Part shown: positions 1 to 64,000 of the stretch, piece by piece
How the letters are laid out: each line of letters begins with the position of its first letter
Numbering within the stretch: the stretch's first letter is position 1
NCBI GenBank assembly: GCA_963782465.1
Contig: CAWAJR010000007.1
Location: 347,016-411,015, forward strand
Source of the DNA: an uncultured Actinomycetes bacterium
Lineage (GTDB): Bacteria > Actinomycetota > Acidimicrobiia > IMCC26256 > PALSA-610
DNA length: 64,000 nucleotides
Reading direction: 5' to 3'
The notes under the pieces: generated by a model
Seen by the model: only the letters and a program-made list of their open reading frames with translations
Told to the model about the DNA's origin: nothing
Database searches by the model: none
Translations under genes and position numbers: made by a program

Positions 1-2450
1 TACCTCGCGCTCGTCGTCCTGATCGGGTCGATCGGGGGCATCGCGATGGGCGCGCTCGCCGCCGCGCGCCGGACGCAGTCGTCGTTCCCCGCTTACCTGC
101 GCAGCACGAACCCACCCGGGCTGATCGTGTTCCATGACGACAGCGCCGACGACAGCAACGCGACCGATGCTGTGTTCCGCGCCGAGCTCACCCGCCTCCC
201 TGGCGTCAAGCACGTCGAGAGCGCGACGTTCCCGAGCATGCAGCTGCTGAACGCCGACGGGTCGCTCGCGACGGGGCCGGTCGGCCGCCGCTTCGACGCC
301 GGTGTGCACGGCATCGCGAGCGTCGACGGGCTCTTCTACGACATGCTCCATCTGACCGTCGTGCAGGGACGGATGGCGAACCCCGCCAACGCGGGGGAAG
401 TGGTGATGAGCCGGGGTGCGGCCCGCCTGCTGGGGACCCACGTCGGTGATCGTGCCCGCTTCGGCTTCTACACGAACGCCCAGACGTTGCTGCCCACCTA
501 CGGCACCGGCGGGCAGAAACCGGTACGCAGCATCAGCGCCCGGCTGGTCGGCATCGTCGAGCGGCCCGACGCCGTCGTCCAGGACGACTTCGACCGTTCC
601 TCCGACTTCGTCGTGTTCTCACCGGCCCTGACGCGGCCCCTCGGGCAATGTTGCAGCAACGGCGTGTACAGCGGGCTGCAGGTCGCAGCGGGGCGCGATG
701 TCGCGAGCGTCGAGCGCGCCATCGGCGCGACGAAACCGGTCGGCCCGCAGCACGCGCAGGACACGGTGGTTGCGAAGATGCCGGTCGTGACCGCGACCGC
801 CGAGCGGGCGATCGAGCCCGAGTCGATCGCGCTCGGTGTGTTCGGTGGGATCGCGGCGCTCGCGGCACTGCTGATCGCGGGCCTGGCGATCAGCCGTCAG
901 CTCGGGGCCACGCTCGACCAGGTTGCGGTGTTGCGCTCGATGGGTGCCGGGCCGTGGCTGACCTCCACCGACGGGTTGCTCGGCGTTGCGGGGGCAATCG
1001 TCGCCGGTGCGCTGCTGGCCGCCGCCGTGGCGGTCGCCGTCTCACCGCTCGCGCCGATCGGGCCCGTACGCCCGGTGTACCCGTGGCGTGGCGTCTCGGT
1101 CGACGGCGCGGTGATCGGCGGGGGCATGCTCGTGCTGATCCTGGTTTTGGGCGCGATCGCGATCGTGGTCGCGTACCGCGGCGCGCCGCACCGGGTCGAG
1201 CGTCGTTCGAGACTGATCGCGACGCGACGTTCCAACGTTGCGCGCGCGGCCGCGGCGTCGGGTTTTTCGGCGCCCGCGGTGGCCGGTCTGGGCTTCGCGC
1301 TGGAACGGGGACGCGGCCACGACGCGGCGCCGGTGCGGTCGGCCATGTTGGGCGCGGTGCTCGCCGTCGTGGTGGTGGTGACGACCCTGACGTTCGGGTC
1401 GAGCCTCAACACGCTTGTCGCAAGGCCGGCGCTCTACGGCTGGAACTGGAACTACGAGTTGCTCGGCCAGTACGGCGGGTTCGCCGACGTTCCCGAACCC
1501 AAGGCGCGGCGGTTGCTCGCCCGCGATCCCGACGTTGCCGCGACGGCCGACGTGTCGTTCGATGTCTTCCACATCGACGGGCTCACGGTCCCCGTGCTCG
1601 GCGCGACGCCGCGCGCGCGTGTGGCCCGCGGGTGCTGTCGGGCCATGCCCTCGATAGCCCGCGCCAGATCGTGTTCGGGCCGACCACCCTCGCGCAGTTG
1701 CACAAGCACATCGGCGACACGGTGACCGTCGATACGGGCTCGGCATCGGTGCGCCTCGTGATCGTCGGAACGGCGACGTTGCCCGCGATCGGTGTCGAGT
1801 CGAGCCTGCATCTCGAGATGGGCACCGGAGCAGTACTCGCGACATCGCTGATCCCGGCGGCCGATCGCGGGTTCGGTGATCTGCCGGGGAGCCCCGAGGC
1901 GGTGCTGGTCCGGTTCAAACCCGGGACCGACCCGGCCGCGGCTCGCCGCACGCTGCGCCCGATCGTCGCGAAGCTGAACGTCTTGGGCCACGGCGCGCCG
2001 CTGCTCGTTCCGGTGCAACGGCCGGCCGAAATCGTCAACTACCGGGCGATCGCCATCACACCGAGCCTGGTCGGCCTGGGGTTGGCTGCCGGCGCGGTGG
2101 TCGCGTTGGGCCTGACCCTCCTGTCGTCGGTGCGACGACGCCGGCGTGATCTCGCAGTGTTGAAGACGCTCGGCTTCACCCGCCGGCAACTCGCCGCGAC
2201 AGTTGCCTGGCAGTCGACGGTTGCCGTCGGTGTCGGCGTGGTCGTCGGGCTGCCGCTCGGTGCCCTGCTCGGCCGCGCCCTCTGGGACCGATTCGCGGTC
2301 CAGTTGCACGTCGTGCCCCTGGCGACGATCCCCGGGTCGGCCATCGCGCTCGTCGCGCTCGGCGCCGTCGTGCTCGCCAATGTCGTCGCCGCGTTCCCCG
2401 GTTACCAGGCGGCGAGCACGAAAACCGCGGTGCTCCTCCATTCGGAGTGA
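1..2450 (+). pseudogene. FtsX/MacB-type ABC transporter permease with two FtsX domains; 5' end lies outside the window; reading frame broken near 1605-1630
   Basis: Frame 1 is open from nt 1 (YLALVVLIGSIGGIAMG, TM1). ORF 46..1725 carries the periplasmic domain and the first 4-TM FtsX block. Sense then continues in the frame of ORF 648..2450 from about 1623 (GPRVLSGHALDSPRQIVFGPTTLAQL, second periplasmic domain, C-terminal FtsX block LKTLGFTRRQL). The ORF tails beyond the junction are R/P-rich nonsense. Confidence 0.85.
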
Positions 2451-2476
2451 ACGGCTCGCCGCTTCGCGTCATCGGT

Positions 2477-4060
2477 TCACGAGAGTTCCGCGATCACGCC
2501 TTCCCACGGGCCGAGGTGGATCGATCCGGTGAACGCCGCGCCGTCGCGCGCCCGGTCGGTGCCGAGCACGATGCGCCCGCCGGCGACATCGACCGACGTG
2601 CTCCGGTCGGAAAGGTTCAGCGCGACGACGTGACGGTCGCCGCGGCGCCAGGCCCATACGTCTTCGGGGCTCGGCATCGACGCGTACGAACCCCGCTCGA
2701 GGTCGGGGGTTGATCGACGGAGGGCGATGAGGTCGCGCACGAGAGTGAGGGTCGAGCCCGCGTCGTCGCGCTGTTGCTCGACATTGCACGCCGCGAGATC
2801 GTTCAGCGGGAGCCACGGTGTCGACTCGGGACGGGTGAACCCACCGCCCGGAGTGTTCCGCCACGGCATCGGCGTGCGCATCGGGTCGCGTCCCTTGTAG
2901 TGCGGCCAGTAGCGAACGCCGAGCGGGTCGCGCAGGTCGTCCTTGTCGAGAGGTGTGTCGCCGAGGCCGATCTCGTCACCCTGGTAGAGCACCGGCGTGC
3001 CGCGCAGCCCCAACAGCATCACGAGCGCGGTCCGTGCCCGCGCCGCGTCGTCGTTCGCCCAGCGGGTCGCGAATCGCGACATGTCGTGGTTCGACCCGGT
3101 CCACGCCGGCCACGCCTCGGCCGGGAGCAGCGACTCCATCTCCTCGACGATCTTGCGCATCGGTCTCGCCTCGAACGGCGCCACGATGAACGGGAAGTTG
3201 AACGCGAGGTGCAGCTCGTTGCCCGCACCGTGGAACGCGACGAGGCGCGCGAGGTCTTCAACCGGCGTCTCGCCGACCAGGACGCGGCGTGGTTCGTACG
3301 CGTCGGCGATCGCTCGCCAGCGCTGCAACACGTCGTGCACTTCGGGCCGGTTCGCGTTGTAGATCGACACCTGCCCGAACAAGCGCGCTTCGGCCGAGTC
3401 GTGCTCGGTCGCGGGAGGGTTGTCGCGCAGGAGCAGGTCCTTGACGATGACGTTGCAGACGTCGATCCGGAAGCCGTCGACGCCGCGGTCGAACCAGAAG
3501 CGCAGGATGCCGTCGAAGGCGTTGCGTACGTCCTCGTTCCACCAGTTCAGGTCGGGTTGGGTCGGCAGGTGGTTGTGGAGGTAGTACTGGCCGGTCGCGC
3601 CGTCGAGCGTCCACGCCGCGCCACCGAAGCTGCTCACCCAGTTGTTCGGCGGCCCACCGTCGGGTTTCGGATCGGCCCAGACGTACCAGTCGCGGTACTG
3701 GGCGGCCCGCGAGGAACGTGAGTCGACGAACCACGGGTGCTGGTCGCTCGTATGGTTCGGCACGAGGTCGAGGAGCACCCGGATATCGCGGGCATGGGCG
3801 GCGCCGATCAGGCGGTCGGCGTCGGCGAGCGTTCCCTGGTCGGACTGGATCGCGCAGTAGTCGGCGACGTCGTAGCCCCAGTCGGTGTTGGGGGACGCCG
3901 TGATGGGGGAGAGCCAGACCGCGTCGACGCCGAGCCACTGCAGATGGTCGAGGCGCTCGACGATCCCGGCGATGTCACCGACGCCATCCCCGTCCGAATC
4001 GGCGAACGAACGCGGATAGATCTGGTAGATGACGCCGTGTTTCCACCAGTCGGTTGCCAC
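2477..4060 (-). CDS. GH13 alpha-glucosidase / oligo-1,6-glucosidase family enzyme
   Basis: 527-aa ORF. N-terminus WWKHGVIYQIYPRSFADSDGDGVGDIAGI..LQWLGVDAVWLSPI, nucleophile block VDGFRIDVCNVI and block GSNHDMSRF are all typical of the alpha-amylase catalytic domain. Confidence 0.92.
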   Translation of the reverse strand: MATDWWKHGVIYQIYPRSFADSDGDGVGDIAGIVERLDHLQWLGVDAVWLSPITASPNTDWGYDVADYCAIQSDQGTLADADRLIGAAHARDIRVLLDLVPNHTSDQHPWFVDSRSSRAAQYRDWYVWADPKPDGGPPNNWVSSFGGAAWTLDGATGQYYLHNHLPTQPDLNWWNEDVRNAFDGILRFWFDRGVDGFRIDVCNVIVKDLLLRDNPPATEHDSAEARLFGQVSIYNANRPEVHDVLQRWRAIADAYEPRRVLVGETPVEDLARLVAFHGAGNELHLAFNFPFIVAPFEARPMRKIVEEMESLLPAEAWPAWTGSNHDMSRFATRWANDDAARARTALVMLLGLRGTPVLYQGDEIGLGDTPLDKDDLRDPLGVRYWPHYKGRDPMRTPMPWRNTPGGGFTRPESTPWLPLNDLAACNVEQQRDDAGSTLTLVRDLIALRRSTPDLERGSYASMPSPEDVWAWRRGDRHVVALNLSDRSTSVDVAGGRIVLGTDRARDGAAFTGSIHLGPWEGVIAELS

Positions 4061-4177
4061 CCGCCAACCCTACGGGAGCGCCGAGGAAGCGGAGGAGGGC
4101 GGCGCGGACGCCCACGAGGGCCGGAAGTCCCAAGCTGCGCATCGGGCAAGGAACGAGGCGGCAATGGTCGATCAGAG

Positions 4178-4826
4178 ATGGTGACTGCCATACGGACGTC
4201 GAAGCCGGTGTGGCGTGGTCGGTTCCACCAGATCGCGTTCTTCGTGTCGATCCCAGCCGGCATCGCGCTCGATCTCGTTGAGCCGCGGTGCGGCCGCGCA
4301 CGTCGCGGCGACGATCTTCGCGATCAGTCTCACCGGCCTCTACGGCGTGAGCGCGGCCTACCACCGGGGCCATTGGTCGTCGGCCAAAGAGCGGCTGATG
4401 CGCCACCTCGACCACTCGATGATCTTCGTGTTGATCGCCGGCTCGTACACGCCGCTCGCGCTGCTCGCGTTGCGGCCCGCGTGGGGGATCTCGATGCTGT
4501 CGCTGGCGTGGACGGGCGCGGTGGTCGGCGTGATCATCACGATCCTGCGCCTCGAGAAGTGGCGCAATGTCGGCTTCGTCATGTACCTGGTGCTCGGGTG
4601 GCTCGCCGTCGTTGCCGCACCCCAGTTGGTGCGTTCCCTCTCGACCGTCGAGTTGGTCCTCCTCGCGACCGGCGGGCTGCTCTACACCGTCGGTGCGGTG
4701 ATCCTCGCCCGCAACCGGCCCGATCCGCGCCCCCTGGTGTTCGGCTACCACGAGGTCTGGCACACGTTCGTGGTCGGCGCGGGTGCGTGCCATTTCGCGC
4801 TCGTGCTGCTGCTCGTACGCGCCTGA
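4178..4826 (+). pseudogene. Hemolysin III / PAQR family membrane protein; frame broken near 4275-4295
   Basis: The N-terminal family signature SKPVWRGRFHQIAFFVSIPAGIALDLV reads from ATG 4178 in the frame of ORF 3737..4912. The rest (AAAHVAATIFAISLTGLYGVSAAYH, HLDHSMIFVLIAGSYTP, FGYHEVWHTFVVGAGACHF) is in the frame of ORF 4215..4826. Confidence 0.8.
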
Positions 4827-4840
4827 GCGTCTCCCACACC

Positions 4841-4886
4841 GGTTGTGTCGTTTGTACCCCCGCGCGGGAGTACAAACGACACAACC
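4841..4886. terminator. 17-bp perfect hairpin between convergent genes (bidirectional terminator candidate)
   Basis: ggttgtgtcgtttgtac-ccccgcgcggga-gtacaaacgacacaacc. The loop can pair further (ccc/ggg). It lies between the stops at 4826 (+) and 4905 (-). Confidence 0.65.
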
Positions 4887-4904
4887 CGGCAGCGGTGGTG
4901 ACTG

Positions 4905-5996
4905 CTAGCTGAGTGACGTGGGGTCGACGCCGGTGCCGCCGGCCTCGCTGCTCGCGTACGCGGCGAGGGCGAAGCGAAGCACGTCGACCGCGTCGTCGCC
5001 GCTCCAGAGCAGCGGGCCTTCGCCAGTGTGCAACCACCGCAACCAGTGCCGTCCGGAGTCGCGGAAACTGCTGGCCCAGTCGTCGTCGAGCGCATGGAAC
5101 GCGCGCATCTCGCCGTCGGCGTACACCTCGAGGCTCGGCTGCTGGATGCCGCGCCCCGTGCAACGGTTCACCCGGGCGTACCCCTTGCGACCCGTCACTT
5201 CCCAGCGCTCGTCGTTCGTGTAATAGTCGGAACGTAGGTACATGTCGAGCGCGAGCGTGATGTCCCATACGCCGCGCACGCCGTTGTCGTGTTCCCACAC
5301 GATGGTCGTCGGTGCGTCGATGGTGATGCCCGGCACCACTTCGGTCCCACCCACCCAGGCGCGCACTTCCTTGATCGGCCCGAAGAGCCAGATCGCGGTG
5401 GCGAGCTTGTGCCAGCCGTCGTCGAACACGAGGATGCCACGACCGTGCTGCATCTGCTTGAACTGCCACTCGTAGCTGCTCGCGGGTACGTCCCACCCGC
5501 CGCGGCCGCTCGCGACCATCTTCATGTGGTAGCCGGTCACGTCGCCGATGGCGCCCGATTCCACGGTTGCCTTGAGCTTCCGTAGCGGCTCGTAGAAGAG
5601 ATAGTTCTCCATCACGCGCAACACCCGATCGTTGGCCTTGGCCGCGTCGAGCATGCGGTGCGCGCTCGCAAGGTCGTTGCACATCGGTTTCTGCAGGTTC
5701 ACGTGCCATCCGTGGCCGAGCAGTTCGATCACCCCGTCGACGTGCAGTGGTATTGGGAGCAACGCCTCCACCGCGTCGATCTCGAGGCCGGCGGCCGCGA
5801 GTTCGTCGACCGACGCGAAGGTGCGCGCGCCGGGCCAGTCGGCCTGCCGTTCGGCCCGGCGTTCCTCGCTCGGATCGACCAGTGCAACCACTTCGACGTC
5901 GGGGTTGTCGCGGTAGGCGCGCACGTTGAGGTCGTAGATACGCCCGAGACCGATGAAGGCGGCCCGGACGGGACGGTCGTAAGGCGTGAAGGTCAC
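4905..5996 (-). CDS. Gfo/Idh/MocA family oxidoreductase
   Basis: 363-aa ORF. GTG start at 5996 overlaps the upstream stop (GTGA). N-terminal Rossmann-like AAFIGLGRIYD..VVALVD, then a C-terminal alpha/beta domain. Family-level call only. Confidence 0.8.
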   Translation of the reverse strand: MTFTPYDRPVRAAFIGLGRIYDLNVRAYRDNPDVEVVALVDPSEERRAERQADWPGARTFASVDELAAAGLEIDAVEALLPIPLHVDGVIELLGHGWHVNLQKPMCNDLASAHRMLDAAKANDRVLRVMENYLFYEPLRKLKATVESGAIGDVTGYHMKMVASGRGGWDVPASSYEWQFKQMQHGRGILVFDDGWHKLATAIWLFGPIKEVRAWVGGTEVVPGITIDAPTTIVWEHDNGVRGVWDITLALDMYLRSDYYTNDERWEVTGRKGYARVNRCTGRGIQQPSLEVYADGEMRAFHALDDDWASSFRDSGRHWLRWLHTGEGPLLWSGDDAVDVLRFALAAYASSEAGGTGVDPTSLS

Positions 5997-6370
5997 GTGC
6001 CGCGCGTCTCCTGTTGCAGTTCAATCGTGTTGCCGGCGGGATCGGTGATCCAGATCTGCACTGTGTTCTCGCCTTGCACCGCGCGGACGTACTCGATCCC
6101 CCGCGCGTCGAGTTCCGCGATTGCGGCGTCGAGATCGTCGACCGCGACGCAATAGTGATGGCCGGTCGGGTCGATCCCGCCGCCGCGAGCGGGTGCCCCG
6201 ACGAGGTGCAGCTGCAGGTCGCCGACGCGGTGCCAGTGGCCGGGCACGCCGGGGATCTCCGGTCGCGCTTCGTCGTCGAGGCCGAGGACGTCTCGGTAGA
6301 ACGCGACCATGTCGTCGAGGGGGGTGTCGTTGCTGTTGATCGACACGTGGTGAAAGCGCGTCACGTTCAC
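5993..6370 (-). CDS. VOC (glyoxalase/bleomycin resistance/dioxygenase) family protein
   Basis: GTG at 6370 overlaps the stop of the upstream VOC gene (GTGA). TRFHHVSINSND..HHYCVAVDDLDAAIAELDARGIEY..TDPAGNTIELQQ. The longer N-terminal extension of ORF 5993..6634 is R-rich and overlaps the neighbouring gene. Confidence 0.8.
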   Translation of the reverse strand: MNVTRFHHVSINSNDTPLDDMVAFYRDVLGLDDEARPEIPGVPGHWHRVGDLQLHLVGAPARGGGIDPTGHHYCVAVDDLDAAIAELDARGIEYVRAVQGENTVQIWITDPAGNTIELQQETRGT

Positions 6371-6738
6371 GCCAGTTGCTCCATGAACTCGAGGCGGATG
6401 CCGCCGGGTGCGTTGACGAACGCGATGCGCCGTTTCCCGAACGCGCCCTCGACGATCTCGGGGCCCCACACCACGTCGTGGCCGGCGAGTTCGGCGTCGA
6501 GATCGTCGGTGAACAACGCCGGATGCAAGAAGCCCTCGGCGGGAAGGTCGACGCGGTCTTCGTAGATCGCGTGGGTGAAGAGGGTGATCATCACCGGGCC
6601 GAGGTACACGTCGGCCCGTTCGCCGTTGTTCCACTGCATCCGGTCACGTACCGCGGCCCCCGCCCGTTCGTAGAACGCGCATGCCGCGTCGAGGTCGGCG
6701 ACTTTCATTGCCAGGTTCGCCATGCCGGTCACCGTCAC
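6367..6738 (-). CDS. VOC family protein
   Basis: 123-aa ORF, NLAMKVADLDAACAFYERAGA..FVNAPGGIRLEFMEQ. First gene of a minus-strand VOC-VOC-oxidoreductase chain. An alternative start at 6723 is possible. Confidence 0.75.
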   Translation of the reverse strand: MTVTGMANLAMKVADLDAACAFYERAGAAVRDRMQWNNGERADVYLGPVMITLFTHAIYEDRVDLPAEGFLHPALFTDDLDAELAGHDVVWGPEIVEGAFGKRRIAFVNAPGGIRLEFMEQLA

Positions 6739-6825
6739 GTTGCCCTCCGTCCTCGCGGCGACGGACGCTACCCGCGGGCACGTGCCCGTCCCGGCTGCCG
6801 AGATTCTTGACGTACTGTCGAACGG

Positions 6826-7464
6826 ATGGCGGGTGCCGGCGAAACCGATCTCGACCCGGTCTCGGTCGTTGCCGGGGCCGTCGACGGGGGAGTGCTGAGC
6901 CCTCGCCGCGACGCGGCACCGACCGCCGCGAGCCCGGTTGCGAAACGGCTCCTCATCCGGGCGCAGAAGGGGTACAGCAAGCGTCGTTTCCAGCGCCTGC
7001 AGGCGCTCCTCGACCTCGCGGCCCGCTTCGCGGGTGTGCCCATCGACGACCTCGTCAAGCAGCTCGAATCGTCGGCGGCGCGCGAGCGGCTGCTGATCGA
7101 CACGTTGCTCGCGGCACAGGACGAAGGCGACACCACGAAGCTGTTGCTGTTCGCCGAATCGCTCGCGATCACCGCGGCGTCATCGGGGCGCGACCTCCTG
7201 CGTGAACGATTGATCGTCGCCGCGCTCGCCGACCTCGACCGCGAACATCTCGACGTGCTCGCCTCCTACGCCGACGCCGGCGCTGAACCACGCGAGTCGC
7301 GGGGAGACGACATCGAAGAATTCCGCGACGCGCTCGTCGGCGCGCTGCAACACCATGGTTTCGTCACCGCGGGCACGCCGTCGATCACGGTGCTCGGGCA
7401 GACCGTGATCGACCGGCGGCGCGATCTCGACATGGCACTCGAACGGGCGCAGTCTCCCCGCTAG
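6826..7464 (+). CDS. Hypothetical protein (helical, acidic; no family recognised)
   Basis: 212-aa ORF with consistently G/C-ending codons. No competing sensible ORF on either strand. Confidence 0.55.
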   Translation: MAGAGETDLDPVSVVAGAVDGGVLSPRRDAAPTAASPVAKRLLIRAQKGYSKRRFQRLQALLDLAARFAGVPIDDLVKQLESSAARERLLIDTLLAAQDEGDTTKLLLFAESLAITAASSGRDLLRERLIVAALADLDREHLDVLASYADAGAEPRESRGDDIEEFRDALVGALQHHGFVTAGTPSITVLGQTVIDRRRDLDMALERAQSPR

Positions 7465-7701
7465 CACGACCGCAGGTTTGTGTCTCGTCGACCTTGGCCC
7501 GGTCACGGGTGTCGAGTGCGAACGCTCGACTGGTACCGCATTGGCACCGACCGCTACCGGGTCCCGCTCCGGGATCGCGCATCGTCGCGCGCTTCGCATG
7601 GGTGCACAACCGCCGCCCGACCGCGCCGGTTGCGAAATGCCGGGTCTCGTCCGGTTTTCGTGGCCCGTTCGCGTTCTCACCTGGCTTACAACGTGCCTTA
7701 A

Positions 7702-8106
7702 GTGGTGCTTAACGCGTCCGAGCCGATGATGCACGGGATGCACCCCACCCACCGGCGAGACGCCGGCCTGCACAAAGTCGCCGTGTTCACTCGACGCCTG
7801 AGCGTCGGTGCGCTCGCGCTCACGGGCATGTTCACGGCATTCGTTGCCCGGGCACAACCGGCAAAGAGCTCGAACAAGGCGTCGACGTCGCGTACCGTGC
7901 CGCCCGAAACCGCGGCGACGCCGTCGGTGACGCCGGGCACCCTGCCTCCCGACACCTTCCCGCCGACGACCGCGCCGGCGCAGGACGACTCGCCGGCGAC
8001 GCAGGCCGCGCCGGCGACGAACCCGCCGCAACAGCAGGTCCAGCCGCCGGTGCAGGTTCCCGATCCCACCCCACTTCCCCCCGTCGTCTCCTCGGGGTCT
8101 TCCTGA
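7702..8106 (+). CDS. Membrane-anchored Pro/Thr-rich protein, first gene of the ApbE redox cluster
   Basis: ORF with one N-terminal hydrophobic helix (LSVGALALTGMFTAFVARA) and a Pro/Thr/Gln-rich tail. G/C-ending codons. It ends 4 nt before apbE. The start is uncertain (GTG 7702, ATG 7726 or ATG 7738). Confidence 0.6.
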   Translation: MVLNASEPMMHGMHPTHRRDAGLHKVAVFTRRLSVGALALTGMFTAFVARAQPAKSSNKASTSRTVPPETAATPSVTPGTLPPDTFPPTTAPAQDDSPATQAAPATNPPQQQVQPPVQVPDPTPLPPVVSSGSS

Positions 8107-8110
8107 TCCG

Positions 8111-9046
8111 ATGATCGGAGCAGAAACCACCTTCGGCGCGCTGGGTACCACCGCGACGTTGCACGTCGTGGGCCGCGACGCCCTCCCGGAAGCCCGCCGC
8201 GCGCTCGAGCGGGAGATCGCGGCGATCGACAAGGCATGCAGCCGGTTTCGCAGCGACTCCGAGCTCATGGGCATCAATGCGGTTGCCGGTACGCCGGTCG
8301 TCGTCTCGCCCCTCTGCATCGAAGCGGTGCAAGTCGCGCTCCGCGCCGCGCGCGCGACCGACGGCATCGTCGACCCCACCGTCGGGCGCACGCTGCGCGT
8401 CCTCGGGTACGACCGTTCTTTCGAGCTGCTCGACCGCGCCGGCCCTGCATTGCGGGTCCGTGCCCAACGCGTTCCGGGGTGGCAGATGGTCGAGGTCGAC
8501 ACGGCGGCGCGTACAGTGCGGGTGCCGAGCGGCGTCGAACTCGACCTCGGCGCGACCGCGAAGGCGTTGTGCGCCGATCGCGCCGCGGCCGCCGCGTACG
8601 ACGCCACCGGTGTCGGTGTGCTGGTTTCGCTGGGCGGCGACATCGCGATCGCGGGCCCGGCACCCGACGGCGGTTGGCCGGTGCACGTCGGTGACGACCA
8701 CACCGAGTACACCGGCGGGCAGACGATCGCGGTGTACTCCGGTGGTCTCGCGACGTCCGGGCTGACGCGGCGCACGTGGATGCGCGGCGAAGTCCGCCTG
8801 CATCATGTCGTCGACCCGCGCACCGGCGCACCGGCGGTCACGTGCTGGCGCACTGCGAGCGTGGCGGCCGCGTCGTGTGTCGACGCCAACATCGCGACGA
8901 CCGCCGCGATCGTTCTCGGCCGCGACGCGAACGCCTGGCTCGCCGCTCGCAACCTGCCGGCCCGGCTCGTGACCGCCGACGGCGACGTCGTGTGCGTCGC
9001 CGGTTGGCCGGCGCCGGAGACCGCGACCCTCGGGGCCGCGCGGTGA
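8111..9046 (+). CDS. apbE: ApbE family FAD:protein FMN transferase
   Basis: 311-aa ORF. SRFRSDSEL..VDPTVG..LDLGATAKALCADRAA..LVSLGGDIAIAG blocks are typical of ApbE. Confidence 0.9.
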   Translation: MIGAETTFGALGTTATLHVVGRDALPEARRALEREIAAIDKACSRFRSDSELMGINAVAGTPVVVSPLCIEAVQVALRAARATDGIVDPTVGRTLRVLGYDRSFELLDRAGPALRVRAQRVPGWQMVEVDTAARTVRVPSGVELDLGATAKALCADRAAAAAYDATGVGVLVSLGGDIAIAGPAPDGGWPVHVGDDHTEYTGGQTIAVYSGGLATSGLTRRTWMRGEVRLHHVVDPRTGAPAVTCWRTASVAAASCVDANIATTAAIVLGRDANAWLAARNLPARLVTADGDVVCVAGWPAPETATLGAAR

Positions 9047-10170
9047 TCGCACTCGCGGCGAACTCGAAGGCCTATTGGTACCTCACGCGCAGTACGGGCG
9101 TGGTCTCCCTCTTGTTGCTCACCCTGAGCGTCGTGCTCGGGATCATGCAGGTCACCCGCTGGTCGAGCCCACGCTGGCCCCGCTTCGTGACGCAGGGCCT
9201 GCACCGCAACATCTCGCTCGTCGTGGTGGTGTTCCTCGGGATCCACATCACGACGGCGGTCCTCGACTCGTTCGCGCCCATTCACTGGCTCGACGCGATC
9301 GTGCCGTTCCAGGCGCGGTACCGGCCGATCTGGCTGGGTCTCGGAGCGCTCGCGATCGACCTCGTGATCGCGCTCGTGGTGACGAGCCTCGTCCGGTTGC
9401 GGCTCGGTTACGGCGTATGGCGGGCCGTCCACTGGCTCGCCTACGCGTGCTGGCCGATCGCGTTGTTGCACGGGCTCGGCACCGGCAGTGACACCCGCCA
9501 GACCTGGTCGCTGCTGCTCGACGGGGCGTGTGTCGCCGCGGTGCTCGGCGCCACGCTGTGGCGCATCGCGACCAGTACGTCGGTCGAAAGCGGCCGTCGC
9601 GTCGGGGCGGTCGGAGCGAGCTTCGCGGTACTCGTGGGCATCGCGCTCTGGACGGTGGTCGGTCCGTTGCAGACCGGTTGGGCGCGCCGAGCAGGTACTC
9701 CGGTGTCGCTGCTGGCGTCGAAACGGGCCGCGGCAACCGTCGCGACCACACCGCGCGTGCGGCACGCTACGACGACGACCACCACGCCGGTCCCGGCGTT
9801 CGCGTTGCCGTTCAACGCGAGCATCGCCGGCACGCTTACCGAGACCGGCCCCGACGCGAACGGTCAGGCGGTCGTGGTGATCGACGCGCGTTTGCGGAAC
9901 GGTGCGACCGGCCGGGTGCACATCGCGCTCCAGGGCGAGGCGCTCGGCGGTGGTGGGCTGCGTATGGAACAGAGCCGTGCGTACCTCGGCTCGATCGCGG
10001 TGCCGTCGCTGTACGCGGGGAGCGTGACCGCGCTGCAGGGCACCGACATCGTCGCGAGCCTGCGCAACGCGGATGGCCGGCACGCCGACCTGACGCTCAA
10101 CATCAACATCGGTGCCGACGGGACGATCACGGGAAGTGCTCGTGCCGCACGGCAGGCGGAGCACGGCTGA
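9043..10170 (+). CDS. Ferric reductase-like (FRD/MsrQ-like) six-TM protein with a ~190-aa C-terminal domain of unknown family
   Basis: GTG 9043 overlaps the apbE stop (GTGA). Six hydrophobic helices with conserved His (GLHRNISLVVVVFLGIHITTAV; WRAVHWLAYACWPIALLHGLGTG). The soluble C-terminal domain ends NINIGADGTITGSARAARQAEHG. Confidence 0.8.
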   Translation: MIALAANSKAYWYLTRSTGVVSLLLLTLSVVLGIMQVTRWSSPRWPRFVTQGLHRNISLVVVVFLGIHITTAVLDSFAPIHWLDAIVPFQARYRPIWLGLGALAIDLVIALVVTSLVRLRLGYGVWRAVHWLAYACWPIALLHGLGTGSDTRQTWSLLLDGACVAAVLGATLWRIATSTSVESGRRVGAVGASFAVLVGIALWTVVGPLQTGWARRAGTPVSLLASKRAAATVATTPRVRHATTTTTTPVPAFALPFNASIAGTLTETGPDANGQAVVVIDARLRNGATGRVHIALQGEALGGGGLRMEQSRAYLGSIAVPSLYAGSVTALQGTDIVASLRNADGRHADLTLNINIGADGTITGSARAARQAEHG

Positions 10171-10182
10171 GATGGCAATCAC

Positions 10183-11481
10183 ATGACCACGACGACACCC
10201 CGAGCCGAAGGGCTCGCGATCGCGCCCGATGTCTTGCCGCGCCTGTTGCCGGGGCGACCGTTGCGCCTGCTCGACGACCACGTCGGGCACTACGGCCGCA
10301 ACCCGTCGCGTACGGATCATCTCGTCGCCGAGATCGAACGCGCCGGTCTCAAGGGCCACGGCGGCGCCGGGTTCCCGACCGCGGTCAAGATGCAAGCGGT
10401 CATGAAGAACCGTCGGGCGGCGGTCGTGGTCGCGAACGGCACCGAGGGCGAACCGGCCAGCGCGAAGGACAAGACGCTGCTTTCGATCGCTCCCCACCTC
10501 GTCCTCGACGGCGCGGTCCTCGCGGGCCGCGCCGTCGGTGCCCGGGAAGTCGTGCTCTGCGTCGACCGTGCGTTCCCGGCGATCGCGGGGATCATGGCGA
10601 ACGCGATCGACGAACGCGCGGCGCGTGGGATCGACGGCATGCCGATCCGGTTGGAGCGCACGCCCGACCGGTACCTCACCGGTGAGGAGAGCGCGCTTGT
10701 CTCCTGGCTGAACGGGGGCGAGGCCAAGCCCACGTTCGTGCCGCCACGCCCGTTCGAGAAAGGTGTCGGTGGACGGCCCACCCTGGTGCAGAACGTCGAG
10801 ACGTTGGCGCACGTCGGCTTGATCGCGCGGTACGGAGCGGAATGGTTCCGTGGCATCGGTACCAAGGCCGATCCCGGAAGTTCGCTGATCACCTGCACGG
10901 GAGGCTTCGGGCGCACCGGTGTCTCGGAGATCCCCCTCGGACTGTCGACGACCGCCCTGTTGCGCGCGACGGGCACCGATCCCGCCGACGTGCAGGCGCT
11001 GCTCATCGGCGGGTACTTCGGTACCTGGCTCGAGCCCGAAGCGTTCGCGACCTCGCGGCTCAGCCCGGCGTCGCTGCGCAGCCATGACGCGAGCTTCGGT
11101 TGCGGGGTCGTGGTCGCGTTGCCCCGCGACCGTTGCGGGCTCGCCGAAAGCGCCCGGATCACCCGCTGGCTCGCCGACCAGAACGCGGGCCAGTGCGGGC
11201 CGTGCGTGAACGGGCTCGACGCGATCGCGCGGGCGATGGCCGGCCTCGTCGCCGGCGACCGCAAGGGCGACGCGGCACGGCATCTCGATCGCTGGCTCGG
11301 GATGGTGAAGGGCCGGGGGGCGTGCAAGATGCCCGACGGCACGGCTCGCCTCGTCGAGAGCACCTTGCGTGTCTTCGCCGGCGAAGTGCAGCGCCACCGC
11401 CGTCACGGGGCGTGCGCGGCATCGCAGATGGCGGCACAGTCCCCACTCGTGCCCCTGCCGCGGCCGGGAGGTTGGCGATGA
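10183..11481 (+). CDS. NuoF-like NAD(P)H-binding flavo-iron-sulfur protein (Complex1_51K / SLBB / NuoF 4Fe-4S region)
   Basis: GLKGHGGAGFPTAVKM, VVANGTEGEPASAKDKTLL, YLTGEESALVSWL, TLVQNVETLAHV, and the Cys cluster GQCGPCVNG..GACKMPDG. Confidence 0.88.
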   Translation: MTTTTPRAEGLAIAPDVLPRLLPGRPLRLLDDHVGHYGRNPSRTDHLVAEIERAGLKGHGGAGFPTAVKMQAVMKNRRAAVVVANGTEGEPASAKDKTLLSIAPHLVLDGAVLAGRAVGAREVVLCVDRAFPAIAGIMANAIDERAARGIDGMPIRLERTPDRYLTGEESALVSWLNGGEAKPTFVPPRPFEKGVGGRPTLVQNVETLAHVGLIARYGAEWFRGIGTKADPGSSLITCTGGFGRTGVSEIPLGLSTTALLRATGTDPADVQALLIGGYFGTWLEPEAFATSRLSPASLRSHDASFGCGVVVALPRDRCGLAESARITRWLADQNAGQCGPCVNGLDAIARAMAGLVAGDRKGDAARHLDRWLGMVKGRGACKMPDGTARLVESTLRVFAGEVQRHRRHGACAASQMAAQSPLVPLPRPGGWR

Positions 11482-11744
11482 AGCAACGCCTTGTCGTGAA
11501 CCCGATCATGTGTGTGGGCCACGGGCTGTGTGCCGAACTGTTCCCCGAGTGGATCCACCTCGACGACTGGGGTTACCCCATCATCGATCCACGTCCTGTC
11601 CCGAAGCACTACGCCGGCCACGCGAAGCGGGCCATCGCGGCGTGCCCGACCCTGGCGCTCATGCTGCGGGAGGAAGCCCCTGCTCCGGCGCCCGCGACAG
11701 CCGCACCGACGCCGCGGCGCTCGCGATCGCGCTCGGGCTCCTAG
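11478..11744 (+). CDS. Small ferredoxin
   Basis: ATG 11478 overlaps the NuoF-like stop (ATGA). NPIMCVGHGLCAELFPE..AIAACPTLAL Cys pattern of single-cluster actinobacterial ferredoxins. Confidence 0.8.
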   Translation: MKQRLVVNPIMCVGHGLCAELFPEWIHLDDWGYPIIDPRPVPKHYAGHAKRAIAACPTLALMLREEAPAPAPATAAPTPRRSRSRSGS

Positions 11745-11754
11745 TCTCTCTCGC

Positions 11755-12420
11755 GTGGCGCGCGTACTGGTCGTCGAGGACGACGACGGGATCGCTGAAC
11801 CGCTCGTGCGCGCGCTCCAGCGCGAGGGCTACGAGACGGCGCGCGCCGCGACCGGAGCCGATGCCACCCGGTTGGTCGACGGCGGGGTCGATCTGGTCGT
11901 TCTCGACCTCGGGCTCCCCGATGCCGACGGTGTCGCGGTGTGCCGCACGATGCGCCGCGCCGACCCGACCCTGCCGATCCTCATGCTCACCGCACGCTCC
12001 GACGAGCTCGACGTCATCGTCGGGCTCGACGCCGGCGCCGACGACTACGTCACCAAGCCGTTCCGGTTGGGTGAGCTCCTCGCCCGGGTGCGGGCGCGCG
12101 TGCGGGGCCGGTCGTCGAGCACGGTGCGGGTGCAAGACCTCGAGATCGACATCGCCGGCCGGCGGGCATGGCTCGCGGGGAAGGAACTGGACCTCACGGT
12201 CAAGGAGTTCGATCTGCTCGCGCTACTGGCGCGTCGGGCCGGCACCGTCGTGACACGCGAGGAGATCATGACCGAGGTGTGGGACGCCCACTGGTTCGGT
12301 TCGACGCGCACCCTCGACGTGCACATCTCGTGGCTGCGCAAGAAGCTCGCGAACGACGCGGCCGCCGGCCGGTACATCTCTACCGTGCGAGGTGTCGGCT
12401 TCCGCCTCGAGACGGCCTGA
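11755..12420 (+). CDS. OmpR/PhoB-family response regulator
   Basis: GTG 11755. Receiver domain VLVVEDDDGIAEPL..DLVVLDLGLPDADG..LMLTAR..KPF. Winged helix LTVKEFDLLALLARRAG..TLDVHISWLRKKL..VRGVGFRL. Confidence 0.92.
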   Translation: MARVLVVEDDDGIAEPLVRALQREGYETARAATGADATRLVDGGVDLVVLDLGLPDADGVAVCRTMRRADPTLPILMLTARSDELDVIVGLDAGADDYVTKPFRLGELLARVRARVRGRSSSTVRVQDLEIDIAGRRAWLAGKELDLTVKEFDLLALLARRAGTVVTREEIMTEVWDAHWFGSTRTLDVHISWLRKKLANDAAAGRYISTVRGVGFRLETA

Positions 12421-12423
12421 CCC

Positions 12424-13698
12424 GTGCGCCGCCGCATCGCCTGGGCAACCGTCACCGTTGCCATTACCGGCATCCTTGTGCTCGGTGTGCCACTCGCCTT
12501 CGTCGGTCGCCAGGTCGTCCGTAACGACGAACTGCGGCGACTCGATCGGGAGGCGTCGTCGATCGCCTTCGCGATCGACGACGACTTCGAGCATGCGAGA
12601 CCGATCGACAGCACGCTCCTCACCGCGCTGGCCGGTACGGACCGTTTCGTGATCGTGCGCGAAGCGAGCGGTCACATCGCATCGGGTGGCGCGCACCTCA
12701 CCGGCCAGACGATCTCGGCGACGGTCCCCGTCGAGCAACACGGCACGATCACGGTGTTCACGAGCGCGAGCGACACGAACCGACGGGTTGCGACCGCGGT
12801 GCTCGTAATCGCAGGCTTGAGCGTCCTCGGCGTGATCGCGGCGATCGGTCTCGCCATGTTCGTCGCGCGGCGGCTCGGTCGGCCGGTCGCCGATCTCGCC
12901 CGCGTCTCGGAGCGCCTCGGGTCGGGCGACTTCTCGGTGCGCGCACCTCGCAGCGGCGTGCCGGAACTCGACGCGGTGGCCGACGCGCTCGACCACTCCG
13001 CCGAACGCATCGACGAACTCGTCCGCAACGAGCGTGAGTTCGCGACGAACGCGTCTCACCAGTTGCGCACGCCGCTCACCGCGTTGCGCCTCCGCCTCGA
13101 GGAACTCGGTCTTTCGCGCGACGATGACGTGCGTCAGGAAGCCGAGGCCGCGCTCGCGCAAACCGATCGACTGGCTTCGACGATCGAAGAACTGCTCGCC
13201 CTGGCGCGTGATCACGCGGGTTCGGTTCGGCACCCCGTCGACGTCGCCGCACTCGTGAAGGAACGCACCGCGTCGTGGCAGGGTACGGCGCGCCGCTCGC
13301 GCCGCGTCGTCGAAGTGCACGCCGACGGCCCGCTCGTCGTGCAGTCGTCGGCGAGCGCGCTGGCGCAAGCGATCGACGCCCTGATCGAGAACTCACTCCG
13401 TCACGGCAAGGGGACCGTGCGGGTGGAGGCGCGCTCCCACTCGCACCACGTCGAGATCACCGTCGAGGACGAAGGTGCAGGGATCCCGCCCAGTTCCGTC
13501 GGCTCGATCTTCGACCGTCACGTCTCGTTGCGCGGCGGCAGCGGTGTGGGCCTCGCTCTCGCGCGTGCACTCGTCGAAGCATCGGGGGGTCGGCTCGATC
13601 TCGTACGACCGCAACCACCGCGCTTCCGGGTCTTGCTGCCTCTGCAAGCCGACGACGAGATCGTCGAGGGCGCGATGCCCACACGCGAAATCTTCTGA
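12424..13698 (+). CDS. Sensor histidine kinase (TM-HAMP-HisKA-HATPase)
   Basis: Two TM helices; H-box EFATNASHQLRTPLTAL; N box LIENSLRHG; G boxes DEGAGIP and GGSGVGLALARAL. Starts 3 nt after the response regulator. Confidence 0.92.
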   Translation: MRRRIAWATVTVAITGILVLGVPLAFVGRQVVRNDELRRLDREASSIAFAIDDDFEHARPIDSTLLTALAGTDRFVIVREASGHIASGGAHLTGQTISATVPVEQHGTITVFTSASDTNRRVATAVLVIAGLSVLGVIAAIGLAMFVARRLGRPVADLARVSERLGSGDFSVRAPRSGVPELDAVADALDHSAERIDELVRNEREFATNASHQLRTPLTALRLRLEELGLSRDDDVRQEAEAALAQTDRLASTIEELLALARDHAGSVRHPVDVAALVKERTASWQGTARRSRRVVEVHADGPLVVQSSASALAQAIDALIENSLRHGKGTVRVEARSHSHHVEITVEDEGAGIPPSSVGSIFDRHVSLRGGSGVGLALARALVEASGGRLDLVRPQPPRFRVLLPLQADDEIVEGAMPTREIF

Positions 13699-13722
13699 GC
13701 GATCTTCCGAGCCGGAAAGAAG

Positions 13723-13768
13723 TGAGGCCGCGAGCATCCCGGTGGGGGCGGGTGCTCGAACGGCCTCA
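13723..13768. terminator. Imperfect GC-rich hairpin between convergent genes (candidate bidirectional terminator)
   Basis: tgaggccg-cgagca ... tgctcg-aa-cggcctca. Stems of 8 + 6 bp with a 2-nt bulge. It sits between the kinase stop (13698) and the cNMP-binding gene stop (13800). Confidence 0.45.
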
Positions 13769-13799
13769 AGCACAGATTACCGCTCTTCGCAACCCCATT

Positions 13800-14216
13800 T
13801 CACCGGTCACCCGTCACCTGGTTCGCCGGTGCCGGCTGGGCGAAGGCGGTCGCGAGCCGGGGAACGGCCTCGACGAGGGACAGGAACGCTCCTTCGGTCG
13901 CGACCCGAACGACGACCGGTCCGTCGGCGGTGACCGTCGACTGGTGCGGGCGATCGGCGAGCACCTCGTGCGCCCCGATCCAGTCGCCCGCCCCGATGGT
14001 GCCGACGGTCGCGTCGCCTTGCGTCACCACGGCGCGACCCCAGAGCAGGAAGAGGACCTGATCGGCCGGGCTCCCCGAGGTTGCCAGCACGCGGCGGGGA
14101 GGCATGTTCAGTTCGAGGGTCAGCGACTCGACCAAAGCGAGCTCTTCAACGGTCAACTCTGCGAACGTTGGTACCGCTCGTAGGGCCCCCACCGGCTTGT
14201 TCCCGTCGATATCCAC
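13800..14216 (-). CDS. Cyclic nucleotide-binding domain protein (stand-alone cNMP-binding beta-barrel)
   Basis: C-terminal 138 aa of ORF 13800..14423. FAELTVEELALVESLT..GSPADQVLFLLWGRAVV..GAGDWIGAHEVL resembles CAP/Crp effector domains. The start at GTG 14216 is inferred; the N-terminal part of the ORF is R-rich. Confidence 0.65.
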   Translation of the reverse strand: MDIDGNKPVGALRAVPTFAELTVEELALVESLTLELNMPPRRVLATSGSPADQVLFLLWGRAVVTQGDATVGTIGAGDWIGAHEVLADRPHQSTVTADGPVVVRVATEGAFLSLVEAVPRLATAFAQPAPANQVTGDR

Positions 14217-14398
14217 TTCGCGCCTGCGCACGCGCCCGCTTTCCCTGCTCCGGTCGATCCGCTGCCCCCCGACCTCCCCGCCATGTGCCGGGGCGATCCT
14301 GCGCCGGCGCGGTTGCAGAAATGTTGCGGGCCGGCACACCCGCCGGGCCGTCGCCTTCGGTGGCCCGGTTTCGCGCCCGCCGCGTACGCTCGCGCGCC

Positions 14399-17300
14399 GT
14401 GGGGTTGGTGTTCCTTGGCCCATTCGAGGTGAACGGCCCGGTCGGGCCGGTTTCGTTCCGTGGCGCGAAGGACCGCCTGCTCCTCGCGCTGCTCGCGGTC
14501 CGGGCGAACGAGGTGGTCGCCACCAGCCGGCTCATCGACGATCTCTGGGCCGAGGACCTGCCCGAGAAGGCCGGCGTCGCGCTGCGCGCCCACGTCGCGC
14601 ACTTGCGCAAGGCGTTGGGCGCCGCCGGGTTCGATGAGATCGTCGTCACCCGAAAGCCGGGTTACATGCTGCGGGCCGACCCGTCGACCATCGACGCGGT
14701 GCAGTTCGAGCGGGGTGTCGCCGAAGCCCGCGGCGCGCTCGCCGCCGGCGACGCGGCGCGGGCTCGCCGGCTGTTCACCGCGGCGCTGGCACGTTGGCAC
14801 GGCGACGCCTTCGCCGACTGCCGCGATGCCGAGACGTTACGGGCCGAGGCGGTTCGCCTCGACCAGTTGCGCCTGGTCACGATCGAGGACCGGATCGAGC
14901 TCGACCTCGCGTTCGGCGACCACGCCGCGCTCGCCGCGGAGGTCGAGGCCCTCCTGGTTCAGTACCCGTTTCGCGAACGTTTGTGGCACGCGTTCGCCCT
15001 GGCGCTGTACCGGGCCGGTCGACCGCACGACGCCCTCGCGGCGCAGCGGCGCGCGATCGAAACCCTCGCCGCGGTCGGTATCGAACCCGGCGGGGACCTG
15101 CGCCGGCTCGAGATCGCGATCCTCGATCGCGACCCGTCGCTCGACCTCGTGCTCCCGCTCCGGCGCCGCCGGGCCGAAGAACGACGCTCGGGTTCTCGGT
15201 TGCTCGCCGCGGTGACGTCGGCCGGCCCGCAGTTCGTCGGGCGCGACGACGAGTACGCGACGGTGATCGGGGCTTGGAAGCGTGCCCGCGACGGTGCCTT
15301 CGAAACGGTGCTGCTGGCCGGCGAACCGGGCATCGGGAAGACCCGGCTTGCCGCCGAGGTCGCGATCGCGGCGCAGGACGACGGCGCCTACGTGTTGCAT
15401 GGCCGTTGCGACGAAGGTTTGGGCGTGCCCTACCAGCCGTTCGTCGAGGCATTACGCGACCACCTCGAAGCGGTCGGCCCCGATGTCGGAGACTCGCTCG
15501 GCGGGTATGCCAGCGAGCTGGTACGTCTCGTTCCCGAGTTGGCCGACCGCCTGCCCGATCTCCCTTCGCCGATGCAATCCGACCCGTCGACCGAGCAGTA
15601 CCGGCTCTTCGACGCGGTGTCGGCGTGGCTCCAAGCGGTATCGCGCGAGGGTCCCGTGATCCTCGTGGTCGACGACCTGCATTGGGCCGCGCCACCGACG
15701 GTCTTGTTGCTGCGTCACCTGATCTGCTCCGAGCGGGCGTTGCACGTGTTGGTCATCGGCACGTACCGAGATTCGGAACTCGGCGACGCACCGGCACTGG
15801 CCGGCGTGCTGGCCGACCTGCGGCGCGCATCCGGTGTCCAACGGTTGCCGCTGCGCGGGCTCGACGAAGCGGCGGTCGTCGCGTTCGTTGAAGCGGCCGC
15901 GGGCCACGACCTCGATGCTGCCGGCGCCGACTTCGCGCGCGCGGTGCACGAGCAGACGGGCGGGAACCCGTTCTTCGTCAACGAGATCGTACGGAACCTG
16001 GCGGAGGTGACCGGCGCACCGAACGCGCTGACGGGCGCGAGCTCCATCCCGGCCGCGGCGCGCGAAGTGGTGATGCGGCGCGTCGAGCGGCTGCCGAGCG
16101 ACGCGAGACAGGTGCTTTCGCTCGGTGCGGTGATCGGCATGGAGTTCGAGGTCGACGTCCTCCAGCACGTGCTCGTCGACCTGCCGACCGATGCGCTGCT
16201 CGGGGCGCTCGAGCGGGCAACGGCGGCACGGTTGATCGACGAGCTCGGCCCGAACCGTTTCGGTTTCGCGCACGCGATCACGCGCGACGCGTTGACCGAC
16301 AGCATGACGGCCAGCCGGCTGCAATGGCTCCACCACCAGGTCGGCATCGCGATCGAGACCGTGCACGCCGCGCAGCTCGGTGAGCACTCGTCCGAACTGG
16401 TCCGCCACTTCGCCGACGCGGCACCGCGCAAGGCGGTGCCGTACGCGATCGCCGCCGCGCGGGCCGCGCTCGAGACCCTCGCGTTCGAGGACGCGATCAA
16501 CCTTGCCCGGCGGGGCATCGCGGCAGCCGAGCAGGCTCGGCTGAGGGGTTCGGCGGTCACGGCCACGGAGGCGTGCGACCTTTGCCTGGTGCTCGGCCAG
16601 GCGGAGCTGCGAGCGGGGTTCCCCGCCGGGCGCGGCACGCTTCTGCGCGCCTACGACATCGCCCGCACGATCGGTGATGCCCGCCGGCAGGCGCACGCCG
16701 CGCTCGCCGTGAACCGCGGCTATTTCGCCCGGATCGGTCAGACCGACGACGAGCTGATCGCGAGTCTGGAAGACGCCATCGCCGCGCAACCTCCCGGCGA
16801 CACGGCGGAGTTGGCCGAACTGCGCGCCGCGCTGGCGTCGGAACTCGTCTGGTCCGACGACGGCGAGCGCCGCTTCGCGCTGAGCGCCGACGCGATCGAC
16901 ACCGCTCGGCGGGTCGGCGACCCGCGCACGCTCGCGCGCGTTCTACTGCGGGCGATCATGACGATCATCGCGCCCGACACGCTCGCGACGCGACGCGCGC
17001 ACTACGAGGAACTCGTGGTGATCGCCGATGAACTCCACGACCCGGCGATCCAGTTCGACGCGGCGTTCGCGCACAGTACGACAGCGTGGGAGTCGGGCGA
17101 CGTCGAGGCATCGAACGAGATGCAGGAGATCGCGACGGCGCTGGCGCAAGAACTTCGCCAACCGCGTCTGGTCTGGCAGGCGAGCTTCATGCGGACGTCA
17201 CGGTTGATCGAGGAGGGAAAACTCGACGAGGCCGAAACGTTGGCGACGGCCACGCTCGACCTGGGGGAGCGCGCCGGCCAGGGCGGTGAGGCATTCATCT

Positions 17301-17911
17301 TCTACACCGAGCAGCTCCTCGAGATCCGCCGCTGGCAGGACCGGCTCCCCGAAGTGGTCGAGATGTTCGGTGACCTCGCCGGCCGTGACGACATCGACTT
17401 CGGCTATTCGCTGATTCGCTACCTCTACGACGCGGGTGAGCACGCCGCGGCCGGCGCGCGGTACCGCGAGGTGCTCCGGCGCGTTGTGCTCCCGCCGCGC
17501 CGCGACATGCTCGCGCTCGCGACGCTCTACAACCTCGGCTACCTCGCAGCCCGTCTCGGTGATCGCGAGCACGCCCCGGCGCTCTACGAAGCGCTGGCGC
17601 CATATGCCGGTTCGTTCACCAACACGACAGTGGCCAAGCCGGTCGCGCACCACGCGCTGGGCATGCTGGCGGCCACGATGGGCGACGCGGCCCGTGCGGT
17701 TGAACACCTCGAATGCGCGACGCGCGTGCACGAGCGAGTCCAGGCCCCGCTCCTGCTCGACGAAACCCGAGTCGAGCATGCGCGCCTACTGCTCGCGACC
17801 GGAGCCTCGCGAGCCGTGGTCGACGGTGTGGTCGAGGCGGTTCGACTCGGGGCCGCGCGGCGCGGTGCGCGTTTTCTGCTCCGCGCGTGCGACGGCCTCG
17901 AGATGGGGTGA
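14399..17911 (+). CDS. AfsR/SARP-family regulator: wHTH + BTAD + P-loop NTPase (NB-ARC/AAA-like) + TPR-like helical repeats
   Basis: LGPFEV..SFRGAKDRLLLALLAVRANEVV..DDLW (OmpR-type wHTH). BTAD domain (DAVQFERGV..RLDQLRLVTIEDRIELDLAFGDH..LVQYPFRERLWHAFALALYRAGR). Walker A LLAGEPGIGKTRLA, Walker B VILVVDDLHWA, and a long helical C-terminus. Start is GTG 14399, TTG 14405 or GTG 14408. Confidence 0.9.
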   Translation: MGLVFLGPFEVNGPVGPVSFRGAKDRLLLALLAVRANEVVATSRLIDDLWAEDLPEKAGVALRAHVAHLRKALGAAGFDEIVVTRKPGYMLRADPSTIDAVQFERGVAEARGALAAGDAARARRLFTAALARWHGDAFADCRDAETLRAEAVRLDQLRLVTIEDRIELDLAFGDHAALAAEVEALLVQYPFRERLWHAFALALYRAGRPHDALAAQRRAIETLAAVGIEPGGDLRRLEIAILDRDPSLDLVLPLRRRRAEERRSGSRLLAAVTSAGPQFVGRDDEYATVIGAWKRARDGAFETVLLAGEPGIGKTRLAAEVAIAAQDDGAYVLHGRCDEGLGVPYQPFVEALRDHLEAVGPDVGDSLGGYASELVRLVPELADRLPDLPSPMQSDPSTEQYRLFDAVSAWLQAVSREGPVILVVDDLHWAAPPTVLLLRHLICSERALHVLVIGTYRDSELGDAPALAGVLADLRRASGVQRLPLRGLDEAAVVAFVEAAAGHDLDAAGADFARAVHEQTGGNPFFVNEIVRNLAEVTGAPNALTGASSIPAAAREVVMRRVERLPSDARQVLSLGAVIGMEFEVDVLQHVLVDLPTDALLGALERATAARLIDELGPNRFGFAHAITRDALTDSMTASRLQWLHHQVGIAIETVHAAQLGEHSSELVRHFADAAPRKAVPYAIAAARAALETLAFEDAINLARRGIAAAEQARLRGSAVTATEACDLCLVLGQAELRAGFPAGRGTLLRAYDIARTIGDARRQAHAALAVNRGYFARIGQTDDELIASLEDAIAAQPPGDTAELAELRAALASELVWSDDGERRFALSADAIDTARRVGDPRTLARVLLRAIMTIIAPDTLATRRAHYEELVVIADELHDPAIQFDAAFAHSTTAWESGDVEASNEMQEIATALAQELRQPRLVWQASFMRTSRLIEEGKLDEAETLATATLDLGERAGQGGEAFIFYTEQLLEIRRWQDRLPEVVEMFGDLAGRDDIDFGYSLIRYLYDAGEHAAAGARYREVLRRVVLPPRRDMLALATLYNLGYLAARLGDREHAPALYEALAPYAGSFTNTTVAKPVAHHALGMLAATMGDAARAVEHLECATRVHERVQAPLLLDETRVEHARLLLATGASRAVVDGVVEAVRLGAARRGARFLLRACDGLEMG

Positions 17912-20192
17912 TTCGTACTCGGGCGGTCGAAGGCCCCACTTCTTCTGCTGGAGGTAGTCGACGCGCCACGGCGGTCGGTTCCCGCGCTCGGCGTCGATCC
18001 ACTGCTGGTACATGCGTTGGGTGACCATCGACGCGAGTTTCGAGAGGGAGCGGCCTTGGAGGTGTGGCGCGACCACGCGTAGGAAGGGGCGGGCGAGGTC
18101 GATCAGCATCCCGACGGGGCCGGCGGGCGGCACGCCGAGCATGTCGGCATTCGTGTTGCCGATCAGTTGCCGCGTCAGGGCGGCGGGATAGTTCTTGGTC
18201 ATCGGCAAGCGCATCTGGCGTTGCATCACGTCGAGGAGGGATGCCATCAGCGTCTGGCCGTCGGCGCTTTCACGCGCGTGGCGCCGGAAGATGGTTTCAC
18301 CGACGAGCCGCAACTCCTCGATGGTGAGCGGTTGCTCGTCGGGAGCGGATGGGCTGCGCCGGAGCAGCGAGTAGTCGATCCCGAGGAGATGCCCGACGGC
18401 GAGCCAGAAGTGCACGTAGTCGTCGCGCGCTTGGGCGTTCGCGGGGCTGTTGGTGACGATGCCGAGGTTGTCGAGCGCATCGAGCACGACGACCGTGAAC
18501 ACAACCAGCGTGCCGACCAGGTCTTCCTGGTTGATCGGGACGCCGTAGCGCTCGACCGACCAAGGGCTTTCGTTGTCGTGGAGGATCATGTGGCGGACCG
18601 CGGCGTGGAAGAGGCGTACCCCCCGCACCGATTGCGCGCCCCGAGTACCCGGCTGGAGCGGCGACGGGTTGTCGGCCATGAGGTCGATGAGCATCTGGCC
18701 GGTTTCGGCGACCCGGCGCGTGGTGTGGCCGGTGGTCAACTCCGCGGTGCAGGTCGAGCACGCGCGCGCCGTCGGCGGCGGTGTAGCTGTACGGCAACGA
18801 TCCGCAGAACAATGCCGACGCGATTTCCAATCCGAAGTCGCAGAGGAAGGTCTTGCCGCCGATCAGCCGGTCGGTGCTCACCCACGCCGGGAGTGCGTCG
18901 TCGGCGCGGAGGCCGTCGTAGTCGTACAACCCGTCGGAGATCATCTCGGAGACGACATCACGCGCGTTGCGTTCCTTGTCGTGGCAGAACGCCTCGACGG
19001 CGCGATCGGCCGCGGGGTCGCCGATCTTGCGCAACGTGCCGAGGTGCGCGTCTTCGAGCGCGAGGTCGACGATGCGCCGGTCGCGTGGCGACGGGCCCTC
19101 GAACATTCCCTGGTCTCGCTGCTCGGCCCGGAACAGGCTGACGACGAAGTTCATTCGTTCCGCGAACCGCGTCCAGTTGTGCGCGCCTCGTCCGGCCCGG
19201 TTGCCGCCGGAACGGTCGAATTCTTCGACGAGTGTTTGTGTGTGTTCGTCTTCGAGGCGCTCGAGGAGCGCAGGGTAGAGCGGTTGCCCGCCCGGTCGGT
19301 CGTCGAGCCCGCGACCGAGGAAGAGCGGTGCGACCGGGCCGCGGATCGGCCCCTCCCACGCGAACACACGACGGGTCATGAACGTCTCGTAGTGCTCGGT
19401 GAGCCAGCGCCACATCGGTGAGCGCTGCCGGAACGCCCACGGCGTGCCGCGGTGTTTGAGCACGACGACGGGTTCGGCGGGATCGTGGGGGTCGGCGTTG
19501 CGAAACTCGACGAGGTGCTTCGCGACCGGGTCGAGCGCGATCTGGATCACCGGCTGCAACCGCCACTGCTCGTACTGTGCGAGCCGCAAGTTGGCTCGAA
19601 GCACGTACTCGGCTTGCCGTTTCGGGTCGGATTCGCAGGCGGCGGCGTAGTAGCAGCGGATCCCTTCGTGCAGCCACGAAATGTCGCCGGCGCAGTACAT
19701 GTCGGAAGGCTCGACGGGCTTGATCTTCGCGAGGAAGGCATCGAACGCCGCGTCGTCGCCATGACCAACCACGGGGGGGTTTGCTTCCAACCAATCGAGG
19801 AACGATGCGATCGCGAACGCGATTTCGTGGAAGACGAGCCGGTTCCCGATCGCGAGCGCGCGTGGCATCGCCGCGTCGCTCAGCAATCTGAGGCTGTGCT
19901 GGAGTCGTGTGAGCGGGCCGGAGAACAGCCGCATCCAGGGCTCGCTCGACACGAGCTGCGCGAAGGCCATGCTCGGTTGGTCGAGCCGGAGGTTCTCGCC
20001 GACCGTGTACGACGACCACCGGCCGAACGTGAACCAGTTGGCATTCCCGCCGGTGCGATTCGCGAGCTGAACCGATAAGTCGGCGTACGCGAACGTGATC
20101 CACTGGTTGCGGTAGCGATCATCGCGGAGCCTGCAGATCGCCTCGACCGCTTCCGTGCGGACCGGGCGCGTCGGGTCGAGCACCCCGCTCAT
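17786..20192 (-). pseudogene. Large two-domain protein: ~400-aa N-terminal domain of unknown family + DUF2236/MpaB-like oxygenase domain; frame broken near 18740-18755
   Basis: ORF 18297..20294 carries the unknown domain (RYRNQWITFAYADLSVQLANRTGGNANWFTFGRWSSYTVGENLR). It also carries the start of the DUF2236 domain (GDPAADRAVEAF..LPAWVSTDRL..GSLPYSYTAADGARVLDL). The domain continues in ORF 17786..18739 (TAELTTGHTTRRVAETGQMLIDLM..VRLFHAAVRHMI). ATG 20192 is preferred over 20294 on codon bias and because a hairpin sits at 20281-20304. Confidence 0.75.
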
Positions 20193-20197
20193 TGCGT

Positions 20198-20234
20198 CTT
20201 CCCCACTTGCCTTCCCCACTTGCTTCCCCACGTG
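20198..20234 (-). repeat. Triple tandem direct repeat (12-13 nt period) in the 5' leader of the 17786..20192 gene
   Basis: Plus strand reads cttccccacttg (20198-20209), c, cttccccacttg (20211-20222), cttccccacgtg (20223-20234). On the coding strand this is CA(C/A)GTGGGGAAG x3, ending 6 nt before ATG 20192. Confidence 0.85.
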
Positions 20235-20280
20235 CCGCTCGCCATCCGACGTTAACACCACGCGAACGGTGGCCCGCTCC

Positions 20281-20304
20281 GAAGAGCGGGCCACCGGGTT
20301 CGTA
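20281..20304 (-). terminator. 10-bp perfect hairpin downstream of the 20345..20941 gene
   Basis: tggcccgctc-cgaa-gagcgggcca, about 40 nt after the stop at 20345 on the minus strand. Confidence 0.55.
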
Positions 20305-20344
20305 GGCCTACCGGCCTGCAGGGTTGTGTGTCTGTGGATTCGAG

Positions 20345-20941
20345 TTACGCGACCGGTGCGGGCATGGCCCCACCGGTGGTCGGTGCGACTGCGTGGGCCT
20401 TCACGTCACGCTCGTGCATCAGGAAGCCGATCACCAACGCGCCCGCCACGCCGATCGCGCCGAGGAGTGCGGCGATGCCGACCCAGTAGGCGATCATCCC
20501 GACGACCGACCAGCCCCACGCGTAGAGCAGGAGCCCACGGAGCGTCTCACCCTTGAACATCGTCGCGACCGTGCCGGCCAGCTTCGTGTCGTTGGGGTTC
20601 GCCTGGGCTTCGGCGCTCAGCTGCGAGTAGGTCTTGCCGCCGCCGATGCCTTCGAGGTGCACGGCGATGAACTGGTTCGCGTAGGCCTTCGCCTTCGGGC
20701 CGCTGTCGACCGTCTGGCCGGCGTACCGCTGCAGGCCGGGGAACTCCTGCGGGCTGAAGTTCGCGGCGCCCTTGGCGGGGAAGACGATCTTCTGCGAGGC
20801 CAACTGGTCGTGGACCATGTTGTCGGCAAAGTTCGAGCCCCACAGCAGCAAGACGCTGCCGACGGCGAGCACGATGAACAGGATCGCTCCGATAATCGCG
20901 AGCGACGGCATTTCCTTCAACCAACTACGAAGTCGCGCCAT
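20345..20941 (-). CDS. Conserved membrane protein (N- and C-terminal TM helices flanking an exported domain)
   Basis: 198-aa product from ATG 20941 (SD ggag 7 nt upstream). LAIIGAILFIVLAVGSVLLLW..LLYAWGWSVVGMIAYWVGIAALLGAIGVAGALVIGF. The longer ORF to 21298 is R/P-rich upstream of this start. Confidence 0.7.
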   Translation of the reverse strand: MARLRSWLKEMPSLAIIGAILFIVLAVGSVLLLWGSNFADNMVHDQLASQKIVFPAKGAANFSPQEFPGLQRYAGQTVDSGPKAKAYANQFIAVHLEGIGGGKTYSQLSAEAQANPNDTKLAGTVATMFKGETLRGLLLYAWGWSVVGMIAYWVGIAALLGAIGVAGALVIGFLMHERDVKAHAVAPTTGGAMPAPVA

Positions 20942-21145
20942 TGTTTCTCCTTGCGCCGATTCTCTTGACGCGATGTGCGTCTTGCGAGTGAGCTCATAAT
21001 CGGCGTTCGGGAAGCTCGACGCGAGTGTCGACGGCCACCTCTCCAGTGCGCGCAAGGCCATGCAAGTTGGGACTGAAGTCCTATCTCGGGCGGGCTCGAC
21101 GTGCCGACAGGCCGGGCCCATTCCGGAGAAAGGGGACAATGCCGG

Positions 21146-21165
21146 GCGACCCTGATGCGGGTCGC
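21146..21165 (-). terminator. Short hairpin immediately after the stop of 21168..21524
   Basis: gcgaccc-tgatgc-gggtcgc (7-bp stem). Confidence 0.35.
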
Positions 21166-21167
21166 GG

Positions 21168-21524
21168 TTAGTTGAGCGCCGGCGCACCCGGGGCGTGGCG
21201 GCGCCCGAAGCGCCGAAGGTTGAAGTAGGCGAAGGCCGACTGCGCGGCCAGCGCGATGACGACGCCGACAAGTACCGGGTGGATCTGGCTCGCAACACCC
21301 AATGCGACGATCACACCGGGCACGAACCACACCCAGAAGTAGCGCAGCCACAGACGCGATGCCTGGAAACGCGCGTACGCGTTGGCGATCGGCGCAAGGT
21401 CGGGTTGCTCGACGCTGCGGCCGAGGCGCACCATCCGCCGCACGCGGAGCCGGTCGGTGCGTTGGAGCTTGCTCCAGGCGCCGAGAAATTCTTCGTCTTC
21501 GGTCGTTCGCTGCATGGCTTGCAT
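21168..21524 (-). CDS. Small membrane protein (hypothetical)
   Basis: 118-aa ORF with two hydrophobic helices (LWLRYFWVWFVPGVIVALGVA; VLVGVVIALAAQSAFAYF) and G/C-ending codons. Confidence 0.6.
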   Translation of the reverse strand: MQAMQRTTEDEEFLGAWSKLQRTDRLRVRRMVRLGRSVEQPDLAPIANAYARFQASRLWLRYFWVWFVPGVIVALGVASQIHPVLVGVVIALAAQSAFAYFNLRRFGRRHAPGAPALN

Positions 21525-21567
21525 GGTGGCATGGACGCGATGCCCGCGGAAGAACGCAGCGCCTGAT

Positions 21568-21605
21568 GTAACAGAGCGGAAACCTCAGCGAGACTTCGGC
21601 GAAAC
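21568..21605 (+). promoter_or_regulatory. GlnR-box-like operator upstream of amt
   Basis: GTAAC-agagcg-GAAAC-ctcagc-GAGAC-ttcggc-GAAAC. The half-sites start at 21568, 21579, 21590 and 21601, an exact 11-nt phasing. It lies 56 nt upstream of the amt start. Confidence 0.6.
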
Positions 21606-21660
21606 CACCGGCTTCTACGTTGCGCTCGGCCTATTCGAGCCAGGCAACGGAGGAACCAAC

Positions 21661-23232
21661 TTGCGATATCGACTCGCCCGGGCAGCGGTGCTGACTGCGG
21701 GCATCAGCGCGATCGTCGCGCTCTCTTCGGGCGTAGCCTGGGCGAGCGCAACGGACGCCGGTGGCACGACAACGAAGGAGCTGACGCACACCGACATCAG
21801 TCTCAACCTGTTGTGGGTCGTCGTCGGTGCAGTACTCGTCATCTTCATGCAGGCGGGCTTCGCGCTCGTCGAAACCGGCTTCTGCCGTGCGAAGCATGCG
21901 GCGCACGTGGTGTCGACGAACTTTGCGATCTTCGGGGTCGGGTTCGTCGCCTACTACTGCGTCGGTTTCGCGTTCATGTTCGGTGGCTTCACCGCGCCGA
22001 TCATGGGTCTCAACAATGCGGTGGGAGGGGCGCACGCCAACCTGATCGGATCGGGGCACTGGGTCTTCCTGTGGAAGGGCGGGTTCTTCCTCCAAGGCCA
22101 CGCGTACGACGTTGCTGCGGCGGCGTTCTTCCTCTACATGGTCGCGTTCATGGACACGACCGCGACCATCCCCACCGGCGCGATGGCCGAACGTTGGAAG
22201 TGGAACTCCTTCGTGCTGTGGGGGCTCTTCTGCGGCGCGATCTACTACCCGCTGTTCGGTGCATGGACCTGGGGTGGCGGTTGGCTGTCGCAGCTCGGCA
22301 ATAGCGCGAGCTGGGGCCACGGGTACGTCGACTTCGCCGGATCCGGTGTGGTGCACATGATGGGTGGTATTGCCGGCCTCGCCGGTGCGCTTGTCCTCGG
22401 GCCTCGCATCGGGAAGTACGGAGCCGACGGCAAACCGCGCACGCTGGCAGGGCACCACATCCCGATGGCCATGCTCGGCACGTTCATCCTGCTGTTCGGC
22501 TGGTTCGGGTTCAACGCAGCCTCGACCTTCGCGGCAACCGACCATCGCTTCGCCCTGGTGGCGGCGAACACCGCGATCGCCGCGGCGTTCGGAGCGGTGT
22601 TCGCGATGCTCTGGGTGCAGTTGCGCACGCCCGACCGCAAGCCCGATCCGGGCATGATGGCCAATGGCATGCTCGCGGGCCTGGTCGCCATCACGGCGCC
22701 CTGTGCCTTCGTGCAGCCGTGGGCGGCGGCGACGATCGGCCTTCTTGCCGGCATCATCGTCGTCGAGTCCGTCTGGTTCATCGAAAAGCGCGGCATCGAC
22801 GACCCGGTCGGCGCCATCTCCGTGCACGGCGTGTGCGGTGCATGGGGCGTGATCGCAGTCGGTCTCTTCGCCGACGGCAGCTACGGCCAAGGCTGGAACG
22901 GCAGCCTCGCCGACAGCAAGTACGGCGTGTCGGGTCTGTTCTACGGGCATGGCGGTGGCGGGCAGTTGCTCTCGCAGCTTGCGGGGGTCGCGACCATCGC
23001 GATTGTGATGGGTGGCATCTCCTACGTGTTCTTCGCCGTCCAGAACAAGCTCACCAAGGGCGGGATCCGTCCGACAGCCGAGGTCGAAATGCAAGGCGTC
23101 GACCTCCCGGAGATGGGCGTGCTTGCGTACCCGTCGTTCTATGGCTCCTCGATCCACGTCGAGATGCCTGACGGCGACGGGATGCACGAGCTCCCGGAAC
23201 CGGTACCGGTGGGGCAAGAACACTCGCGCTGA
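21661..23232 (+). CDS. amt: Ammonium transporter (Amt family)
   Basis: TTG 21661 with SD GGAGG 7 nt upstream. Signal peptide RYRLARAAVLTAGISAIVALSSGVAWA. Amt blocks LLWVVVGAVLVIFMQAGFALVETG, VDFAGSGVVHMMGG, AISVHGVCGAWG. Acidic C-terminal extension. Confidence 0.93.
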   Translation: MRYRLARAAVLTAGISAIVALSSGVAWASATDAGGTTTKELTHTDISLNLLWVVVGAVLVIFMQAGFALVETGFCRAKHAAHVVSTNFAIFGVGFVAYYCVGFAFMFGGFTAPIMGLNNAVGGAHANLIGSGHWVFLWKGGFFLQGHAYDVAAAAFFLYMVAFMDTTATIPTGAMAERWKWNSFVLWGLFCGAIYYPLFGAWTWGGGWLSQLGNSASWGHGYVDFAGSGVVHMMGGIAGLAGALVLGPRIGKYGADGKPRTLAGHHIPMAMLGTFILLFGWFGFNAASTFAATDHRFALVAANTAIAAAFGAVFAMLWVQLRTPDRKPDPGMMANGMLAGLVAITAPCAFVQPWAAATIGLLAGIIVVESVWFIEKRGIDDPVGAISVHGVCGAWGVIAVGLFADGSYGQGWNGSLADSKYGVSGLFYGHGGGGQLLSQLAGVATIAIVMGGISYVFFAVQNKLTKGGIRPTAEVEMQGVDLPEMGVLAYPSFYGSSIHVEMPDGDGMHELPEPVPVGQEHSR

Positions 23233-23250
23233 CCTGAAGTTGCACTCGCC

Positions 23251-23280
23251 AGTGTGGGGACGCGTGAGCGTCCCCACACT
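23251..23280 (+). terminator. 13-bp perfect hairpin between amt and the downstream regulator (terminator or attenuator candidate)
   Basis: agtgtggggacgc-gtga-gcgtccccacact, 19 nt after the amt stop. No U-tract follows. Confidence 0.55.
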
Positions 23281-23294
23281 GCGCGTCGCGGAGA

Positions 23295-23870
23295 GTGGGA
23301 GGGAGCGGCGTGTCGCGCGCGTCCGAGTCGTCGGCGTCGCAGTGGCTCAACGGTGACATCGTCGTGCTGCGGTGGCCGGAACAACAGGCGGAAGCCGTCA
23401 GGCTCGCCGATGAGGAACGTCCGTACCTGCTGCTTGTCGAGCAAGGAGCCGCGCCACCCGACGTCGGTGGCTGCCTCGTCGACTGGGTGCGGTTGCCGGT
23501 CGACGACGCCGACATCCGGGCACGGCTCACCGCGCTCGAACGGCGAGCGGCGCGTCACCCGACGCAACCGACCCTGCATACCGATGGCACACTCATCTTT
23601 CGGGGCCGGCGGGCCTTCCTCTCGCCGTTGCACGCCCGGATCTCGGCGGTGCTCGTCGACGCGTTCGAGAGTGGCGTCGCCGAGAGCGACCTGTTCGGCG
23701 CGGTTTGGCCCGAAGGTGGCAGGCTCGCCAAGATGCGGGTGCACATCTCACGGCTGCGCAAAGACCTGGTCCCGCTCGGTTTGGAGATCACTGCGATACG
23801 CAATTTCGGGTACCGGCTGCACGCCGCCAATCACGTCGACATGCGAACCCCGAGGAGCGGTCCGGAGTAA
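23295..23870 (+). CDS. Winged-helix (OmpR/PhoB-type trans_reg_C) regulator with a short, atypical receiver-like N-terminus
   Basis: C-terminal wHTH FLSPLHARISAVLVDAFESGVAESDLF..MRVHISRLRKDL..IRNFGYRL. The N-terminal ~75 aa resemble a truncated receiver (IVVLRW..PYLLLVEQG..DWVRLPVDDADIRARLTALERR). An alternative start at GTG 23310 has the better SD. Confidence 0.8.
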   Translation: MGGSGVSRASESSASQWLNGDIVVLRWPEQQAEAVRLADEERPYLLLVEQGAAPPDVGGCLVDWVRLPVDDADIRARLTALERRAARHPTQPTLHTDGTLIFRGRRAFLSPLHARISAVLVDAFESGVAESDLFGAVWPEGGRLAKMRVHISRLRKDLVPLGLEITAIRNFGYRLHAANHVDMRTPRSGPE

Positions 23871-26587
23871 TGGATGTCAATCGCATACTGCTCGACATCC
23901 TCGTTGTGTTGCTGGCGGCGAAGGTCGCCGCCGAAGTCGCCGATCGCATCAACGTCCCGGCCGTGGTCGGCGAGATCATCGCCGGGATCATCATCGGCCC
24001 GTCGGTCCTCGGGATCGTGCACACGAGTGAAGCGCTGCAGACGCTCGCGCAGCTCGGCGTCATCCTCCTCCTGCTCGAAGTAGGCATGGAGATGGACCTC
24101 GCCGAGCTCCGGAGCGTCGGCCGGGCCTCGCTCCTGGTCGCGTTCGTCGGCGTTGCGGTACCGATGGTCACCGGCGCGGGCATCGGCCTGGCGTTGAACA
24201 TGACGGGGAAGGAGGCGCTGTTCGTCGGCGCCGCGCTGACGGCGACGAGCGTGGGTATCACCGCGCGGGTCTTCGGCGACCTCCGCGCGCTCGCGACGAT
24301 CGAAGCGAAGACGGTGCTGGGCGCGGCGGTCGCCGACGACGTGCTCGGGCTCGTGATCCTCACGGTCGTGACGCGCATCGTCAGCGAAGGCTCGGTGTCG
24401 GTACTCGGCGTGTTGTGGGTGGTCCTCGTCGCCGTCGGTTTCGTGGTGCTCGCCTCGCTCATCGGCGTGCGGTTGGTGCCGCCGGCGTTCGCCTTGCTGC
24501 GTCGTTACAGCCGTTCCGCCGGCACGTTGGTCGCGGTGGCGCTGGCGTTCACGCTCGCGGTTTCGGAGCTTGCACATGCGGCGCAACTCGCACCGATCGT
24601 CGGCGCATTCGTCGCCGGGCTCGCACTGGGCCGGAGCAGCGCGGCCGACCGGGTCCGCATCGAACTCGCACCGGTCGGGCACCTGTTCATCCCGGTGTTC
24701 TTCCTGGAGATCGGCATCGACGCGCAGGTCCGGCAGTTCGCCCGGCCCGCCGTGCTCTGGATCGCGGCGGTCCTGCTCGTCGTCGCGATCATCGGCAAGC
24801 TCGTGGCCGTCGTCGGCATGGCGGGCTCGCCCGGCGATCGCCTGCTGGTTGGTATCGGGATGATCCCCCGTGGTGAAGTCGGACTGATCTTCGCGACGCT
24901 CGGACTGCGCCAGCACGTGTTCGGGGAGGATGTGTACGCGGCGCTGTTGCTGGTCGTGCTCATCACGACCGTCGGCACGCCGCCCGTGTTGCGCGCGCGC
25001 CTGCTCGCGATGCGCGCGGGCCGGCGCGCCCCCGGCACCACGCCGAGCGCGGTCCCCACCGGTGAGCTCGTCTTTCTCGACCCGGGCGGCTACGTACAAC
25101 TTCACTCCGAGCCGTTGCCGTCCGACGCGCTCCGCACCGCCCTCCAGGCGGCGCGTCTGGCCCGCGAGCACGGAGCCGGCGCAACGCTGCTCGAATGGTT
25201 GGAGGCGTTCCCACCCGGCCCGCGCCGGTTCGACGCCGCGGCTCGCGACGAGTTCTTTCGACTGCTCGCGGAAGGCGGTCCACGATCGTGGCGGCTTCTC
25301 ACGACGTCGGGCGTGCTCCAGCGCGCGCTGCCGGAACTCGACGACGCCATCTCCCACCGGCTCCGCGACCCGTTGCAGATCGACCCGTTGTCGTCATTGC
25401 GCCTCCCTCGGTTGGAAGCCGTCCGTGAGGCTTCGAGCGAGCTCGCGCCGGGCCCGGTGCTCACGAGCGTGCTGCTCGCGTCGCTCGTCCTCGACGCCTG
25501 CGACGACGCGTCGGTGCAGCCCGTGCTCGTGGCGCGCCGCACGGTGCAGCGGCTCGATCTGGGCGCGGCGATCGAACAATCGGTGGCGGGGCTGGTCAGC
25601 GACGGCGAACTCCTCCCGGCCGCATTGCGACGCGTCGACGCGCTCGATGAAGAAGCGGTGCTGCAACTGGCGGTTCACCTGGCGACGACACAACAGGCCG
25701 ACGCGCTCTTCTTCCTCGCGCACGCGACGTTCTCCGGCGACGCGTGGGAACGCGACCGGCTCGACTCCCTGGCCGATCTGGTTCGCGACGCGCTCGCCCA
25801 CCCCGAGCTCGTCGGGCGCGACGCGTCGTACGCCGTCGAACGGCGCAAGCGGGAGGCGATGACCCTCGTTGCGGCGCCTGCCGCGCGGGCACGGATCGAA
25901 GCAGCTCCCCGGGAGTACGTCCTCACACAGACGCCGGCTGATCTGGCGCGCCACGCCCAACTGTGCGAACCGCCACCGCAGCGGTCGGAAGTGCGAGCCG
26001 CGGTCGACAACGTCGACGACGGCTACCGGGTCGAGATCACCGCGCGCGACCGGATCGGTCTGCTGGCTCGCACCGCCTGGGTGCTCCAAGACGCCCGGTG
26101 CTCGGTGCAACAGGCGGCCGCGGTGACGTGGGGCGACGGAACCGCGGTGGCCTCCTTCCGTGTGGAGGCCGCCCGACCTCCGGAGCCGGCCGCGTTGGCC
26201 GTGGCACTCGAGGCCGACCTCGACGCGCCGCTCGTCGCGGCGCCCTTGCCCGATGTGACGCTCGAATTCGACGACAAGGGTTCGCCCTGGCACACGCGGT
26301 GCACCGCGACCGGGCCCGATGTTCCCGGGCTCCTCCGTGGCTTGGCGACCGCGTTCGCGGTTGCGGGGGCCAACGTGCACTCGGCGCGGATCTTGACCGA
26401 GGCAGAAACGGCGCGCGACGTGTTCGACCTCACCGACCGGCGCGGTGCGAAACTCGACGAACACCTCCAGGAACGGATCGTCGAGGTACTGGCCCAAGGG
26501 TTCGAACCACGCCGGCGCCGCTTCGGCCTTCGGCGCCGTGGCGGTGCCGGCCATGCCCAGCCGCACCTTGCCATCGACGGCACCTAG
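23870..26587 (+). CDS. Fusion protein: CPA2 (Kef-type Na_H_Exchanger) cation:proton antiporter domain + GlnD-like C-terminal region (GlnD_UR_UTase helical part, degenerate HD, two ACT domains); no NTase domain
   Basis: ATG 23870 overlaps the upstream stop (TAATG). Residues 1 to ~395 form 12-13 TM helices (LLAAKVAAEVADRINVPAVVGEIIAGIIIGPSVLG..IPRGEVGLIFA). The C-terminal part shows LLTTSGVLQRALPELDDA, LLASLVLDACDD, ACT1 YRVEITARDRIGLLARTAWVL and ACT2 TATGPDVPGLLRGLATAFAVAGANVHSARI. Confidence 0.85.
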   Translation: MDVNRILLDILVVLLAAKVAAEVADRINVPAVVGEIIAGIIIGPSVLGIVHTSEALQTLAQLGVILLLLEVGMEMDLAELRSVGRASLLVAFVGVAVPMVTGAGIGLALNMTGKEALFVGAALTATSVGITARVFGDLRALATIEAKTVLGAAVADDVLGLVILTVVTRIVSEGSVSVLGVLWVVLVAVGFVVLASLIGVRLVPPAFALLRRYSRSAGTLVAVALAFTLAVSELAHAAQLAPIVGAFVAGLALGRSSAADRVRIELAPVGHLFIPVFFLEIGIDAQVRQFARPAVLWIAAVLLVVAIIGKLVAVVGMAGSPGDRLLVGIGMIPRGEVGLIFATLGLRQHVFGEDVYAALLLVVLITTVGTPPVLRARLLAMRAGRRAPGTTPSAVPTGELVFLDPGGYVQLHSEPLPSDALRTALQAARLAREHGAGATLLEWLEAFPPGPRRFDAAARDEFFRLLAEGGPRSWRLLTTSGVLQRALPELDDAISHRLRDPLQIDPLSSLRLPRLEAVREASSELAPGPVLTSVLLASLVLDACDDASVQPVLVARRTVQRLDLGAAIEQSVAGLVSDGELLPAALRRVDALDEEAVLQLAVHLATTQQADALFFLAHATFSGDAWERDRLDSLADLVRDALAHPELVGRDASYAVERRKREAMTLVAAPAARARIEAAPREYVLTQTPADLARHAQLCEPPPQRSEVRAAVDNVDDGYRVEITARDRIGLLARTAWVLQDARCSVQQAAAVTWGDGTAVASFRVEAARPPEPAALAVALEADLDAPLVAAPLPDVTLEFDDKGSPWHTRCTATGPDVPGLLRGLATAFAVAGANVHSARILTEAETARDVFDLTDRRGAKLDEHLQERIVEVLAQGFEPRRRRFGLRRRGGAGHAQPHLAIDGT

Positions 26588-26617
26588 AGCGGTGTTGCGT
26601 CATCCCACGGCAACGCG

Positions 26618-26860
26618 TCAGCGCGGGCGGCGGCCGCGCATCGCAAGGACGTCGTTGGCGTGTTCGCTGCTCCACCGTTCGACTTCGGCCCAATTCCACA
26701 GGTAGGTACGCCGGCGCATCACCGGTGCCGGGAAGTGGAACCGGTGCAGGCGCCAGTCGAGCACCACGTTGCGATGCCGGAGATGCAAACGCTCCGCAAT
26801 CTCACCGGCGTCGACGAGTTCGATATCGCTCGGTGCCGGGTGGTCGCCACGAGCAGCCAT
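26618..26860 (-). CDS. Small excisionase/AlpA-like helix-turn-helix DNA-binding protein (orphan)
   Basis: 80-aa ORF. LVDAGEIAERLHLRHRNVVLDW..YLWNWAEVERW resembles Xis/MerR-superfamily HTH_17 proteins. Confidence 0.55.
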   Translation of the reverse strand: MAARGDHPAPSDIELVDAGEIAERLHLRHRNVVLDWRLHRFHFPAPVMRRRTYLWNWAEVERWSSEHANDVLAMRGRRPR

Positions 26861-26992
26861 TGGTCGTGGGCCTCGCCGTCAGCAATGACGATGTCCGCAC
26901 ATTTCCACGGAAACCTATGCAGCGTGCGTTGCGGGACCGAGTCCAGTCGGTGACGATGCCGCGTCGCGAATGTTTCCACCGCATTTCACGTG

Positions 26993-27027
26993 CGTCGATA
27001 GCTATCGCATAGCGATAGCTATCGACG
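26993..27027. repeat. Nested perfect palindrome (16-bp arms, 3-nt centre)
   Basis: cgtcgatagctatcgc-ata-gcgatagctatcgacg. Each arm contains the self-complementary core gatagctatc. It lies 10 nt after the sulfatase stop and 133 nt upstream of the small HTH gene, and is locally AT-richer than its surroundings. Confidence 0.9.
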
Positions 27028-27036
27028 CCCGTCGGT

Positions 27037-28560
27037 TTACACGTTGAGGCCGACGACGAGTTTCGGCGGGTAGTCGCGGAAGGTCATCACGTGGGCTCGG
27101 ATGCCACGCTGGATCGCGTCGAGGTACGCGAGCTTGCGGATCAGGTAGCTGCGCGTTTCCTTCGGGTCGAGATAGAGGTTGTAAAGGCGACCGTACGGAT
27201 ATTTCTGACCGGTGCCGGTGAAGCCGCCCGGGTTCAGTACGTCGGTGTCGTTGTCGGAGATCGACGACAGCATGAACTTGTACTCACCGACACGCACGGC
27301 CGAGAACATCTGCCCGAGCCAGTAGTACTGGTGCTTGCGGTTGCTCAGCCCATCGGGCGCGAGCAGGAACGATGTCTGGTCGACGCCGTCGATGAAGCGG
27401 TCGTCGGGGATGCGATCGGCGGCGCCGGCGAGGCTGAGCATCGTCGGGAGGAAGTCGCTGAACGAGAACAGGCCGTCGGAACTCCGTTCGGGGTCGATCA
27501 TGCCCGGCCACACGAACACCGACGGCACCCGTACGCCGCCTTCCCACGTCGAACCTTTCGCGCAGCGGAACGGCGTGTACGCCGCGTCGGGCCAGGTTTC
27601 CATTTCGGGGCCGTTGTCGGACGAGACCCACACGATCGTGTCGTCGAGCTGGCCGGTGGCTTCGAGCGCGGCGACGAGCCGGCCGACGATGTCGTCGAGC
27701 TCGAGGATGGTGTCCTTGTACGGGTGGCGCGCCGGTGAGGCGCCGACCCAACGTTCGCTCGGGTAGTTGTCGAAGTGGGCACCGCGGGTGTTGTGGTAGA
27801 GGAACCACGGTTGTTCGCTCGTGGCCATGCGGCCGATGAACGCCTCGGAGTACTGCGCCCATTTCTCGTCGAGCAACGTCAGCGCCGGGATCGTCACCTC
27901 CTCGACTTCTTCGACCTCGCCGCCACGCGTCGCGTGCACGAAGCACTTGCTGAACGGTTGGTTCTGGATCCACTCCGTTCGCGCCTCGTTGTAGACGACC
28001 TCGGGAAAGAAGTACGGGTCGCGCCACTCGGTGTACATGTCGGAGACGGAGAGGAAACCGTAGAAGTCGTCGAAGCCGACATGCTGCGGTTGGGAATCGT
28101 GGTTCTCCCCGAGATGCCACTTGCCGACGCACTGGGTGACGTAGCCCGCGTCCGACAGGAGCTGCGCGATCGTGATCTCGCCTTCCAGCCCACCCGGTTC
28201 CCCGTACATCGGTGGGCGTTGCAACCCGTGGCGCATCGGCACACGACCGGTCATGAGCGTCGCGCGCGAGGGCGTGCACGACGGTTCCGAGTAGCACGAG
28301 GTGAGGAGAAGCCCGCGCCGGGCCAGCCGGTCGATGTTGGGTGTCGGTGCGCCGACCGCGATCCCACCGCCGTAGCAGCCGAAATCGCCCCAGCCCACGT
28401 CGTCCATCAGGATGACGAGGATGTTCGGTCGGCGGCCGCCGTGCGCGCGCTGGTACGCCGCGATCTTCTGCTCCGCGACGCCGACCTGGTCGGCGTGCAC
28501 GAACTGCGGTTCACGGTGCGCGGCGATCGCGGTCGTCGGGCTCGAGATCGGGTCGAACAC
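27037..28560 (-). CDS. Arylsulfatase (Cys-type, formylglycine-dependent sulfatase family)
   Basis: 507-aa ORF. GTG 28560 with SD AGGAGG. NILVILMDDVGWGDFGCYGG and the maturation motif SCTPSRATLMTGR (CxPxR). Confidence 0.92.
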   Translation of the reverse strand: MFDPISSPTTAIAAHREPQFVHADQVGVAEQKIAAYQRAHGGRRPNILVILMDDVGWGDFGCYGGGIAVGAPTPNIDRLARRGLLLTSCYSEPSCTPSRATLMTGRVPMRHGLQRPPMYGEPGGLEGEITIAQLLSDAGYVTQCVGKWHLGENHDSQPQHVGFDDFYGFLSVSDMYTEWRDPYFFPEVVYNEARTEWIQNQPFSKCFVHATRGGEVEEVEEVTIPALTLLDEKWAQYSEAFIGRMATSEQPWFLYHNTRGAHFDNYPSERWVGASPARHPYKDTILELDDIVGRLVAALEATGQLDDTIVWVSSDNGPEMETWPDAAYTPFRCAKGSTWEGGVRVPSVFVWPGMIDPERSSDGLFSFSDFLPTMLSLAGAADRIPDDRFIDGVDQTSFLLAPDGLSNRKHQYYWLGQMFSAVRVGEYKFMLSSISDNDTDVLNPGGFTGTGQKYPYGRLYNLYLDPKETRSYLIRKLAYLDAIQRGIRAHVMTFRDYPPKLVVGLNV

Positions 28561-28647
28561 TGGGGTGCCTCCTGCGAAAAACGCGGCTGGGATGTGAGGG
28601 TTGTGCGACCGTACCGTCGCATACTCCTCACAACCTGGTGAGTCGTG

Positions 28648-30377
28648 CTAGCTGACCTTGAACGTGCCGAAGCCGACTTCCTCGGTGACGTCGTTCACGA
28701 GCGCCTTCGCGGTGAGGCGCCACTGGCCCGGGAACGGGATCGTCGCGCCGGTGCTCACATAGTGGCCGGCGCCGAGCCGGATCATCTTGATGTCGAGCGG
28801 GGCAATGTTCTTGGTGGCTTCGGTCAACGACACTTGCACCTGCAAGACGTTCTCGACGATGCCCGTGGTGTGCTCGACCGTGACGTGGATCTGGTTCGGG
28901 CCGGCTTTGGCGGGGATCACCTCGACCTCGAACCACGTCTTGTTGTCGTCGCTCTTCAGGGTCGCGAGGTACGGCTTGGCCCGGTCTGCGCGCTGATCGG
29001 CGCCGCGTTCACCAGCATGGAGGTGATGACGAGCACGACGATCGCGAACGCGATCTCGTACCAGATCGCGCTGCGGAGGCGCCGGACCGTGTCTTCGGGC
29101 TCGGGTGGGTCGGGCGGGCCCGTGGTCGCGAGCATCGCCCCGGGGCCGGCGGGGAGAGGGCTCAAAGCGGCTCGGCCCGACTTGCGGATCTCGTAACGCA
29201 CGATGTCGCGGCTGGCCGACGCGACGAGGAGCACCGCTGCGAACGCGCCGATCTTGATGACCAGCAGGCGGCCGTAGCCGGTATGGAGAAGGTCGCCGAG
29301 GTGCTCGACCTGCCGGAACGACTGGAACGTGCCCGTCGCGAGGATGATCCCGACGCAGCTCATCGCGAGGGTCGAGAAGCGGTCGACGATCCGCTCGACG
29401 GCGTCGACGTCGCGCCCGCGTAACGGTTCGGTCGCGAGCACCGCGAGACCGCCGAGCCAGGCCGACATCGCGAGCACGTGGACGGCGTCGGCCGGTACTG
29501 CGAGCGCGATCCAGCGACCGGTGGACGCGTGGCCCGCGAGCGACAGCGTGAGCGCGATACCGGCACCGAGAACGAGCGCGGCGAACACGAGCGGTTTGCT
29601 GTCGCGGCGGCGTGACAGGCCGCGGAGCACCGGGATCGCGACGAGGAGCAGCACGGCCCGCGCGATCCACATGTTCCCGGCGCGCGTATTGATCGTTTCC
29701 GAGAGCAACGACGAGTCGAAGCCCTTCGTGATCCCGCCGCCGCTCGCGTACGCCGCTTGCATCGGGATGTCGGCGAGCACCGTGAGGAGCGCCACGATCC
29801 ACGAGCCGAGCAGGAGGCGCCGGATGCGCGCCGCGTCCCAGCCTCCCGGCCACAGCGCGACGAGGAACACGGTGACGCCGATCAAGAGCGCGATCGAAGC
29901 GAACGTGAGGAAGCGGATGACGCCGTAGGTGACGCCGACAACCTTGTTGCCTCCGCCTTGTTGGGCCAGCAGCTTCTGGGCGAACTCGCTGCCCGACGCC
30001 GACACCTGCGCGTTCCCGACCGCGAACTCGAACGCGCCTTGCACCGGGTGGGTGTCGGCCGAGATGACCCGCCACGTGACCGCGTAGGTCCCGTCCTTCA
30101 GGGCCGGGAGCGATACCGACGCCGTGCTCGACTTCCCGTTCGCGTGCACCGACTTACCGGTTTTGATCGCGTTGCCCTTCTGGTCGAACACGCGGATCGC
30201 GTCGGGCTGGAACGTCACTGCTTCGCTGTACTGGAGCACGACGGTCTTCGGCGACGTCTGCACCGTCGCGTTCGGTTGGGGCGTTGTGCTGTCGAGCGTC
30301 GCGTGCGCGAACGCAGGCCCGGCCGTGACGATGATGATCGCCACCGTCGCGGCGGCGAAGACGAGCGGTTTTTTCAT
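28648..30377 (-). pseudogene. CopC-CopD fusion copper resistance/uptake protein (YcnJ-like) with a C-terminal YtkA-like domain; frame broken near 28975-28985
   Basis: ORF 28956..30377 carries a signal peptide, CopC (AHATLDSTTPQPNATV..GTYAVTWRVISADTHPVQGAF) and the multi-TM CopD. The protein continues in the frame of ORF 28648..30075 (KPYLATLKSDDNKTWFEVEVIPAKAGPNQIHVTVEHTTG). The junction reads cagaccgggccaagccg. Confidence 0.85.
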
Positions 30378-31027
30378 CCGGCGACGTGCCTCAGGTGTGG
30401 TCGGCGGCCCGTTCTGGGGTTCCTGTTCCCGTCATCGTGCACGATCCGGTGCAGGAGCCACAGTGCAGTCAAGCCGACCAGGTCGGTGACGTGCTGGAGT
30501 TCACCCGAGGGCGTCGCCCGGTGCGACGCGACGTCGGCGATCGACGTGCCGAGCAGGCAGACGACCAGCGCGACCGCGATCGGCAGCACCCCGGCGACCG
30601 CCTGGCGTGGTCGCCATGCCACCCACAGGAACCCGATCGCGAGCGCGACGTCGAACGAACCGATGTGCCGGGCGACGTGCACCGGCAGGTGCGCGTCGTC
30701 TCCGAGCAGCAACGCGGGCGTGGCCAGCGCGATCTGGAGCAGCCCGGTGCAGGCGAGCACGACGCGGACGCCGAGGGATTGTTCGTCGGTGCCGACCGGT
30801 GAGGGCGCGGGTCGCAGCCCGGCCGCGGCGAGGATCTGCGGCGTGAGATCGGGAACCGGTTCGGCCGCTCGGAGCCGGGTGAAACGCCGGAGCCGTTCGG
30901 TTTCGACCTGGTACTCGCGGCAGTCGCCGCACTCTCGGAGATGCGGCAGTGCGCGAGCCCATGCTTCGGGGCCGACCTCACCGTCGGCGTGGGCAGAGAT
31001 CAGTTCCCGGCATTCGTCGCAGCGCAT
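30374..31027 (-). CDS. Zinc-finger (zf-HC2) anti-sigma factor with a four-helix membrane domain
   Basis: MRCDECRELISAHADGEV..HLRECGDCREY, followed by four hydrophobic helices containing several His residues. Its stop overlaps the CopCD start (ATGA). Confidence 0.8.
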   Translation of the reverse strand: MRCDECRELISAHADGEVGPEAWARALPHLRECGDCREYQVETERLRRFTRLRAAEPVPDLTPQILAAAGLRPAPSPVGTDEQSLGVRVVLACTGLLQIALATPALLLGDDAHLPVHVARHIGSFDVALAIGFLWVAWRPRQAVAGVLPIAVALVVCLLGTSIADVASHRATPSGELQHVTDLVGLTALWLLHRIVHDDGNRNPRTGRRPHLRHVAG

Positions 31028-31109
31028 GGTGTCATAGTCGCCTCCGGAGTGGGGCGAGTTCCCGTCGCCCGCGAGGCGAAATGGCGCGTCGTCCAGCTAG
31101 GTTCGAGGC

Positions 31110-31628
31110 GTGGACGACCTGACCCGGTTGCTCGTCGCCGCCCGCGACGGCGATCAGCTGGCGCTGGTGAATGCCATCCGCGAAAGCCAGGCCGACGTGT
31201 GGCGCTGCTGCGCCTGGATCGTCGACGCCGCCGAGGCCGACGATCTCGTGCAGGAAACCTACGTACACGCGCTGCGTGCCCTGCCGAGCTACCGGGTCGA
31301 GGCCTCGGGGCGTACCTGGTTGATGTCGATCGCCCGCCGCACCTGCGCCGACGCGCTGCGGCGGCGGGTGCGCTCGCGCCGGTTCTGGTCGCGTATCGCG
31401 CCCCGCGACGGTTCCGTCGGAGATGCGTCACGCCAGGTCGCGCTGGAGACGTTGATCGAGTCGCTGGCGCCGGAGCGCCGCGAAGCATTCGTGCTCACCC
31501 AGTTGATGGGCTGCTCCTACGAGGAGGCGGCCACGGTGTGCGACGTCCCGATCGGAACGGTGAGATCGCGTGTCGCTCGCGCCCGAGCCGATCTGACGGC
31601 GGCGATCCGTGCCGCCGAGGCGATGTGA
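31110..31628 (+). CDS. ECF-type RNA polymerase sigma-70 family factor
   Basis: 172 aa. Region 2 DDLVQETYVHALRALPSY; region 4 LAPERREAFVLTQLMGCSYEEAATVCDVPIGTVRSRVARARADL. Divergent from the anti-sigma gene. Confidence 0.88.
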   Translation: MDDLTRLLVAARDGDQLALVNAIRESQADVWRCCAWIVDAAEADDLVQETYVHALRALPSYRVEASGRTWLMSIARRTCADALRRRVRSRRFWSRIAPRDGSVGDASRQVALETLIESLAPERREAFVLTQLMGCSYEEAATVCDVPIGTVRSRVARARADLTAAIRAAEAM

Positions 31629-31665
31629 CGATTTCTCGGAACCAGGGCCTGGCCGGGAACGACTC

Positions 31666-32397
31666 ATGGGGCAACAGCAGCACCAACGGGGGGAGACCGA
31701 AGTGTTCAAGCGGTTCGCGACTGCAGCGGGAGCGGTGGCGTTCGTCGTCGCGCTGGCCGCGCCGGCCAGCGCGCACGTGCTCATCGAGCCGAATTCGGCA
31801 CCGAGCGGCAGCGATGCCGTTCTCTCGTTCATCGTCCCGAACGAGATGGACAATGCGAACACGACCCAGGTGGTGATCGCCTTCCCGACCGATCACCCGA
31901 TCGCCGACGTCGTCCTCGAGTCACCCCCGGGTTGGACCGCGAAGGTCACGACGGCCAAGTCCGCGAAACCGATCCAGACCGATTCCGGGCCCGTGAACGA
32001 CTACGTGTCGCGCGTCACCTGGTCGGGTGGTTCGATCCCTCCGGGCGAGTTCCAGACGTTCTCCGTCGACGTCGGCCTGCCCGACGCTTCGTCGCTCACG
32101 TTCCCGGCGCTGCAGACCTACTCGAACGGCCAGACCGTGCGCTGGATCGAAACGCAGGCTCCCGGCCAGCCCGAACCCGATCACCCGGCGCCGGTGCTGA
32201 CGCTCACCGCCGGCGACACCGGATCGGCCGCAACGACGACAACCGCCGCGAGCACCTCCGGGCCGTCGACGTCGGGTTCGTCCTCGTCGTCGAGCAACGG
32301 CTCGAAGGGCCTGGCCACGTCGGCGCTGGTGGTGGCGATCATCGCGCTGCTGGTGGGCGCCGGTTCCTTCGCCGTCGCGCGAACCCGCCGGGCCTGA
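31666..32397 (+). CDS. YcnI-like (DUF1775) copper-binding cell-surface protein
   Basis: Signal peptide ending APASA followed by HVLIEPNSAP (mature N-terminal His). Beta-sandwich blocks VTWSGGSIPPGEFQTFSV. Ser/Thr-rich linker and a C-terminal TM anchor. GTG 31702, with the purine run GGGGGGAG upstream, is an alternative start. Confidence 0.82.
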   Translation: MGQQQHQRGETEVFKRFATAAGAVAFVVALAAPASAHVLIEPNSAPSGSDAVLSFIVPNEMDNANTTQVVIAFPTDHPIADVVLESPPGWTAKVTTAKSAKPIQTDSGPVNDYVSRVTWSGGSIPPGEFQTFSVDVGLPDASSLTFPALQTYSNGQTVRWIETQAPGQPEPDHPAPVLTLTAGDTGSAATTTTAASTSGPSTSGSSSSSSNGSKGLATSALVVAIIALLVGAGSFAVARTRRA

Positions 32398-32505
32398 GGC
32401 GTCGCCGAACCGGCGTGAGCGGGCGGGCTCGCGCCGGTTCGGCCGCGGCCCGGAAACGGGCCGCGAACGGGTCGTCGACGGTGGGTATGCCATCCTGGGC
32501 ACGCC

Positions 32506-34664
32506 TTGAAGACCGCTCGGTTCTTGTTCCGGTTCACCGCAATCGTGGTGATTGGCGCGCTCGCGCTCGGTGGTTGCTTCGCGCTCATCGCCCCCGCCGC
32601 GCGCCAGGTGATCTTCGGTACGACGGCGTACGGATCGATCCTGCCCAAGCTCAGCCGCCCGGCCGAGCGCTCGATCGTCTACGACACGTACGGCAACCCG
32701 ATCGACACGCTCTACGACCAGGACCGCGAGTCGATCGCGTTCAAGGACATACCGAAAACGCTGATCGACGCGGTGCTCTCCATCGAGGACCACGGCTTCT
32801 ACCAGCACGGCGGTGTCGACGCGAAGGCGACGATGCGCGCCCTCATCGAGAACGTCGGCTCCGGTCACGTGCAGCAGGGTGGCTCGACCATCACCCAGCA
32901 GCTGGTGAAGAACACCCTCATCAAGCACCCCAAGCGCGACCTGCAGCGCAAGATCCAGGAAGCGTTCCTCGCGACGCGGCTCGAGAAGGAGCTGACGAAG
33001 AACCAGATCCTCGGGCGCTACCTCAACGTGATCTACCTGGGTGACGGTGCCTACGGGGTGCGTTCCGCGGCGGAGCGCTACTTCGGCGTCGAGCCGAAGA
33101 AGCTCACGCTGGCCGACTGCGCCATGATCGCCGGGCTGATCCAGTCGCCGGAAGAACTCAACCCGATCACCCACCCGCGCGCGGCCCGGATCCGGCGCGC
33201 GACCGTCCTCGACGAGATGGTGAAGTACGGGAAGATCACGGAAGGTGCGGCGGCGTTCGCGAAGCGGCAACCGTTGCCGACCAAGACGCACAACAACAAC
33301 CCGACCGGCAACCCCGACAACGGTTACTACCTGTCGTGGGTGATCAACCATGTGCTCCTGCAGGACGACCCGACGGTGAAAGGCGACGTCGGTGAAGTGC
33401 TGAAGGACGCCTACGACTCGCCGTACAACGCGGTCTTCCAGGGTGGGCTGAAGATCTACACGACCTTCGACCCGTTCATGCAGAACCGCGCCCTCCAGGC
33501 GGTGCGAAGCAATCTGCCGGAGTCCGACTTCGCCGCCGCCATGATCGCGATGGACAACTCGAACGGCGCCGTCGTCGCAATGGTCGGCGGCCCGAACTTC
33601 GACACCGCGAAGTTCAACCTTGCGACGCAAGGGCTGCGCCAGACCGGTTCGACTTTCAAGGCGATCACGCTGGCGACGGCGCTCGAAGCCGGGTACTCGC
33701 CGAACGACATCGTCAACGGCACCCCGCCGTTCGTCTACCCGATCCCCGGCAGTGCGCCCCTCGACATGCGTAGCGACTGCGGCGGCCCCGAGACGCTCAC
33801 CGCCGCCATCGCCCGGTCCGACAACTGCGCGTTCACCCGAACGCTCGTCTCGCTCGGCGCGGCAACGGTGGCTCCGACGGCGCGAAGCGAGTGATCGCGA
33901 TGGCCGGTCGCTTGGGGATCAGCACGAGCACCCTCTACCCGTCGCCGACGTTGACGCTCGGTACGGGAGCGACGTCGGTGTTGCAGATGGTCGGCGCGTA
34001 CTCCGTGTTCCCGAACAACGGCATCCGCCGCCCGCCGATGTTCGTGACCAAGGTCGTCGCGCCCGACGGCAAGGTGCTGTTCCAAGACCCGGGTTCCGGC
34101 ACACCGGTGCTGAGCCCGCAGGTCGCCGAAACGGAAACCCAGATGCTGCGAGGCGTCATCACCGGCGGTACGGGTACGCGGGCGAACATCGGTCGCCCGG
34201 CGGCCGGCAAGACCGGCACCACGACCAACAGCACCGACGCATGGTTCATCGGGTTCACCCCCCAGTACACCGCCGGTTTCTGGATGGGCAACCCGCTGAA
34301 GGAAGCGGCTTCACCGGTACTCGGCGGCATTTTCGGCGGGCAATATCCCGCCGAGATGTGGCACGACTTCATGTCGTCGGCGGTCAGCAACCTGCCCGCG
34401 CTCGACTTCACGCACCCCAACGCGAGCCAGTTCCCGTCCGTGCAGTACATCGACGAGCACGGCCGGAGCCTGCACTTCGTGCTCCCGACAACGACGACGA
34501 CGGCACCGCCGGTCACCACGCCGACGACCGCACCCGCGAAGAAGAAGCCGAACCAGTCGCCGGGCACCACGACGCCGACGACCAAGCCGCCGGCCACGAC
34601 GCCGACCACGAAGAAGCCGCCGAGCACCACCGCTCCCGGCGGCGGCACAGGTGGAGGGCCGTGA
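32506..34664 (+). pseudogene. Class A penicillin-binding protein (PBP1A-type transglycosylase/transpeptidase); frame broken near 33852-33866
   Basis: ORF 32506..33894 has the TM anchor, GT51 motifs EDHGFYQHGGVD and GGSTITQQLVKN, SxxK (GSTFK) and SxN (SDNCAF). ORF 33891..34664 continues with GNGGSDGAKRVIAMAGRLGI (read upstream of its annotated start), KTG (AGKTGTT) and a Pro/Thr-rich tail. Confidence 0.9.
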
Positions 34665-35377
34665 GCAGCACACTCGACGAGTTGTTGCTCGTCCAAGAGC
34701 GCGACGTTGCGCTCGACCGTTTACGTCATCGCCGGGCATCGTTGCCGGAGCGCTCGGAACTCGTAGCACGTGAAGCCGACGTCGCGCGCCTCGAACGCGA
34801 GGCCGGCGAACTGCGACGCGCGCGCGACGAGCAGTTGGCCGAAGAACGGCGCCTCGACGACGAAGCCCGCTCGCTCGAAGCCAAGGCGAAGGAGGTCGAG
34901 CAGCGCCTCTACTCCGGAACGGTGTCGTCGCCGAAGGAATTGCAGGCGATGCAGGCCGACGTCGACATGTTGAAGCGGCATCGCAGCGACATCGAAGACA
35001 GCGAACTCGAGTTCATGGAACAACGGGAACGGCTCGACGGCGAACTCGCCACCGCCGAAGCCGCGCTGGCCGCCTTCCGGGCCGACGTCGCCCGGTTGCG
35101 CGCCGCGATCACCGATGCCGAACGCGAGATCGACGACGAGGCTGCGGTCGAGGACCAAGCCCGCGCCGACCACGCGCAGCGGGTCACGCCGTCGTTGTTG
35201 GCCGACTACGAACGGCGGCGGGCGCAGAACCGCGGCGCCGGTGCGGCCCGGCTCGTCGGCGACACCTGCCAGGCCTGCCATTTGTCGATCCCGTCAACCG
35301 AGGTGGAACGCATCCGGCGTGCCCCCGAGGGTTCCATTGCCTATTGCGACAACTGCGGCGCGATCCTCGTCCCGTGA
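34661..35377 (+). CDS. Coiled-coil / C4 zinc-ribbon protein (COG1579-type)
   Basis: GTG 34661 overlaps the PBP stop (GTGA). Long helical region, then GDTCQACHLSIP..IAYCDNCGAILV. The N-terminal 350 aa of ORF 33620..35377 are out-of-frame readthrough of the PBP gene. Confidence 0.8.
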   Translation: MSSTLDELLLVQERDVALDRLRHRRASLPERSELVAREADVARLEREAGELRRARDEQLAEERRLDDEARSLEAKAKEVEQRLYSGTVSSPKELQAMQADVDMLKRHRSDIEDSELEFMEQRERLDGELATAEAALAAFRADVARLRAAITDAEREIDDEAAVEDQARADHAQRVTPSLLADYERRRAQNRGAGAARLVGDTCQACHLSIPSTEVERIRRAPEGSIAYCDNCGAILVP

Positions 35378-35841
35378 ACGCCGACAATCTCTCGTTGCCG
35401 TTCGAGGGCGACGACGAACGCCTCGATGAGATCGTGGTCTTCGCCGACGGCGGTTCGCGAGGGAACCCGGGCCCGGCGGCGATCGGCGCGGTGGTGCTCG
35501 ACCCGTCGACGGACCCGCCCCGCACGCTCGCCACGGTGAGCGAGGCGATCGGGGTGACGACGAACAACGTGGCCGAGTACGAGGCGCTCATCGCGGGCCT
35601 CGAGGCGGCCGCCCGGTTCCACGCGCGGCGACTGCGGGTGCGGGCCGACTCGTTGCTCGTGATCAACCAACTCCGGGGGCGATGGAAGGTGAAGCACGAC
35701 GGTTTGCGGCCGCTTCACGAACAGGCGCGCTCGCTGCTGCGCAGCTACGAGCACGTCGATCTCGGCCATGTGCCACGCGCGCAGAACAAGGAAGCTGACG
35801 CGCTCGTCAACGCCGCGCTCGACGCGCAAGCCGGGCAATGA
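35374..35841 (+). CDS. rnhA: Ribonuclease H (type 1, actinobacterial/archaeal-like)
   Basis: GTG 35374 overlaps the upstream stop (GTGA). ADGGSRGNPGPAAIGAVV, NNVAEYEALIAGLE, RADSLLVINQLRG and NKEADALVN supply the DEDD pattern. Confidence 0.85.
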   Translation: MNADNLSLPFEGDDERLDEIVVFADGGSRGNPGPAAIGAVVLDPSTDPPRTLATVSEAIGVTTNNVAEYEALIAGLEAAARFHARRLRVRADSLLVINQLRGRWKVKHDGLRPLHEQARSLLRSYEHVDLGHVPRAQNKEADALVNAALDAQAGQ

Positions 35842-36320
35842 TCTTCTGGTACGCCGCGGGTGCGGTGTTCCTCGTATGGAACGTGTTCCAGAGCCCCGGT
35901 CTCGACATGCGATTCGTCGCCGTGGGCGCGATCTTGCCCGTTGCGCTCGATGCGCCGTTCCGCGAGCAGGCGTACGCGCACGCAGTGCTCGCACCGATCC
36001 TCGCGCTGCTCGTCGTGATGTTCGCGACACTCGGGAGGGGCCACCGATTGCTGCGCCGCCGGTTGCTCGGTTTGCCGATCGGTTGGTTCTGCGGGCTGGT
36101 GCTGTCGGGGAGTTGGGCGCGCAAGGAAGTGTTCTGGTGGCCGGTGTTCGGCGCGACCCGTCCGCACGCGGCGCTGCTGCCGCCGCTCGGTGCCGTCGTC
36201 GCCGAGGAGGCGATCGGCATCCTCGTCGCGTTCTGGTGTTACCGCCGGTTCGGTCTCGCGAGCCGGCAGCGCCGCAACGAGCTGTTGCGCACCGGCCGGG
36301 TGCATGTGGTGTCGCAGTGA
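35838..36320 (+). CDS. Integral membrane protein (hypothetical, 4-5 TM)
   Basis: 160-aa ORF. ATGA overlap upstream and GTGA overlap downstream. Hydrophobic helices throughout (AGAVFLVWNVF; LAPILALLVVMFATL; IGWFCGLVLSG; IGILVAFWCY). Confidence 0.7.
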   Translation: MIFWYAAGAVFLVWNVFQSPGLDMRFVAVGAILPVALDAPFREQAYAHAVLAPILALLVVMFATLGRGHRLLRRRLLGLPIGWFCGLVLSGSWARKEVFWWPVFGATRPHAALLPPLGAVVAEEAIGILVAFWCYRRFGLASRQRRNELLRTGRVHVVSQ

Positions 36321-36913
36321 TCGCGTTCGTGCGCCACGGTCAGACGGCCGCGAACCGCGCCGGGCTCTTCCAGGGACGCGTCAATACGCCGCTCACCCCG
36401 CTCGGGCGCGACCAAGCCGGCAAGGTCGCGCAATTGCTGGCCGCGTCGGACGCGCCGGTGCGGGTCTTCAGCAGCCCACTCGACCGCGCCCGAACGACGG
36501 CCGAGGCGATCGCGTCGGCGACCGGGGTCGGGGTGGAAGTCGACGATCGGTTGGTCGAGGTCGACTACGGCGAATGGGACGAGCTCGCGCTCGGCGACGT
36601 TCCCGTCGACGCGTGGCGGCACTGGCGCGACACGCCGTCGTTCGCGCCGCCCGGTGGCGAAAGCCTCGAGGCGGTGACCGAACGGGTCGTCGACTTCTGC
36701 ACCGCGCGTGAACACGAATGGCGCAACGACCTGATCGTCGCGGTGAGCCATGTGTCGCCGATCAAGGCGGCCGTGTGCTGGGCGCTCGGGGTCGGCACGC
36801 CGGTGAGCTGGCGGATGCAACTCGGGTTGGCTTCGATCACGCGCATCGCCGCCGGTCGCGACGGCGGCCCGGCGCTCTTCTCGTTCAACGAGACGGCGCA
36901 CCTGACGCAGTAA
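36317..36913 (+). CDS. Histidine phosphatase family protein (CobC / phosphoglycerate mutase-like)
   Basis: GTG 36317. IAFVRHGQTAANRAGLFQGR (RHG motif), SSPLDRARTTAE, VAVSHVSPIK. Confidence 0.85.
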   Translation: MIAFVRHGQTAANRAGLFQGRVNTPLTPLGRDQAGKVAQLLAASDAPVRVFSSPLDRARTTAEAIASATGVGVEVDDRLVEVDYGEWDELALGDVPVDAWRHWRDTPSFAPPGGESLEAVTERVVDFCTAREHEWRNDLIVAVSHVSPIKAAVCWALGVGTPVSWRMQLGLASITRIAAGRDGGPALFSFNETAHLTQ

Positions 36914-37958
36914 CCGGGATCGTGCGCCGGGCCGGCATCGCGTGACCGCCCGCGGCGTCGACGATGAAGCGGCCTTCGCCGGGCCCCTCGGCCACGGGCA
37001 TGCCGAGGGCCTCGAGGAGCGCGTGGTCTTCGTCGGCGGTACGACCGGCCGTGGTGAGGTAGTTCCCGATGATGAGCGCGTTCGCGCCGGCGAGCAGGCC
37101 GAGCGCCTGCAGTTCGCCGAGCACCCGCTCGCGCCCGCCGGCGAGGCGGAGCCAGGCGCCCGGCAGGATCAGGCGGAACAGCGCGATCGCCTGCAACGCC
37201 TCGCGCGGTGAGAGCACGGTCTGGTCGGCGAGCGGCGTGCCGGGCCGCGGGTCGAGCAGGTTGATCGGGACTTCGCACGGGTTCAGCGCCGCGAGTTCGA
37301 ACGCGAAGTCGACGCGCTGTTCGAGAGTCTCGCCCATCCCGAGAATGCCGCCGCAGCACAATTCCATGCCGGCGTCGATCGCGAGGCGCGCCGTGGCGAC
37401 CCGGTCGTCGTAACTGTGTGTCGTGCACACCTGGGGGAACAGCTCACGGCACGACTCGAGGTTGTGGTTGTAGCGCCGTACCCCCGCGCTCGCGAGCCGT
37501 TCCGCTTGCTCCGGTTCGAGCAATCCGAGCGAGCACGCGACTTCGAGGCCGGTTTCGCGATGCACCGCGTCGACCGCTTCGATCACCCGGCGCAGCAGGC
37601 GCTCCTCGGGGCCTCGTACGGCGACGACGATGCAGAACTGCGTCGCGCCCGCGGCGCGTGTCGCGTGCGCGGCTTGCACGATCTCGTCGACGTCGAGGAA
37701 GGCATAGACGTCGACGCCGGAGTCGAACCGCACCGACTGGGAGCAGAACGCGCAGTCTTCGGGGCACGCACCCGACTTCGCGTTGATCAGGCTCTCGAGC
37801 TCGACCTCGGGCCCGCACCACGCGAGCCGCACGCGGTGCGCCAGCGCGACGAGCGACGGCAGTTCGTCGAGCGGCAGCGCGGCGACGGCGAGGGCTTCGG
37901 CGCGAGTGAGCGGCCGGCGCTCGGTGAGCAGGGCGTGTTCGGCGGCAGCAAGGGGCAT
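36885..37958 (-). CDS. bioB: Biotin synthase
   Basis: Radical-SAM CPEDCAFCSQS, YNHNLESC, CCGGILGMGET, NLLDPRPGTPL. Its 3' end overlaps the convergent phosphatase gene by 29 nt. Confidence 0.93.
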   Translation of the reverse strand: MPLAAAEHALLTERRPLTRAEALAVAALPLDELPSLVALAHRVRLAWCGPEVELESLINAKSGACPEDCAFCSQSVRFDSGVDVYAFLDVDEIVQAAHATRAAGATQFCIVVAVRGPEERLLRRVIEAVDAVHRETGLEVACSLGLLEPEQAERLASAGVRRYNHNLESCRELFPQVCTTHSYDDRVATARLAIDAGMELCCGGILGMGETLEQRVDFAFELAALNPCEVPINLLDPRPGTPLADQTVLSPREALQAIALFRLILPGAWLRLAGGRERVLGELQALGLLAGANALIIGNYLTTAGRTADEDHALLEALGMPVAEGPGEGRFIVDAAGGHAMPARRTIPVTASGAPSR

Positions 37959-38003
37959 GCGCAGGAGGGTAACGAACGCGGCCGGCGGCCGATGGAAACG
38001 CCG

Positions 38004-38765
38004 CTACACGGGCTGCGGCACGGGTTCGGGCGCCGGGCGCGATTGGCGCCGCTGCTGGCGCAACGCCCGGCGCAACACGATCGGCCAGCCGATCACCGCG
38101 ATCGACGCGAACGAGAACCACTGGATCGCGTACGACATGTGGTTCACGTCGGTGACCTTCGCCGGCTTCGGCAGTTGGGGAGTGTCGTGCACGGGCGCAG
38201 GGTCCTGGTACTGGGCGATGACATAGGCCGGGAGCAACTGCAGGCCCGTCTTGCCGGCGATGAAGCCGATGTCGGCTCGCGGCACCGACGGCACGCCGTG
38301 CTCGGGCTGTTCGTTCTCGCCGGCCTGGAGCGCGGCCGCCGGGCCGAGTGGGCCGCGCACCGTGACGGTGCCCGTCGGCGGGTTGGTCTCGTGCCAGCCG
38401 CCGAGCACGCTGTCGAGGGTGACCCAGCCCCGGTCGACGAGGACCGACGCGCCGGTCGAGAGCCGTAACGGGGTGAGCACGTCGAAGCCGTTTGCGCTCC
38501 CGCGCACCTGGTTGCGCAGGAGGTAGTCGTGCGCGAAGTCGTAGGTGCCGGTGGCGCTGACCCGACCGTTCGCCCGGGCGACTGCGGCCGCGTTCACGCC
38601 GGTCACGTCGGCGGCCGGCGCGGCAAATGCGGCTTTCTCCTCCGCGAGCTTGTGGTTGAACTCGTTGTTGCGGGCAAGCTGCCAGAAACCGGCCGCGACG
38701 AACAGGCTGGTGAGCACCAGGGCCAGCAGATGGCCGGCGATCCACCTCGGTCGCAGCAGCAGCAT
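38004..38765 (-). CDS. SURF1 family cytochrome oxidase assembly protein
   Basis: N-terminal TM + GFWQLARNNEF, VLVDRGWV, and C-terminal NHMSYAIQWFSFASIAVIGW. Confidence 0.88.
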   Translation of the reverse strand: MLLLRPRWIAGHLLALVLTSLFVAAGFWQLARNNEFNHKLAEEKAAFAAPAADVTGVNAAAVARANGRVSATGTYDFAHDYLLRNQVRGSANGFDVLTPLRLSTGASVLVDRGWVTLDSVLGGWHETNPPTGTVTVRGPLGPAAALQAGENEQPEHGVPSVPRADIGFIAGKTGLQLLPAYVIAQYQDPAPVHDTPQLPKPAKVTDVNHMSYAIQWFSFASIAVIGWPIVLRRALRQQRRQSRPAPEPVPQPV

Positions 38766-38863
38766 CGGCGATGAAGGTACCGACCCCGCGCTCCGAACCT
38801 CCGGTCAGGTACCCCGATCGGTCTCGGGGCCAAGTGATATAACCTTTACGTGCACGTCAACCG

Positions 38864-40648
38864 ATGCCAACTCCGCCGCCCGTGACGGCCGCCGCCGGCG
38901 ATCGGTACAAGTGGGTGGCGCTGTCGAACACGACGCTCGGGGTGTTCATGGCGTCGCTCGACTCGTCGATCGTGCTGATCTCGCTGCCCGCGATCTTCCG
39001 CGGTATCCGGCTCGACCCGCTCGAGCCCGCGAACGTCGGTTACCTGCTGTGGATGTTGATGGGGTACCTCGTCGTCACCGCGGTACTCGTCGTCACCTTC
39101 GGGCGCCTGGGCGACATGTTCGGCCGGGTCCGCATGTACAACGCCGGCTTCGCGGTGTTCAGCGCGGCCTCGCTGGCGCTCTCGCTGTGCCCGTGGCACG
39201 GTTCGAGCGGCGCGCTGTGGCTGATCGTCTGGCGCATCGTGCAAGGCATCGGCGGAGCGTTGCTGACGGCGAACTCGGCCGCGATCCTCACCGACGCGTT
39301 CCCGGCGACACAACGTGGGTTCGCGATCGGTGTGAGCGTGATCGCCGGTATGGCCGGCGCGTTCATCGGTCTCGTCGTCGGCGGTGTGCTCGCCGACGTC
39401 GACTGGCGCGCGGTGTTCTGGGTCAACGTCCCGATCGGCATGTTCGGCACGGTGTGGGCCTACCTCAAGCTGCGTGAGGTCGGTATCCAGAAGCGGTCGC
39501 ACATCGACTGGTGGGGCAACCTCACCTTCGGTACGGGCCTCGTCATGATCCTGATCGGGCTCACCTACGGGTTGCTGCCGCACGGGCACCGCACGATGGG
39601 TTGGACCGGCCCCTGGGTGTTGTTCGAACTTGTCGGGGGCGCCGCGATCCTCGGCTTGTTCGGTTTCATCGAGACGCGCGTCGCGGAGCCGATGTTCCGG
39701 CTCGACCTGTTCCGCATCCGCGCGTTCCTGATGGGCAATGTCGCGGGGTTGCTGTCGTCGATCGGCCGGGGCGGGATGCAGTTCATCCTGATCATCTGGC
39801 TGCAGGGCATTTGGCTCCCGCTGCACGGTTACAGCTTCGAACGCACACCGTTGTGGGCCGGGATCTACATGCTCCCGCTCACCGGTGGGTTCCTGCTCGC
39901 CGGGCCGGTGGCCGGTTGGCTGTCCGACCGGCACGGCGCGCGCCCGTTCGCGACGGGCGGCATGGCGGTGGCCGCGGCGAGCTTCGGCCTGTTGATGTTG
40001 TTGCCGGCCGACTTCTCGTTCCCGATCTTCGCGTTGCTGTTGCTGATGAACGGCATCGGCATGGGCCTGTTCGCGGCGCCGAACATGACCGGGATCATGA
40101 ACAGTGTCCCTCCCGAGACGCGTGGCGCGGCGTCGGGGATGCGGGCGACGTTCCAGAACAGCGGGATGGTGCTGTCGGTCGGCGTGTTCTTCTCGCTGTT
40201 GATCGTCGGGCTCGCCGCGACGTTGCCGCATTCCATGTCGAGCGCGCTGCAGGCGAACGGCGTTCCCGCGGCGAAGGCTCACGCGGTCGCGTCGCTCCCG
40301 CCGGTCGGCAGCCTCTTCGCCGCGTTCCTCGGCTACAACCCGATGCAGAAACTGCTCGGCAGCGCGTCGCAGGCCGGCGTGACGAACGCGCAGTGGGCGA
40401 AGATCACCGGGAAGTCGTTCTTCCCGCACCTGATCGCGAACCCGTTCATGAACGGCCTTCGTATCGCGTTCGCCGCGTCGTTGATCATGTGCCTCATCGC
40501 GGGTGCGGCATCGTGGCTGCGCGGTGGGAAGTACGTCGCGGCGGGCGCCGAAGACGGCAGTTCGCCCGTCGGGCCGTTCGGCGCGCCCATCGAACCGGGC
40601 GCGCGTGGCGACGAGGCTCCGGAGCCGGAAGAATGGGTCCCGGCATGA
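38864..40648 (+). CDS. MFS transporter, DHA2 (EmrB/QacA, 14-TM) type
   Basis: 594-aa ORF. WVALSNTTLGVFMASLDSSIVLISLPAI, FGRLGDMFGRVRMY, and 14 hydrophobic segments. Confidence 0.9.
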   Translation: MPTPPPVTAAAGDRYKWVALSNTTLGVFMASLDSSIVLISLPAIFRGIRLDPLEPANVGYLLWMLMGYLVVTAVLVVTFGRLGDMFGRVRMYNAGFAVFSAASLALSLCPWHGSSGALWLIVWRIVQGIGGALLTANSAAILTDAFPATQRGFAIGVSVIAGMAGAFIGLVVGGVLADVDWRAVFWVNVPIGMFGTVWAYLKLREVGIQKRSHIDWWGNLTFGTGLVMILIGLTYGLLPHGHRTMGWTGPWVLFELVGGAAILGLFGFIETRVAEPMFRLDLFRIRAFLMGNVAGLLSSIGRGGMQFILIIWLQGIWLPLHGYSFERTPLWAGIYMLPLTGGFLLAGPVAGWLSDRHGARPFATGGMAVAAASFGLLMLLPADFSFPIFALLLLMNGIGMGLFAAPNMTGIMNSVPPETRGAASGMRATFQNSGMVLSVGVFFSLLIVGLAATLPHSMSSALQANGVPAAKAHAVASLPPVGSLFAAFLGYNPMQKLLGSASQAGVTNAQWAKITGKSFFPHLIANPFMNGLRIAFAASLIMCLIAGAASWLRGGKYVAAGAEDGSSPVGPFGAPIEPGARGDEAPEPEEWVPA

Positions 40649-41127
40649 GCGGGAACGTGACCGAGCGCGCGGGCGACGGCGAAGCGGCGCCCTTGCTGGC
40701 GATCGGTGCGGTCGCCCGGCGGGCCGGGGTCACGACCCGCACGTTGCGCTACTACCAGGAAATCGGGTTGTTGCAGCCATCGGGCGTGACGACGCGCGGC
40801 AACCGGCTCTATTCCGATCCCGACATCGAACGGCTGCAACGCATCCTCGAACTGCGCGACGTCATGGGCTTCGACCTCGAACGTATCCGGCTCGTCCTCG
40901 AGACGGAAGATCGTCTGGCGCAGATGCGGGCCGAGGCCGCCCGTGGCATTTCCAACGAGCGCCGCCGGGAGATGGTGCACGAAGCGATCGACCTCAACGC
41001 GCGCCTGCAACGCGAGGTGAACGAGAAGGTCGGTCTCCTGCAGGGCTTCCTCGCCGAACTGCAGATGCGGGCGAGCCACTACCACGACATCGTCGAAGAA
41101 CTCGACGGCGAGCGCGCGCGGCGCTGA
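40645..41127 (+). CDS. MerR family transcriptional regulator
   Basis: ATG 40645 overlaps the MFS stop (ATGA). HTH IGAVARRAGVTTRTLRYYQEIGLL, then a coiled-coil tail. Confidence 0.88.
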   Translation: MSGNVTERAGDGEAAPLLAIGAVARRAGVTTRTLRYYQEIGLLQPSGVTTRGNRLYSDPDIERLQRILELRDVMGFDLERIRLVLETEDRLAQMRAEAARGISNERRREMVHEAIDLNARLQREVNEKVGLLQGFLAELQMRASHYHDIVEELDGERARR

Positions 41128-41130
41128 GCG

Positions 41131-41871
41131 GTGAGCGACGACTCGCCGTCGGGCCACACGTACCTCGACTTCAACGCGCCGCTCTCCGACGAGCATGCAC
41201 GCGAACTCGTGCAGTCGCTCCAACCGGTCGCCGGTGCGTGCGTGGTCGACTTCGGGTGTGGTTGGGCCGAGCTGCTGCTTCGCGTGCTGGCGGTCGAACC
41301 GGCAGCGCGCGCGATCGGTATCGACGTCGACGCCGCGGCCATTGCCCGGGGCCGCGCCAACGCACGCGCGCGCGGTTTACACGATCGAGTACAACTCGAA
41401 GAAGCCGACCTTGCATCGTGGGCGGGCGAAATGGCCGACGTCGCGATCGCGATCGGCGTCAGCCACGCGTGGAACGGTGCGGGCGCCGCGCTCGACGCAC
41501 TGAAGGCGCGCGTGAAGCCGGGCGGTCGTCTGCTGTACGGCGACGGGATCTGGGAGCAGCCGCCGACGGCGGGCGCGCTGGCGGCGCTCGAAGCCGCGCC
41601 CGGCGACTTCGGCACCCTCGCCGACCTCGTCGACCTCGCGATCGAGCGCGGCTTCCGTGTTCTGTCGGTGTCGGTGGCGAGCCTCGCGGAGTGGGACAGC
41701 TTCGAATCGCGTTGGTGCGCGGGACGGGAACGCTGGCTGCTCGAGCATCCCGACGCGCCCGACGCCGGCGCCGTACGCGCCTTCGTCGACGACCACCGCG
41801 ATGGTTGGTTGCGGGGTTACCGCAAGATCCTCGGTTTCGCGTACCTCACGCTGGCGACTGGCGAGCGTTAG
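41131..41871 (+). CDS. Class I SAM-dependent methyltransferase
   Basis: 246 aa. Motif I VVDFGCGWAELLL; post-I GIDVD; LLYGDGIW. Confidence 0.8.
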   Translation: MSDDSPSGHTYLDFNAPLSDEHARELVQSLQPVAGACVVDFGCGWAELLLRVLAVEPAARAIGIDVDAAAIARGRANARARGLHDRVQLEEADLASWAGEMADVAIAIGVSHAWNGAGAALDALKARVKPGGRLLYGDGIWEQPPTAGALAALEAAPGDFGTLADLVDLAIERGFRVLSVSVASLAEWDSFESRWCAGRERWLLEHPDAPDAGAVRAFVDDHRDGWLRGYRKILGFAYLTLATGER

Positions 41872-42440
41872 CAATTCCAGCGTTCGACGACGGGCGCTTC
41901 GCGTTCCCAGCCGAGGACGCCGATCGTCGCGGGGGAGAGGGCGAAGCGGCTGCCGCCGTCGGGTTCGAGCGCGACCCAACGGGCGGCGAGCACCCGCAGG
42001 AAGTGACCGTGCGAGAACACGAGGCCGTCGCCCCCGGCGGCCCGCAACCGTGCGATGACGAGGTCGGCGCGGGCGCCGACCTCGGCCACGGTCTCGCCTC
42101 CCGGCACACCTTCGTGCCAGAGCGACCACCCCGGCACCTTCTCGCGGATCTCGGCGGTGGTGCGGCCTTCGTAGTCGCCGTAGTCCCATTCGACGGCGTC
42201 GTCGGTGTACGTCGCGACGTCGCCGAAACCGGCGAGCCGGCACGTGTCGCGGGCTCGCTGCAACGGGCTGCTGAGCACGAGCGCGAAGGCATGTCGGGCC
42301 AGGCGGGGCGCGATGGCCTGCGCCTCGGCGACGCCGCCGTCGGTGAGGGGAACGTCGGTGGTGCCGGTATGCCGGCCCGACGCCGACCATTCGGTTTCGC
42401 CGTGCCGTACGACCCAGACCTGGTTGCGCTCGGGGGCCAT
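41868..42440 (-). CDS. Histidine phosphatase family protein
   Basis: VWVVRHGETEWSASGRHTG..SSPLQRARDT..VFSHGHFLR. Confidence 0.88.
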   Translation of the reverse strand: MAPERNQVWVVRHGETEWSASGRHTGTTDVPLTDGGVAEAQAIAPRLARHAFALVLSSPLQRARDTCRLAGFGDVATYTDDAVEWDYGDYEGRTTAEIREKVPGWSLWHEGVPGGETVAEVGARADLVIARLRAAGGDGLVFSHGHFLRVLAARWVALEPDGGSRFALSPATIGVLGWEREAPVVERWNC

Positions 42441-42444
42441 GCGT

Positions 42445-44079
<1,635 letters not shown>

Positions 44080-44100
44080 CTGCTCCGCACGATTACGGCG

Positions 44101-44721
44101 TCACTGGCGCGTGCGCAGCGTCGCCAACCCTTCTCCGGCACAGTCGGCGAGGGCACCTTGACGACCGACCATGGCGAGCACCAACGACATCACCGGGCCG
44201 TCGACCTCGGGACCGTCGCCGCTCGACCACTCGACGTCGGTCGCCCGTAAGCGCAGCCCGGCGATGCGCTTCTTCGCGCCGAGTGGCGCGCCGGCCTTCT
44301 TGTAGAGCTCGGCCAGGGTGACGAGGTGTGCTTCGGGGTGTTCGCCCTTGGTGCCGAGGGCGCGGCGGATGTCTTCACCGTGGCACATGATCTCGCCCAA
44401 CGCGACGTACGCGGGCCCGGGTGGCTTCTTGTTGCTCTCGACGATTTCACCAAAGCGTGCGAGCACTTCGTCGGGTGAACCTTGCGCGTAAGGACGAAGG
44501 TCCTTGTCGACGAACTTGTCGAAGTTGAAGCCGGCGACGATGAAGCCGGCGAAGAAGTGGCCGGCTGTGATGTGGCCCGAAGCGACGAGATGCGCCGTGA
44601 CCTCCTGCACGTTCCACCTGTCGCACCACGTGGGCGCGCTCCACTGTTCGGGGCCGAGCGTGCTCAGGAATTCGGCCAGTTGCCGGCGTTCGGCGTGGAC
44701 CATCGGCATGAGATCAGCCAT
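44101..44721 (-). CDS. Maleylpyruvate isomerase-family mycothiol-dependent enzyme (DinB/MDMPI_N, TIGR03083-like)
   Basis: From ATG 44721: MVHAERRQLAEFLSTLGPEQWSAPTWCDRWNVQEVTAHL. The upstream part of ORF 44101..44817 looks non-coding. Confidence 0.78.
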   Translation of the reverse strand: MADLMPMVHAERRQLAEFLSTLGPEQWSAPTWCDRWNVQEVTAHLVASGHITAGHFFAGFIVAGFNFDKFVDKDLRPYAQGSPDEVLARFGEIVESNKKPPGPAYVALGEIMCHGEDIRRALGTKGEHPEAHLVTLAELYKKAGAPLGAKKRIAGLRLRATDVEWSSGDGPEVDGPVMSLVLAMVGRQGALADCAGEGLATLRTRQ

Positions 44722-44776
44722 CGCGGGGTTCCTCGCTCGAAGGCCCGGTCGCCGTTGGCCCGGCGACAATCTAATT

Positions 44777-44797
44777 AGGCTAGCGCCGAAATAGCCT
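44777..44797. promoter_or_regulatory. Small inverted repeat in an AT-rich patch upstream of the ArsR-family gene (candidate operator)
   Basis: aggcta-gcgccgaaa-tagcct within caatctaattaggctag, 26 nt upstream of GTG 44823. A purine-rich SD (ggggaggaagg) follows. Confidence 0.3.
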
Positions 44798-44822
44798 CGG
44801 TGGGGAGGAAGGAACACGGTTC

Positions 44823-45836
44823 GTGAGTGACGTCCAGGCCCTCCTCGCCGCGCTCAACTCGCCGATCCGGCGCGAGATCCTCTGGCTGGTCTGGGGCGAG
44901 GAGATGCCGGCCGGGCGCATCGCGGCCGAATTCGACGTGCGCTCGCCCACCATCTCCGAACACCTGAACGTGCTCCTCGACGCCGGCCTCGTGTCGGTCC
45001 GGCGTGAGGGCACCTTCCGTCACTACCGGGCGCGCCAAGACGTGTTGCACGGCCTGCAGGCGCTCGTGTTCGCCGAGCACGACAAGTGGGTGCCCGTTGC
45101 CGACCCGGGCCCGTCGGAGGCCGAGGCGGGCCTCGACATGGTCGTGCGGGCGCACGTCGACGTCGAACTGGCGCCCGAGGGCGCGTTCCATGCCTTCAAC
45201 GACGGCCCCACCTTCAGCGCGTGGCTCGGGGTCCCGGTCCGGCTCGATGCCGGTCGGTTCGCGTGCACGACCCAGTTCGGCACACGCGTGCGTGGCCGCT
45301 ACGACGTGATCGTCGAACCGCGTTTGCTCGTGTTGCGATGGGACTTCGAAGACGACGTCGTGCCGGTGCCGGGTCGCGAGCTCCTCGCCTACGTGTGGTT
45401 CGCTCCCGTCGGTACTGACCGCGACGGCGTCCGACCCGTCACCCGGGTCGAGGTGCAGCAAGTCGTCGGCGACGCCCAGGAGGCCGAATTCATGGGCGTC
45501 GCGTGGACCTTCGTGCTCGGCCACCTCGAACGCTGGCCGCAGCGCGCGTCAAGGGTGAGAATCCCGAGGTCACGGCGCCGTTTCGGAGCTTCTAAGGTTT
45601 CGGTCGAGCGATGGGCCGAGGGGAACCGGGGGGAACGGTGCGACGGACGCGGCGACGACTGGGTGCCTCCGTCGGTGCGGTCCTCGCCGTCATCGCAATG
45701 GTGGGTGCCGGCACCACCCCGGCCGTGGGCGACGGCGTGGTGCAGGCCCCGAGGACGGTGGTGCCGACCGCCCGGGCGTCGACGGGCGCCGTCTCGAACC
45801 AGTGGGCGTCGACCAACTGGTCGGGCTACACGGTGA
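44823..45836 (+). CDS. ArsR-family wHTH fused to an SRPBCC/Aha1-like domain; the 3' ~95 codons look like out-of-frame readthrough
   Basis: LNSPIRREILWLVWGEEMPAGRIAAEFDVRSPTISEHLNVLLDAGLV, then an SRPBCC-like domain ending FMGVAWTFVLGHLERW. After about 45545 the product becomes R/P/W-rich and overlaps the next gene by 226 nt. Another frame stops at TAA 45593-45595. Confidence 0.7.
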   Translation: MSDVQALLAALNSPIRREILWLVWGEEMPAGRIAAEFDVRSPTISEHLNVLLDAGLVSVRREGTFRHYRARQDVLHGLQALVFAEHDKWVPVADPGPSEAEAGLDMVVRAHVDVELAPEGAFHAFNDGPTFSAWLGVPVRLDAGRFACTTQFGTRVRGRYDVIVEPRLLVLRWDFEDDVVPVPGRELLAYVWFAPVGTDRDGVRPVTRVEVQQVVGDAQEAEFMGVAWTFVLGHLERWPQRASRVRIPRSRRRFGASKVSVERWAEGNRGERCDGRGDDWVPPSVRSSPSSQWWVPAPPRPWATAWCRPRGRWCRPPGRRRAPSRTSGRRPTGRATR

Positions 45837-46450
45837 CCGGTTCGAACTTCACCAAGGTGTCGGGAACGTTCCAGGTGCCGAAGGCGACCGGAGCGAAGCG
45901 CTCCAAGCCCGCCTATTCGTCGGCCTGGATCGGTATCGACGGGTTCGACAACGGGAACCTCATCCAGGCCGGTACGGCATCCGACTGGTCGGGCGGCACG
46001 GCGAGCTACTACGCGTGGTGGGAGATCCTGCCCGCCTCCGAGACGCGGATCCCCGCGAGTGTGATCACGGTGCATGCCGGCGACCTGATGACCGTGAAGA
46101 TCACCAAGGGCTCACCGAAGTGGACGATCCGCATCACCGACAAGACGACCGGCAAGTCGTTCACGACGAAGCAGGTGTACGGCGGCGCGGGTACGTCGGC
46201 CGAGTGGATCGTCGAAGCACCGTTGATCGGGAACAAGCTCGCGAAGCTCGCGCACTACGGACCGATGTTCTTCGACAACGGACGGGTCAACGGCGCCAGC
46301 CCCAACCTGCAGCCGAGCGATTCCGGCGTGATGACGAAGGGCGCGAAGATGAAGGTCATCTCGTCGCCGTCGGTACCCGACGACGACGCGAAGCCCGACG
46401 GGTTCGCGATGCGTTACGGGCCCGTCGCGCCGCCACCACCGAGCTCGTAG
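45611..46450 (+). CDS. Secreted peptidase G1 (eqolisin / scytalidoglutamic peptidase, Peptidase_A4) family protein
   Basis: Signal-like N-terminus. [26 protein letters not shown] (catalytic Gln context) and [10 protein letters not shown] (catalytic Glu context). Confidence 0.8.
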
Positions 46451-46466
46451 CGGCTGGAGTGACTGC

Positions 46467-46964
46467 GTGACGGCACCCGAAGTCCATCCCGAGATCGCCC
46501 CGCTGGCCTTTCTGCTCGGGACGTGGTCGGGGCGGGGCCACGGCGAGTACCCGACGATCGAATCGTTCGACTACGACGAGACCGTGACCTTCACCCACGT
46601 CGGCAAACCGTTCATCGCCTACGCGCAGCGCAGCCGCCACGCGATCGACGGGCGGCCGCTCCACGGGGAGAACGGGTTCTGGCGGCTCGCGCCCGCGTCG
46701 GCAAGGGTCGAGTTCGTGGTCGCGCACCCTTCGGGCATCGTCGAAGTCTCGGAGGGTGGGTTCGACGGCCCGATGCTGCGCATGCGGTCGACCGCGGTCG
46801 TCGGTACCGCGACGGCGAAGTCGGTGACGGCGATCGAGCGCGACCTCGTCGTGGGCGACGACGTGCTGCAGTACGTGCTGCGCATGGCCGCAGTGGGCCA
46901 ACCGCTCACACTCCATCTCTCCGCGGAACTGCACCGCCGCCCGGACGCGGCTCAGCCGACGTAA
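46467..46964 (+). CDS. Nitrobindin / THAP4-like heme-binding beta-barrel (DUF1794) protein
   Basis: [53 protein letters not shown]. Confidence 0.8.
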
Positions 46965-47182
46965 GGGCAGTGCCGGCAGCCCGAATCGCAACAGGTGCCG
47001 CGTGCGGCCAGGTACGCGGCCGTCAGCACGAACAGCCCGGTTGCCGGGTCGAGGTAGCCGTCTTCGCCGGTTGCGAGCGCGGCGCGGTGGGCGGCGAGCA
47101 CCCGGTCGCGATACGGGTCGTCGCGCGCGAGGCGCGACGGGTGCGGTTCGTCGAGCGACCGTGAGGCAAGACGATCCGTCAT
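46952..47182 (-). CDS. Small Cys-rich protein (DUF5522-like)
   Basis: 76 aa from ATG 47182. C-terminal [13 protein letters not shown]. The upstream part of ORF 46952..47272 overlaps the divergent gene. Confidence 0.6.
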
Positions 47183-47262
47183 GACGGAGCAGGCTACGGC
47201 GACCGGTCTATCGTCGGTTCGAGCGTTCACGCGGCGCGCGTCGAAGGTGAAGAAGGGAGAAC

Positions 47263-47619
47263 GTGGACGCATTCGTGGTCATCGGCTGGCTCGCCTGCGC
47301 GGGGATCGGCTACGCCATCGGCCAGAAGAAGGGCCGGGCCGGCCAGGGTTTCGCGCTCGGCCTGTTGCTCGGCCTCATCGGGCTGATCATCATCGCGGTC
47401 ATGCGTCCCCGGCCCGCGTTCTCGGGCTCGTCGGCCGGCCAGACGGGCTACGGCTACGGGTACGGCACCGGTGAGCCGCACGACCCCAACGTCGCGCCCG
47501 CGGGCTGGCACCCCGACCCGTCGGGCCGGTACCAGCTGCGCTACTGGGACGGCACCCGCTGGACCGAACACGTCACCAGCAACGGTGTTCCCGCGACCGA
47601 CGAGCCCGGCAACCGTTAG
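47263..47619 (+). CDS. DUF2510 domain membrane protein
   Basis: Two TM helices, a Gly/Tyr-rich linker, then GWHPDPSGRYQLRYWDGTRWTEHV. Confidence 0.75.
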   Translation: MDAFVVIGWLACAGIGYAIGQKKGRAGQGFALGLLLGLIGLIIIAVMRPRPAFSGSSAGQTGYGYGYGTGEPHDPNVAPAGWHPDPSGRYQLRYWDGTRWTEHVTSNGVPATDEPGNR

Positions 47620-47927
47620 CCCGTTCGCCGCTGCGCACCGCCGAGGCGCGTTTCAACGGCGTCGACCTTCGCGTGAAGCCCGTCGGTGACGCCGGGCCGG
47701 TAGTCGATCTTCACGACCACGCTCACCCTTGGCGCGGCCTCGGCGACTTTCATCACGCATTGTTTCAAGACCTCGAGCACATCGTCCCAGCCGCCCTCGA
47801 CGTTGGTGAACATCGCGTTCGTCTCGTTCGGAAGGCCGCTCTCGCGCACGATCCGGACCGCGTCGGCGACATACGCGCTGACCGATTCGCCGGCACCGAG
47901 CGGGGTGATGGAAAAGGCTGCGATCAT
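47616..47927 (-). CDS. MTH1187/YkoF-like (DUF77) thiamine-binding family protein
   Basis: 103 aa from ATG 47927. MIAAFSITPLGAGESVSAYVADAVRIVRESGL..TNVEG. The rest of ORF 47616..48521 is R-rich nonsense. Confidence 0.75.
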   Translation of the reverse strand: MIAAFSITPLGAGESVSAYVADAVRIVRESGLPNETNAMFTNVEGGWDDVLEVLKQCVMKVAEAAPRVSVVVKIDYRPGVTDGLHAKVDAVETRLGGAQRRTG

Positions 47928-47985
47928 CGCCAGATCGTCGCGCGCCCGGTACGCGCACGAAAATGCGCGAGCGTCGGTGCCGGTC

Positions 47986-48363
47986 TTACCGGTTACTGAG
48001 GTGCCAGTCGTCGTCGCCGCGACCGCGCCGCTTCCACGGCGGCCACCACTTCTTGCGGCCCCGCTGGGCCTCGCCGAGGTCGCGCAAGACTTCGGGCTCC
48101 GCTTCGTCGAGGATGCGTTCGGCGTCGTCGAGGAGGTCGGCGGTCGCGTCGGCCGCTTCGTCGGGTTCCGCTTCGACCGGCGGCCGGGACGCGAGCGAAC
48201 CCTGCTCGAACGTCGCGTCGATGAGCGTCCGTTCGTAGCTCGCGCAGTTCTCCGGGCAACGCCATGGCGCTTCGGGCGCGAGGTCGAGGACGCAGAAACG
48301 CGCGACTTCGCCGTCGTCGTACGTGCGGGTGGCGAAGTGCCGGCAGTCCTCGCGCATGGCCAC
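47986..48363 (-). CDS. Hypothetical protein with a 4-Cys N-terminus and an acidic/basic tail
   Basis: 125-aa ORF. CRHF..FC..WRCPENC, G/C-ending codons. No family recognised. Confidence 0.55.
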   Translation of the reverse strand: MAMREDCRHFATRTYDDGEVARFCVLDLAPEAPWRCPENCASYERTLIDATFEQGSLASRPPVEAEPDEAADATADLLDDAERILDEAEPEVLRDLGEAQRGRKKWWPPWKRRGRGDDDWHLSNR

Positions 48364-48665
48364 GGTGAAAGTGTTCCACGCGGAAGCCTCGACGCGCGCG
48401 CGAGTTCACCGATCTGTGGTTGACCGCGCGCTCGCGTCTGGATAGGTTGCCCAGGTAATCGTCTTCTGGTGGGGCGCCGAGCTGCGAAAGGGCATCGGCG
48501 TATCGTGGGGAACGCGATCAAACGAATGCTCGATGCGCTGCGACGCGCACCGGCGCGGGGCGCGCCTGCGGCGCGTCATCGCTCGGCCGGGTCGCAGACG
48601 CGGTGTTCCAGCGCACTTTCGACGGCGGTTGCGCCCAGGGAATTGTCCGCAAAGGAGCACGTTTG

Positions 48666-50150
48666 ATGAACGTTCACGTCCATGCGCGGCGCGGTCTGCG
48701 CGTCTTCACCAGCCTCGCGGCGGTGGCCGTCGCGACGCTCGGTCTCGCCGCGGTGTCGACCGGCACCGCGGTCGCAGCCGGGAAGACGACCCTGTTCGTC
48801 GCCAGTAGTGGCGGTACCGACTCGGCGAACAACTGCACAGCCAAGGCGACGCCGTGCGCGACCATCGCGCACGCGATGACCCTCGTCGCCCCGACCGGCA
48901 GCATCATCAAGTTGCTGGATGCCGGCCCGTACGACGAGCAGGTCACGGTGAACAAGAACACCGTGACGATCCAGAGCGCGGTCGGCAACAGTTCGATCGA
49001 GCCGAGCACGCACACGACGAACGCCCAGAAGCCCGACGGCACTCCGATCGTCACGATTCTCAACGTCGCCCCGGGAGTCACCGGCTTCACGCTGAAGAAC
49101 GTCACCGTCGACGGCTCCGCGTGGGGAGTACCGGCGTGTTTCGCGACGCCCTACTACGGGCTGTACGTGCACAGCGCGAAGGCGACGCTCACCAACAGTT
49201 CGGTGCAACACATCATCCCCCAGCCGGGGCACGACGGTTGCCAGAACGGCGTGGCCGTGTACGTGCGCAGTGACGCGTCGCCGGCCGCGAAGCTCACGGT
49301 GACCGGGAAGAACTCGTCGATCACCGACTACAACAAGAACGGTGTCGCGTGCGTCGACCCGATCACCGTCTGCAACTTCACCGGCACGACCGTCACCGGC
49401 GTCGGTCTCACCGCTGTCACCGCGCAGAACGGCTTCGAGTACGAGTACGGCACGTCGGGCACCATGAAGCACGTCACGGTCAGCGGCAACGCGTACACCG
49501 GCCCGACGTACGGCGCCTCGAACGTGCTCATCTACGACTCGGGCGCAGTCACGCTCACCAACAGCACGACGTACGGCGGGAACTACAACGTCGCCGTCTA
49601 CAACAACGGCGTGCCCGGCGGCGTGCCCGGTTGCACGGCCACGCTGTGCTCGGCGTCGAACGTGACCATCCAGAAGACGAAGTCGTACGACACAAAAGCC
49701 AACGGTGACCCGTCCGACTTCGACGGTATCGACCTCGACGGCGTGAGCTTCGCCTCGGTGACGAAGAACACCGTGTACGGCAACGCCGGTGGCGGCATCT
49801 CGCTCTGGGGCGTGCAGTCGAGCACCGTTGCGAACAACACCGTGAACGATCACGGCGCCGGCGACCCCAACTCGGTCGGCATCCTCGTCGACAGCTACGC
49901 GGGGAACGTCAACGCCACGAGCACCGGGAACAGCATCACTGCGAACAAGGTGTCGAACAACACCGCAGACGGCATCCAAGCCGGCACCGACGCGCAGGGC
50001 AACACGTTCACCAACAACAAGTTGATCACCAACGGGGCTTACAACGCAGAGGACAGTTCCACCGGTGGAGGCACCGCCGGAACCGCCAACGGCTGGAGCG
50101 CCAACACCTGCAACCCGTCGGGGAGCAGCAGTCCGCTGGGTCTCTGCTGA
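48666..50150 (+). CDS. Secreted right-handed parallel beta-helix repeat protein (NosD/CASH-like)
   Basis: ATG 48666 with SD aaaggag. Signal peptide ..GTAVAAG. Repeated N/T/G-rich ~22-aa turns (VTVSGNAYTG, VTLTNSTTYGGNYNVAVYNNG, VTKNTVYGNAGGGISLWG, NNTVNDHG, NKVSNNTADGIQAG). Confidence 0.8.
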   Translation: MNVHVHARRGLRVFTSLAAVAVATLGLAAVSTGTAVAAGKTTLFVASSGGTDSANNCTAKATPCATIAHAMTLVAPTGSIIKLLDAGPYDEQVTVNKNTVTIQSAVGNSSIEPSTHTTNAQKPDGTPIVTILNVAPGVTGFTLKNVTVDGSAWGVPACFATPYYGLYVHSAKATLTNSSVQHIIPQPGHDGCQNGVAVYVRSDASPAAKLTVTGKNSSITDYNKNGVACVDPITVCNFTGTTVTGVGLTAVTAQNGFEYEYGTSGTMKHVTVSGNAYTGPTYGASNVLIYDSGAVTLTNSTTYGGNYNVAVYNNGVPGGVPGCTATLCSASNVTIQKTKSYDTKANGDPSDFDGIDLDGVSFASVTKNTVYGNAGGGISLWGVQSSTVANNTVNDHGAGDPNSVGILVDSYAGNVNATSTGNSITANKVSNNTADGIQAGTDAQGNTFTNNKLITNGAYNAEDSSTGGGTAGTANGWSANTCNPSGSSSPLGLC

Positions 50151-50171
50151 CGGATTTCATGCACTGAAGGA

Positions 50172-50206
50172 ACCGGGGCCGGGTGTGTCGAGCACCCGGC
50201 CCCGGT
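50172..50206. terminator. 14-bp perfect hairpin between convergent genes (bidirectional terminator candidate)
   Basis: accggggccgggtg-tgtcgag-cacccggccccggt, between the stops at 50150 (+) and 50224 (-). Confidence 0.6.
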
Positions 50207-50223
50207 CGCGCGCGTGACGAGTG

Positions 50224-51738
50224 TCAGTCGATGGGTGTGAGCACGGGAGCGGCGTCCATCTCGCGCCGGCGTTCTTCCTGCACCGCGAGGGTCCGGGCTT
50301 TGCCGGGCAGGAACAGGGAGAGGACGAACGCGAGCAGCAATACCCACATGCCGAGGATGAACAGGTCGTTGTAACCCGCGATCGCGGCCGTCGTGGCATG
50401 GCCGGCGTGGCTACCGATCGGGCCGCTGCGCGACGCGAGGAACGACGCCAGCACCGCGGTGCCGAACGCGGCTGCGAGCTGCCGGTTCAACGATCGCATC
50501 GCCGAGGCCTGGGCGACGAGGTTGAACGAGACCGCGTTCATGCCGGCAACGGTGTTCGGCATCATCGCGAGCCCGGCACCCAACCCGCCGAAGAACAGCC
50601 ACGCCGAGATCACCCAGAGCGACGTGGTGGGGCCGAGATGGCCGAGGGGCCAGAACGAGATCGCGAGGATCACGAGCCCGACGGTGCACGGCACCCGAGC
50701 GCCGATCCGGTCGGTGAGGCGCCCACCGATCGGCATGGTCGTCGCGATACCGAGCGCCGACGGAGTGAGCGCGACGCCGACTCGCAACGCGCTGAGGCCG
50801 CGCAGCGTTTCGAGTTCGAGCGGGATGAACACGAGGCGGGCGAACTGGGCGATCGTGATGCACCAGATCACGGCCATGGTCAGGCTGAACACCGGTTCCG
50901 CGAAGATGCGCATGTCGATGAGCGGATGTTCCGTTCGCAGCGCCCGGGCGGTGAACACGGCGAGGAGTACGACGCCGACGGTGATCGACGACACGAACGC
51001 CGCGGAGCCCCAGCCCCAATCGGGTGCCTGCGACAGCGCGAGCAGCACGAGCACGAGCCCGATCGACGAGATGACGAGCCCCGACGCGTCGAAACGGCGA
51101 TGTTCGCGGTAGCCGACGTCGCGCAGGAGCCGGATCGCGAGCGGCACACCGACTGCGCCGATCGGGACGTTGATGAAGAACAGCCAGCGCCACGATGCCG
51201 CCGTCGCGAGGTAGCCGCCGAGCACGGGGCCGAGCGCGGGCGCGGCCATGGCGGCGATCCCCCAGATGCCGAGGGCACGGCCGCGCTCCTGCGGCTCGAA
51301 CAGCTCGTAGATCATCGCCATCGCGAGCGGCATCAGCGCGCCGCCGCCGAGACCTTGCAGGACGCGGAACAAGACGAGGACGGCAAGGTCGGGCGACACC
51401 GCGCAGCACAGCGAGCCCGCCGTGAACAGGCCCAGGCTCACGATGAACACCGACTTGCGACCGAAGCGGTCGGCGAGCCAACCGGTGGCCATCATCGACA
51501 CGCCGACGGCGAGGAGGTACACGGTGACGATCCATTCGACGCCGGACAGCGTGTGGAAGTCGGTGCCGATCTGGGGAAGCGCGATGTTCACGATCGACGT
51601 GTCGAGGATGACCATGAACGTGCCGATCAGCACGATCGCCATCGCGACCCACCGGTAGCGGGCGTCGACGGCTGCCTCGGGCCACGCGTCGGCGCCCTCG
51701 GAGGGCGCGGCACGGGAAGAGTGGCGAAGGTCGGTCAT
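50224..51738 (-). CDS. MFS transporter, DHA2 (EmrB/QacA) type
   Basis: From ATG 51738: RYRWVAMAIVLIGTFMVILDTSIVNIALPQI, WLADRFGRKSVF, and 14 hydrophobic segments. The upstream 64 codons of ORF 50224..51930 overlap the divergent promoter and the marR start. Confidence 0.88.
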   Translation of the reverse strand: MTDLRHSSRAAPSEGADAWPEAAVDARYRWVAMAIVLIGTFMVILDTSIVNIALPQIGTDFHTLSGVEWIVTVYLLAVGVSMMATGWLADRFGRKSVFIVSLGLFTAGSLCCAVSPDLAVLVLFRVLQGLGGGALMPLAMAMIYELFEPQERGRALGIWGIAAMAAPALGPVLGGYLATAASWRWLFFINVPIGAVGVPLAIRLLRDVGYREHRRFDASGLVISSIGLVLVLLALSQAPDWGWGSAAFVSSITVGVVLLAVFTARALRTEHPLIDMRIFAEPVFSLTMAVIWCITIAQFARLVFIPLELETLRGLSALRVGVALTPSALGIATTMPIGGRLTDRIGARVPCTVGLVILAISFWPLGHLGPTTSLWVISAWLFFGGLGAGLAMMPNTVAGMNAVSFNLVAQASAMRSLNRQLAAAFGTAVLASFLASRSGPIGSHAGHATTAAIAGYNDLFILGMWVLLLAFVLSLFLPGKARTLAVQEERRREMDAAPVLTPID

Positions 51739-51772
51739 CGGTGGCGGCTGGCCCGGCTGGTCGCGAAGAGCA

Positions 51773-51787
51773 TGCTTGCTGCAAGCA
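51773..51787. promoter_or_regulatory. 15-bp palindrome in the MFS/MarR divergent intergenic region (candidate MarR operator)
   Basis: tgcttgc-t-gcaagca, followed by the AT-rich aactatataggg. It lies between ATG 51738 (-) and ATG 51812 (+). Confidence 0.45.
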
Positions 51788-51811
51788 ACTATATAGGGCA
51801 GAGTATTCCCC

Positions 51812-52282
51812 ATGGCCGTACCGGGCAACACCGACGTCGCGAGGATCGAAGAGGCGCTGATCACGCTCGTCCGCCGGGCCAACAACCCGCGCCGCCACCT
51901 CCAGATCGTGCGGGCCGCCGGCGTCGACATCGACCGTTCGACCTACGTCGTGCTCGCGAGGGTCGCCGAAGCCGAGCGCCGGCGGGTCTCCGACCTCGCG
52001 GTCGACCTCGGCGTCGACATCTCGACCGCAAGCCGCCAGATCGCCCGCGCCGAGGCGCTCGGGCTCGTGTGCCGGGTGCCCGACGAGCGTGACGCCCGGG
52101 CCACGACCCTCGATCTCACCACCGAAGGGCGCCGCATCCTCACCCGGGTCCGCCGGGCCCGCCGCGCGTGGCTCGAATCGGTGCTCGGCACGTTCACCGC
52201 CGAGCAACGGTGCGAGCTCGCGACGGTGCTGGACCGCCTCAATGCCGCGCTCGACGCCGGCGAATCGCTCGACGTGGCCTGA
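51812..52282 (+). CDS. MarR family transcriptional regulator
   Basis: 156 aa. wHTH VSDLAVDLGVDISTASRQIARAEALGLVCRVPDERDARATTLDLTTEGR. Confidence 0.88.
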   Translation: MAVPGNTDVARIEEALITLVRRANNPRRHLQIVRAAGVDIDRSTYVVLARVAEAERRRVSDLAVDLGVDISTASRQIARAEALGLVCRVPDERDARATTLDLTTEGRRILTRVRRARRAWLESVLGTFTAEQRCELATVLDRLNAALDAGESLDVA

Positions 52283-52293
52283 ACCCGGCGAGA

Positions 52294-54950
52294 TCACCCG
52301 CCGTCGTGAGCGCTCCGGCGGAACTTGTCGAACGTGTCGGCGCCGAGCACGACGATCGGTGCGCAGAGGGCCACCGCGAACCCGGCCAGGGTCGGGCACG
52401 CGTGGTGGAGCAAGGAGGCGAGGGGTGCCACGCCGAGGAACGCGGCGACCAGCACGACCTCGGTCAGCACCGCAACGAGCAGGAACCGGTTCGTCGATTT
52501 CACGAGGTGCCGCGCCGGGATCGTATTGCTGCGGCAGGCGAACGCATTCGCCATCTGCCCCAGGACCACCGCCGCGAACGCCGCTCCCGAAGCTGTCAGC
52601 AGCGTGTGCCCGTGCACGAACGCGTCGCCGGGCCGCCATCCCGCGACGAGATAGGTCGTGAGGAAGGCCGCCATCTCGACGACCGCTTCGGCCGGCCCGA
52701 GGACACCGAACGCGCGGCGGGCGACGATCCGATCGAGAAGATGCCCGCTCGCCGGCGGCTGGCGGAGCGCCCGCTCGTCGGGTGGTTCGGCGCCGAGCGC
52801 AACCGCGGGCAGCGTGTCGGTCCCGATGTCGAGCGCCAGCACCTGGAGCACACCGAGCGCGAGCGGGAAGCGACCGCCCGACAGTGCCCACACGACGAAC
52901 GGGGTGAGCTCCGCGACGTTGTCGGTCAGGTGGTAGGTGAGGAAGCGGCGCACGTTGGCGAAGACGGCCCGCCCCTGTTCGATGGCGGCGACGATCGTTG
53001 CGAAGTCGTCGTCGAGCAGGACGACGTCGGCGGCTTCCACCGCGACATCGGTACCCGAACGGCCCATCGCGATGCCGATGTCGGCTTCCTGGAGCGCGGG
53101 CCCGTCGTTGACGCCGTCGCCGGTCATCGCGACGACGTGGCCCCGGGCACGCAGCGCGCGTGCGATACGCAGTTTCTCCTCCGGCGAGACGCGGCTGACG
53201 ACGACACCGTCACGATCGATGAGCGCGCCGAGCACGGCATCGTCGCGGGGCAGCGTGTCGCCGTCGAGCACGAGGCCGTCGTCGGGTGCGAGACCAACCT
53301 CGCGTGCGATCGCGGTCGCGGTGATCGGGTGGTCGCCGGTGATCATCGCGATCTTCATCCCCGCCCGCCGGCACGCGTCGATCGCGGCCTTGGCGTGAGC
53401 GCGGGGCGGGTCTTCGAGCCCGACGATCCCGAACAGGACGAGGTCGCGTTCGGCGTCGGCGGCCGTGGCCGGCACCGCGCCGCCGGCGTCGCGGCCCGCG
53501 ATGGCAAGGAGCCGCAACCCGCGCCGCGCCATGCGTTCGATCGCCGCGGAGGCGTCGTCATGGTTCCCCGCCGTGCAGCGCGGCAGGACCGCGTCGGGCG
53601 CGCCCTTCACCAGAATGCCGTCGCCGGTGACCACCGACATGCGGCGGCGCCGCGCATCGAAGGGGAACCGGCCCGTTCCGGCGCATCGCGCGCGCGCCGT
53701 TCGACATCGATGTTCGCACGGCGGGCGAGCACGTCGAGTGCCGCCTCCATCGGGTCGCCCTGCGCGCGCCATTCGCCGTCGACAAACGCAACGCGACCAG
53801 TCGAGCAGCGCACCGCCGCGGCCGCGAGTTCCTCGAGCGTGGCGCGCGCCGCGTCGTTCTCGTAGGTCACCTCACCGGTCGGTACGTAACCCTCGCCCGA
53901 CACCTCGACGAGCCCGGCCGGCGTCCACACCTCGACGACCGCCATGCGGTTCTCGGTCAGGGTGCCGGTCTTGTCGGTGCAGATGAACGTGGTGGAACCG
54001 AGCGTCTCGACCGCCTCGAGGCGGCGGACGAGTGCGTGCTTGCGCGCCATTCGCTGCGCGCCGATCGCGAGCGACAACGTCACGGTCGGTAACAAGCCCT
54101 CCGGGACGAGCGCGACGGTGACCCCGATCGCGAACAGCAAGCCGTCGGACGCGGGAGTCCCGGCGAGCAGGGCGACGACGAGGAACGCGGCACCGACCGA
54201 GACCGCCACGATCGCGATGATCGAGACGACCCGGCGAAGTTCCTGCGCGAGCGGCCCGCACGGGCGCGGCGTCGCGCGAGTCATTGCCGCGATGCTCGCC
54301 AGGCGCGTGCGGGGCCCGGTCGCCTCGACCACCGCGCGGCCCTGGCCCTCGACCACGAAGGTCCCGGCGTGAAGGGTCGTGCCTTCGGCCGCGACGACCG
54401 GGACGGTCTCACCGGTGAGCGTCGACGTGTCGATCGACAATGCATGCGTCGTGACCGCCCGCAGGTCGGCACTGATCCGGTCGCCGGCGTTGAGCAGTAC
54501 CATGTCGCCGCGCACGAGGTCGTCGGCGTCGAGTTCGTACGGCTGACCGTCGCGCACGACCCGCACCCGGCGGGGGAGGAGCTCGCGCAGTGCCTGCGCG
54601 GCTCGTTCGGCCCGGTATTCCTGCGCGAACGCGAAGACGCCGTTCAGCACGACGACGATCGCGATCGCGGCACCGAGTTCGGGCATCCCGGCCAGGACGG
54701 CCAGCGCGGCCGCGACCCACAGCATCATGGCGAAGAAATGCACGAACTGCGCGGCCAGCTGCCGCCACGCGGGGACGCCCGGCGCGGCGGGCAGCCGGTT
54801 CGGGCCGTCGGACGCGAGGCGTGCGGCGGCTTCGTGCGCGGTCAGGCCCTTGGCGAACGCCCCCGGTCCCGCTCGTTGCGGTGCGCCGTCGTCGTCTCCT
54901 TCTTCGACGACGGCGCGCAGTGCAGTCGGGCTATCGGGCGACGAAACCAC
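52294..54950 (-). pseudogene. P-type cation-transporting ATPase (P2-like, PEGL motif); frame broken near 53668-53684
   Basis: ORF 53607..54950 has [20 protein letters not shown] and the phosphorylation site [13 protein letters not shown] 52294..53772 continues with TGRFPFDARRRRMSVV..KGAPDAVL, MITGDHPITA, TGDGVNDGPAL and the C-terminal TM helices. The junction reads gcgccggaacgggccgg. Confidence 0.88.
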
Positions 54951-55689
54951 CGTCGACCGCGATCGCCTGGCCGGTGACGTAGCTCGCGTGGTCCGAGCAC
55001 AGCCACACGATGGTGTCCGCGATTTCCTCCGGGCGGCCCAGACGGCCGATCGGCTCGATCTGCACGAGCTGCCGGGTCGCTTCAGGGTCGCGGTGGGTGA
55101 AGCGGGTGATCATCTCGGTGTCGATCACCCCGGGGCACACCGCGTTCACCCGGATCCCTTGCGTCGCGTACTCGAGGGCCGCGTTCTTCGTGAGCCCGAT
55201 GATGCCGTGCTTCGACGCAACGTACGCGGGGCTTCCCTCGAACCCGACGAGGCCGGCAACCGACGACGTGTTGACGATCGCACCGCCACCCGTCGCGAGC
55301 ATCACGGGGATCTCCTCGTGCATGCAGAGAAAGACGCTCGTGAGGTTCACGTCGATGACCCGGCGCCAGTTCGCGAGTGTGCAGTCGGCGGTGGGCGCGG
55401 TGACACCCTCGATGCCGGCATTGTTCGCGGCGTAGTCGAGCCGACCGAAACGTCGCACCGCTTCCTCGACGAGATGGTGCACGTCGTCCGGGACGGTGAC
55501 GTCGGTCCGTACGAAGAAGGCGTCGACGCCTTCGTTGGCGACCTCGGCGGCGGTCTTTTCGCCTCGCTCGACGTCGACGTCGGCGACGACGACCCGGCAT
55601 CCGGCCCGGGCGAACGCGAAGGCCGTCGCGCGGCCGATACCCGCGCTCGCGCCGGTGACGATGGCAACGTGCGGTTCGGTGGTGTTCAT
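54931..55689 (-). CDS. SDR family oxidoreductase
   Basis: TGASAGIGRA, NNAGI, YVASKHG. SD aaggag upstream of ATG 55689. Confidence 0.9.
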   Translation of the reverse strand: MNTTEPHVAIVTGASAGIGRATAFAFARAGCRVVVADVDVERGEKTAAEVANEGVDAFFVRTDVTVPDDVHHLVEEAVRRFGRLDYAANNAGIEGVTAPTADCTLANWRRVIDVNLTSVFLCMHEEIPVMLATGGGAIVNTSSVAGLVGFEGSPAYVASKHGIIGLTKNAALEYATQGIRVNAVCPGVIDTEMITRFTHRDPEATRQLVQIEPIGRLGRPEEIADTIVWLCSDHASYVTGQAIAVDGGFVAR

Positions 55690-55794
55690 GTCGATCTCCT
55701 TGCTTTCGTCCTCGATCCTGCGCCGCCCGGCGCCGCCGCACGATGCGCAAAGTGCCGATGTTGGGTGCCGAAGGTCCCGATGCGGATCGCCGGT

Positions 55795-56475
55795 TCACGA
55801 ACCCGGCGGGGCGGGCGAGACCGGCGGGATGTCGTGCAACACGCTCGGCCGGCGGAAGTGCGACGTGCGGTAGGTGTCGACGAGGCGCCGGACGAGCCGG
55901 GCCGGGTCGTCGTCGTAGAGCACGCAGGCACCCGTGTGCTTCGCGATCCGCTCGACGAGCTCGCCCACCATGTCGGCGATGCCGCCCGTGCCGGTCAGCA
56001 CGCCGAGGAGCCGGCCCTCGTCGTACGCGATCGCGAACTCGCCGAGCGTGCCGGAACGCCCGCCGACGATCACGACGATGTCCGACGAGCGGATGGTGAC
56101 GACCTCGCGGCCCATGAGGCCGGAGCCCGTGTACACGAGGACGTCGAAACCGGCGACCGGTGCACCGAAGCGCGTGAGGTGCTCCGGTTCCGAGAGCGCG
56201 GGGGAGATCCCGACGACGAGCCCGCCCGCCGCCTTGGCGCCTTCGACCGCGGCGTAGGGCAGCCCGGCGCAGGCACCCGTCGTGAGCGTGCACCCCGCCG
56301 ATGCGATCGCGCCGCCGAGACGGCGTACGACCTCGACGACCGCCGGGTCGAGTTCGCCGCCGGCCGAGCCCATCACCCCGATGGCGAGCGGCGGGTGTTG
56401 GAGTTCAGGTCCCTTCACGACCACGAGGATCGGCCCGCCGCCCGCGGGCCGACCAGGGCCCAAGGTCCGTCGCAA
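55795..56475 (-). CDS. TIGR00725 / LOG-like Rossmann-fold protein
   Basis: IGVMGSAGG..TGACAGLPYAA..VIVGGRSGTLGEFAIAY (the GGxGTxxE-like block of the LOG/DprA-like fold). The start is uncertain. Confidence 0.7.
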   Translation of the reverse strand: MRRTLGPGRPAGGGPILVVVKGPELQHPPLAIGVMGSAGGELDPAVVEVVRRLGGAIASAGCTLTTGACAGLPYAAVEGAKAAGGLVVGISPALSEPEHLTRFGAPVAGFDVLVYTGSGLMGREVVTIRSSDIVVIVGGRSGTLGEFAIAYDEGRLLGVLTGTGGIADMVGELVERIAKHTGACVLYDDDPARLVRRLVDTYRTSHFRRPSVLHDIPPVSPAPPGS

Positions 56476-56552
56476 CCGCGGCTCGCCGGGTGCGGCGGGG
56501 CGAGGACGTTTGGCCCTAGTCGCCGGGGTGCCCCGGTCGGGATCGTGAAACC

Positions 56553-58334
56553 GTGAAGGTTCCCCCGATTCGCAAGCGCGACGAGGATGCTCGCCGGGCC
56601 GTCCTCGCCGACTACGAACAAGCTCGGGCGACGTTCAGTTGGGAGGAGGCCCGCGCCCGCCTCGACGGACTTCCCGGCGGCCGCGGGCTGAACATCGCCC
56701 ACGAAGCCGTCGACCGGCACGCCGCCTCCGCGCACGCGGACCACGTCGCGATTCGCTGGCGCGGCAAGCGTGGGGAGCGGCGCGACATCACCTACACCGG
56801 GCTCCGCGACGAGACGAGCCGTTTCGCGAATGCGCTCGACGCGCTGGGGGTCGGCGCCGGGGAACGGGTGTTCACGTTGCTCGGCCGCGTTCCCGAACTC
56901 CATGTCTCGGTGCTCGGGGCCCTCAAGCGCGGCGCCGTCGCGTCGCCGCTCTTCTCGGCGTTCGGTCCGGAGCCGGTGCGGCAACGGCTCGCGATCGGCG
57001 ACGGTCGTGTCCTCGTGACGACGCGCGCCCTCTACGATCGGAAGGTCGCACCAGTGCGCGACGAGGTTCCCGGCCTCGAGCACGTACTGCTCGTAGGCGC
57101 CGGCGCCGACCCCGCGGGCATACCCGGCGGTCAGCGGCTCGACGATCTGCTCGCGGCGGCGTCGCCGAGCTTCACGATTCCCCGAACGCGGCCCGACGAC
57201 CTCGCGCTGTTGCACTTCACGAGCGGGACGACGGGGACGCCCAAGGCCGCGATGCACGTGCACGAGGCGGTCGTCGCCCATCACGTCACCGGCGCGTACG
57301 CGCTCGACCTGCACCCCGACGACGTCTTCTGGTGCACGGCCGACCCGGGGTGGGTGACCGGCACGTCGTACGGGATCATCTCGCCGCTGACTCACGGCGC
57401 GACGGTTGTCCTCGTCGAGGCGGAATTCGATGCGCAACGTTGGTACGAGACGCTCGAACGCGAACAGGTCAACGTGTGGTACACCGCGCCGACGGCGATC
57501 CGCATGATGATGCGAGCCGGGCCACTTACCGGTGAGGGCCGCGACCTCTCCGCGTTGCGGTTCATCGCGAGTGTCGGTGAACCGCTCAATCCGGAAGCCG
57601 TACGGTGGGGTGTCGACGCGTTCGGGCTGCCGATCCACGACAACTGGTGGCAGACGGAAACCGGCGGGATCATGATCGCCAACTTCGCGGCGACCGACAT
57701 CAAACCGGGATCGATGGGACGCCCGCTGCCCGGGATCGACGCGGCCGTGCTCCTGCGCGACGAGCGCGGACATGTGGTCGTCGAAGACGGCGTCGCCGCG
57801 CTCGCTCCGACCGGCGTCGAAGGGGAACTGGCGTTGCGCGCGGGATGGCCGTCGATGTTCCGCGGCTACCTGGGAGAAGCGGAGCGTTACGCGAAGTGCT
57901 TCGCGGGCGGGTGGTACCTGAGCGGCGACCTCGCGACGGTCGACGAAGACGGGTACTTCTGGTTCGTCGGGCGAGGCGACGACGTCATCAAGTCGGCCGG
58001 GCACCTGATCGGCCCGTTCGAGGTCGAGAGCGCGCTGATGGAGCACCCGGCGGTTGCCGAAGTCGGCGTCATCGGCAAGCCGGACGCGCTCGTCGGCGCG
58101 ATCGTGAAGGCGTTCGTCGTCCTGCACGCCGGTTACGAACCGAACGAACAACTGAAGTTGGAGTTGATCGGCTTCGGCCGGAAGCACATGGGCGCCGCGG
58201 TGGCGCCGAAGGAGATCGCGTTCGTCGCGGAGCTCCCGAAGACGCGCAGCGGCAAGATCATGAGGCGGCTGTTGCGGGCACGCGAGCTGGGGCTGCCGGA
58301 GGGCGACCTCTCGACGCTGGAAGGGGAAGCGTGA
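56553..58334 (+). CDS. AMP-forming acyl/acetyl-CoA synthetase (AcsA-like short form)
   Basis: 593 aa. [51 protein letters not shown]. Confidence 0.88.
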
Positions 58335-59347
58335 GTACCTCTGCCCCGGTGCGGCTTTCGGCCGATCAGGCCAAGAAGCTCGTCTTCGAGATGACGCGCG
58401 TCCGCCGGTTCGAAGAACGCTGCGTCCAGCTGTACAGCGCGGCCAAGATCCGCGGGTTCCTGCACCTCTACATCGGGGAGGAAGCGGTCGCGGTCGGCGT
58501 GATGGAAAACCTCGCGCCCGAAGATGCGGTGGTCGCGACCTACCGCGAGCACGGGCACGCGCTCGCGCGAGGGGTGCCCACCCGGGAGCTCATGGCCGAG
58601 ATGTTCGGCAAGGTCGAAGGTTGCAGCCGCGGTCGTGGGGGCTCGATGCACATCTTCGACGCGGAACGCCGCTTCTACGGCGGGAACGCGATCGTCGCCG
58701 GTGGCCTGCCCGTCGCGGTCGGTCTCGCGCTCGCGGACCGGATGCAGGGGCGCGACCGGGTGACCGCGTGCTTCTTCGGTGAAGGTGCCGTCGCGGAAGG
58801 CGAGTTCCACGAGTCGATGAACCTGGCGGCCCTCTGGGGTCTGCCGGTCCTGTTCTGCTGCGAGAACAACCTCTACGCGATGGGTACGGCGTTGGCCCGT
58901 TCGGAGTCGGAGACCGACCTCACGCTGAAGGCGTCGGCCTACGAGATGCCGGCCTGGCCGGTCGACGGGATGGACGTCATCGCGGTGCGCGACGCGGCGA
59001 AGCGCGCCTGCGAGTCGATCCGCGCGGGCGGCGGACCGCATTTCCTCGAGTTGCGGACCTACCGGTTCCGGGCCCACTCGATGTACGACCCCGAGCGCTA
59101 CCGCGAGAAGACCGAAGTCGAACAATGGAAGGAGCGTGACCCGGTGGCGAGCATCGTCGTGGCCGTGCAAGCGGCCGGGCTCGTGACCGAAGACGAGGTC
59201 GCGGCGATCGAACGGGCCGTCGAGGAAGAGATCGACGAGGCCGTCGCGTTCGCCGAAGCGGGCACGATCGAACCGGTCGAGGACCTGACCCGTTTCGTGC
59301 TGAGCGAGCGGCCGGCGGTGCCGGGCGGCGGGAGCAGCGGGCGATGA
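58331..59347 (+). CDS. 2-oxoacid (pyruvate/acetoin-type) dehydrogenase E1 component alpha subunit
   Basis: GTG 58331 overlaps the upstream stop (GTGA). [16 protein letters not shown], the TPP-binding block [33 protein letters not shown], and YRFRAHSM. Confidence 0.9.
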
Positions 59348-60342
59348 GCAGCGACGGGGCGGTGAAGACGACCTACCGCGACGCGATCCGCGCCGCCATA
59401 CGCGACGCGCTGCTTCGCGACGAGCGCGTGTTCCTGATGGGCGAAGACGTCGGGAAGTACGGCGGTTGCTTCGCGGTGAGCCTCGGTCTCTTCGAGGAGT
59501 TCGGACCGGAACGCATTCGCGACACGCCGCTTTCCGAGTCGGCCTTTGTCGGTGCGGGCATCGGCGCGGCGCTCGGAGGCATGCGACCGATCGTCGAGAT
59601 CATGACGGTGAACTTCAGCCTGCTCGCCCTCGACCAGATCATGAACAACGCCGCGACCCTGCTGCACATGTCGGGCGGCCAGTGCAACGTCCCGCTCGTG
59701 ATCCGTATGACGACGGGAGCGGGGCGGCAGGTTGCCGCGCAGCACTCCCACAGTTTGGAGGGTTGGTACGCGCACATCCCGGGCCTGCGCATCGTCGCAC
59801 CGGCGACGCTCGAAGACGCACGGGGGATGTTGTGGACGGCGCTGGACGATCCCGACCCGGTGCTCTTCTTCGAGCATGGCGGCCTCTACAACATGGCGGG
59901 CGAGCTGGCCGCCGATGCCGGCCCCGTCGACATCGACCGTGCCGCGGTGCGCCGGCCGGGCGACGACGTGAGCGTGATCACCTACGGCGGCACGCTCCCG
60001 GCGGCCCTCGAAGCCGCAGAACTGCTCGCCGCCGAACAGGTGTCGGTCGAGGTTGTCGACCTGCGCACGTTGCGCCCGCTCGACGACGCGACCGTGATGG
60101 GCTCGGTGACGCGTACCCACCGCGCGGTCGTCGTCGACGAAGGCTGGCGTTCGGGCAGCCTCTCGGCCGAGGTCAGCGCTCGTATCCAGGAACAGGCGTT
60201 CTACGATCTCGACGCGCCCGTCGCGCGAGTCTGCAGCGCGGAAGTGCCGATGCCGTACGCAAGACATCTCGAGGAAGCCGCGCTGCCGCATGCCGCCGGT
60301 GTCGTCGACGCGGTTCGTTCGACCCTCCGGGGCGGGTCGTAG
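59344..60342 (+). CDS. 2-oxoacid dehydrogenase E1 component beta subunit
   Basis: ATGA overlap with the alpha subunit. [42 protein letters not shown]. Confidence 0.9.
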
Positions 60343-60344
60343 CG

Positions 60345-61544
60345 ATGGGTGAATTCTGCATGCCCTCCCTCGGTGCCGACATGGACGAGGGCACCGTGGT
60401 CGAGTGGCTCGTCGGCCCGGGCGACACCGTCGCCAAGGGCGACATCGTCGCCGTCGTGAAGACCGACAAGGCCGACATCGAGGTCGAGATCTTCGAGTCG
60501 GGCACGGTGGGGGAGATCCTGGTCCCGGTCGGGACGACCGTCGAGGTCGGTGTCCCGCTCGCGACGATCGTGGGGGACGGGGCGCCCGCACCCGCGGTGC
60601 CTGCCGCGCCCGCGCCGGCGGAGCCTGCCGCGCCTGTCGTGCCGCCGGTCGTGGTGCGTGAAGCGCCGGCACCACCGCCACGCCCGGCCGCGGCGACCGG
60701 CCGCCCGCGCATCTCGCCGTACGCGCGGCGCCTCGCGTCGGAACTCGGTGTCGACGTTTCGGCCGCGGAGACATCCGGCGGCCTTCCGATCATGGCCGCC
60801 GACATCCGCCGGCTCGAAGCACAACCGCCGCCGGCGACGTCGAACGCGCCGACGGAGGCGGCCGCCGAGCCGGCCGACCAGGCAACGGCGATGCGACGCG
60901 CGATCGCGAACCTCATGGCGCGCTCCAAGCGGGAGATCCCGCACTACTACCTGCGCCAGCAGATCGACATGTCGCGAGCGCTCGCTCGGCTGGCCGAGTG
61001 CAACGCGAGCGAACCGGTCGAGCGGAGGGTGTTGCCCGGAGTGGTGTTGTGCAAAGCGACCGCGCTCGCGGTCCGCTCCTATCCGGAACTGAACGGCTTC
61101 TGGGTCGACGGTGGGTTCCAGCCCGCGACCGGCGTCCACCTGGGTGTTGCCATCGCGCTGCGCGGCGGTGGGCTCATCGCTCCCGCGGTGCACGACGCCG
61201 ACCAGCTCCCGCTCGTCGACCTCATGGCGACGTTGCGCGACCTGAGCATGCGCGCCCGCACCGGGCGGTTGCGCTCGTCGGAGATGAGCGACCCGACGAT
61301 CACCGTCACCAATCTGGGCGACCAGGGCGTCGACGCAGTCTTCGGTGTCATCTACCCGCCGCAGGTCGCGCTGGTCGGGTTCGGCAAGGTGGCCGAGCGG
61401 CCGTGGGTCGAAGGTGACGCGGTCGTGGTTCGCCCGGTCGTCGAAGCGTCGCTGGCCGCCGATCACCGCGCCACCGACGGGCATGTCGGCGCGCGCTTCC
61501 TCGCCGCGATCGAGCGGCTGCTGCAACATCCGGAGGAGCTGTGA
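60345..61544 (+). CDS. Dihydrolipoamide acyltransferase (E2) component
   Basis: Lipoyl domain with VVKTDKADIEVE, Ala/Pro-rich linkers, a subunit-binding domain (ISPYARRLASELGVD) and a catalytic domain with LAADHRATDG. Confidence 0.9.
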   Translation: MGEFCMPSLGADMDEGTVVEWLVGPGDTVAKGDIVAVVKTDKADIEVEIFESGTVGEILVPVGTTVEVGVPLATIVGDGAPAPAVPAAPAPAEPAAPVVPPVVVREAPAPPPRPAAATGRPRISPYARRLASELGVDVSAAETSGGLPIMAADIRRLEAQPPPATSNAPTEAAAEPADQATAMRRAIANLMARSKREIPHYYLRQQIDMSRALARLAECNASEPVERRVLPGVVLCKATALAVRSYPELNGFWVDGGFQPATGVHLGVAIALRGGGLIAPAVHDADQLPLVDLMATLRDLSMRARTGRLRSSEMSDPTITVTNLGDQGVDAVFGVIYPPQVALVGFGKVAERPWVEGDAVVVRPVVEASLAADHRATDGHVGARFLAAIERLLQHPEEL

Positions 61545-61786
61545 ACACGACCGACCCGGCCGAGACGATCCGCGCGACGCTCGCGCGTATCGCACCCGAA
61601 GCCGACTTCGACGCGCTGTCCCCCGATGCCGATCTCCAGGAGGCCCTCGATCTCGACTCGATGGACTTCCTCAACTTCGTCATCGGGTTGAAGGAGGCAA
61701 CCGGCGTGGAGATCCCCGAGCACGACTATGCCCAGGTCGCGACGCTCAGAGGCTGCATCGAGTACCTCGCTGCTCGCGCCCGCTGA
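61541..61786 (+). CDS. Acyl/peptidyl carrier protein (phosphopantetheine attachment site)
   Basis: GTG 61541 overlaps the E2 stop (GTGA), with SD ggaggag 3 nt upstream. 81 aa with LDLDSMDFLNFVIGL (a DSx Ser motif). Confidence 0.8.
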   Translation: MNTTDPAETIRATLARIAPEADFDALSPDADLQEALDLDSMDFLNFVIGLKEATGVEIPEHDYAQVATLRGCIEYLAARAR

Positions 61787-61875
61787 GGCGTCACGGCCCC
61801 CCAGGGACCATCGCCTCTGTTCCCTCCGGGCATCGCGCACGACGCTGGTCACATCGCCCGAGAGCGAGGTGTGAG

Positions 61876-64000
61876 CGTGCGCAGTGTCACATGGTTCCAG
61901 GAGTTGTCGTCGGCGGACGTTGCCGTGGTCGGTGGGAAGGGTGCGAACCTCGGCGAGCTGACGAGAGCCGGCTTCCCGGTACCTCGCGGTTTCGTGATCA
62001 CTGCGGATGCGTACCTCGACGCCATGGACCACGGCGGTGTGCGCGCCGAATTGGTCGAGGTGGCCCACGCGATCGATGTGGATACCGCGGATTCGCTCGC
62101 GACCGGAGCCCACCGGTTGCAGGACCTCGTCGGGAAAGCCGGCATGCCCGACCGGTTGCGGGCCGAGATCGCGACCGCGTACGCCGCGCTCGGCGACGGC
62201 CGCGTGGCCGTCAGGTCGTCGGCGACGAGCGAAGACACCGCCGACGCGTCGTTCGCGGGCATGAACCGCACCTTCACGAACGTCGAAGGCGCCGACGACG
62301 TCGTGGCCCACGTCGTCGAATGCTGGGCGTCGCTCTACGCCGAACGGGTCGTCGCCTACCGGCGGGCACGCGGGTTCGACGACGAACCGGCGATCGCGGT
62401 CGTCGTCCAGGAGATGGTCGACTCGGAACGCAGCGGCGTGATGTTCACGGTCGACCCGGCAACCGGGCAACGCACGCAGCTGGTGATCGAGGCGGCGTTC
62501 GGGCTCGGCGAAGTCGTCGTGGGCGGCCAGGTCGAACCCGACACCTACCGCGTCGAGAAGGACGATTTCCACCTCGTCGACGTTCGGGTCGGCCGCCAGA
62601 CATTCGCGATCGTCGCCGACCCCGCACACGGGGACCGTCGCGTCGAGCTGCCGGCCACCGAAGGGGCGCGGCGCGTGTTGAGCGACGACGAGGTGGCCGC
62701 GCTCGCGCGCATCGGGGTCGCGATTGAACAGCATTACGGCGCGCCGCAAGATGTCGAATGGGCCCTGGCGAAGGGCTCGCTGTTCATCGTGCAGTCGAGG
62801 CCGATCACGACACTGGGCGGCGACACCAACGACGCCGAACCCGAGGGTCAGGTTCTCGTGCGGGGCCTGGGTGCGTCCCCGGGGACGGCGACCGGTGCCG
62901 TACGCGTGTTGCACAACCCGGAGGAGGGCGCCGCGCTCGTGCAGGGTGAGATCCTCGTTGCGCCGATGACGAACCCAGATTGGGTACCGGTGCTCCGGCG
63001 CGCCGGTGCCCTGGTGACCGATGGTGGCGGGATGACGTGCCACGCCGCGATCGTCACCCGCGAACTGGGTGTGCCGTGCATCGTCGGGGCACGGCGCGCG
63101 ACGGAGGTGTTGCGCGACGGCGAACTGGTCACCGTCGACGGTACGAAGGGTGTGGTCGTGGCGGGCGGCGCGGCGACCGTCGTGCCGGTTCGCGAGCGCC
63201 CCCCGACGGTCGTCTCGGCCATCGAGCCGCTCGCGACGCGGCTGTACGTCAACCTCGCGATGGCCGACCAGGCCGAACGGGTGGCGGCGCTGCCCGTCGA
63301 CGGCGTCGGTCTGCTGCGGGCTGAGTTCATGATCACCGACGCGTTGCACGGCATGCACCCGAGGGCGCTCATCGCGAAGGGCGGGCGCGAGCAGTTCATC
63401 GAGCAGATGAGCCAAGCGCTGCTACGGATCACGTCGGCGTTCGCGCCCCGGCCGGTCGTCTACCGCACGATCGACTTCCGCACGAACGAGTTCCGCAAGC
63501 TCGAGGGCGGCAGTGCATTCGAGCCGGTCGAGGGGAACCCGATGATCGGCTACCGCGGCTGCTACCGCTACGTGCGAGAGCCCGACCTCTTCGCACTCGA
63601 ATGTGAGCTGCTCGCGCGAGTGCGCGAGCAGACACCGAACCTGCACGTCATGATCCCGTTCGTTCGTACCCGCTGGGAACTCGAGGCGTGCCTCGAGATG
63701 ATCGACGCGAGCCCGCTCGGGCGCCAGCGCGGCCTGCACCGCTGGGTGATGGCCGAAGTGCCGTCGGTCGTGTACCGCGTGCCGGAGTACGCGGCCCTCG
63801 GCGTCGACGGTGTGTCGATCGGGTCGAACGACCTGACGCAGCTGATGCTCGGCGTCGATCGCGACTCCGAGATCTGCTCGGAGCTGTTCGACGAATCCGA
63901 CGCGGCCGTGCTCGACGCGATCGGCCGGATCATCACCGCCGCGAACGATGCGGGGATCACGTCGTCGCTGTGTGGGCAGGCGCCGTCGAACCGGCCCGAG
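61876..64000 (+). CDS. ppsA: Phosphoenolpyruvate synthase (pyruvate, water dikinase); 3' end runs off the window
   Basis: Absent from the ORF track because no stop falls inside the window. Frame 1 reads VRSVTWFQELSSADVAVVGGKGANLGELTRAGFPVPRGFVITADAY. It continues with SSATSEDTADASFAGM, QDVEWA..FIVQSRPITT, the phospho-His GGMTCHAAIVTRELGVPC, and the PEP-binding GSNDLTQL. GTG 61876 (GAGG 7 nt upstream) or GTG 61870 is the start. Confidence 0.9.

Follow-up and report, generated by a model that had tools for sequence, protein, structure and literature searches.

Nitrogen control in the Actinomycetota is known mainly from the Actinomycetes, with the regulator GlnR, and from Corynebacterium, with AmtR. 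As regards promoters with tandem repeats, the pho boxes of Escherichia coli PhoB stand in place of the −35 element, and about 10 bp separate them from the −10 hexamer. The GlnR box is built of a-sites (gTnAc) and b-sites (GaAAC) with 6-nt spacers between them, and of its four sites no more than three are required (PMC10235972). In the activation complex on the amtB promoter of Mycobacterium tuberculosis four GlnR protomers are bound head to tail on a1-b1-a2-b2, with a2 at the −35 element beside sigma region 4 and b2 downstream of this element (PMC10235972). The recognition helix of GlnR has been reported to be identical among Actinomycetes, and GlnRII is listed as a GlnR target (Table 1, PMC10704036). 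Furthermore, MtrA is described as a competitor of GlnR on nitrogen genes (PMC9151340).

The DNA analysed here, in the following called the window, is a stretch of 64,000 nucleotides with a G+C content of about 69 % from an Acidimicrobiia-type genome, that is from a deep class of the Actinomycetota. The closest relatives of its ammonium transporter Amt (60–82 % identity) belong nearly all to Acidimicrobiia/Acidimicrobiales MAGs and to Aquihabitans. Upstream of the amt gene lie four phased half-sites which, as predicted from the sequence, very probably constitute the operator of an activator-dependent promoter. With equally high confidence the site is regarded as a putative operator of the GlnR type joined to an amt promoter that lacks a −35 element, conserved throughout the class and forming part of a nitrogen regulon. 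The best explanation as a whole, in which operator, activation mechanism, nitrogen regulon and a wHTH protein as reader would belong together, is given a probability of about 0.8. The promoter region comprises the following features:

21168..21524, minus strand: divergent gene of 118 aa, sharing a 136-nt intergenic region with the boxes
21568..21572, plus strand: box 1 (a1-like), GTAAC, the weakest of the four boxes in conservation
21579..21583, plus strand: box 2 (b1-like), GAAAC, nearly invariant in the 12-sequence alignment A1
21590..21594, plus strand: box 3 (a2-like), GAGAC, with G..AC conserved in alignment A1
21601..21605, plus strand: box 4 (b2-like), GAAAC, the best-conserved box
21616..21621, plus strand: TACGTT, resembling a −10 hexamer (TAnnnT type) and separated from box 4 by 10 nt
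21649..21653, plus strand: GGAGG, the Shine-Dalgarno sequence, with 7 nt between it and the TTG start
21661..23232, plus strand: amt, ammonium transporter of 523 aa with a signal-peptide-like N-terminus (Pfam Ammonium_transp, E=1.8e-100)

The initial annotation had read GTAAC, GAAAC, GAGAC and GAAAC at 21568, 21579, 21590 and 21601 in 11-nt phase, and the plus strand from 21568 to 21605 reads exactly so, the spacers being agagcg, ctcagc and ttcggc. The GGAGG and the TTG reported downstream are likewise present, at 21649–21653 and 21661. The 11-nt phase of the four 5-nt boxes places them all on the same face of the helix. The distance from box 4 to the start codon is 55 nt, and TTG at 21661 is supported as the true start since ATG, GTG and TTG codons of the orthologues align in one column.

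The arrangement occurs a single time in the window. With both strands counted, the 64 kb contain four G..AC motifs in 11-nt phase a single time; pairs of G..AC occur 51 times. The pattern GNNAC-n6-GAAAC-n6-GNNAC-n6-GAAAC, searched with up to two mismatches, matches only the site at 21568, there without any mismatch, and 0.03 matches are expected from 100 dinucleotide shuffles. A background frequency in shuffled sequence, named beforehand as an argument against the motif, was thus not found. Scored with a 44-nt matrix which was refined iteratively on 81 amt upstream regions, the site reaches 33.1 bits, the next best position in the window 17.6 bits and shuffled windows 7.5–22.5 bits. This matrix gave no further box sites above chance level in the window; weak matches at 26968–26990 (minus strand) and 28018 (plus strand) are inside the range of shuffled sequence.

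A site was found with the same matrix in 76 of the 81 amt upstream regions. Two-fold cross-validation and an independent feature outside the matrix served as guards against circularity. Matrices trained on half of the loci, without the window, still place the site at the same coordinate (27.6 and 28.8 bits), and 62–82 % of the held-out upstream regions score above the 99th percentile of control segments. In alignment A1 (12 sequences), which covers the stretches upstream of amt in the 11 loci most closely related, conservation is strongest in boxes 2–4 (GAAAC-n6-G..AC-n6-GAAAC), which contain invariant columns. By information content boxes 2 and 4 rank first and box 3 next, while box 1 is low. 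Box 4 appears in matrix columns 36–40 as G 0.97, A 0.75, A 0.79, A 0.97 and C/T, and box 3 prefers GA.AC across the Acidimicrobiia. Box 2 is GTTCAC or GTAAC in more distant loci, where its last two positions still show A at 0.97 and C at 0.83. Conservation of box 1 is poor (columns 3–7: G 0.80, all others at most 0.61), and three boxes instead of four may therefore be functional.

The product of the divergent 118-aa gene has no match in Pfam or NCBIfam. Homologues exist in 11 loci and are divergent from amt in the closest relatives. Since the gene is conserved in this orientation, its promoter may feel the same operator.

A sigma-70 −35/−10 consensus pair was not found in a scan of 21400–23400. 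The hexamer TAnnnT, which is not part of the 44-nt matrix and was scored independently, lies exactly 10 nt 3′ of box 4 in 64 of the 70 sites of at least 18 bits. We infer that TACGTT is the −10 element and that transcription starts near 21628; with such a start the boxes are centred near −58, −47, −36 and −25, box 3 falling on the −35 position, and a 5′ UTR of about 33 nt bearing the GGAGG would result. In the proposed mechanism the boxes would be occupied by head-to-tail protomers of a winged-helix protein of the OmpR/PhoB family, the third protomer on the −35 position and the last one between the −35 and −10 positions. The bound protomers would then recruit and stabilise RNA polymerase, as in the GlnR structure on the mycobacterial amtB promoter. 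Two other explanations of the region were rejected. An ECF-sigma promoter with GAAAC as −35 and CGTT as −10 has the wrong spacing; box 4 and box 3 are 10 and 21 nt away from TACGTT, and neither distance fits a spacer of 16–18 nt. A riboswitch or leader RNA was ruled out by an Rfam scan of 20500–24500, which gave no match at E≤1.

The locus has much in common with the GlnR-dependent amtB promoters of Streptomyces, Mycobacterium, Amycolatopsis and Saccharopolyspora. These share the order a1-b1-a2-b2, the 6-nt spacers, the better conservation of b- than of a-sites and one dispensable site. Furthermore, with TACGTT as the −10 element the proximal site would fall between −35 and −10 and its neighbour on a poor −35, and the targets are amt, glnK and glnA. 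Three characteristics of a GlnR box, namely four 5-nt sites in 11-nt phase, b more conserved than a, and a location upstream of nitrogen-assimilation genes, are present. That three of the four half-sites match the GlnR consensus fully, as claimed earlier, agrees with the published definition (PMC10235972), and the sole departure is an A for T at position 2 of a2. However, there are differences: the weak site here is a1 and the dispensable site of GlnR is a2, box 3 of the Acidimicrobiia prefers GA.AC and not GT.AC, and the regulon includes a CPA-ACT transporter as well as a short wHTH protein. In addition, the host belongs to the Acidimicrobiia, and in the sampled 1.08 Mb no GlnR orthologue was found. 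The site would work like a GlnR box, but its assignment to the GlnR system is provisional, since the candidate regulator examined lacks defining properties of a GlnR protein. Most likely, the site is a GlnR-type operator in a class in which none has been described, and would be read by a variant regulator.

With the PhoB pho-box promoters of E. coli (class II-like) the site shares the 11-bp direct repeats and, in the predicted promoter, their place instead of a −35 element and about 10 bp ahead of the −10 hexamer as well as the tandem head-to-tail binding mode. In contrast to these, it has a different half-site, four sites instead of two and a nitrogen instead of a phosphate regulon, and the candidate regulator is not phosphorylatable.

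The module of boxes and hexamer is not restricted to amt promoters. Apart from those in the amt upstream regions, another 28 sites scoring 18 bits or more were found in the 80 amt-anchored loci. They are exclusively on the coding strand, TAnnnT accompanies nearly all of them, and they precede genes for CPA-ACT proteins (about 900 aa), short wHTH proteins, AmtB-type transporters and P-II. In related loci the module thus stands before glnK (P-II) and other amt genes. A site of 27.9 bits is located upstream of a glutamine synthetase gene in locus L082, which was reached via a distant wHTH homologue and in which the wHTH gene follows glnE. Since the module precedes amt paralogues and the genes for P-II, glutamine synthetase, CPA-ACT and wHTH proteins, it marks a nitrogen regulon. 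Within the window no nitrogen genes were found besides the amt-wHTH-CPA/ACT locus. The earlier proposal that amt is under GlnR-type control by the OmpR family probably holds, as it is supported by the conservation of boxes 2–4, the fixed TAnnnT and the module at glnK, amt and glutamine synthetase genes.

Downstream of amt the locus continues with:

23253..23280, plus strand: perfect 12-bp GC-rich hairpin (GTGTGGGGACGC gtga GCGTCCCCACAC) between amt and the wHTH gene, with no T-tract
23295..23870, plus strand: short wHTH protein of the OmpR/PhoB family, 191 aa long (186 aa if translation begins at the GTG at 23310), in which half of a receiver domain is present
23870..26587, plus strand: Na_H_Exchanger (CPA) protein of 905 aa with two C-terminal ACT domains

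The amt product scores 339 bits with the NCBIfam model amt and 301 bits with that of the marine subtype, and its gene has no adjacent glnK. The hairpin is likely a terminator, an attenuator or an mRNA-stability element. Comparably strong hairpins at the same place in four related loci (L004, L005, L006 and L085), conserved in structure and not in sequence, suggest attenuation or transcript stabilisation which would uncouple amt from the level of the regulator. The start of the CPA-ACT gene overlaps the stop codon of the wHTH gene (TAATG), so that both are translationally coupled. In about 16 related loci a GlnR-like box promoter of its own precedes the CPA-ACT gene, whose product thus resembles a cation/proton antiporter under nitrogen control, equipped with amino-acid-sensing domains; a role in the handling of ammonium or K+ is a guess.

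The short wHTH protein reaches 23.4 bits with Pfam Trans_reg_C, below the cut-off of 26.2 bits, and the domain is precomputed for 43 of its 44 homologues. As is the rule in the OmpR/PhoB family, a Trans_reg_C winged helix stands behind a receiver α5 linker. The PDB alignments extend from about residue 100 of the receiver through the winged helix to the end, and Foldseek gives a probability of 1.00 for many OmpR/PhoB regulators. The 44 relatives retrieved by word-index search all have 169–191 aa. An exhaustive search gave 216 clusters with E≤1e-30, a number that rises to 1109 with E≤1e-10, nearly all of 160–220 aa; the short form is thus the norm in at least 216 clusters (counted at 50 % identity, members of about 180 aa) and therefore no truncation artefact. 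The AF2 model (pLDDT 87.3) shows β(23–27)-α(31–39)-β(44–48)-β(62–66)-α(71–86) followed by the DNA-binding domain. In an alignment with the GlnR proteins of Mtb and Sae this N-terminal part corresponds to β3-α3-β4-β5-α5; the first ~42 residues of GlnR (β1-α1-β2) have no counterpart, and α4 is missing in the model. The position of the phospho-Asp is occupied by the nearly invariant Arg26, and the protein therefore cannot work by Asp phosphorylation. A literature search for truncated-receiver OmpR regulators linked to ammonium transport yielded nothing relevant.

The genomic context connects this family with nitrogen genes. Homologues adjoin amt, up- or downstream, in 22 of the 80 amt-anchored loci, and 34 of 70 wHTH-anchored metagenome loci, many of them only 1–2 kb long, hold amt, P-II, glnE or CPA-ACT. 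Typical orders are amt-wHTH-CPA/ACT and glnE-wHTH...glnA-glnA. A box with TAnnnT lies directly upstream of the wHTH gene in 16 of 62 loci, compared with 7 of 918 control positions. In a number of such promoters (L114, L116, L123, L126–L128, L133, L138–L141, L143, L144, L152 and L154) box 4 ends about 27 nt before the conserved DVxxxRWP codon, so that the wHTH mRNAs concerned probably have no leader or hardly any. Four nitrogen loci (L013, L037, L049 and L050) contain two to three paralogous short wHTH copies each with diverged recognition helices; the order in L013 is box-wHTH, amt, wHTH, box-amtB-glnK, box. In the window the wHTH gene has no box promoter of its own and is separated from amt by the strong hairpin. 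It would be expressed by read-through past the hairpin or, in other genomes, from its own box promoter, which would result in autoregulation.

The wHTH protein was rejected as a GlnR orthologue because of its profile scores, its fold rank and its differing helix. A PDB profile search yielded NsrR with 64.6 bits, VanR with 45.1, RpaA with 39.1 and GlnR with 26.5 (8hig) and 19 (8hih), and among the Foldseek matches of the model GlnR takes rank 36. The recognition helix of GlnR is RTVDVHVRRLRAKL and that of the window protein AKMRVHISRLRKDL, without R188, T189, D191 and R195; in the wHTH family it follows the pattern K-[LVM]-R-V-H-[IV]-S-R-L-R-K. The family-generic DNA-contact residues W179, H193, R196, R198, R213, N214 and Y217 are kept; R188, T189, R195, R171 and K153 of GlnR are not. 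Thus, three properties of the GlnR family are absent: a full receiver of ~120 aa with an Asp pocket, the identical helix, and GlnR as the closest characterised relative. A Streptomyces GlnR sequence, which matches the PDB GlnR chains at E=1e-90, served only as the triage query for GlnR candidates, and for the comparison of residues the sequences of real PDB GlnR chains were used.

In common with GlnR (PDB 8HIH, 8HIG and 4O1H) the protein has an OmpR-type winged helix, no adjacent histidine kinase, a probably phosphorylation-independent mode of action and a functional link to nitrogen genes. It is unlike GlnR in the lack of β1-α1-β2 and α4 and in the invariant Arg at the phospho-Asp position. 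GlnRII of Streptomyces coelicolor, located beside glnII, is another OmpR-type regulator encoded in a nitrogen locus, which binds the same promoters as GlnR. However, GlnRII is a full-length GlnR paralogue, whereas the wHTH family is truncated and without specific GlnR kinship.

Concerning the protein that reads the boxes, the half-receiver wHTH encoded in the locus (23295–23870) is the most likely one, with odds judged slightly better than even. Its linkage pattern is that expected of a cognate autoregulated regulator and would also be compatible with a mere target. The rather doubtful alternative is that a canonical full-length GlnR encoded elsewhere reads the boxes and that the short wHTH protein only serves as one of its targets or as an accessory or competing factor, in the manner of GlnRII/NnaR in Streptomyces. 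Motif, a/b hierarchy, 11-nt phase and position relative to the −10 element match the GlnR model closely; the wHTH recognition helix is unlike that of GlnR, yet the DNA motif is GlnR-like, which fits a GlnR elsewhere at least as well, and the wHTH genes behind a box fit equally well as its targets. However, a GlnR orthologue was not found in the 64-kb window and 156 related loci (1.08 Mb sampled), and six-frame translations of these contain no GlnR-type helix with up to 4 substitutions in 16 residues. The full-length OmpR regulators near amt are of the ordinary two-component type, closest to MtrA, RegX3 and PrrA. GlnR candidates near amt in loci L071 and L042 turned out to be RegX3-like and PrrA-like, and the response regulator at 11512–12420 was rejected as a GlnR, since its partner is a DraK-type kinase and its nearest relatives are MtrA, PrrA and RegX3. 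The product of 14081–17911 was likewise dismissed as a GlnR, being SARP/AfsR-like. Furthermore, a literature search on GlnR in Acidimicrobiia gave nothing relevant, and the wHTH gene is tied to nitrogen genes in several gene orders, as is typical of a cognate regulator. The initial annotation had left the choice between the downstream wHTH protein and a GlnR encoded elsewhere, which was apt in so far as the former is linked to nitrogen genes and often has a box in its own promoter; a GlnR orthologue it is not.

It is improbable that the boxes are bound by another phosphorylatable OmpR-family regulator, MtrA- or PhoP-like or the DraR-like protein at 11512–12420, acting mainly as a repressor or competitor. 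Such binding would parallel the MtrA and PhoP sites which overlap GlnR boxes in Streptomyces, half-sites such as G..AC, GTTCAC and GAAAC are common in the OmpR family, and a DraR/DraK-like pair is encoded 8 kb upstream in the window. The GTTCAC of box 2 in distant loci also resembles the consensus of the PHO box. On the other hand, the constant association with a promoter that lacks a −35, with TAnnnT at 10 nt in 64/70 sites, points to the operator of an activator and not of a repressor, the regulon is purely nitrogen-related, and these regulators show no conserved linkage to amt, those nearby differing between loci. Still far less probable is a chance arrangement of repeats without regulatory role. 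Box 1 is indeed not conserved and 5-nt half-sites are individually common, but only 0.03 matches are expected, and dozens of orthologous promoters have the site at the same position together with an independently scored −10 hexamer. Covariation of helix and box 2, namely of wHTH clade A (K-x-R-V-H-I-S-R-L-R) with GAAAC and of clade B (A-L-D-V-H-V-x-R-L-R) with GTTCAC, was not used as evidence because the two clades are also phylogenetically separate.

Starting from the wHTH protein as reader, a broader scheme is proposed tentatively and at somewhat less than even odds. The Acidimicrobiia would do without a classical GlnR, and the short half-receiver OmpR-like family would act as master nitrogen regulator, four protomers activating −35-less promoters. 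The targets would be amt, glnK, glnA, the CPA-ACT transporter and the gene of the regulator itself, and the remnant domain would sense the nitrogen status, for example by binding of P-II or of a metabolite, and not by phosphorylation. The locus itself indicates that the GlnR-type promoter architecture, including a putative activator site between −35 and −10, extends to the abundant and poorly cultured Acidimicrobiia, and the wHTH protein is a concrete candidate regulator whose input domain is minimal and would act without phosphorylation. Should it indeed read the boxes, it would demonstrate to what extent an OmpR/PhoB regulator can shrink and still build an activation complex of four protomers. 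The box matrix also allows nitrogen regulons to be predicted straight from metagenome-assembled genomes.

Elsewhere in the window the response regulator at 11512–12420 (plus strand) has an N-terminal extension of 80 aa and is followed at 12424–13698 (plus strand) by a histidine kinase with a DraK_HK_N sensor domain, and both form the DraR/DraK-like two-component system (11512–13698) located 8 kb upstream of amt. A SARP/AfsR-like regulator of 1276 aa with Trans_reg_C, BTAD, AAA_16 and TPR domains is encoded at 14081–17911 (plus strand). The region 18740–20345 has a lower G+C content (0.65–0.67), a GC skew of 0.10 and no ORF passing the GC3 filter; the long ORFs 18297–20294 and 20345–21298, both on the minus strand, have no Pfam match. 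The genes for a class A penicillin-binding protein (32506–34664, plus strand) and a P-type cation ATPase (52294–54950, minus strand) each appear split into two overlapping ORFs, possibly as a result of frameshifts or assembly errors.

Follow-up and report, generated by a model that had tools for sequence, protein, structure and literature searches.

The operons of acetoin, pyruvate and branched-chain 2-oxoacid dehydrogenases normally carry or recruit lipoamide dehydrogenase (E3, the lpd product) and transfer the acyl group to CoA; lpd is commonly shared in trans. AMP-forming ligases that are paired with carrier proteins usually load an acid onto phosphopantetheine, and the usual direction of ANL ligases is forward. 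An AMP-forming Acs that is physiologically ATP-forming is Acs1 of Syntrophus aciditrophicus (PMC4992975, PMC13404658), and ackA and pta are found in the B. cenocepacia low-oxygen island lxa (PMC3721108). A precedent for transfer from E1/E2 to an acyl carrier protein (ACP) is QncN/QncL/QncM, cited in PMC6335953. In QncN/QncL/QncM and SclQ1-4, genes for a TPP-dependent E1, a lipoyl E2-type acyltransferase and a stand-alone ACP occur together, with the C2 unit ending on the ACP (PMC6335953); these transketolase-like systems use ketose phosphates, lie in NRPS clusters and lack a ligase. In the searchable literature, we found no description of a pyruvate dehydrogenase (PDH)-type E1/E2 and an acetate ligase that travel with their own carrier.

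Gene content of the locus

We analyzed a stretch of 64,000 nucleotides (the window) from an uncultured Actinomycetes bacterium (GCA_963782465.1, contig CAWAJR010000007.1, positions 347,016–411,015 of the forward strand), in which an initial annotation had described a chain of ligase, E1α, E1β, E2, carrier protein and PEP synthase genes (Table 1). NCBIfam and Pfam profile matches bore out the named gene identities, and the tight coupling of the first five genes was reproduced at every junction. The E1α start (58331) and the ligase stop share GTGA, the E1β start (59344) overlaps the E1α stop (59347) as ATGA, and the GTG of the ACP gene (61541) forms GTGA with the end of the E2 gene (61544); between E1β and E2, the TAG at 60340–60342 is followed by cg and the ATG at 60345, a 2-nt gap.

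Table 1. Features of the locus, in window coordinates
Feature	Position	Strand	Remarks
AcsA-type AMP-forming ligase, 593 aa	56553..58334	+	first cassette gene; NF003313
PDH-type E1 alpha, 338 aa	58331..59347	+	TIGR03182, Pfam E1_dh
PDH-type E1 beta, 332 aa	59344..60342	+	NF006667, Pfam Transket_pyr, Transketolase_C
Divergent E2 acyltransferase, 399 aa	60345..61544	+	PF00364, PF02817, PF00198
Dedicated carrier protein (ACP), 81 aa	61541..61786	+	PF00550
ppsA (PEP synthase), 5' 708 codons, cut by window end	61877..64000	+	NF005057; lineage-specific neighbour
SLOG cluster4 / TIGR00725-like gene, divergent from cassette	55795..56475	-	PF18306
Short-chain dehydrogenase (SDR)	54931..55689	-	adh_short_C2, 245 bits
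Cation-transporting P-type ATPase, two overlapping ORFs	52294..54950	-	Pfam domain matches
DevR/OsdR-like box CGGACCTTGGGCCC	56456..56469	-	84–97 nt upstream of ligase start, divergent promoter region
Second DevR/OsdR-like box GGGACCTTCGGCAC	55765..55778	-	1 mismatch; 76–89 nt upstream of SDR gene
Weak box-like sequence GGGACCATCGCCTC, doubtful	61804..61817	+	3 mismatches; upstream of ppsA

As a whole, the initial observation was real but only partly confirmed, with one correction concerning ppsA. The ppsA product matched NF005057 (804 bits, cut-off 598) and Pfam PPDK_N, PEP-utilizers and PEP-utilizers_C. Instead of being full-length, as had been stated, the gene runs off the window end after approximately 708–710 codons without a stop; the homologue in a 98%-identical contig (L001) has 751 aa, and approximately 40 residues are missing here. 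Its start lies at 61877, the gene-call start in L001, which leaves a 90-nt gap, or at 61871. We found no terminator between the ACP gene and ppsA, and co-transcription is therefore possible. PpsA adjoins the cassette in no more than about a dozen loci, chiefly of Actinomycetota, and does not belong to the conserved unit. The LOG-like gene reported to be divergent upstream is present, scoring 73.5 bits with TIGR00725 (below the cut-off of 106.9) and 133 bits with Pfam SLOG cluster4, and occurs near the cassette only in the window and in L014. PpsA and the SLOG gene are lineage-specific neighbours outside the conserved core. An SDR homologue was found within 10 kb of the cassette in 7 loci. P-type ATPase genes, represented here by ORFs at 53607–54950 (Cation_ATPase_N, E1-E2_ATPase) and 52294–53772 (Hydrolase, Cation_ATPase_C), occur near the cassette in 6 loci and also in S. 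fungicidicus, and are typical dormancy-island neighbours.

The reported lack of E3 in the window was upheld: the redox-disulfide motif is absent, Pfam scans of approximately 55 ORFs detected no E3-type family, and E. coli Lpd gave no tblastn match. Unlike the PDH complex with a heterotetrameric E1 (pdhA-pdhB-pdhC-lpd), related loci also lack lpd in cis (167/168; a single E3 match). Taken alone, this absence is no anomaly, given that lpd is commonly supplied in trans and that the E2 keeps its subunit-binding domain. The cassette flanks contain almost no AckA or Pta, and the Pfam scans revealed no phosphopantetheinyl transferase in the window.

Conservation of the five-gene cassette

The order ligase–E1α–E1β–E2–ACP was found in 50 of the 54 ACP-anchored genome loci with sufficient upstream DNA. 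These loci span at least 12 phyla, with representatives in Acidimicrobiia, Chloroflexota, Myxococcota, Nitrospirota, Methylomirabilota, Rokubacteria, Acidobacteriota, Gemmatimonadota, Desulfobacterota and Alpha-, Beta- and Gammaproteobacteria. An E1β-anchored search, which retrieved metagenome loci without reference to the ACP, yielded 46 informative loci; the ACP gene lies directly 3΄ of the E2 gene in 45 of them and 450 nt downstream in the remaining one. The E2 stop and the ACP start overlap by 4 nt in 56/77 loci, and the arrangement recurs in well over 100 independent loci. The carrier gene is therefore present in orthologous operons and belongs to them, so that the possibility of a fortuitous adjacency, raised in the initial annotation, fails. 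The suggested pairing of ligase and carrier is supported by loci that keep ligase–ACP without E1/E2 (L005 and L065) or ligase–E2–ACP without E1 (L054). The ligase, E1α, E1β, E2 and ACP genes constitute a single unit that is co-inherited and translationally coupled.

The cassette is carried on conjugative plasmids in Desulfotalea and B. savannae. In its flanks, no further gene family is conserved beyond 14 of approximately 84 loci, the largest being stress proteins, which argues for a pathway with small-molecule substrates and products. The module is conserved and horizontally mobile, and it lies amid lineage-specific low-oxygen or dormancy-island neighbours.

Properties of the encoded proteins

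The ligase resembles the B. subtilis AcsA type (PRK04319 / NF003313). It matched the acetate--CoA ligase model NF003313 at the equivalog level (873 bits, cut-off 729), and among solved structures B. subtilis AcsA is the nearest (9g79; E 4e-166; approximately 50% identity). The acetate-pocket residues and the A10 Lys are near-invariant among 88 cassette ligases; the Trp-Trp, Val-Thr and Val residues, which restrict Acs enzymes to acetate, are invariant in these sequences, indicating an acetate-sized predicted pocket. Unlike AcsA, the ligase is always encoded with a dedicated carrier; its A8 motif has a conserved Leu at the position of Se-Acs R526 and of the corresponding Arg of B. subtilis AcsA. 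At the position of Se-Acs R584 the ligase retains a basic residue; R584 contacts the 3΄-phosphate of CoA. The differences from Se-Acs in the CoA loop also occur in the true CoA ligase AcsA of B. subtilis and are therefore uninformative.

As in the PDH complex with a heterotetrameric E1, E1α passed the equivalog model TIGR03182 (PDH_E1_alph_y; 451 bits, cut-off 393.85) and E1β the subfamily model NF006667 (398 bits, cut-off 321), assigning the predicted E1 to the pyruvate-dehydrogenase type. Identity across genome loci is 59–77% for E1α and 63–80% for E1β, the most conserved cassette member. The E2 likewise has lipoyl, subunit-binding and catalytic domains (Biotin_lipoyl, E3_binding and 2-oxoacid_dh by Pfam), and the lipoyl Lys, the subunit-binding domain (PSBD) and DHRxxDG are conserved among 91 sequences, so that the predicted protein possesses both a lipoyl arm and the catalytic His. 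In contrast to the same PDH complex, the cassette always opens with an AMP-forming ligase and closes with an ACP, and its E2 lies far below all NCBIfam E2 cut-offs, the acetoin-E2 model NF011457 being the sole acetoin-E2 match and spanning the lipoyl domain only. The E2 C-terminus, which ends in LLQxPExL in 104 of 124 sequences, is 2–5 residues shorter than those of solved E2 cores. That E1α and E1β pass PDH cut-offs while the E2 falls below every one fits a changed acyl acceptor.

The ACP matched PF00550 (34 bits) and fell below all NCBIfam ACP cut-offs. Its family signature, IAPEAD...LDLDSMDFLNF...PExDY, includes 16 columns that are invariant across phyla (n = 28 sequences). It has 1804 homologues, and of 1174 representative clusters at 50% identity nearly all are stand-alone. 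The single fusion to a partner that we found was a sequencing artefact, and there was no robust fusion to either partner. None of the sequence features examined decides between the carrier and CoA as acyl acceptor.

Low-oxygen setting

The strongest contextual clue, absent from the initial annotation, is that the cassette lies in a stress or dormancy island. Its neighbours include USP, Hsp20, PncB, nitroreductase, P-type ATPase, AAA_33 ATPase, PfkB and a GAF kinase with a regulator. The USP, Hsp20, LOG-like gene and ATPase make-up resembles that of the B. cenocepacia lxa island, and the neighbour sets in Rhodococcus DK17, S. fungicidicus and MAG loci match the DevR/DosR (M. tuberculosis) and OsdR (Streptomyces) regulons.

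The box upstream of the ligase, CGGACCTTGGGCCC, has 2 mismatches to GGGACCTTCGGCCC, and the window's count of DevR/OsdR-like motifs, taken alone, does not reach significance. Such boxes precede the ligase gene in actinobacterial loci. In L002, L003, L012, L092 and L149, copies with 0–1 mismatch precede the ligase by approximately 70–150 nt; L003 also has a 1-mismatch box approximately 80 nt upstream of its SDR homologue, and L065 an exact box upstream of PpsA. One OsdR site, that of SCO5979 (Table 1 of PMC5069765; probe bound in EMSA), includes the 14-mer found upstream of the cassette. PEP synthase is DosR-regulated in M. smegmatis (bioRxiv 10.1101/2023.09.11.557286). The cassette is mentioned neither in that study of M. 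smegmatis hypoxia nor in that of OsdR in S. coelicolor (PMC5069765). FNR-like boxes occur upstream in 9/90 loci, compared with 0.8 expected, the non-actinobacterial examples including Hydrogenophaga. No regulator gene adjoins the cassette in the window. From the neighbours and motifs, we infer that the cassette is probably induced by low oxygen.

Possible functions of the carrier protein

The initial annotation had suggested either that an acyl group is handed to the carrier rather than only to CoA, or that both enzyme pairs feed a common pathway, and this interpretation is partly supported. We tentatively favour, at somewhat less than even confidence, a scheme in which acetyl-S-ACP would be the shared intermediate of a CoA-independent, ATP-yielding route from pyruvate to acetate. 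E1αβ would decarboxylate pyruvate and reductively acetylate the lipoyl arm of the dedicated E2, from which the phosphopantetheine thiol of the dedicated carrier, in place of CoA or in addition to it, would receive the acetyl group. The AcsA-type ligase would interconvert acetyl-S-carrier with acetate and ATP, and the lipoyl arm would be re-oxidised in trans by the housekeeping lipoamide dehydrogenase of the host. The net reaction, whose direction we propose with less confidence, would be pyruvate + NAD+ + AMP + PPi -> acetate + CO2 + NADH + ATP. A private carrier could become almost fully acetylated while the cellular CoA pool stays undisturbed, which would push the near-equilibrium AMP-forming ligase backwards. 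Against the carrier as acceptor stand the equivalog-level match of the ligase to a true acetate--CoA ligase, its similarity to AcsA and its basic residue at the R584 position, together with the canonical features of the E2, subunit-binding domain included, and the lack of a robust ACP fusion. The need for PPi, of doubtful supply in non-growing cells, and the normal forward direction of ANL ligases argue against ATP formation.

The retained lipoyl Lys, PSBD and catalytic motif of the E2 and the basic residue of the ligase would suit a stress-induced second copy of conventional enzymes. In this reading, acetyl-CoA is formed from pyruvate by PDH E1/E2, aided by host E3, and from acetate by AcsA, and serves storage-lipid, PHB or gluconeogenic metabolism when oxygen is limiting; the ACP is not the acyl acceptor but an accessory, regulatory or structural subunit. 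We consider this possible, if rather unlikely. It agrees with the passing of the ligase and PDH cut-offs, with the names acsA and pdhA given by PGAP in cultured strains, and with hypoxic M. smegmatis, where fermentation is coupled to carbon storage and PEP synthase is induced 70-fold (bioRxiv 10.1101/2023.09.11.557286). However, it leaves without reason an ACP that is invariably present, translationally coupled and strongly constrained in sequence, and that stays with the ligase where E1/E2 are missing. We know of no accessory role for an ACP in bacterial PDH complexes. The second option of the initial annotation, that ligase and E1/E2 both acetylate the carrier for a consumer enzyme encoded elsewhere, shares the linkage evidence and retains the forward ligase direction; acetyl-S-ACP could then, for example, prime lipid or polyketide-like synthesis or donate acetyl groups. 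In line with this option, L165 and L168 have GNAT acetyltransferases close to the cassette, and L168 and L003 an acyltransferase and WS/DGAT. We regard it as unlikely, since no KS, AT, condensation or GNAT consumer is conserved beside the cassette, and a plasmid-borne cassette that crosses phyla and needs a host enzyme for a foreign ACP is less parsimonious.

A secondary-metabolite building block or an acetoin dehydrogenase (AcoABC) operon is disfavoured as highly improbable. The E1α and E1β, of the 'y' PDH type, are presumably the closest relatives of acetoin E1, but E1α passes a PDH-specific model and the E2 match to NF011457 is confined to the lipoyl domain. The E1–E2–ACP trio does resemble the glycolicacyl-ACP system (PMC6335953); in contrast to QncN/QncL/QncM, the cassette has a PDH-type E1 and an acetate ligase, and lies in a stress island without assembly-line genes. 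No NRPS/PKS family recurs in the flanks; the sole KS-like ORF belongs to L070, a locus where the ACP lacks the cassette and is probably of a different kind. Annotation and domain scans showed neighbourhoods of stress-island or plasmid-backbone genes, with no acoR, acoX or acoL annotated. Least probable of all is that ligase and ACP supply octanoyl- or lipoyl-ACP for the E2 lipoyl domain. Octanoyl-ACP is the LipB donor, and the ACP gene of Desulfotalea is followed by one for a lipoate-protein ligase. However, 163 other loci contain no homologue of this LplA, and the ligase pocket is invariably acetate-restricting.

Under the favoured route through acetyl-S-ACP, the cassette would, like S. aciditrophicus Acs1 and the Pta-AckA of lxa, convert an acetyl thioester into acetate and ATP under energy limitation; unlike these users of acetyl-CoA, it would act on a protein-bound carrier. 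The C2 unit would end on an ACP as in QncN/QncL/QncM. If this is true, the cassette would be a CoA-independent counterpart of Pta-AckA, providing substrate-level phosphorylation when respiration fails.

Layout and gene identities

Sequence reading at each junction and the ORF table confirmed the five-gene layout and the four junctions described in the initial annotation, and the gene names proposed there agree with curated NCBIfam/Pfam models for the cassette, ppsA and the divergent gene upstream. One detail did not hold: ppsA, which had been called full length, runs for ~710 codons and then meets the end of the window, and its homologue in L001, a related locus 98% identical to the window, is 751 aa. 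The domains PPDK_N, PEP-utilizers and PEP-utilizers_C are all matched, and the C-terminal ~40 residues lie beyond the window. Because no exact-sequence record was found for the window's own carrier protein (ACP) and E2, the sequence past the window end was taken from L001. No terminator or RNA structure was detected between ACP and ppsA. The window also encodes another AMP-binding ligase, of 551 aa and unrelated to that of the cassette, whose gene adjoins histidine phosphatase and methyltransferase genes, and L001 carries a further AMP-binding gene 1.1 kb 3΄ of ppsA, past the window end.

Features of the window, with profile scores and junctions where available
Feature	Position	Strand	Remarks
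Ferric-reductase-like membrane protein and Nuo51-like FMN/4Fe-4S protein, then OmpR-type response regulator and DraK-type histidine kinase	8695-13695	+	pairing unusual
Class A penicillin-binding protein, split	32419-34661	+
Transglycosylase and first transpeptidase part	32419-33891	+
Rest of transpeptidase	33774-34661	+
Second AMP-binding ligase	42448-44100	-
THAP4-like (nitrobindin-type) haem-binding β-barrel protein	46353-46961	+	~10 kb upstream of cassette
P-type cation ATPase, frameshifted	52294-54950	-	two ORFs in different frames, ~165 nt overlap
N-terminal domains	53607-54950	-
C-terminal domains	52294-53772	-
DevR/OsdR-like box	55765-55778		1 mismatch to GGGACCTTCGGCCC; before SDR gene
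Divergent gene upstream of cassette			SLOG cluster4 / TIGR00725-like
DevR/OsdR-like box	56456-56469		2 mismatches to GGGACCTTCGGCCC; 84-97 nt before ligase start
Ligase	56553-58334	+	ORF table; NF003313 acetate--CoA ligase, 873 bits (cut-off 729)
A8 motif of ligase	57993-58007		residues ~481-485
E1α	58331-59347	+	GTGA at 58331; TIGR03182, 451 (cut-off 393.85)
E1β	59344-60342	+	ATGA at 59344; NF006667, 398 (cut-off 321)
E2	60345-61544	+	2-nt gap 60343-60344 before; lipoyl, E3_binding and 2-oxoacid_dh domains
C-terminal motif of E2	61530-61544
ACP	61541-61786	+	GTGA at 61541; PF00550 only, under all NCBIfam ACP cut-offs
Box-like sequence	61804-61817		3 mismatches to GGGACCTTCGGCCC; before ppsA
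ppsA	start 61877 (or 61871), past window end	+	NF005057, 804 bits (cut-off 598)

The frameshift in the P-type ATPase gene reflects either a pseudogene or a long-read assembly indel error. Because the penicillin-binding protein gene is likewise split, making a second frameshift within 64 kb, the sequence suggests that the window derives from an error-prone long-read MAG.

Conservation of the cassette and its carrier gene

We scanned one genome per GTDB species with a 28-sequence ACP alignment as the query, and confirmed cassette-type ACP relatives in at least 568 species-level genomes. The cassette also occurs in many metagenome contigs. The best 80 of these at least 568 loci represent at least a dozen phyla. 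When the window proteins were used as tblastn queries against these best 80, the order ligase-E1α-E1β-E2-ACP was collinear on a single strand, and the complete cassette was found in 50 of the 54 ACP-anchored loci among them that had at least 5.6 kb of upstream sequence. Median identities to the window proteins were 66% (ligase), 65% (E1α), 71% (E1β) and 51% (E2). In a reverse test not conditioned on ACP, metagenome contigs were scanned with E1β alone; 46 of the loci contained the whole 3΄ end of E2 and a further 260 nt or more beyond it. ACP lay directly 3΄ of E2 in 45/46 of these loci and 450 nt downstream in the remaining one, and the ligase was 5΄ of E1α in every contig long enough. In 56/77 loci the reading frames of E2 and ACP overlap by 4 nt, stop over start.

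The initial annotation had asked whether the carrier gene is absent from orthologous operons; by both counts it is present, and its adjacency is not fortuitous. At the level of gene linkage, these data support its core idea, that an acyl group may be handed to the carrier or that the ligase/carrier and E1/E2 pairs may feed a common pathway. Variant loci retain ligase-ACP without E1/E2 (L005, L065), ligase-E2-ACP (L054) or E2-ACP-ligase (L038), and thus ACP remains with the ligase where E1 or E1/E2 is absent. Among loci with ACP only, L014 has ACP adjoining USP and SLOG genes, L070 has a KS-like ORF upstream and no cassette, its ACP probably being of another kind, and L013 and L020 were uninformative. 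These results show a self-contained, mobile five-gene unit with a dedicated carrier tied to both the ligase and E1/E2. Cultured carriers of the cassette include Rhodococcus sp. DK17, Streptomyces fungicidicus, Burkholderia savannae, Cupriavidus, Hydrogenophaga and Desulfotalea psychrophila, the last a strict anaerobe. One metagenome contig (L161, positions 1-5500) is an exact mirror image, in which E1α-E1β-E2 is followed by the reverse complements with a join at ~2750, and looks like a hairpin assembly artefact.

Carrier protein

The ACP matched PF00550 with 34 bits (cut-off 20.8), and its LDLDSMDF segment, with the helix II Ser motif (D-S-x), is invariant. An alignment of 28 ACPs contained 16 invariant columns, with the signature IAPEAD...LDLDSMDFLNF...PExDY. 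The protein is not an AcpP/AcpM ortholog by curated models (best NCBIfam ACP score 36 bits vs 71), no fab context was found around its gene, and structure comparison returned only generic FAS-type and mitochondrial ACPs as the best solved relatives. The ACP has 1804 homologues, from which the 28 aligned sequences were drawn. Separately, a profile search covering 1.84 billion representatives yielded 1174 representative clusters at E <= 1e-10, nearly all of them stand-alone proteins of 80-110 aa. Pfam scans of the ~55 ORFs detected no phosphopantetheinyl transferase in the window.

One apparent E2-ACP fusion (P0178, 490 aa, encoded by L168) turned up in the set of the 120 best E2 homologues. We rejected it as a natural fusion, as the locus (L168 9200-9215) reads GACCCTATGACC where relatives have the overlapping stop and start; a CC-to-CCC homopolymer insertion in a public error-prone long-read MAG, in which neighbouring genes are also broken, is the cause. 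Genes next to the cassette are fragmented in the related MAG contigs L002 and L003 as well.

Ligase, E1 and E2

The closest solved structure to the cassette ligase is B. subtilis AcsA (9g79, E 4e-166). In 88 cassette ligases, the acetate-pocket residues (V-T of GWVTG, V of SVGEP, WW of NWWQTETGG) and the A10 Lys (SGK) were at least 90% conserved. We take the pocket positions to be those of V310, T311, V386 and W414 in S. enterica Acs (Se-Acs), residues of the type that limit Acs enzymes to acetate, and the predicted adenylation chemistry is acetate-specific. In the A8 hinge motif, all cassette ligases have Leu in place of the Arg of Se-Acs (R526) and B. subtilis AcsA; a basic residue occupies the position of Se-Acs R584. 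The CoA-loop residues E188, G189, R191 and R194, which were shown to be important in Se-Acs and in Acs1 of Syntrophus aciditrophicus (SaAcs1; PMC13404658), are not conserved in the cassette ligases. B. subtilis AcsA, a true CoA ligase, lacks this conservation too, and the comparison is therefore uninformative on the thiol acceptor.

Both E1α and E1β exceeded PDH-specific curated cut-offs (TIGR03182 and NF006667), and these scores establish PDH-type decarboxylation as the predicted chemistry of E1αβ. The E2 fell far below all NCBIfam E2 cut-offs (best TIGR01349, 215 bits vs 445); the lipoyl Lys, subunit-binding domain and catalytic DHRxxDG motif are conserved in cassette E2s. In 104/124 cassette E2s (window and L001-L163) the protein ends in LLQxPExL, and chain lengths and alignment ends placed this terminus 2-5 residues short of the E2s of solved 24-/60-mer cores. 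The last residues of E2 cores form an inter-trimer 'knob', and an altered assembly state arising from the curtailed inter-trimer residues is conceivable.

The absence of E3 from the window, as initially annotated, was borne out by a motif scan, by Pfam scans of ~55 ORFs and by tblastn with E. coli Lpd. Across the 168 loci and the window (1.88 Mb), the same tblastn query, together with a motif search, yielded a single Lpd relative, in L082, where it lies 7.5 kb away from the cassette. The simplest reading of these sequences is that E3 would act in trans. The E2 subunit-binding domain is no proof of E3 use, because α2β2 E1 binds the same domain.

Flanking genes and predicted regulation

As tblastn searches with single annotated island genes lacked the sensitivity needed for USPs and proteins like them, flanking genes of 84 sequences (the window and 83 loci) were clustered all-against-all and named by Pfam. 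The recurrent families were phosphoribosyltransferase fused to hydrolase (14 loci), tandem USP and ribose-phosphate pyrophosphokinase-like proteins (9 each), AAA_33 ATPase, Hsp20 and SDR (7 each), P-type ATPase and GroEL (6 each), and RtcB (5). For example, in plasmid pDK1 of Rhodococcus sp. DK17 the cassette is flanked on the 5΄ side by ppsA, pfkB, AAA ATPase and GNAT genes, and on the 3΄ side by USP, a GAF sensor kinase with a response regulator, and otsB. The Streptomyces fungicidicus cassette lies amid five USPs, flavodoxin, ADH, AAA ATPase, nicotinate phosphoribosyltransferase, DUF1876, Hsp20, nitroreductase and P-type ATPase genes; Hsp20 is also near the cassette in B. savannae, and the MAG loci have further neighbours encoding HPF, CBS, WS/DGAT and erythromycin-esterase proteins. 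Genes of this kind make up the DevR/DosR and OsdR regulons. The same gene classes are described in papers on OsdR (PMC5069765) and on the lxa locus, the low-oxygen island of B. cenocepacia (PMC3721108). In the window, the THAP4-like protein may have a bearing on the physiology of NO or low oxygen.

Among the best 80 of at least 568 loci, PpsA was found 3΄ of ACP in only four (L001, L003, L004 and L005), and the SLOG gene recurred only in L014. PpsA lies 5΄ of the ligase in L012, L040, L065 and L080 (the match in L040 and L080 being only ~40% identical), and distant PpsA copies are near the cassette in three further loci. PpsA and the SLOG gene are outside the cassette core. In M. smegmatis, the PEP synthase MSMEG_3934 belongs to the DosR regulon and is 70-fold up in hypoxia (bioRxiv 10.1101/2023.09.11.557286), and the position of ppsA beside the window cassette would be explained by membership of this type of PEP synthase in that regulon.

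A 14-mer, GGGACCTTCGGCCC, was found with 0-1 mismatch ~70-150 nt 5΄ of the ligase in L002, L003, L012, L092 and L149, as well as 5΄ of PpsA in L065 and, with 1 mismatch, 5΄ of SDR in L003. The OsdR site of SCO5979, CGGGACCTTCGGCCCT, includes this 14-mer, which resembles the OsdR consensus AGGGCCGATCGGCCCT (PMC5069765). The number of boxes in the window is not significant alone (3 vs 1.4 expected, a number reached in 13/100 shuffles), and the regulatory case therefore rests on their position and recurrence. FNR-type boxes (TTGAT-N4-ATCAA, <=1 mismatch) were present 5΄ of the ligase in 9/90 loci vs 0.8 expected, among them loci of Hydrogenophaga (L056, L081) and of further proteobacterial MAGs. 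From the predicted DevR/OsdR-like and FNR-type boxes, we infer low-oxygen control of the cassette. In L001, a baeRF (bacterial eRF1-like) family gene follows ppsA (3452-4534), and ~4.3 kb beyond it are genes for a HisKA_3 kinase and a GerE-type (NarL/DosR-family) response regulator (7751-9677), the latter a candidate regulator for the boxes.

Possible mechanism and alternative readings

On the reading we favour, the PDH-type E1/E2 would put acetyl on the private ACP, with acetyl-S-ACP as the common intermediate of E1/E2 and the acetate ligase. The AcsA-type ligase, running in reverse on acetyl-S-ACP, would convert AMP and PPi to ATP, giving net conversion of pyruvate to acetate. A private carrier kept nearly fully acetylated would provide a mass-action drive for ligase reversal that the shared CoA pool cannot supply; this argument is our own reasoning. 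Such CoA-independent, carrier-based energy conservation, in which E1/E2-loaded ACP and a reversed ligase would support substrate-level phosphorylation in many phyla under oxygen or energy limitation, is a speculative proposal that we consider unlikely as it stands. The steps of the route have precedents: E1/E2-to-ACP transfer is known in the natural-product system QncN/L/M (PMC6335953), and for Syntrophus Acs1 the ATP-forming direction is physiologically possible (PMC4992975, PMC13404658). In addition, the analogous lxa island has ackA and pta (PMC3721108), whereas these genes are nearly absent from the cassette flanks (168 loci and the window), which would fit functional replacement of Pta-AckA by the cassette.

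The weak points of the ATP-forming route, as judged from the sequences, are the PPi source and a ligase that appears wholly Acs-like. A ligase of this kind is what conventional acetyl-CoA metabolism with ACP as an accessory, one of the two main rivals, would employ; set against it is the carrier's linkage to both the ligase and E1/E2. The other main rival, in which the ligase and E1/E2 both supply acetyl-ACP to a consumer encoded elsewhere, shares the carrier-bound intermediate, and no consumer gene was conserved around the cassette in the flank clusters (window and 83 loci). Given this result and inter-phylum plasmid transfer, a small-molecule-only route from pyruvate to acetate is the most economical. 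Three further readings are disfavoured. As in QncN/L/M, E1, lipoyl-E2 and ACP are encoded together; unlike that system, the cassette is not embedded in an acyl-ACP-consuming NRPS/PKS cluster, with no NRPS/PKS family recurrent among the clustered flanking genes (84 sequences) or present in annotated loci, and the sole KS-like ORF neighbours the cassette-less ACP of L070. For a lipoylation helper, a lipoate-protein ligase gene lies directly after ACP (12315-13325) on the large conjugative plasmid of Desulfotalea psychrophila LSv54 (L166), whose cassette copy comes with no E3, and no homologue of that ligase gene was found beside the cassette in 163 other loci. An acetoin reading faces the PDH-specific scores of both E1 subunits.

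Implications

The cassette itself is real. Each of its parts comes from a known family, and secondary metabolism already offers examples of E1/E2-to-ACP transfer; the novelty lies in the constant association of acetate ligase, PDH E1/E2 and ACP, in its breadth and in its stress-island setting. Full-text searches of an open-access library, the OsdR regulon included, gave no description of the cassette, which is no proof of novelty. Genome annotation splits it into acsA, pdhA, a generic E2 and a 'fatty-acid biosynthesis' ACP, and as a result metabolic reconstructions handle it as ordinary acetyl-CoA metabolism, a mis-annotation that extends to no fewer than 568 species-level genomes.

If the carrier is the true acyl acceptor, the cassette would represent a central-metabolism-type 2-oxoacid dehydrogenase acting, outside natural-product pathways, on a protein-bound thiol, and an Acs-type ligase with a protein substrate. 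If the CoA-independent route is true, it would add a form of substrate-level phosphorylation that has so far gone unrecognised. The cultured carrier strains make the cassette open to experiment. Its placement in islands with DosR/OsdR-like and FNR-like features bears on how obligate aerobes and dormant actinobacteria balance ATP and redox without respiration.
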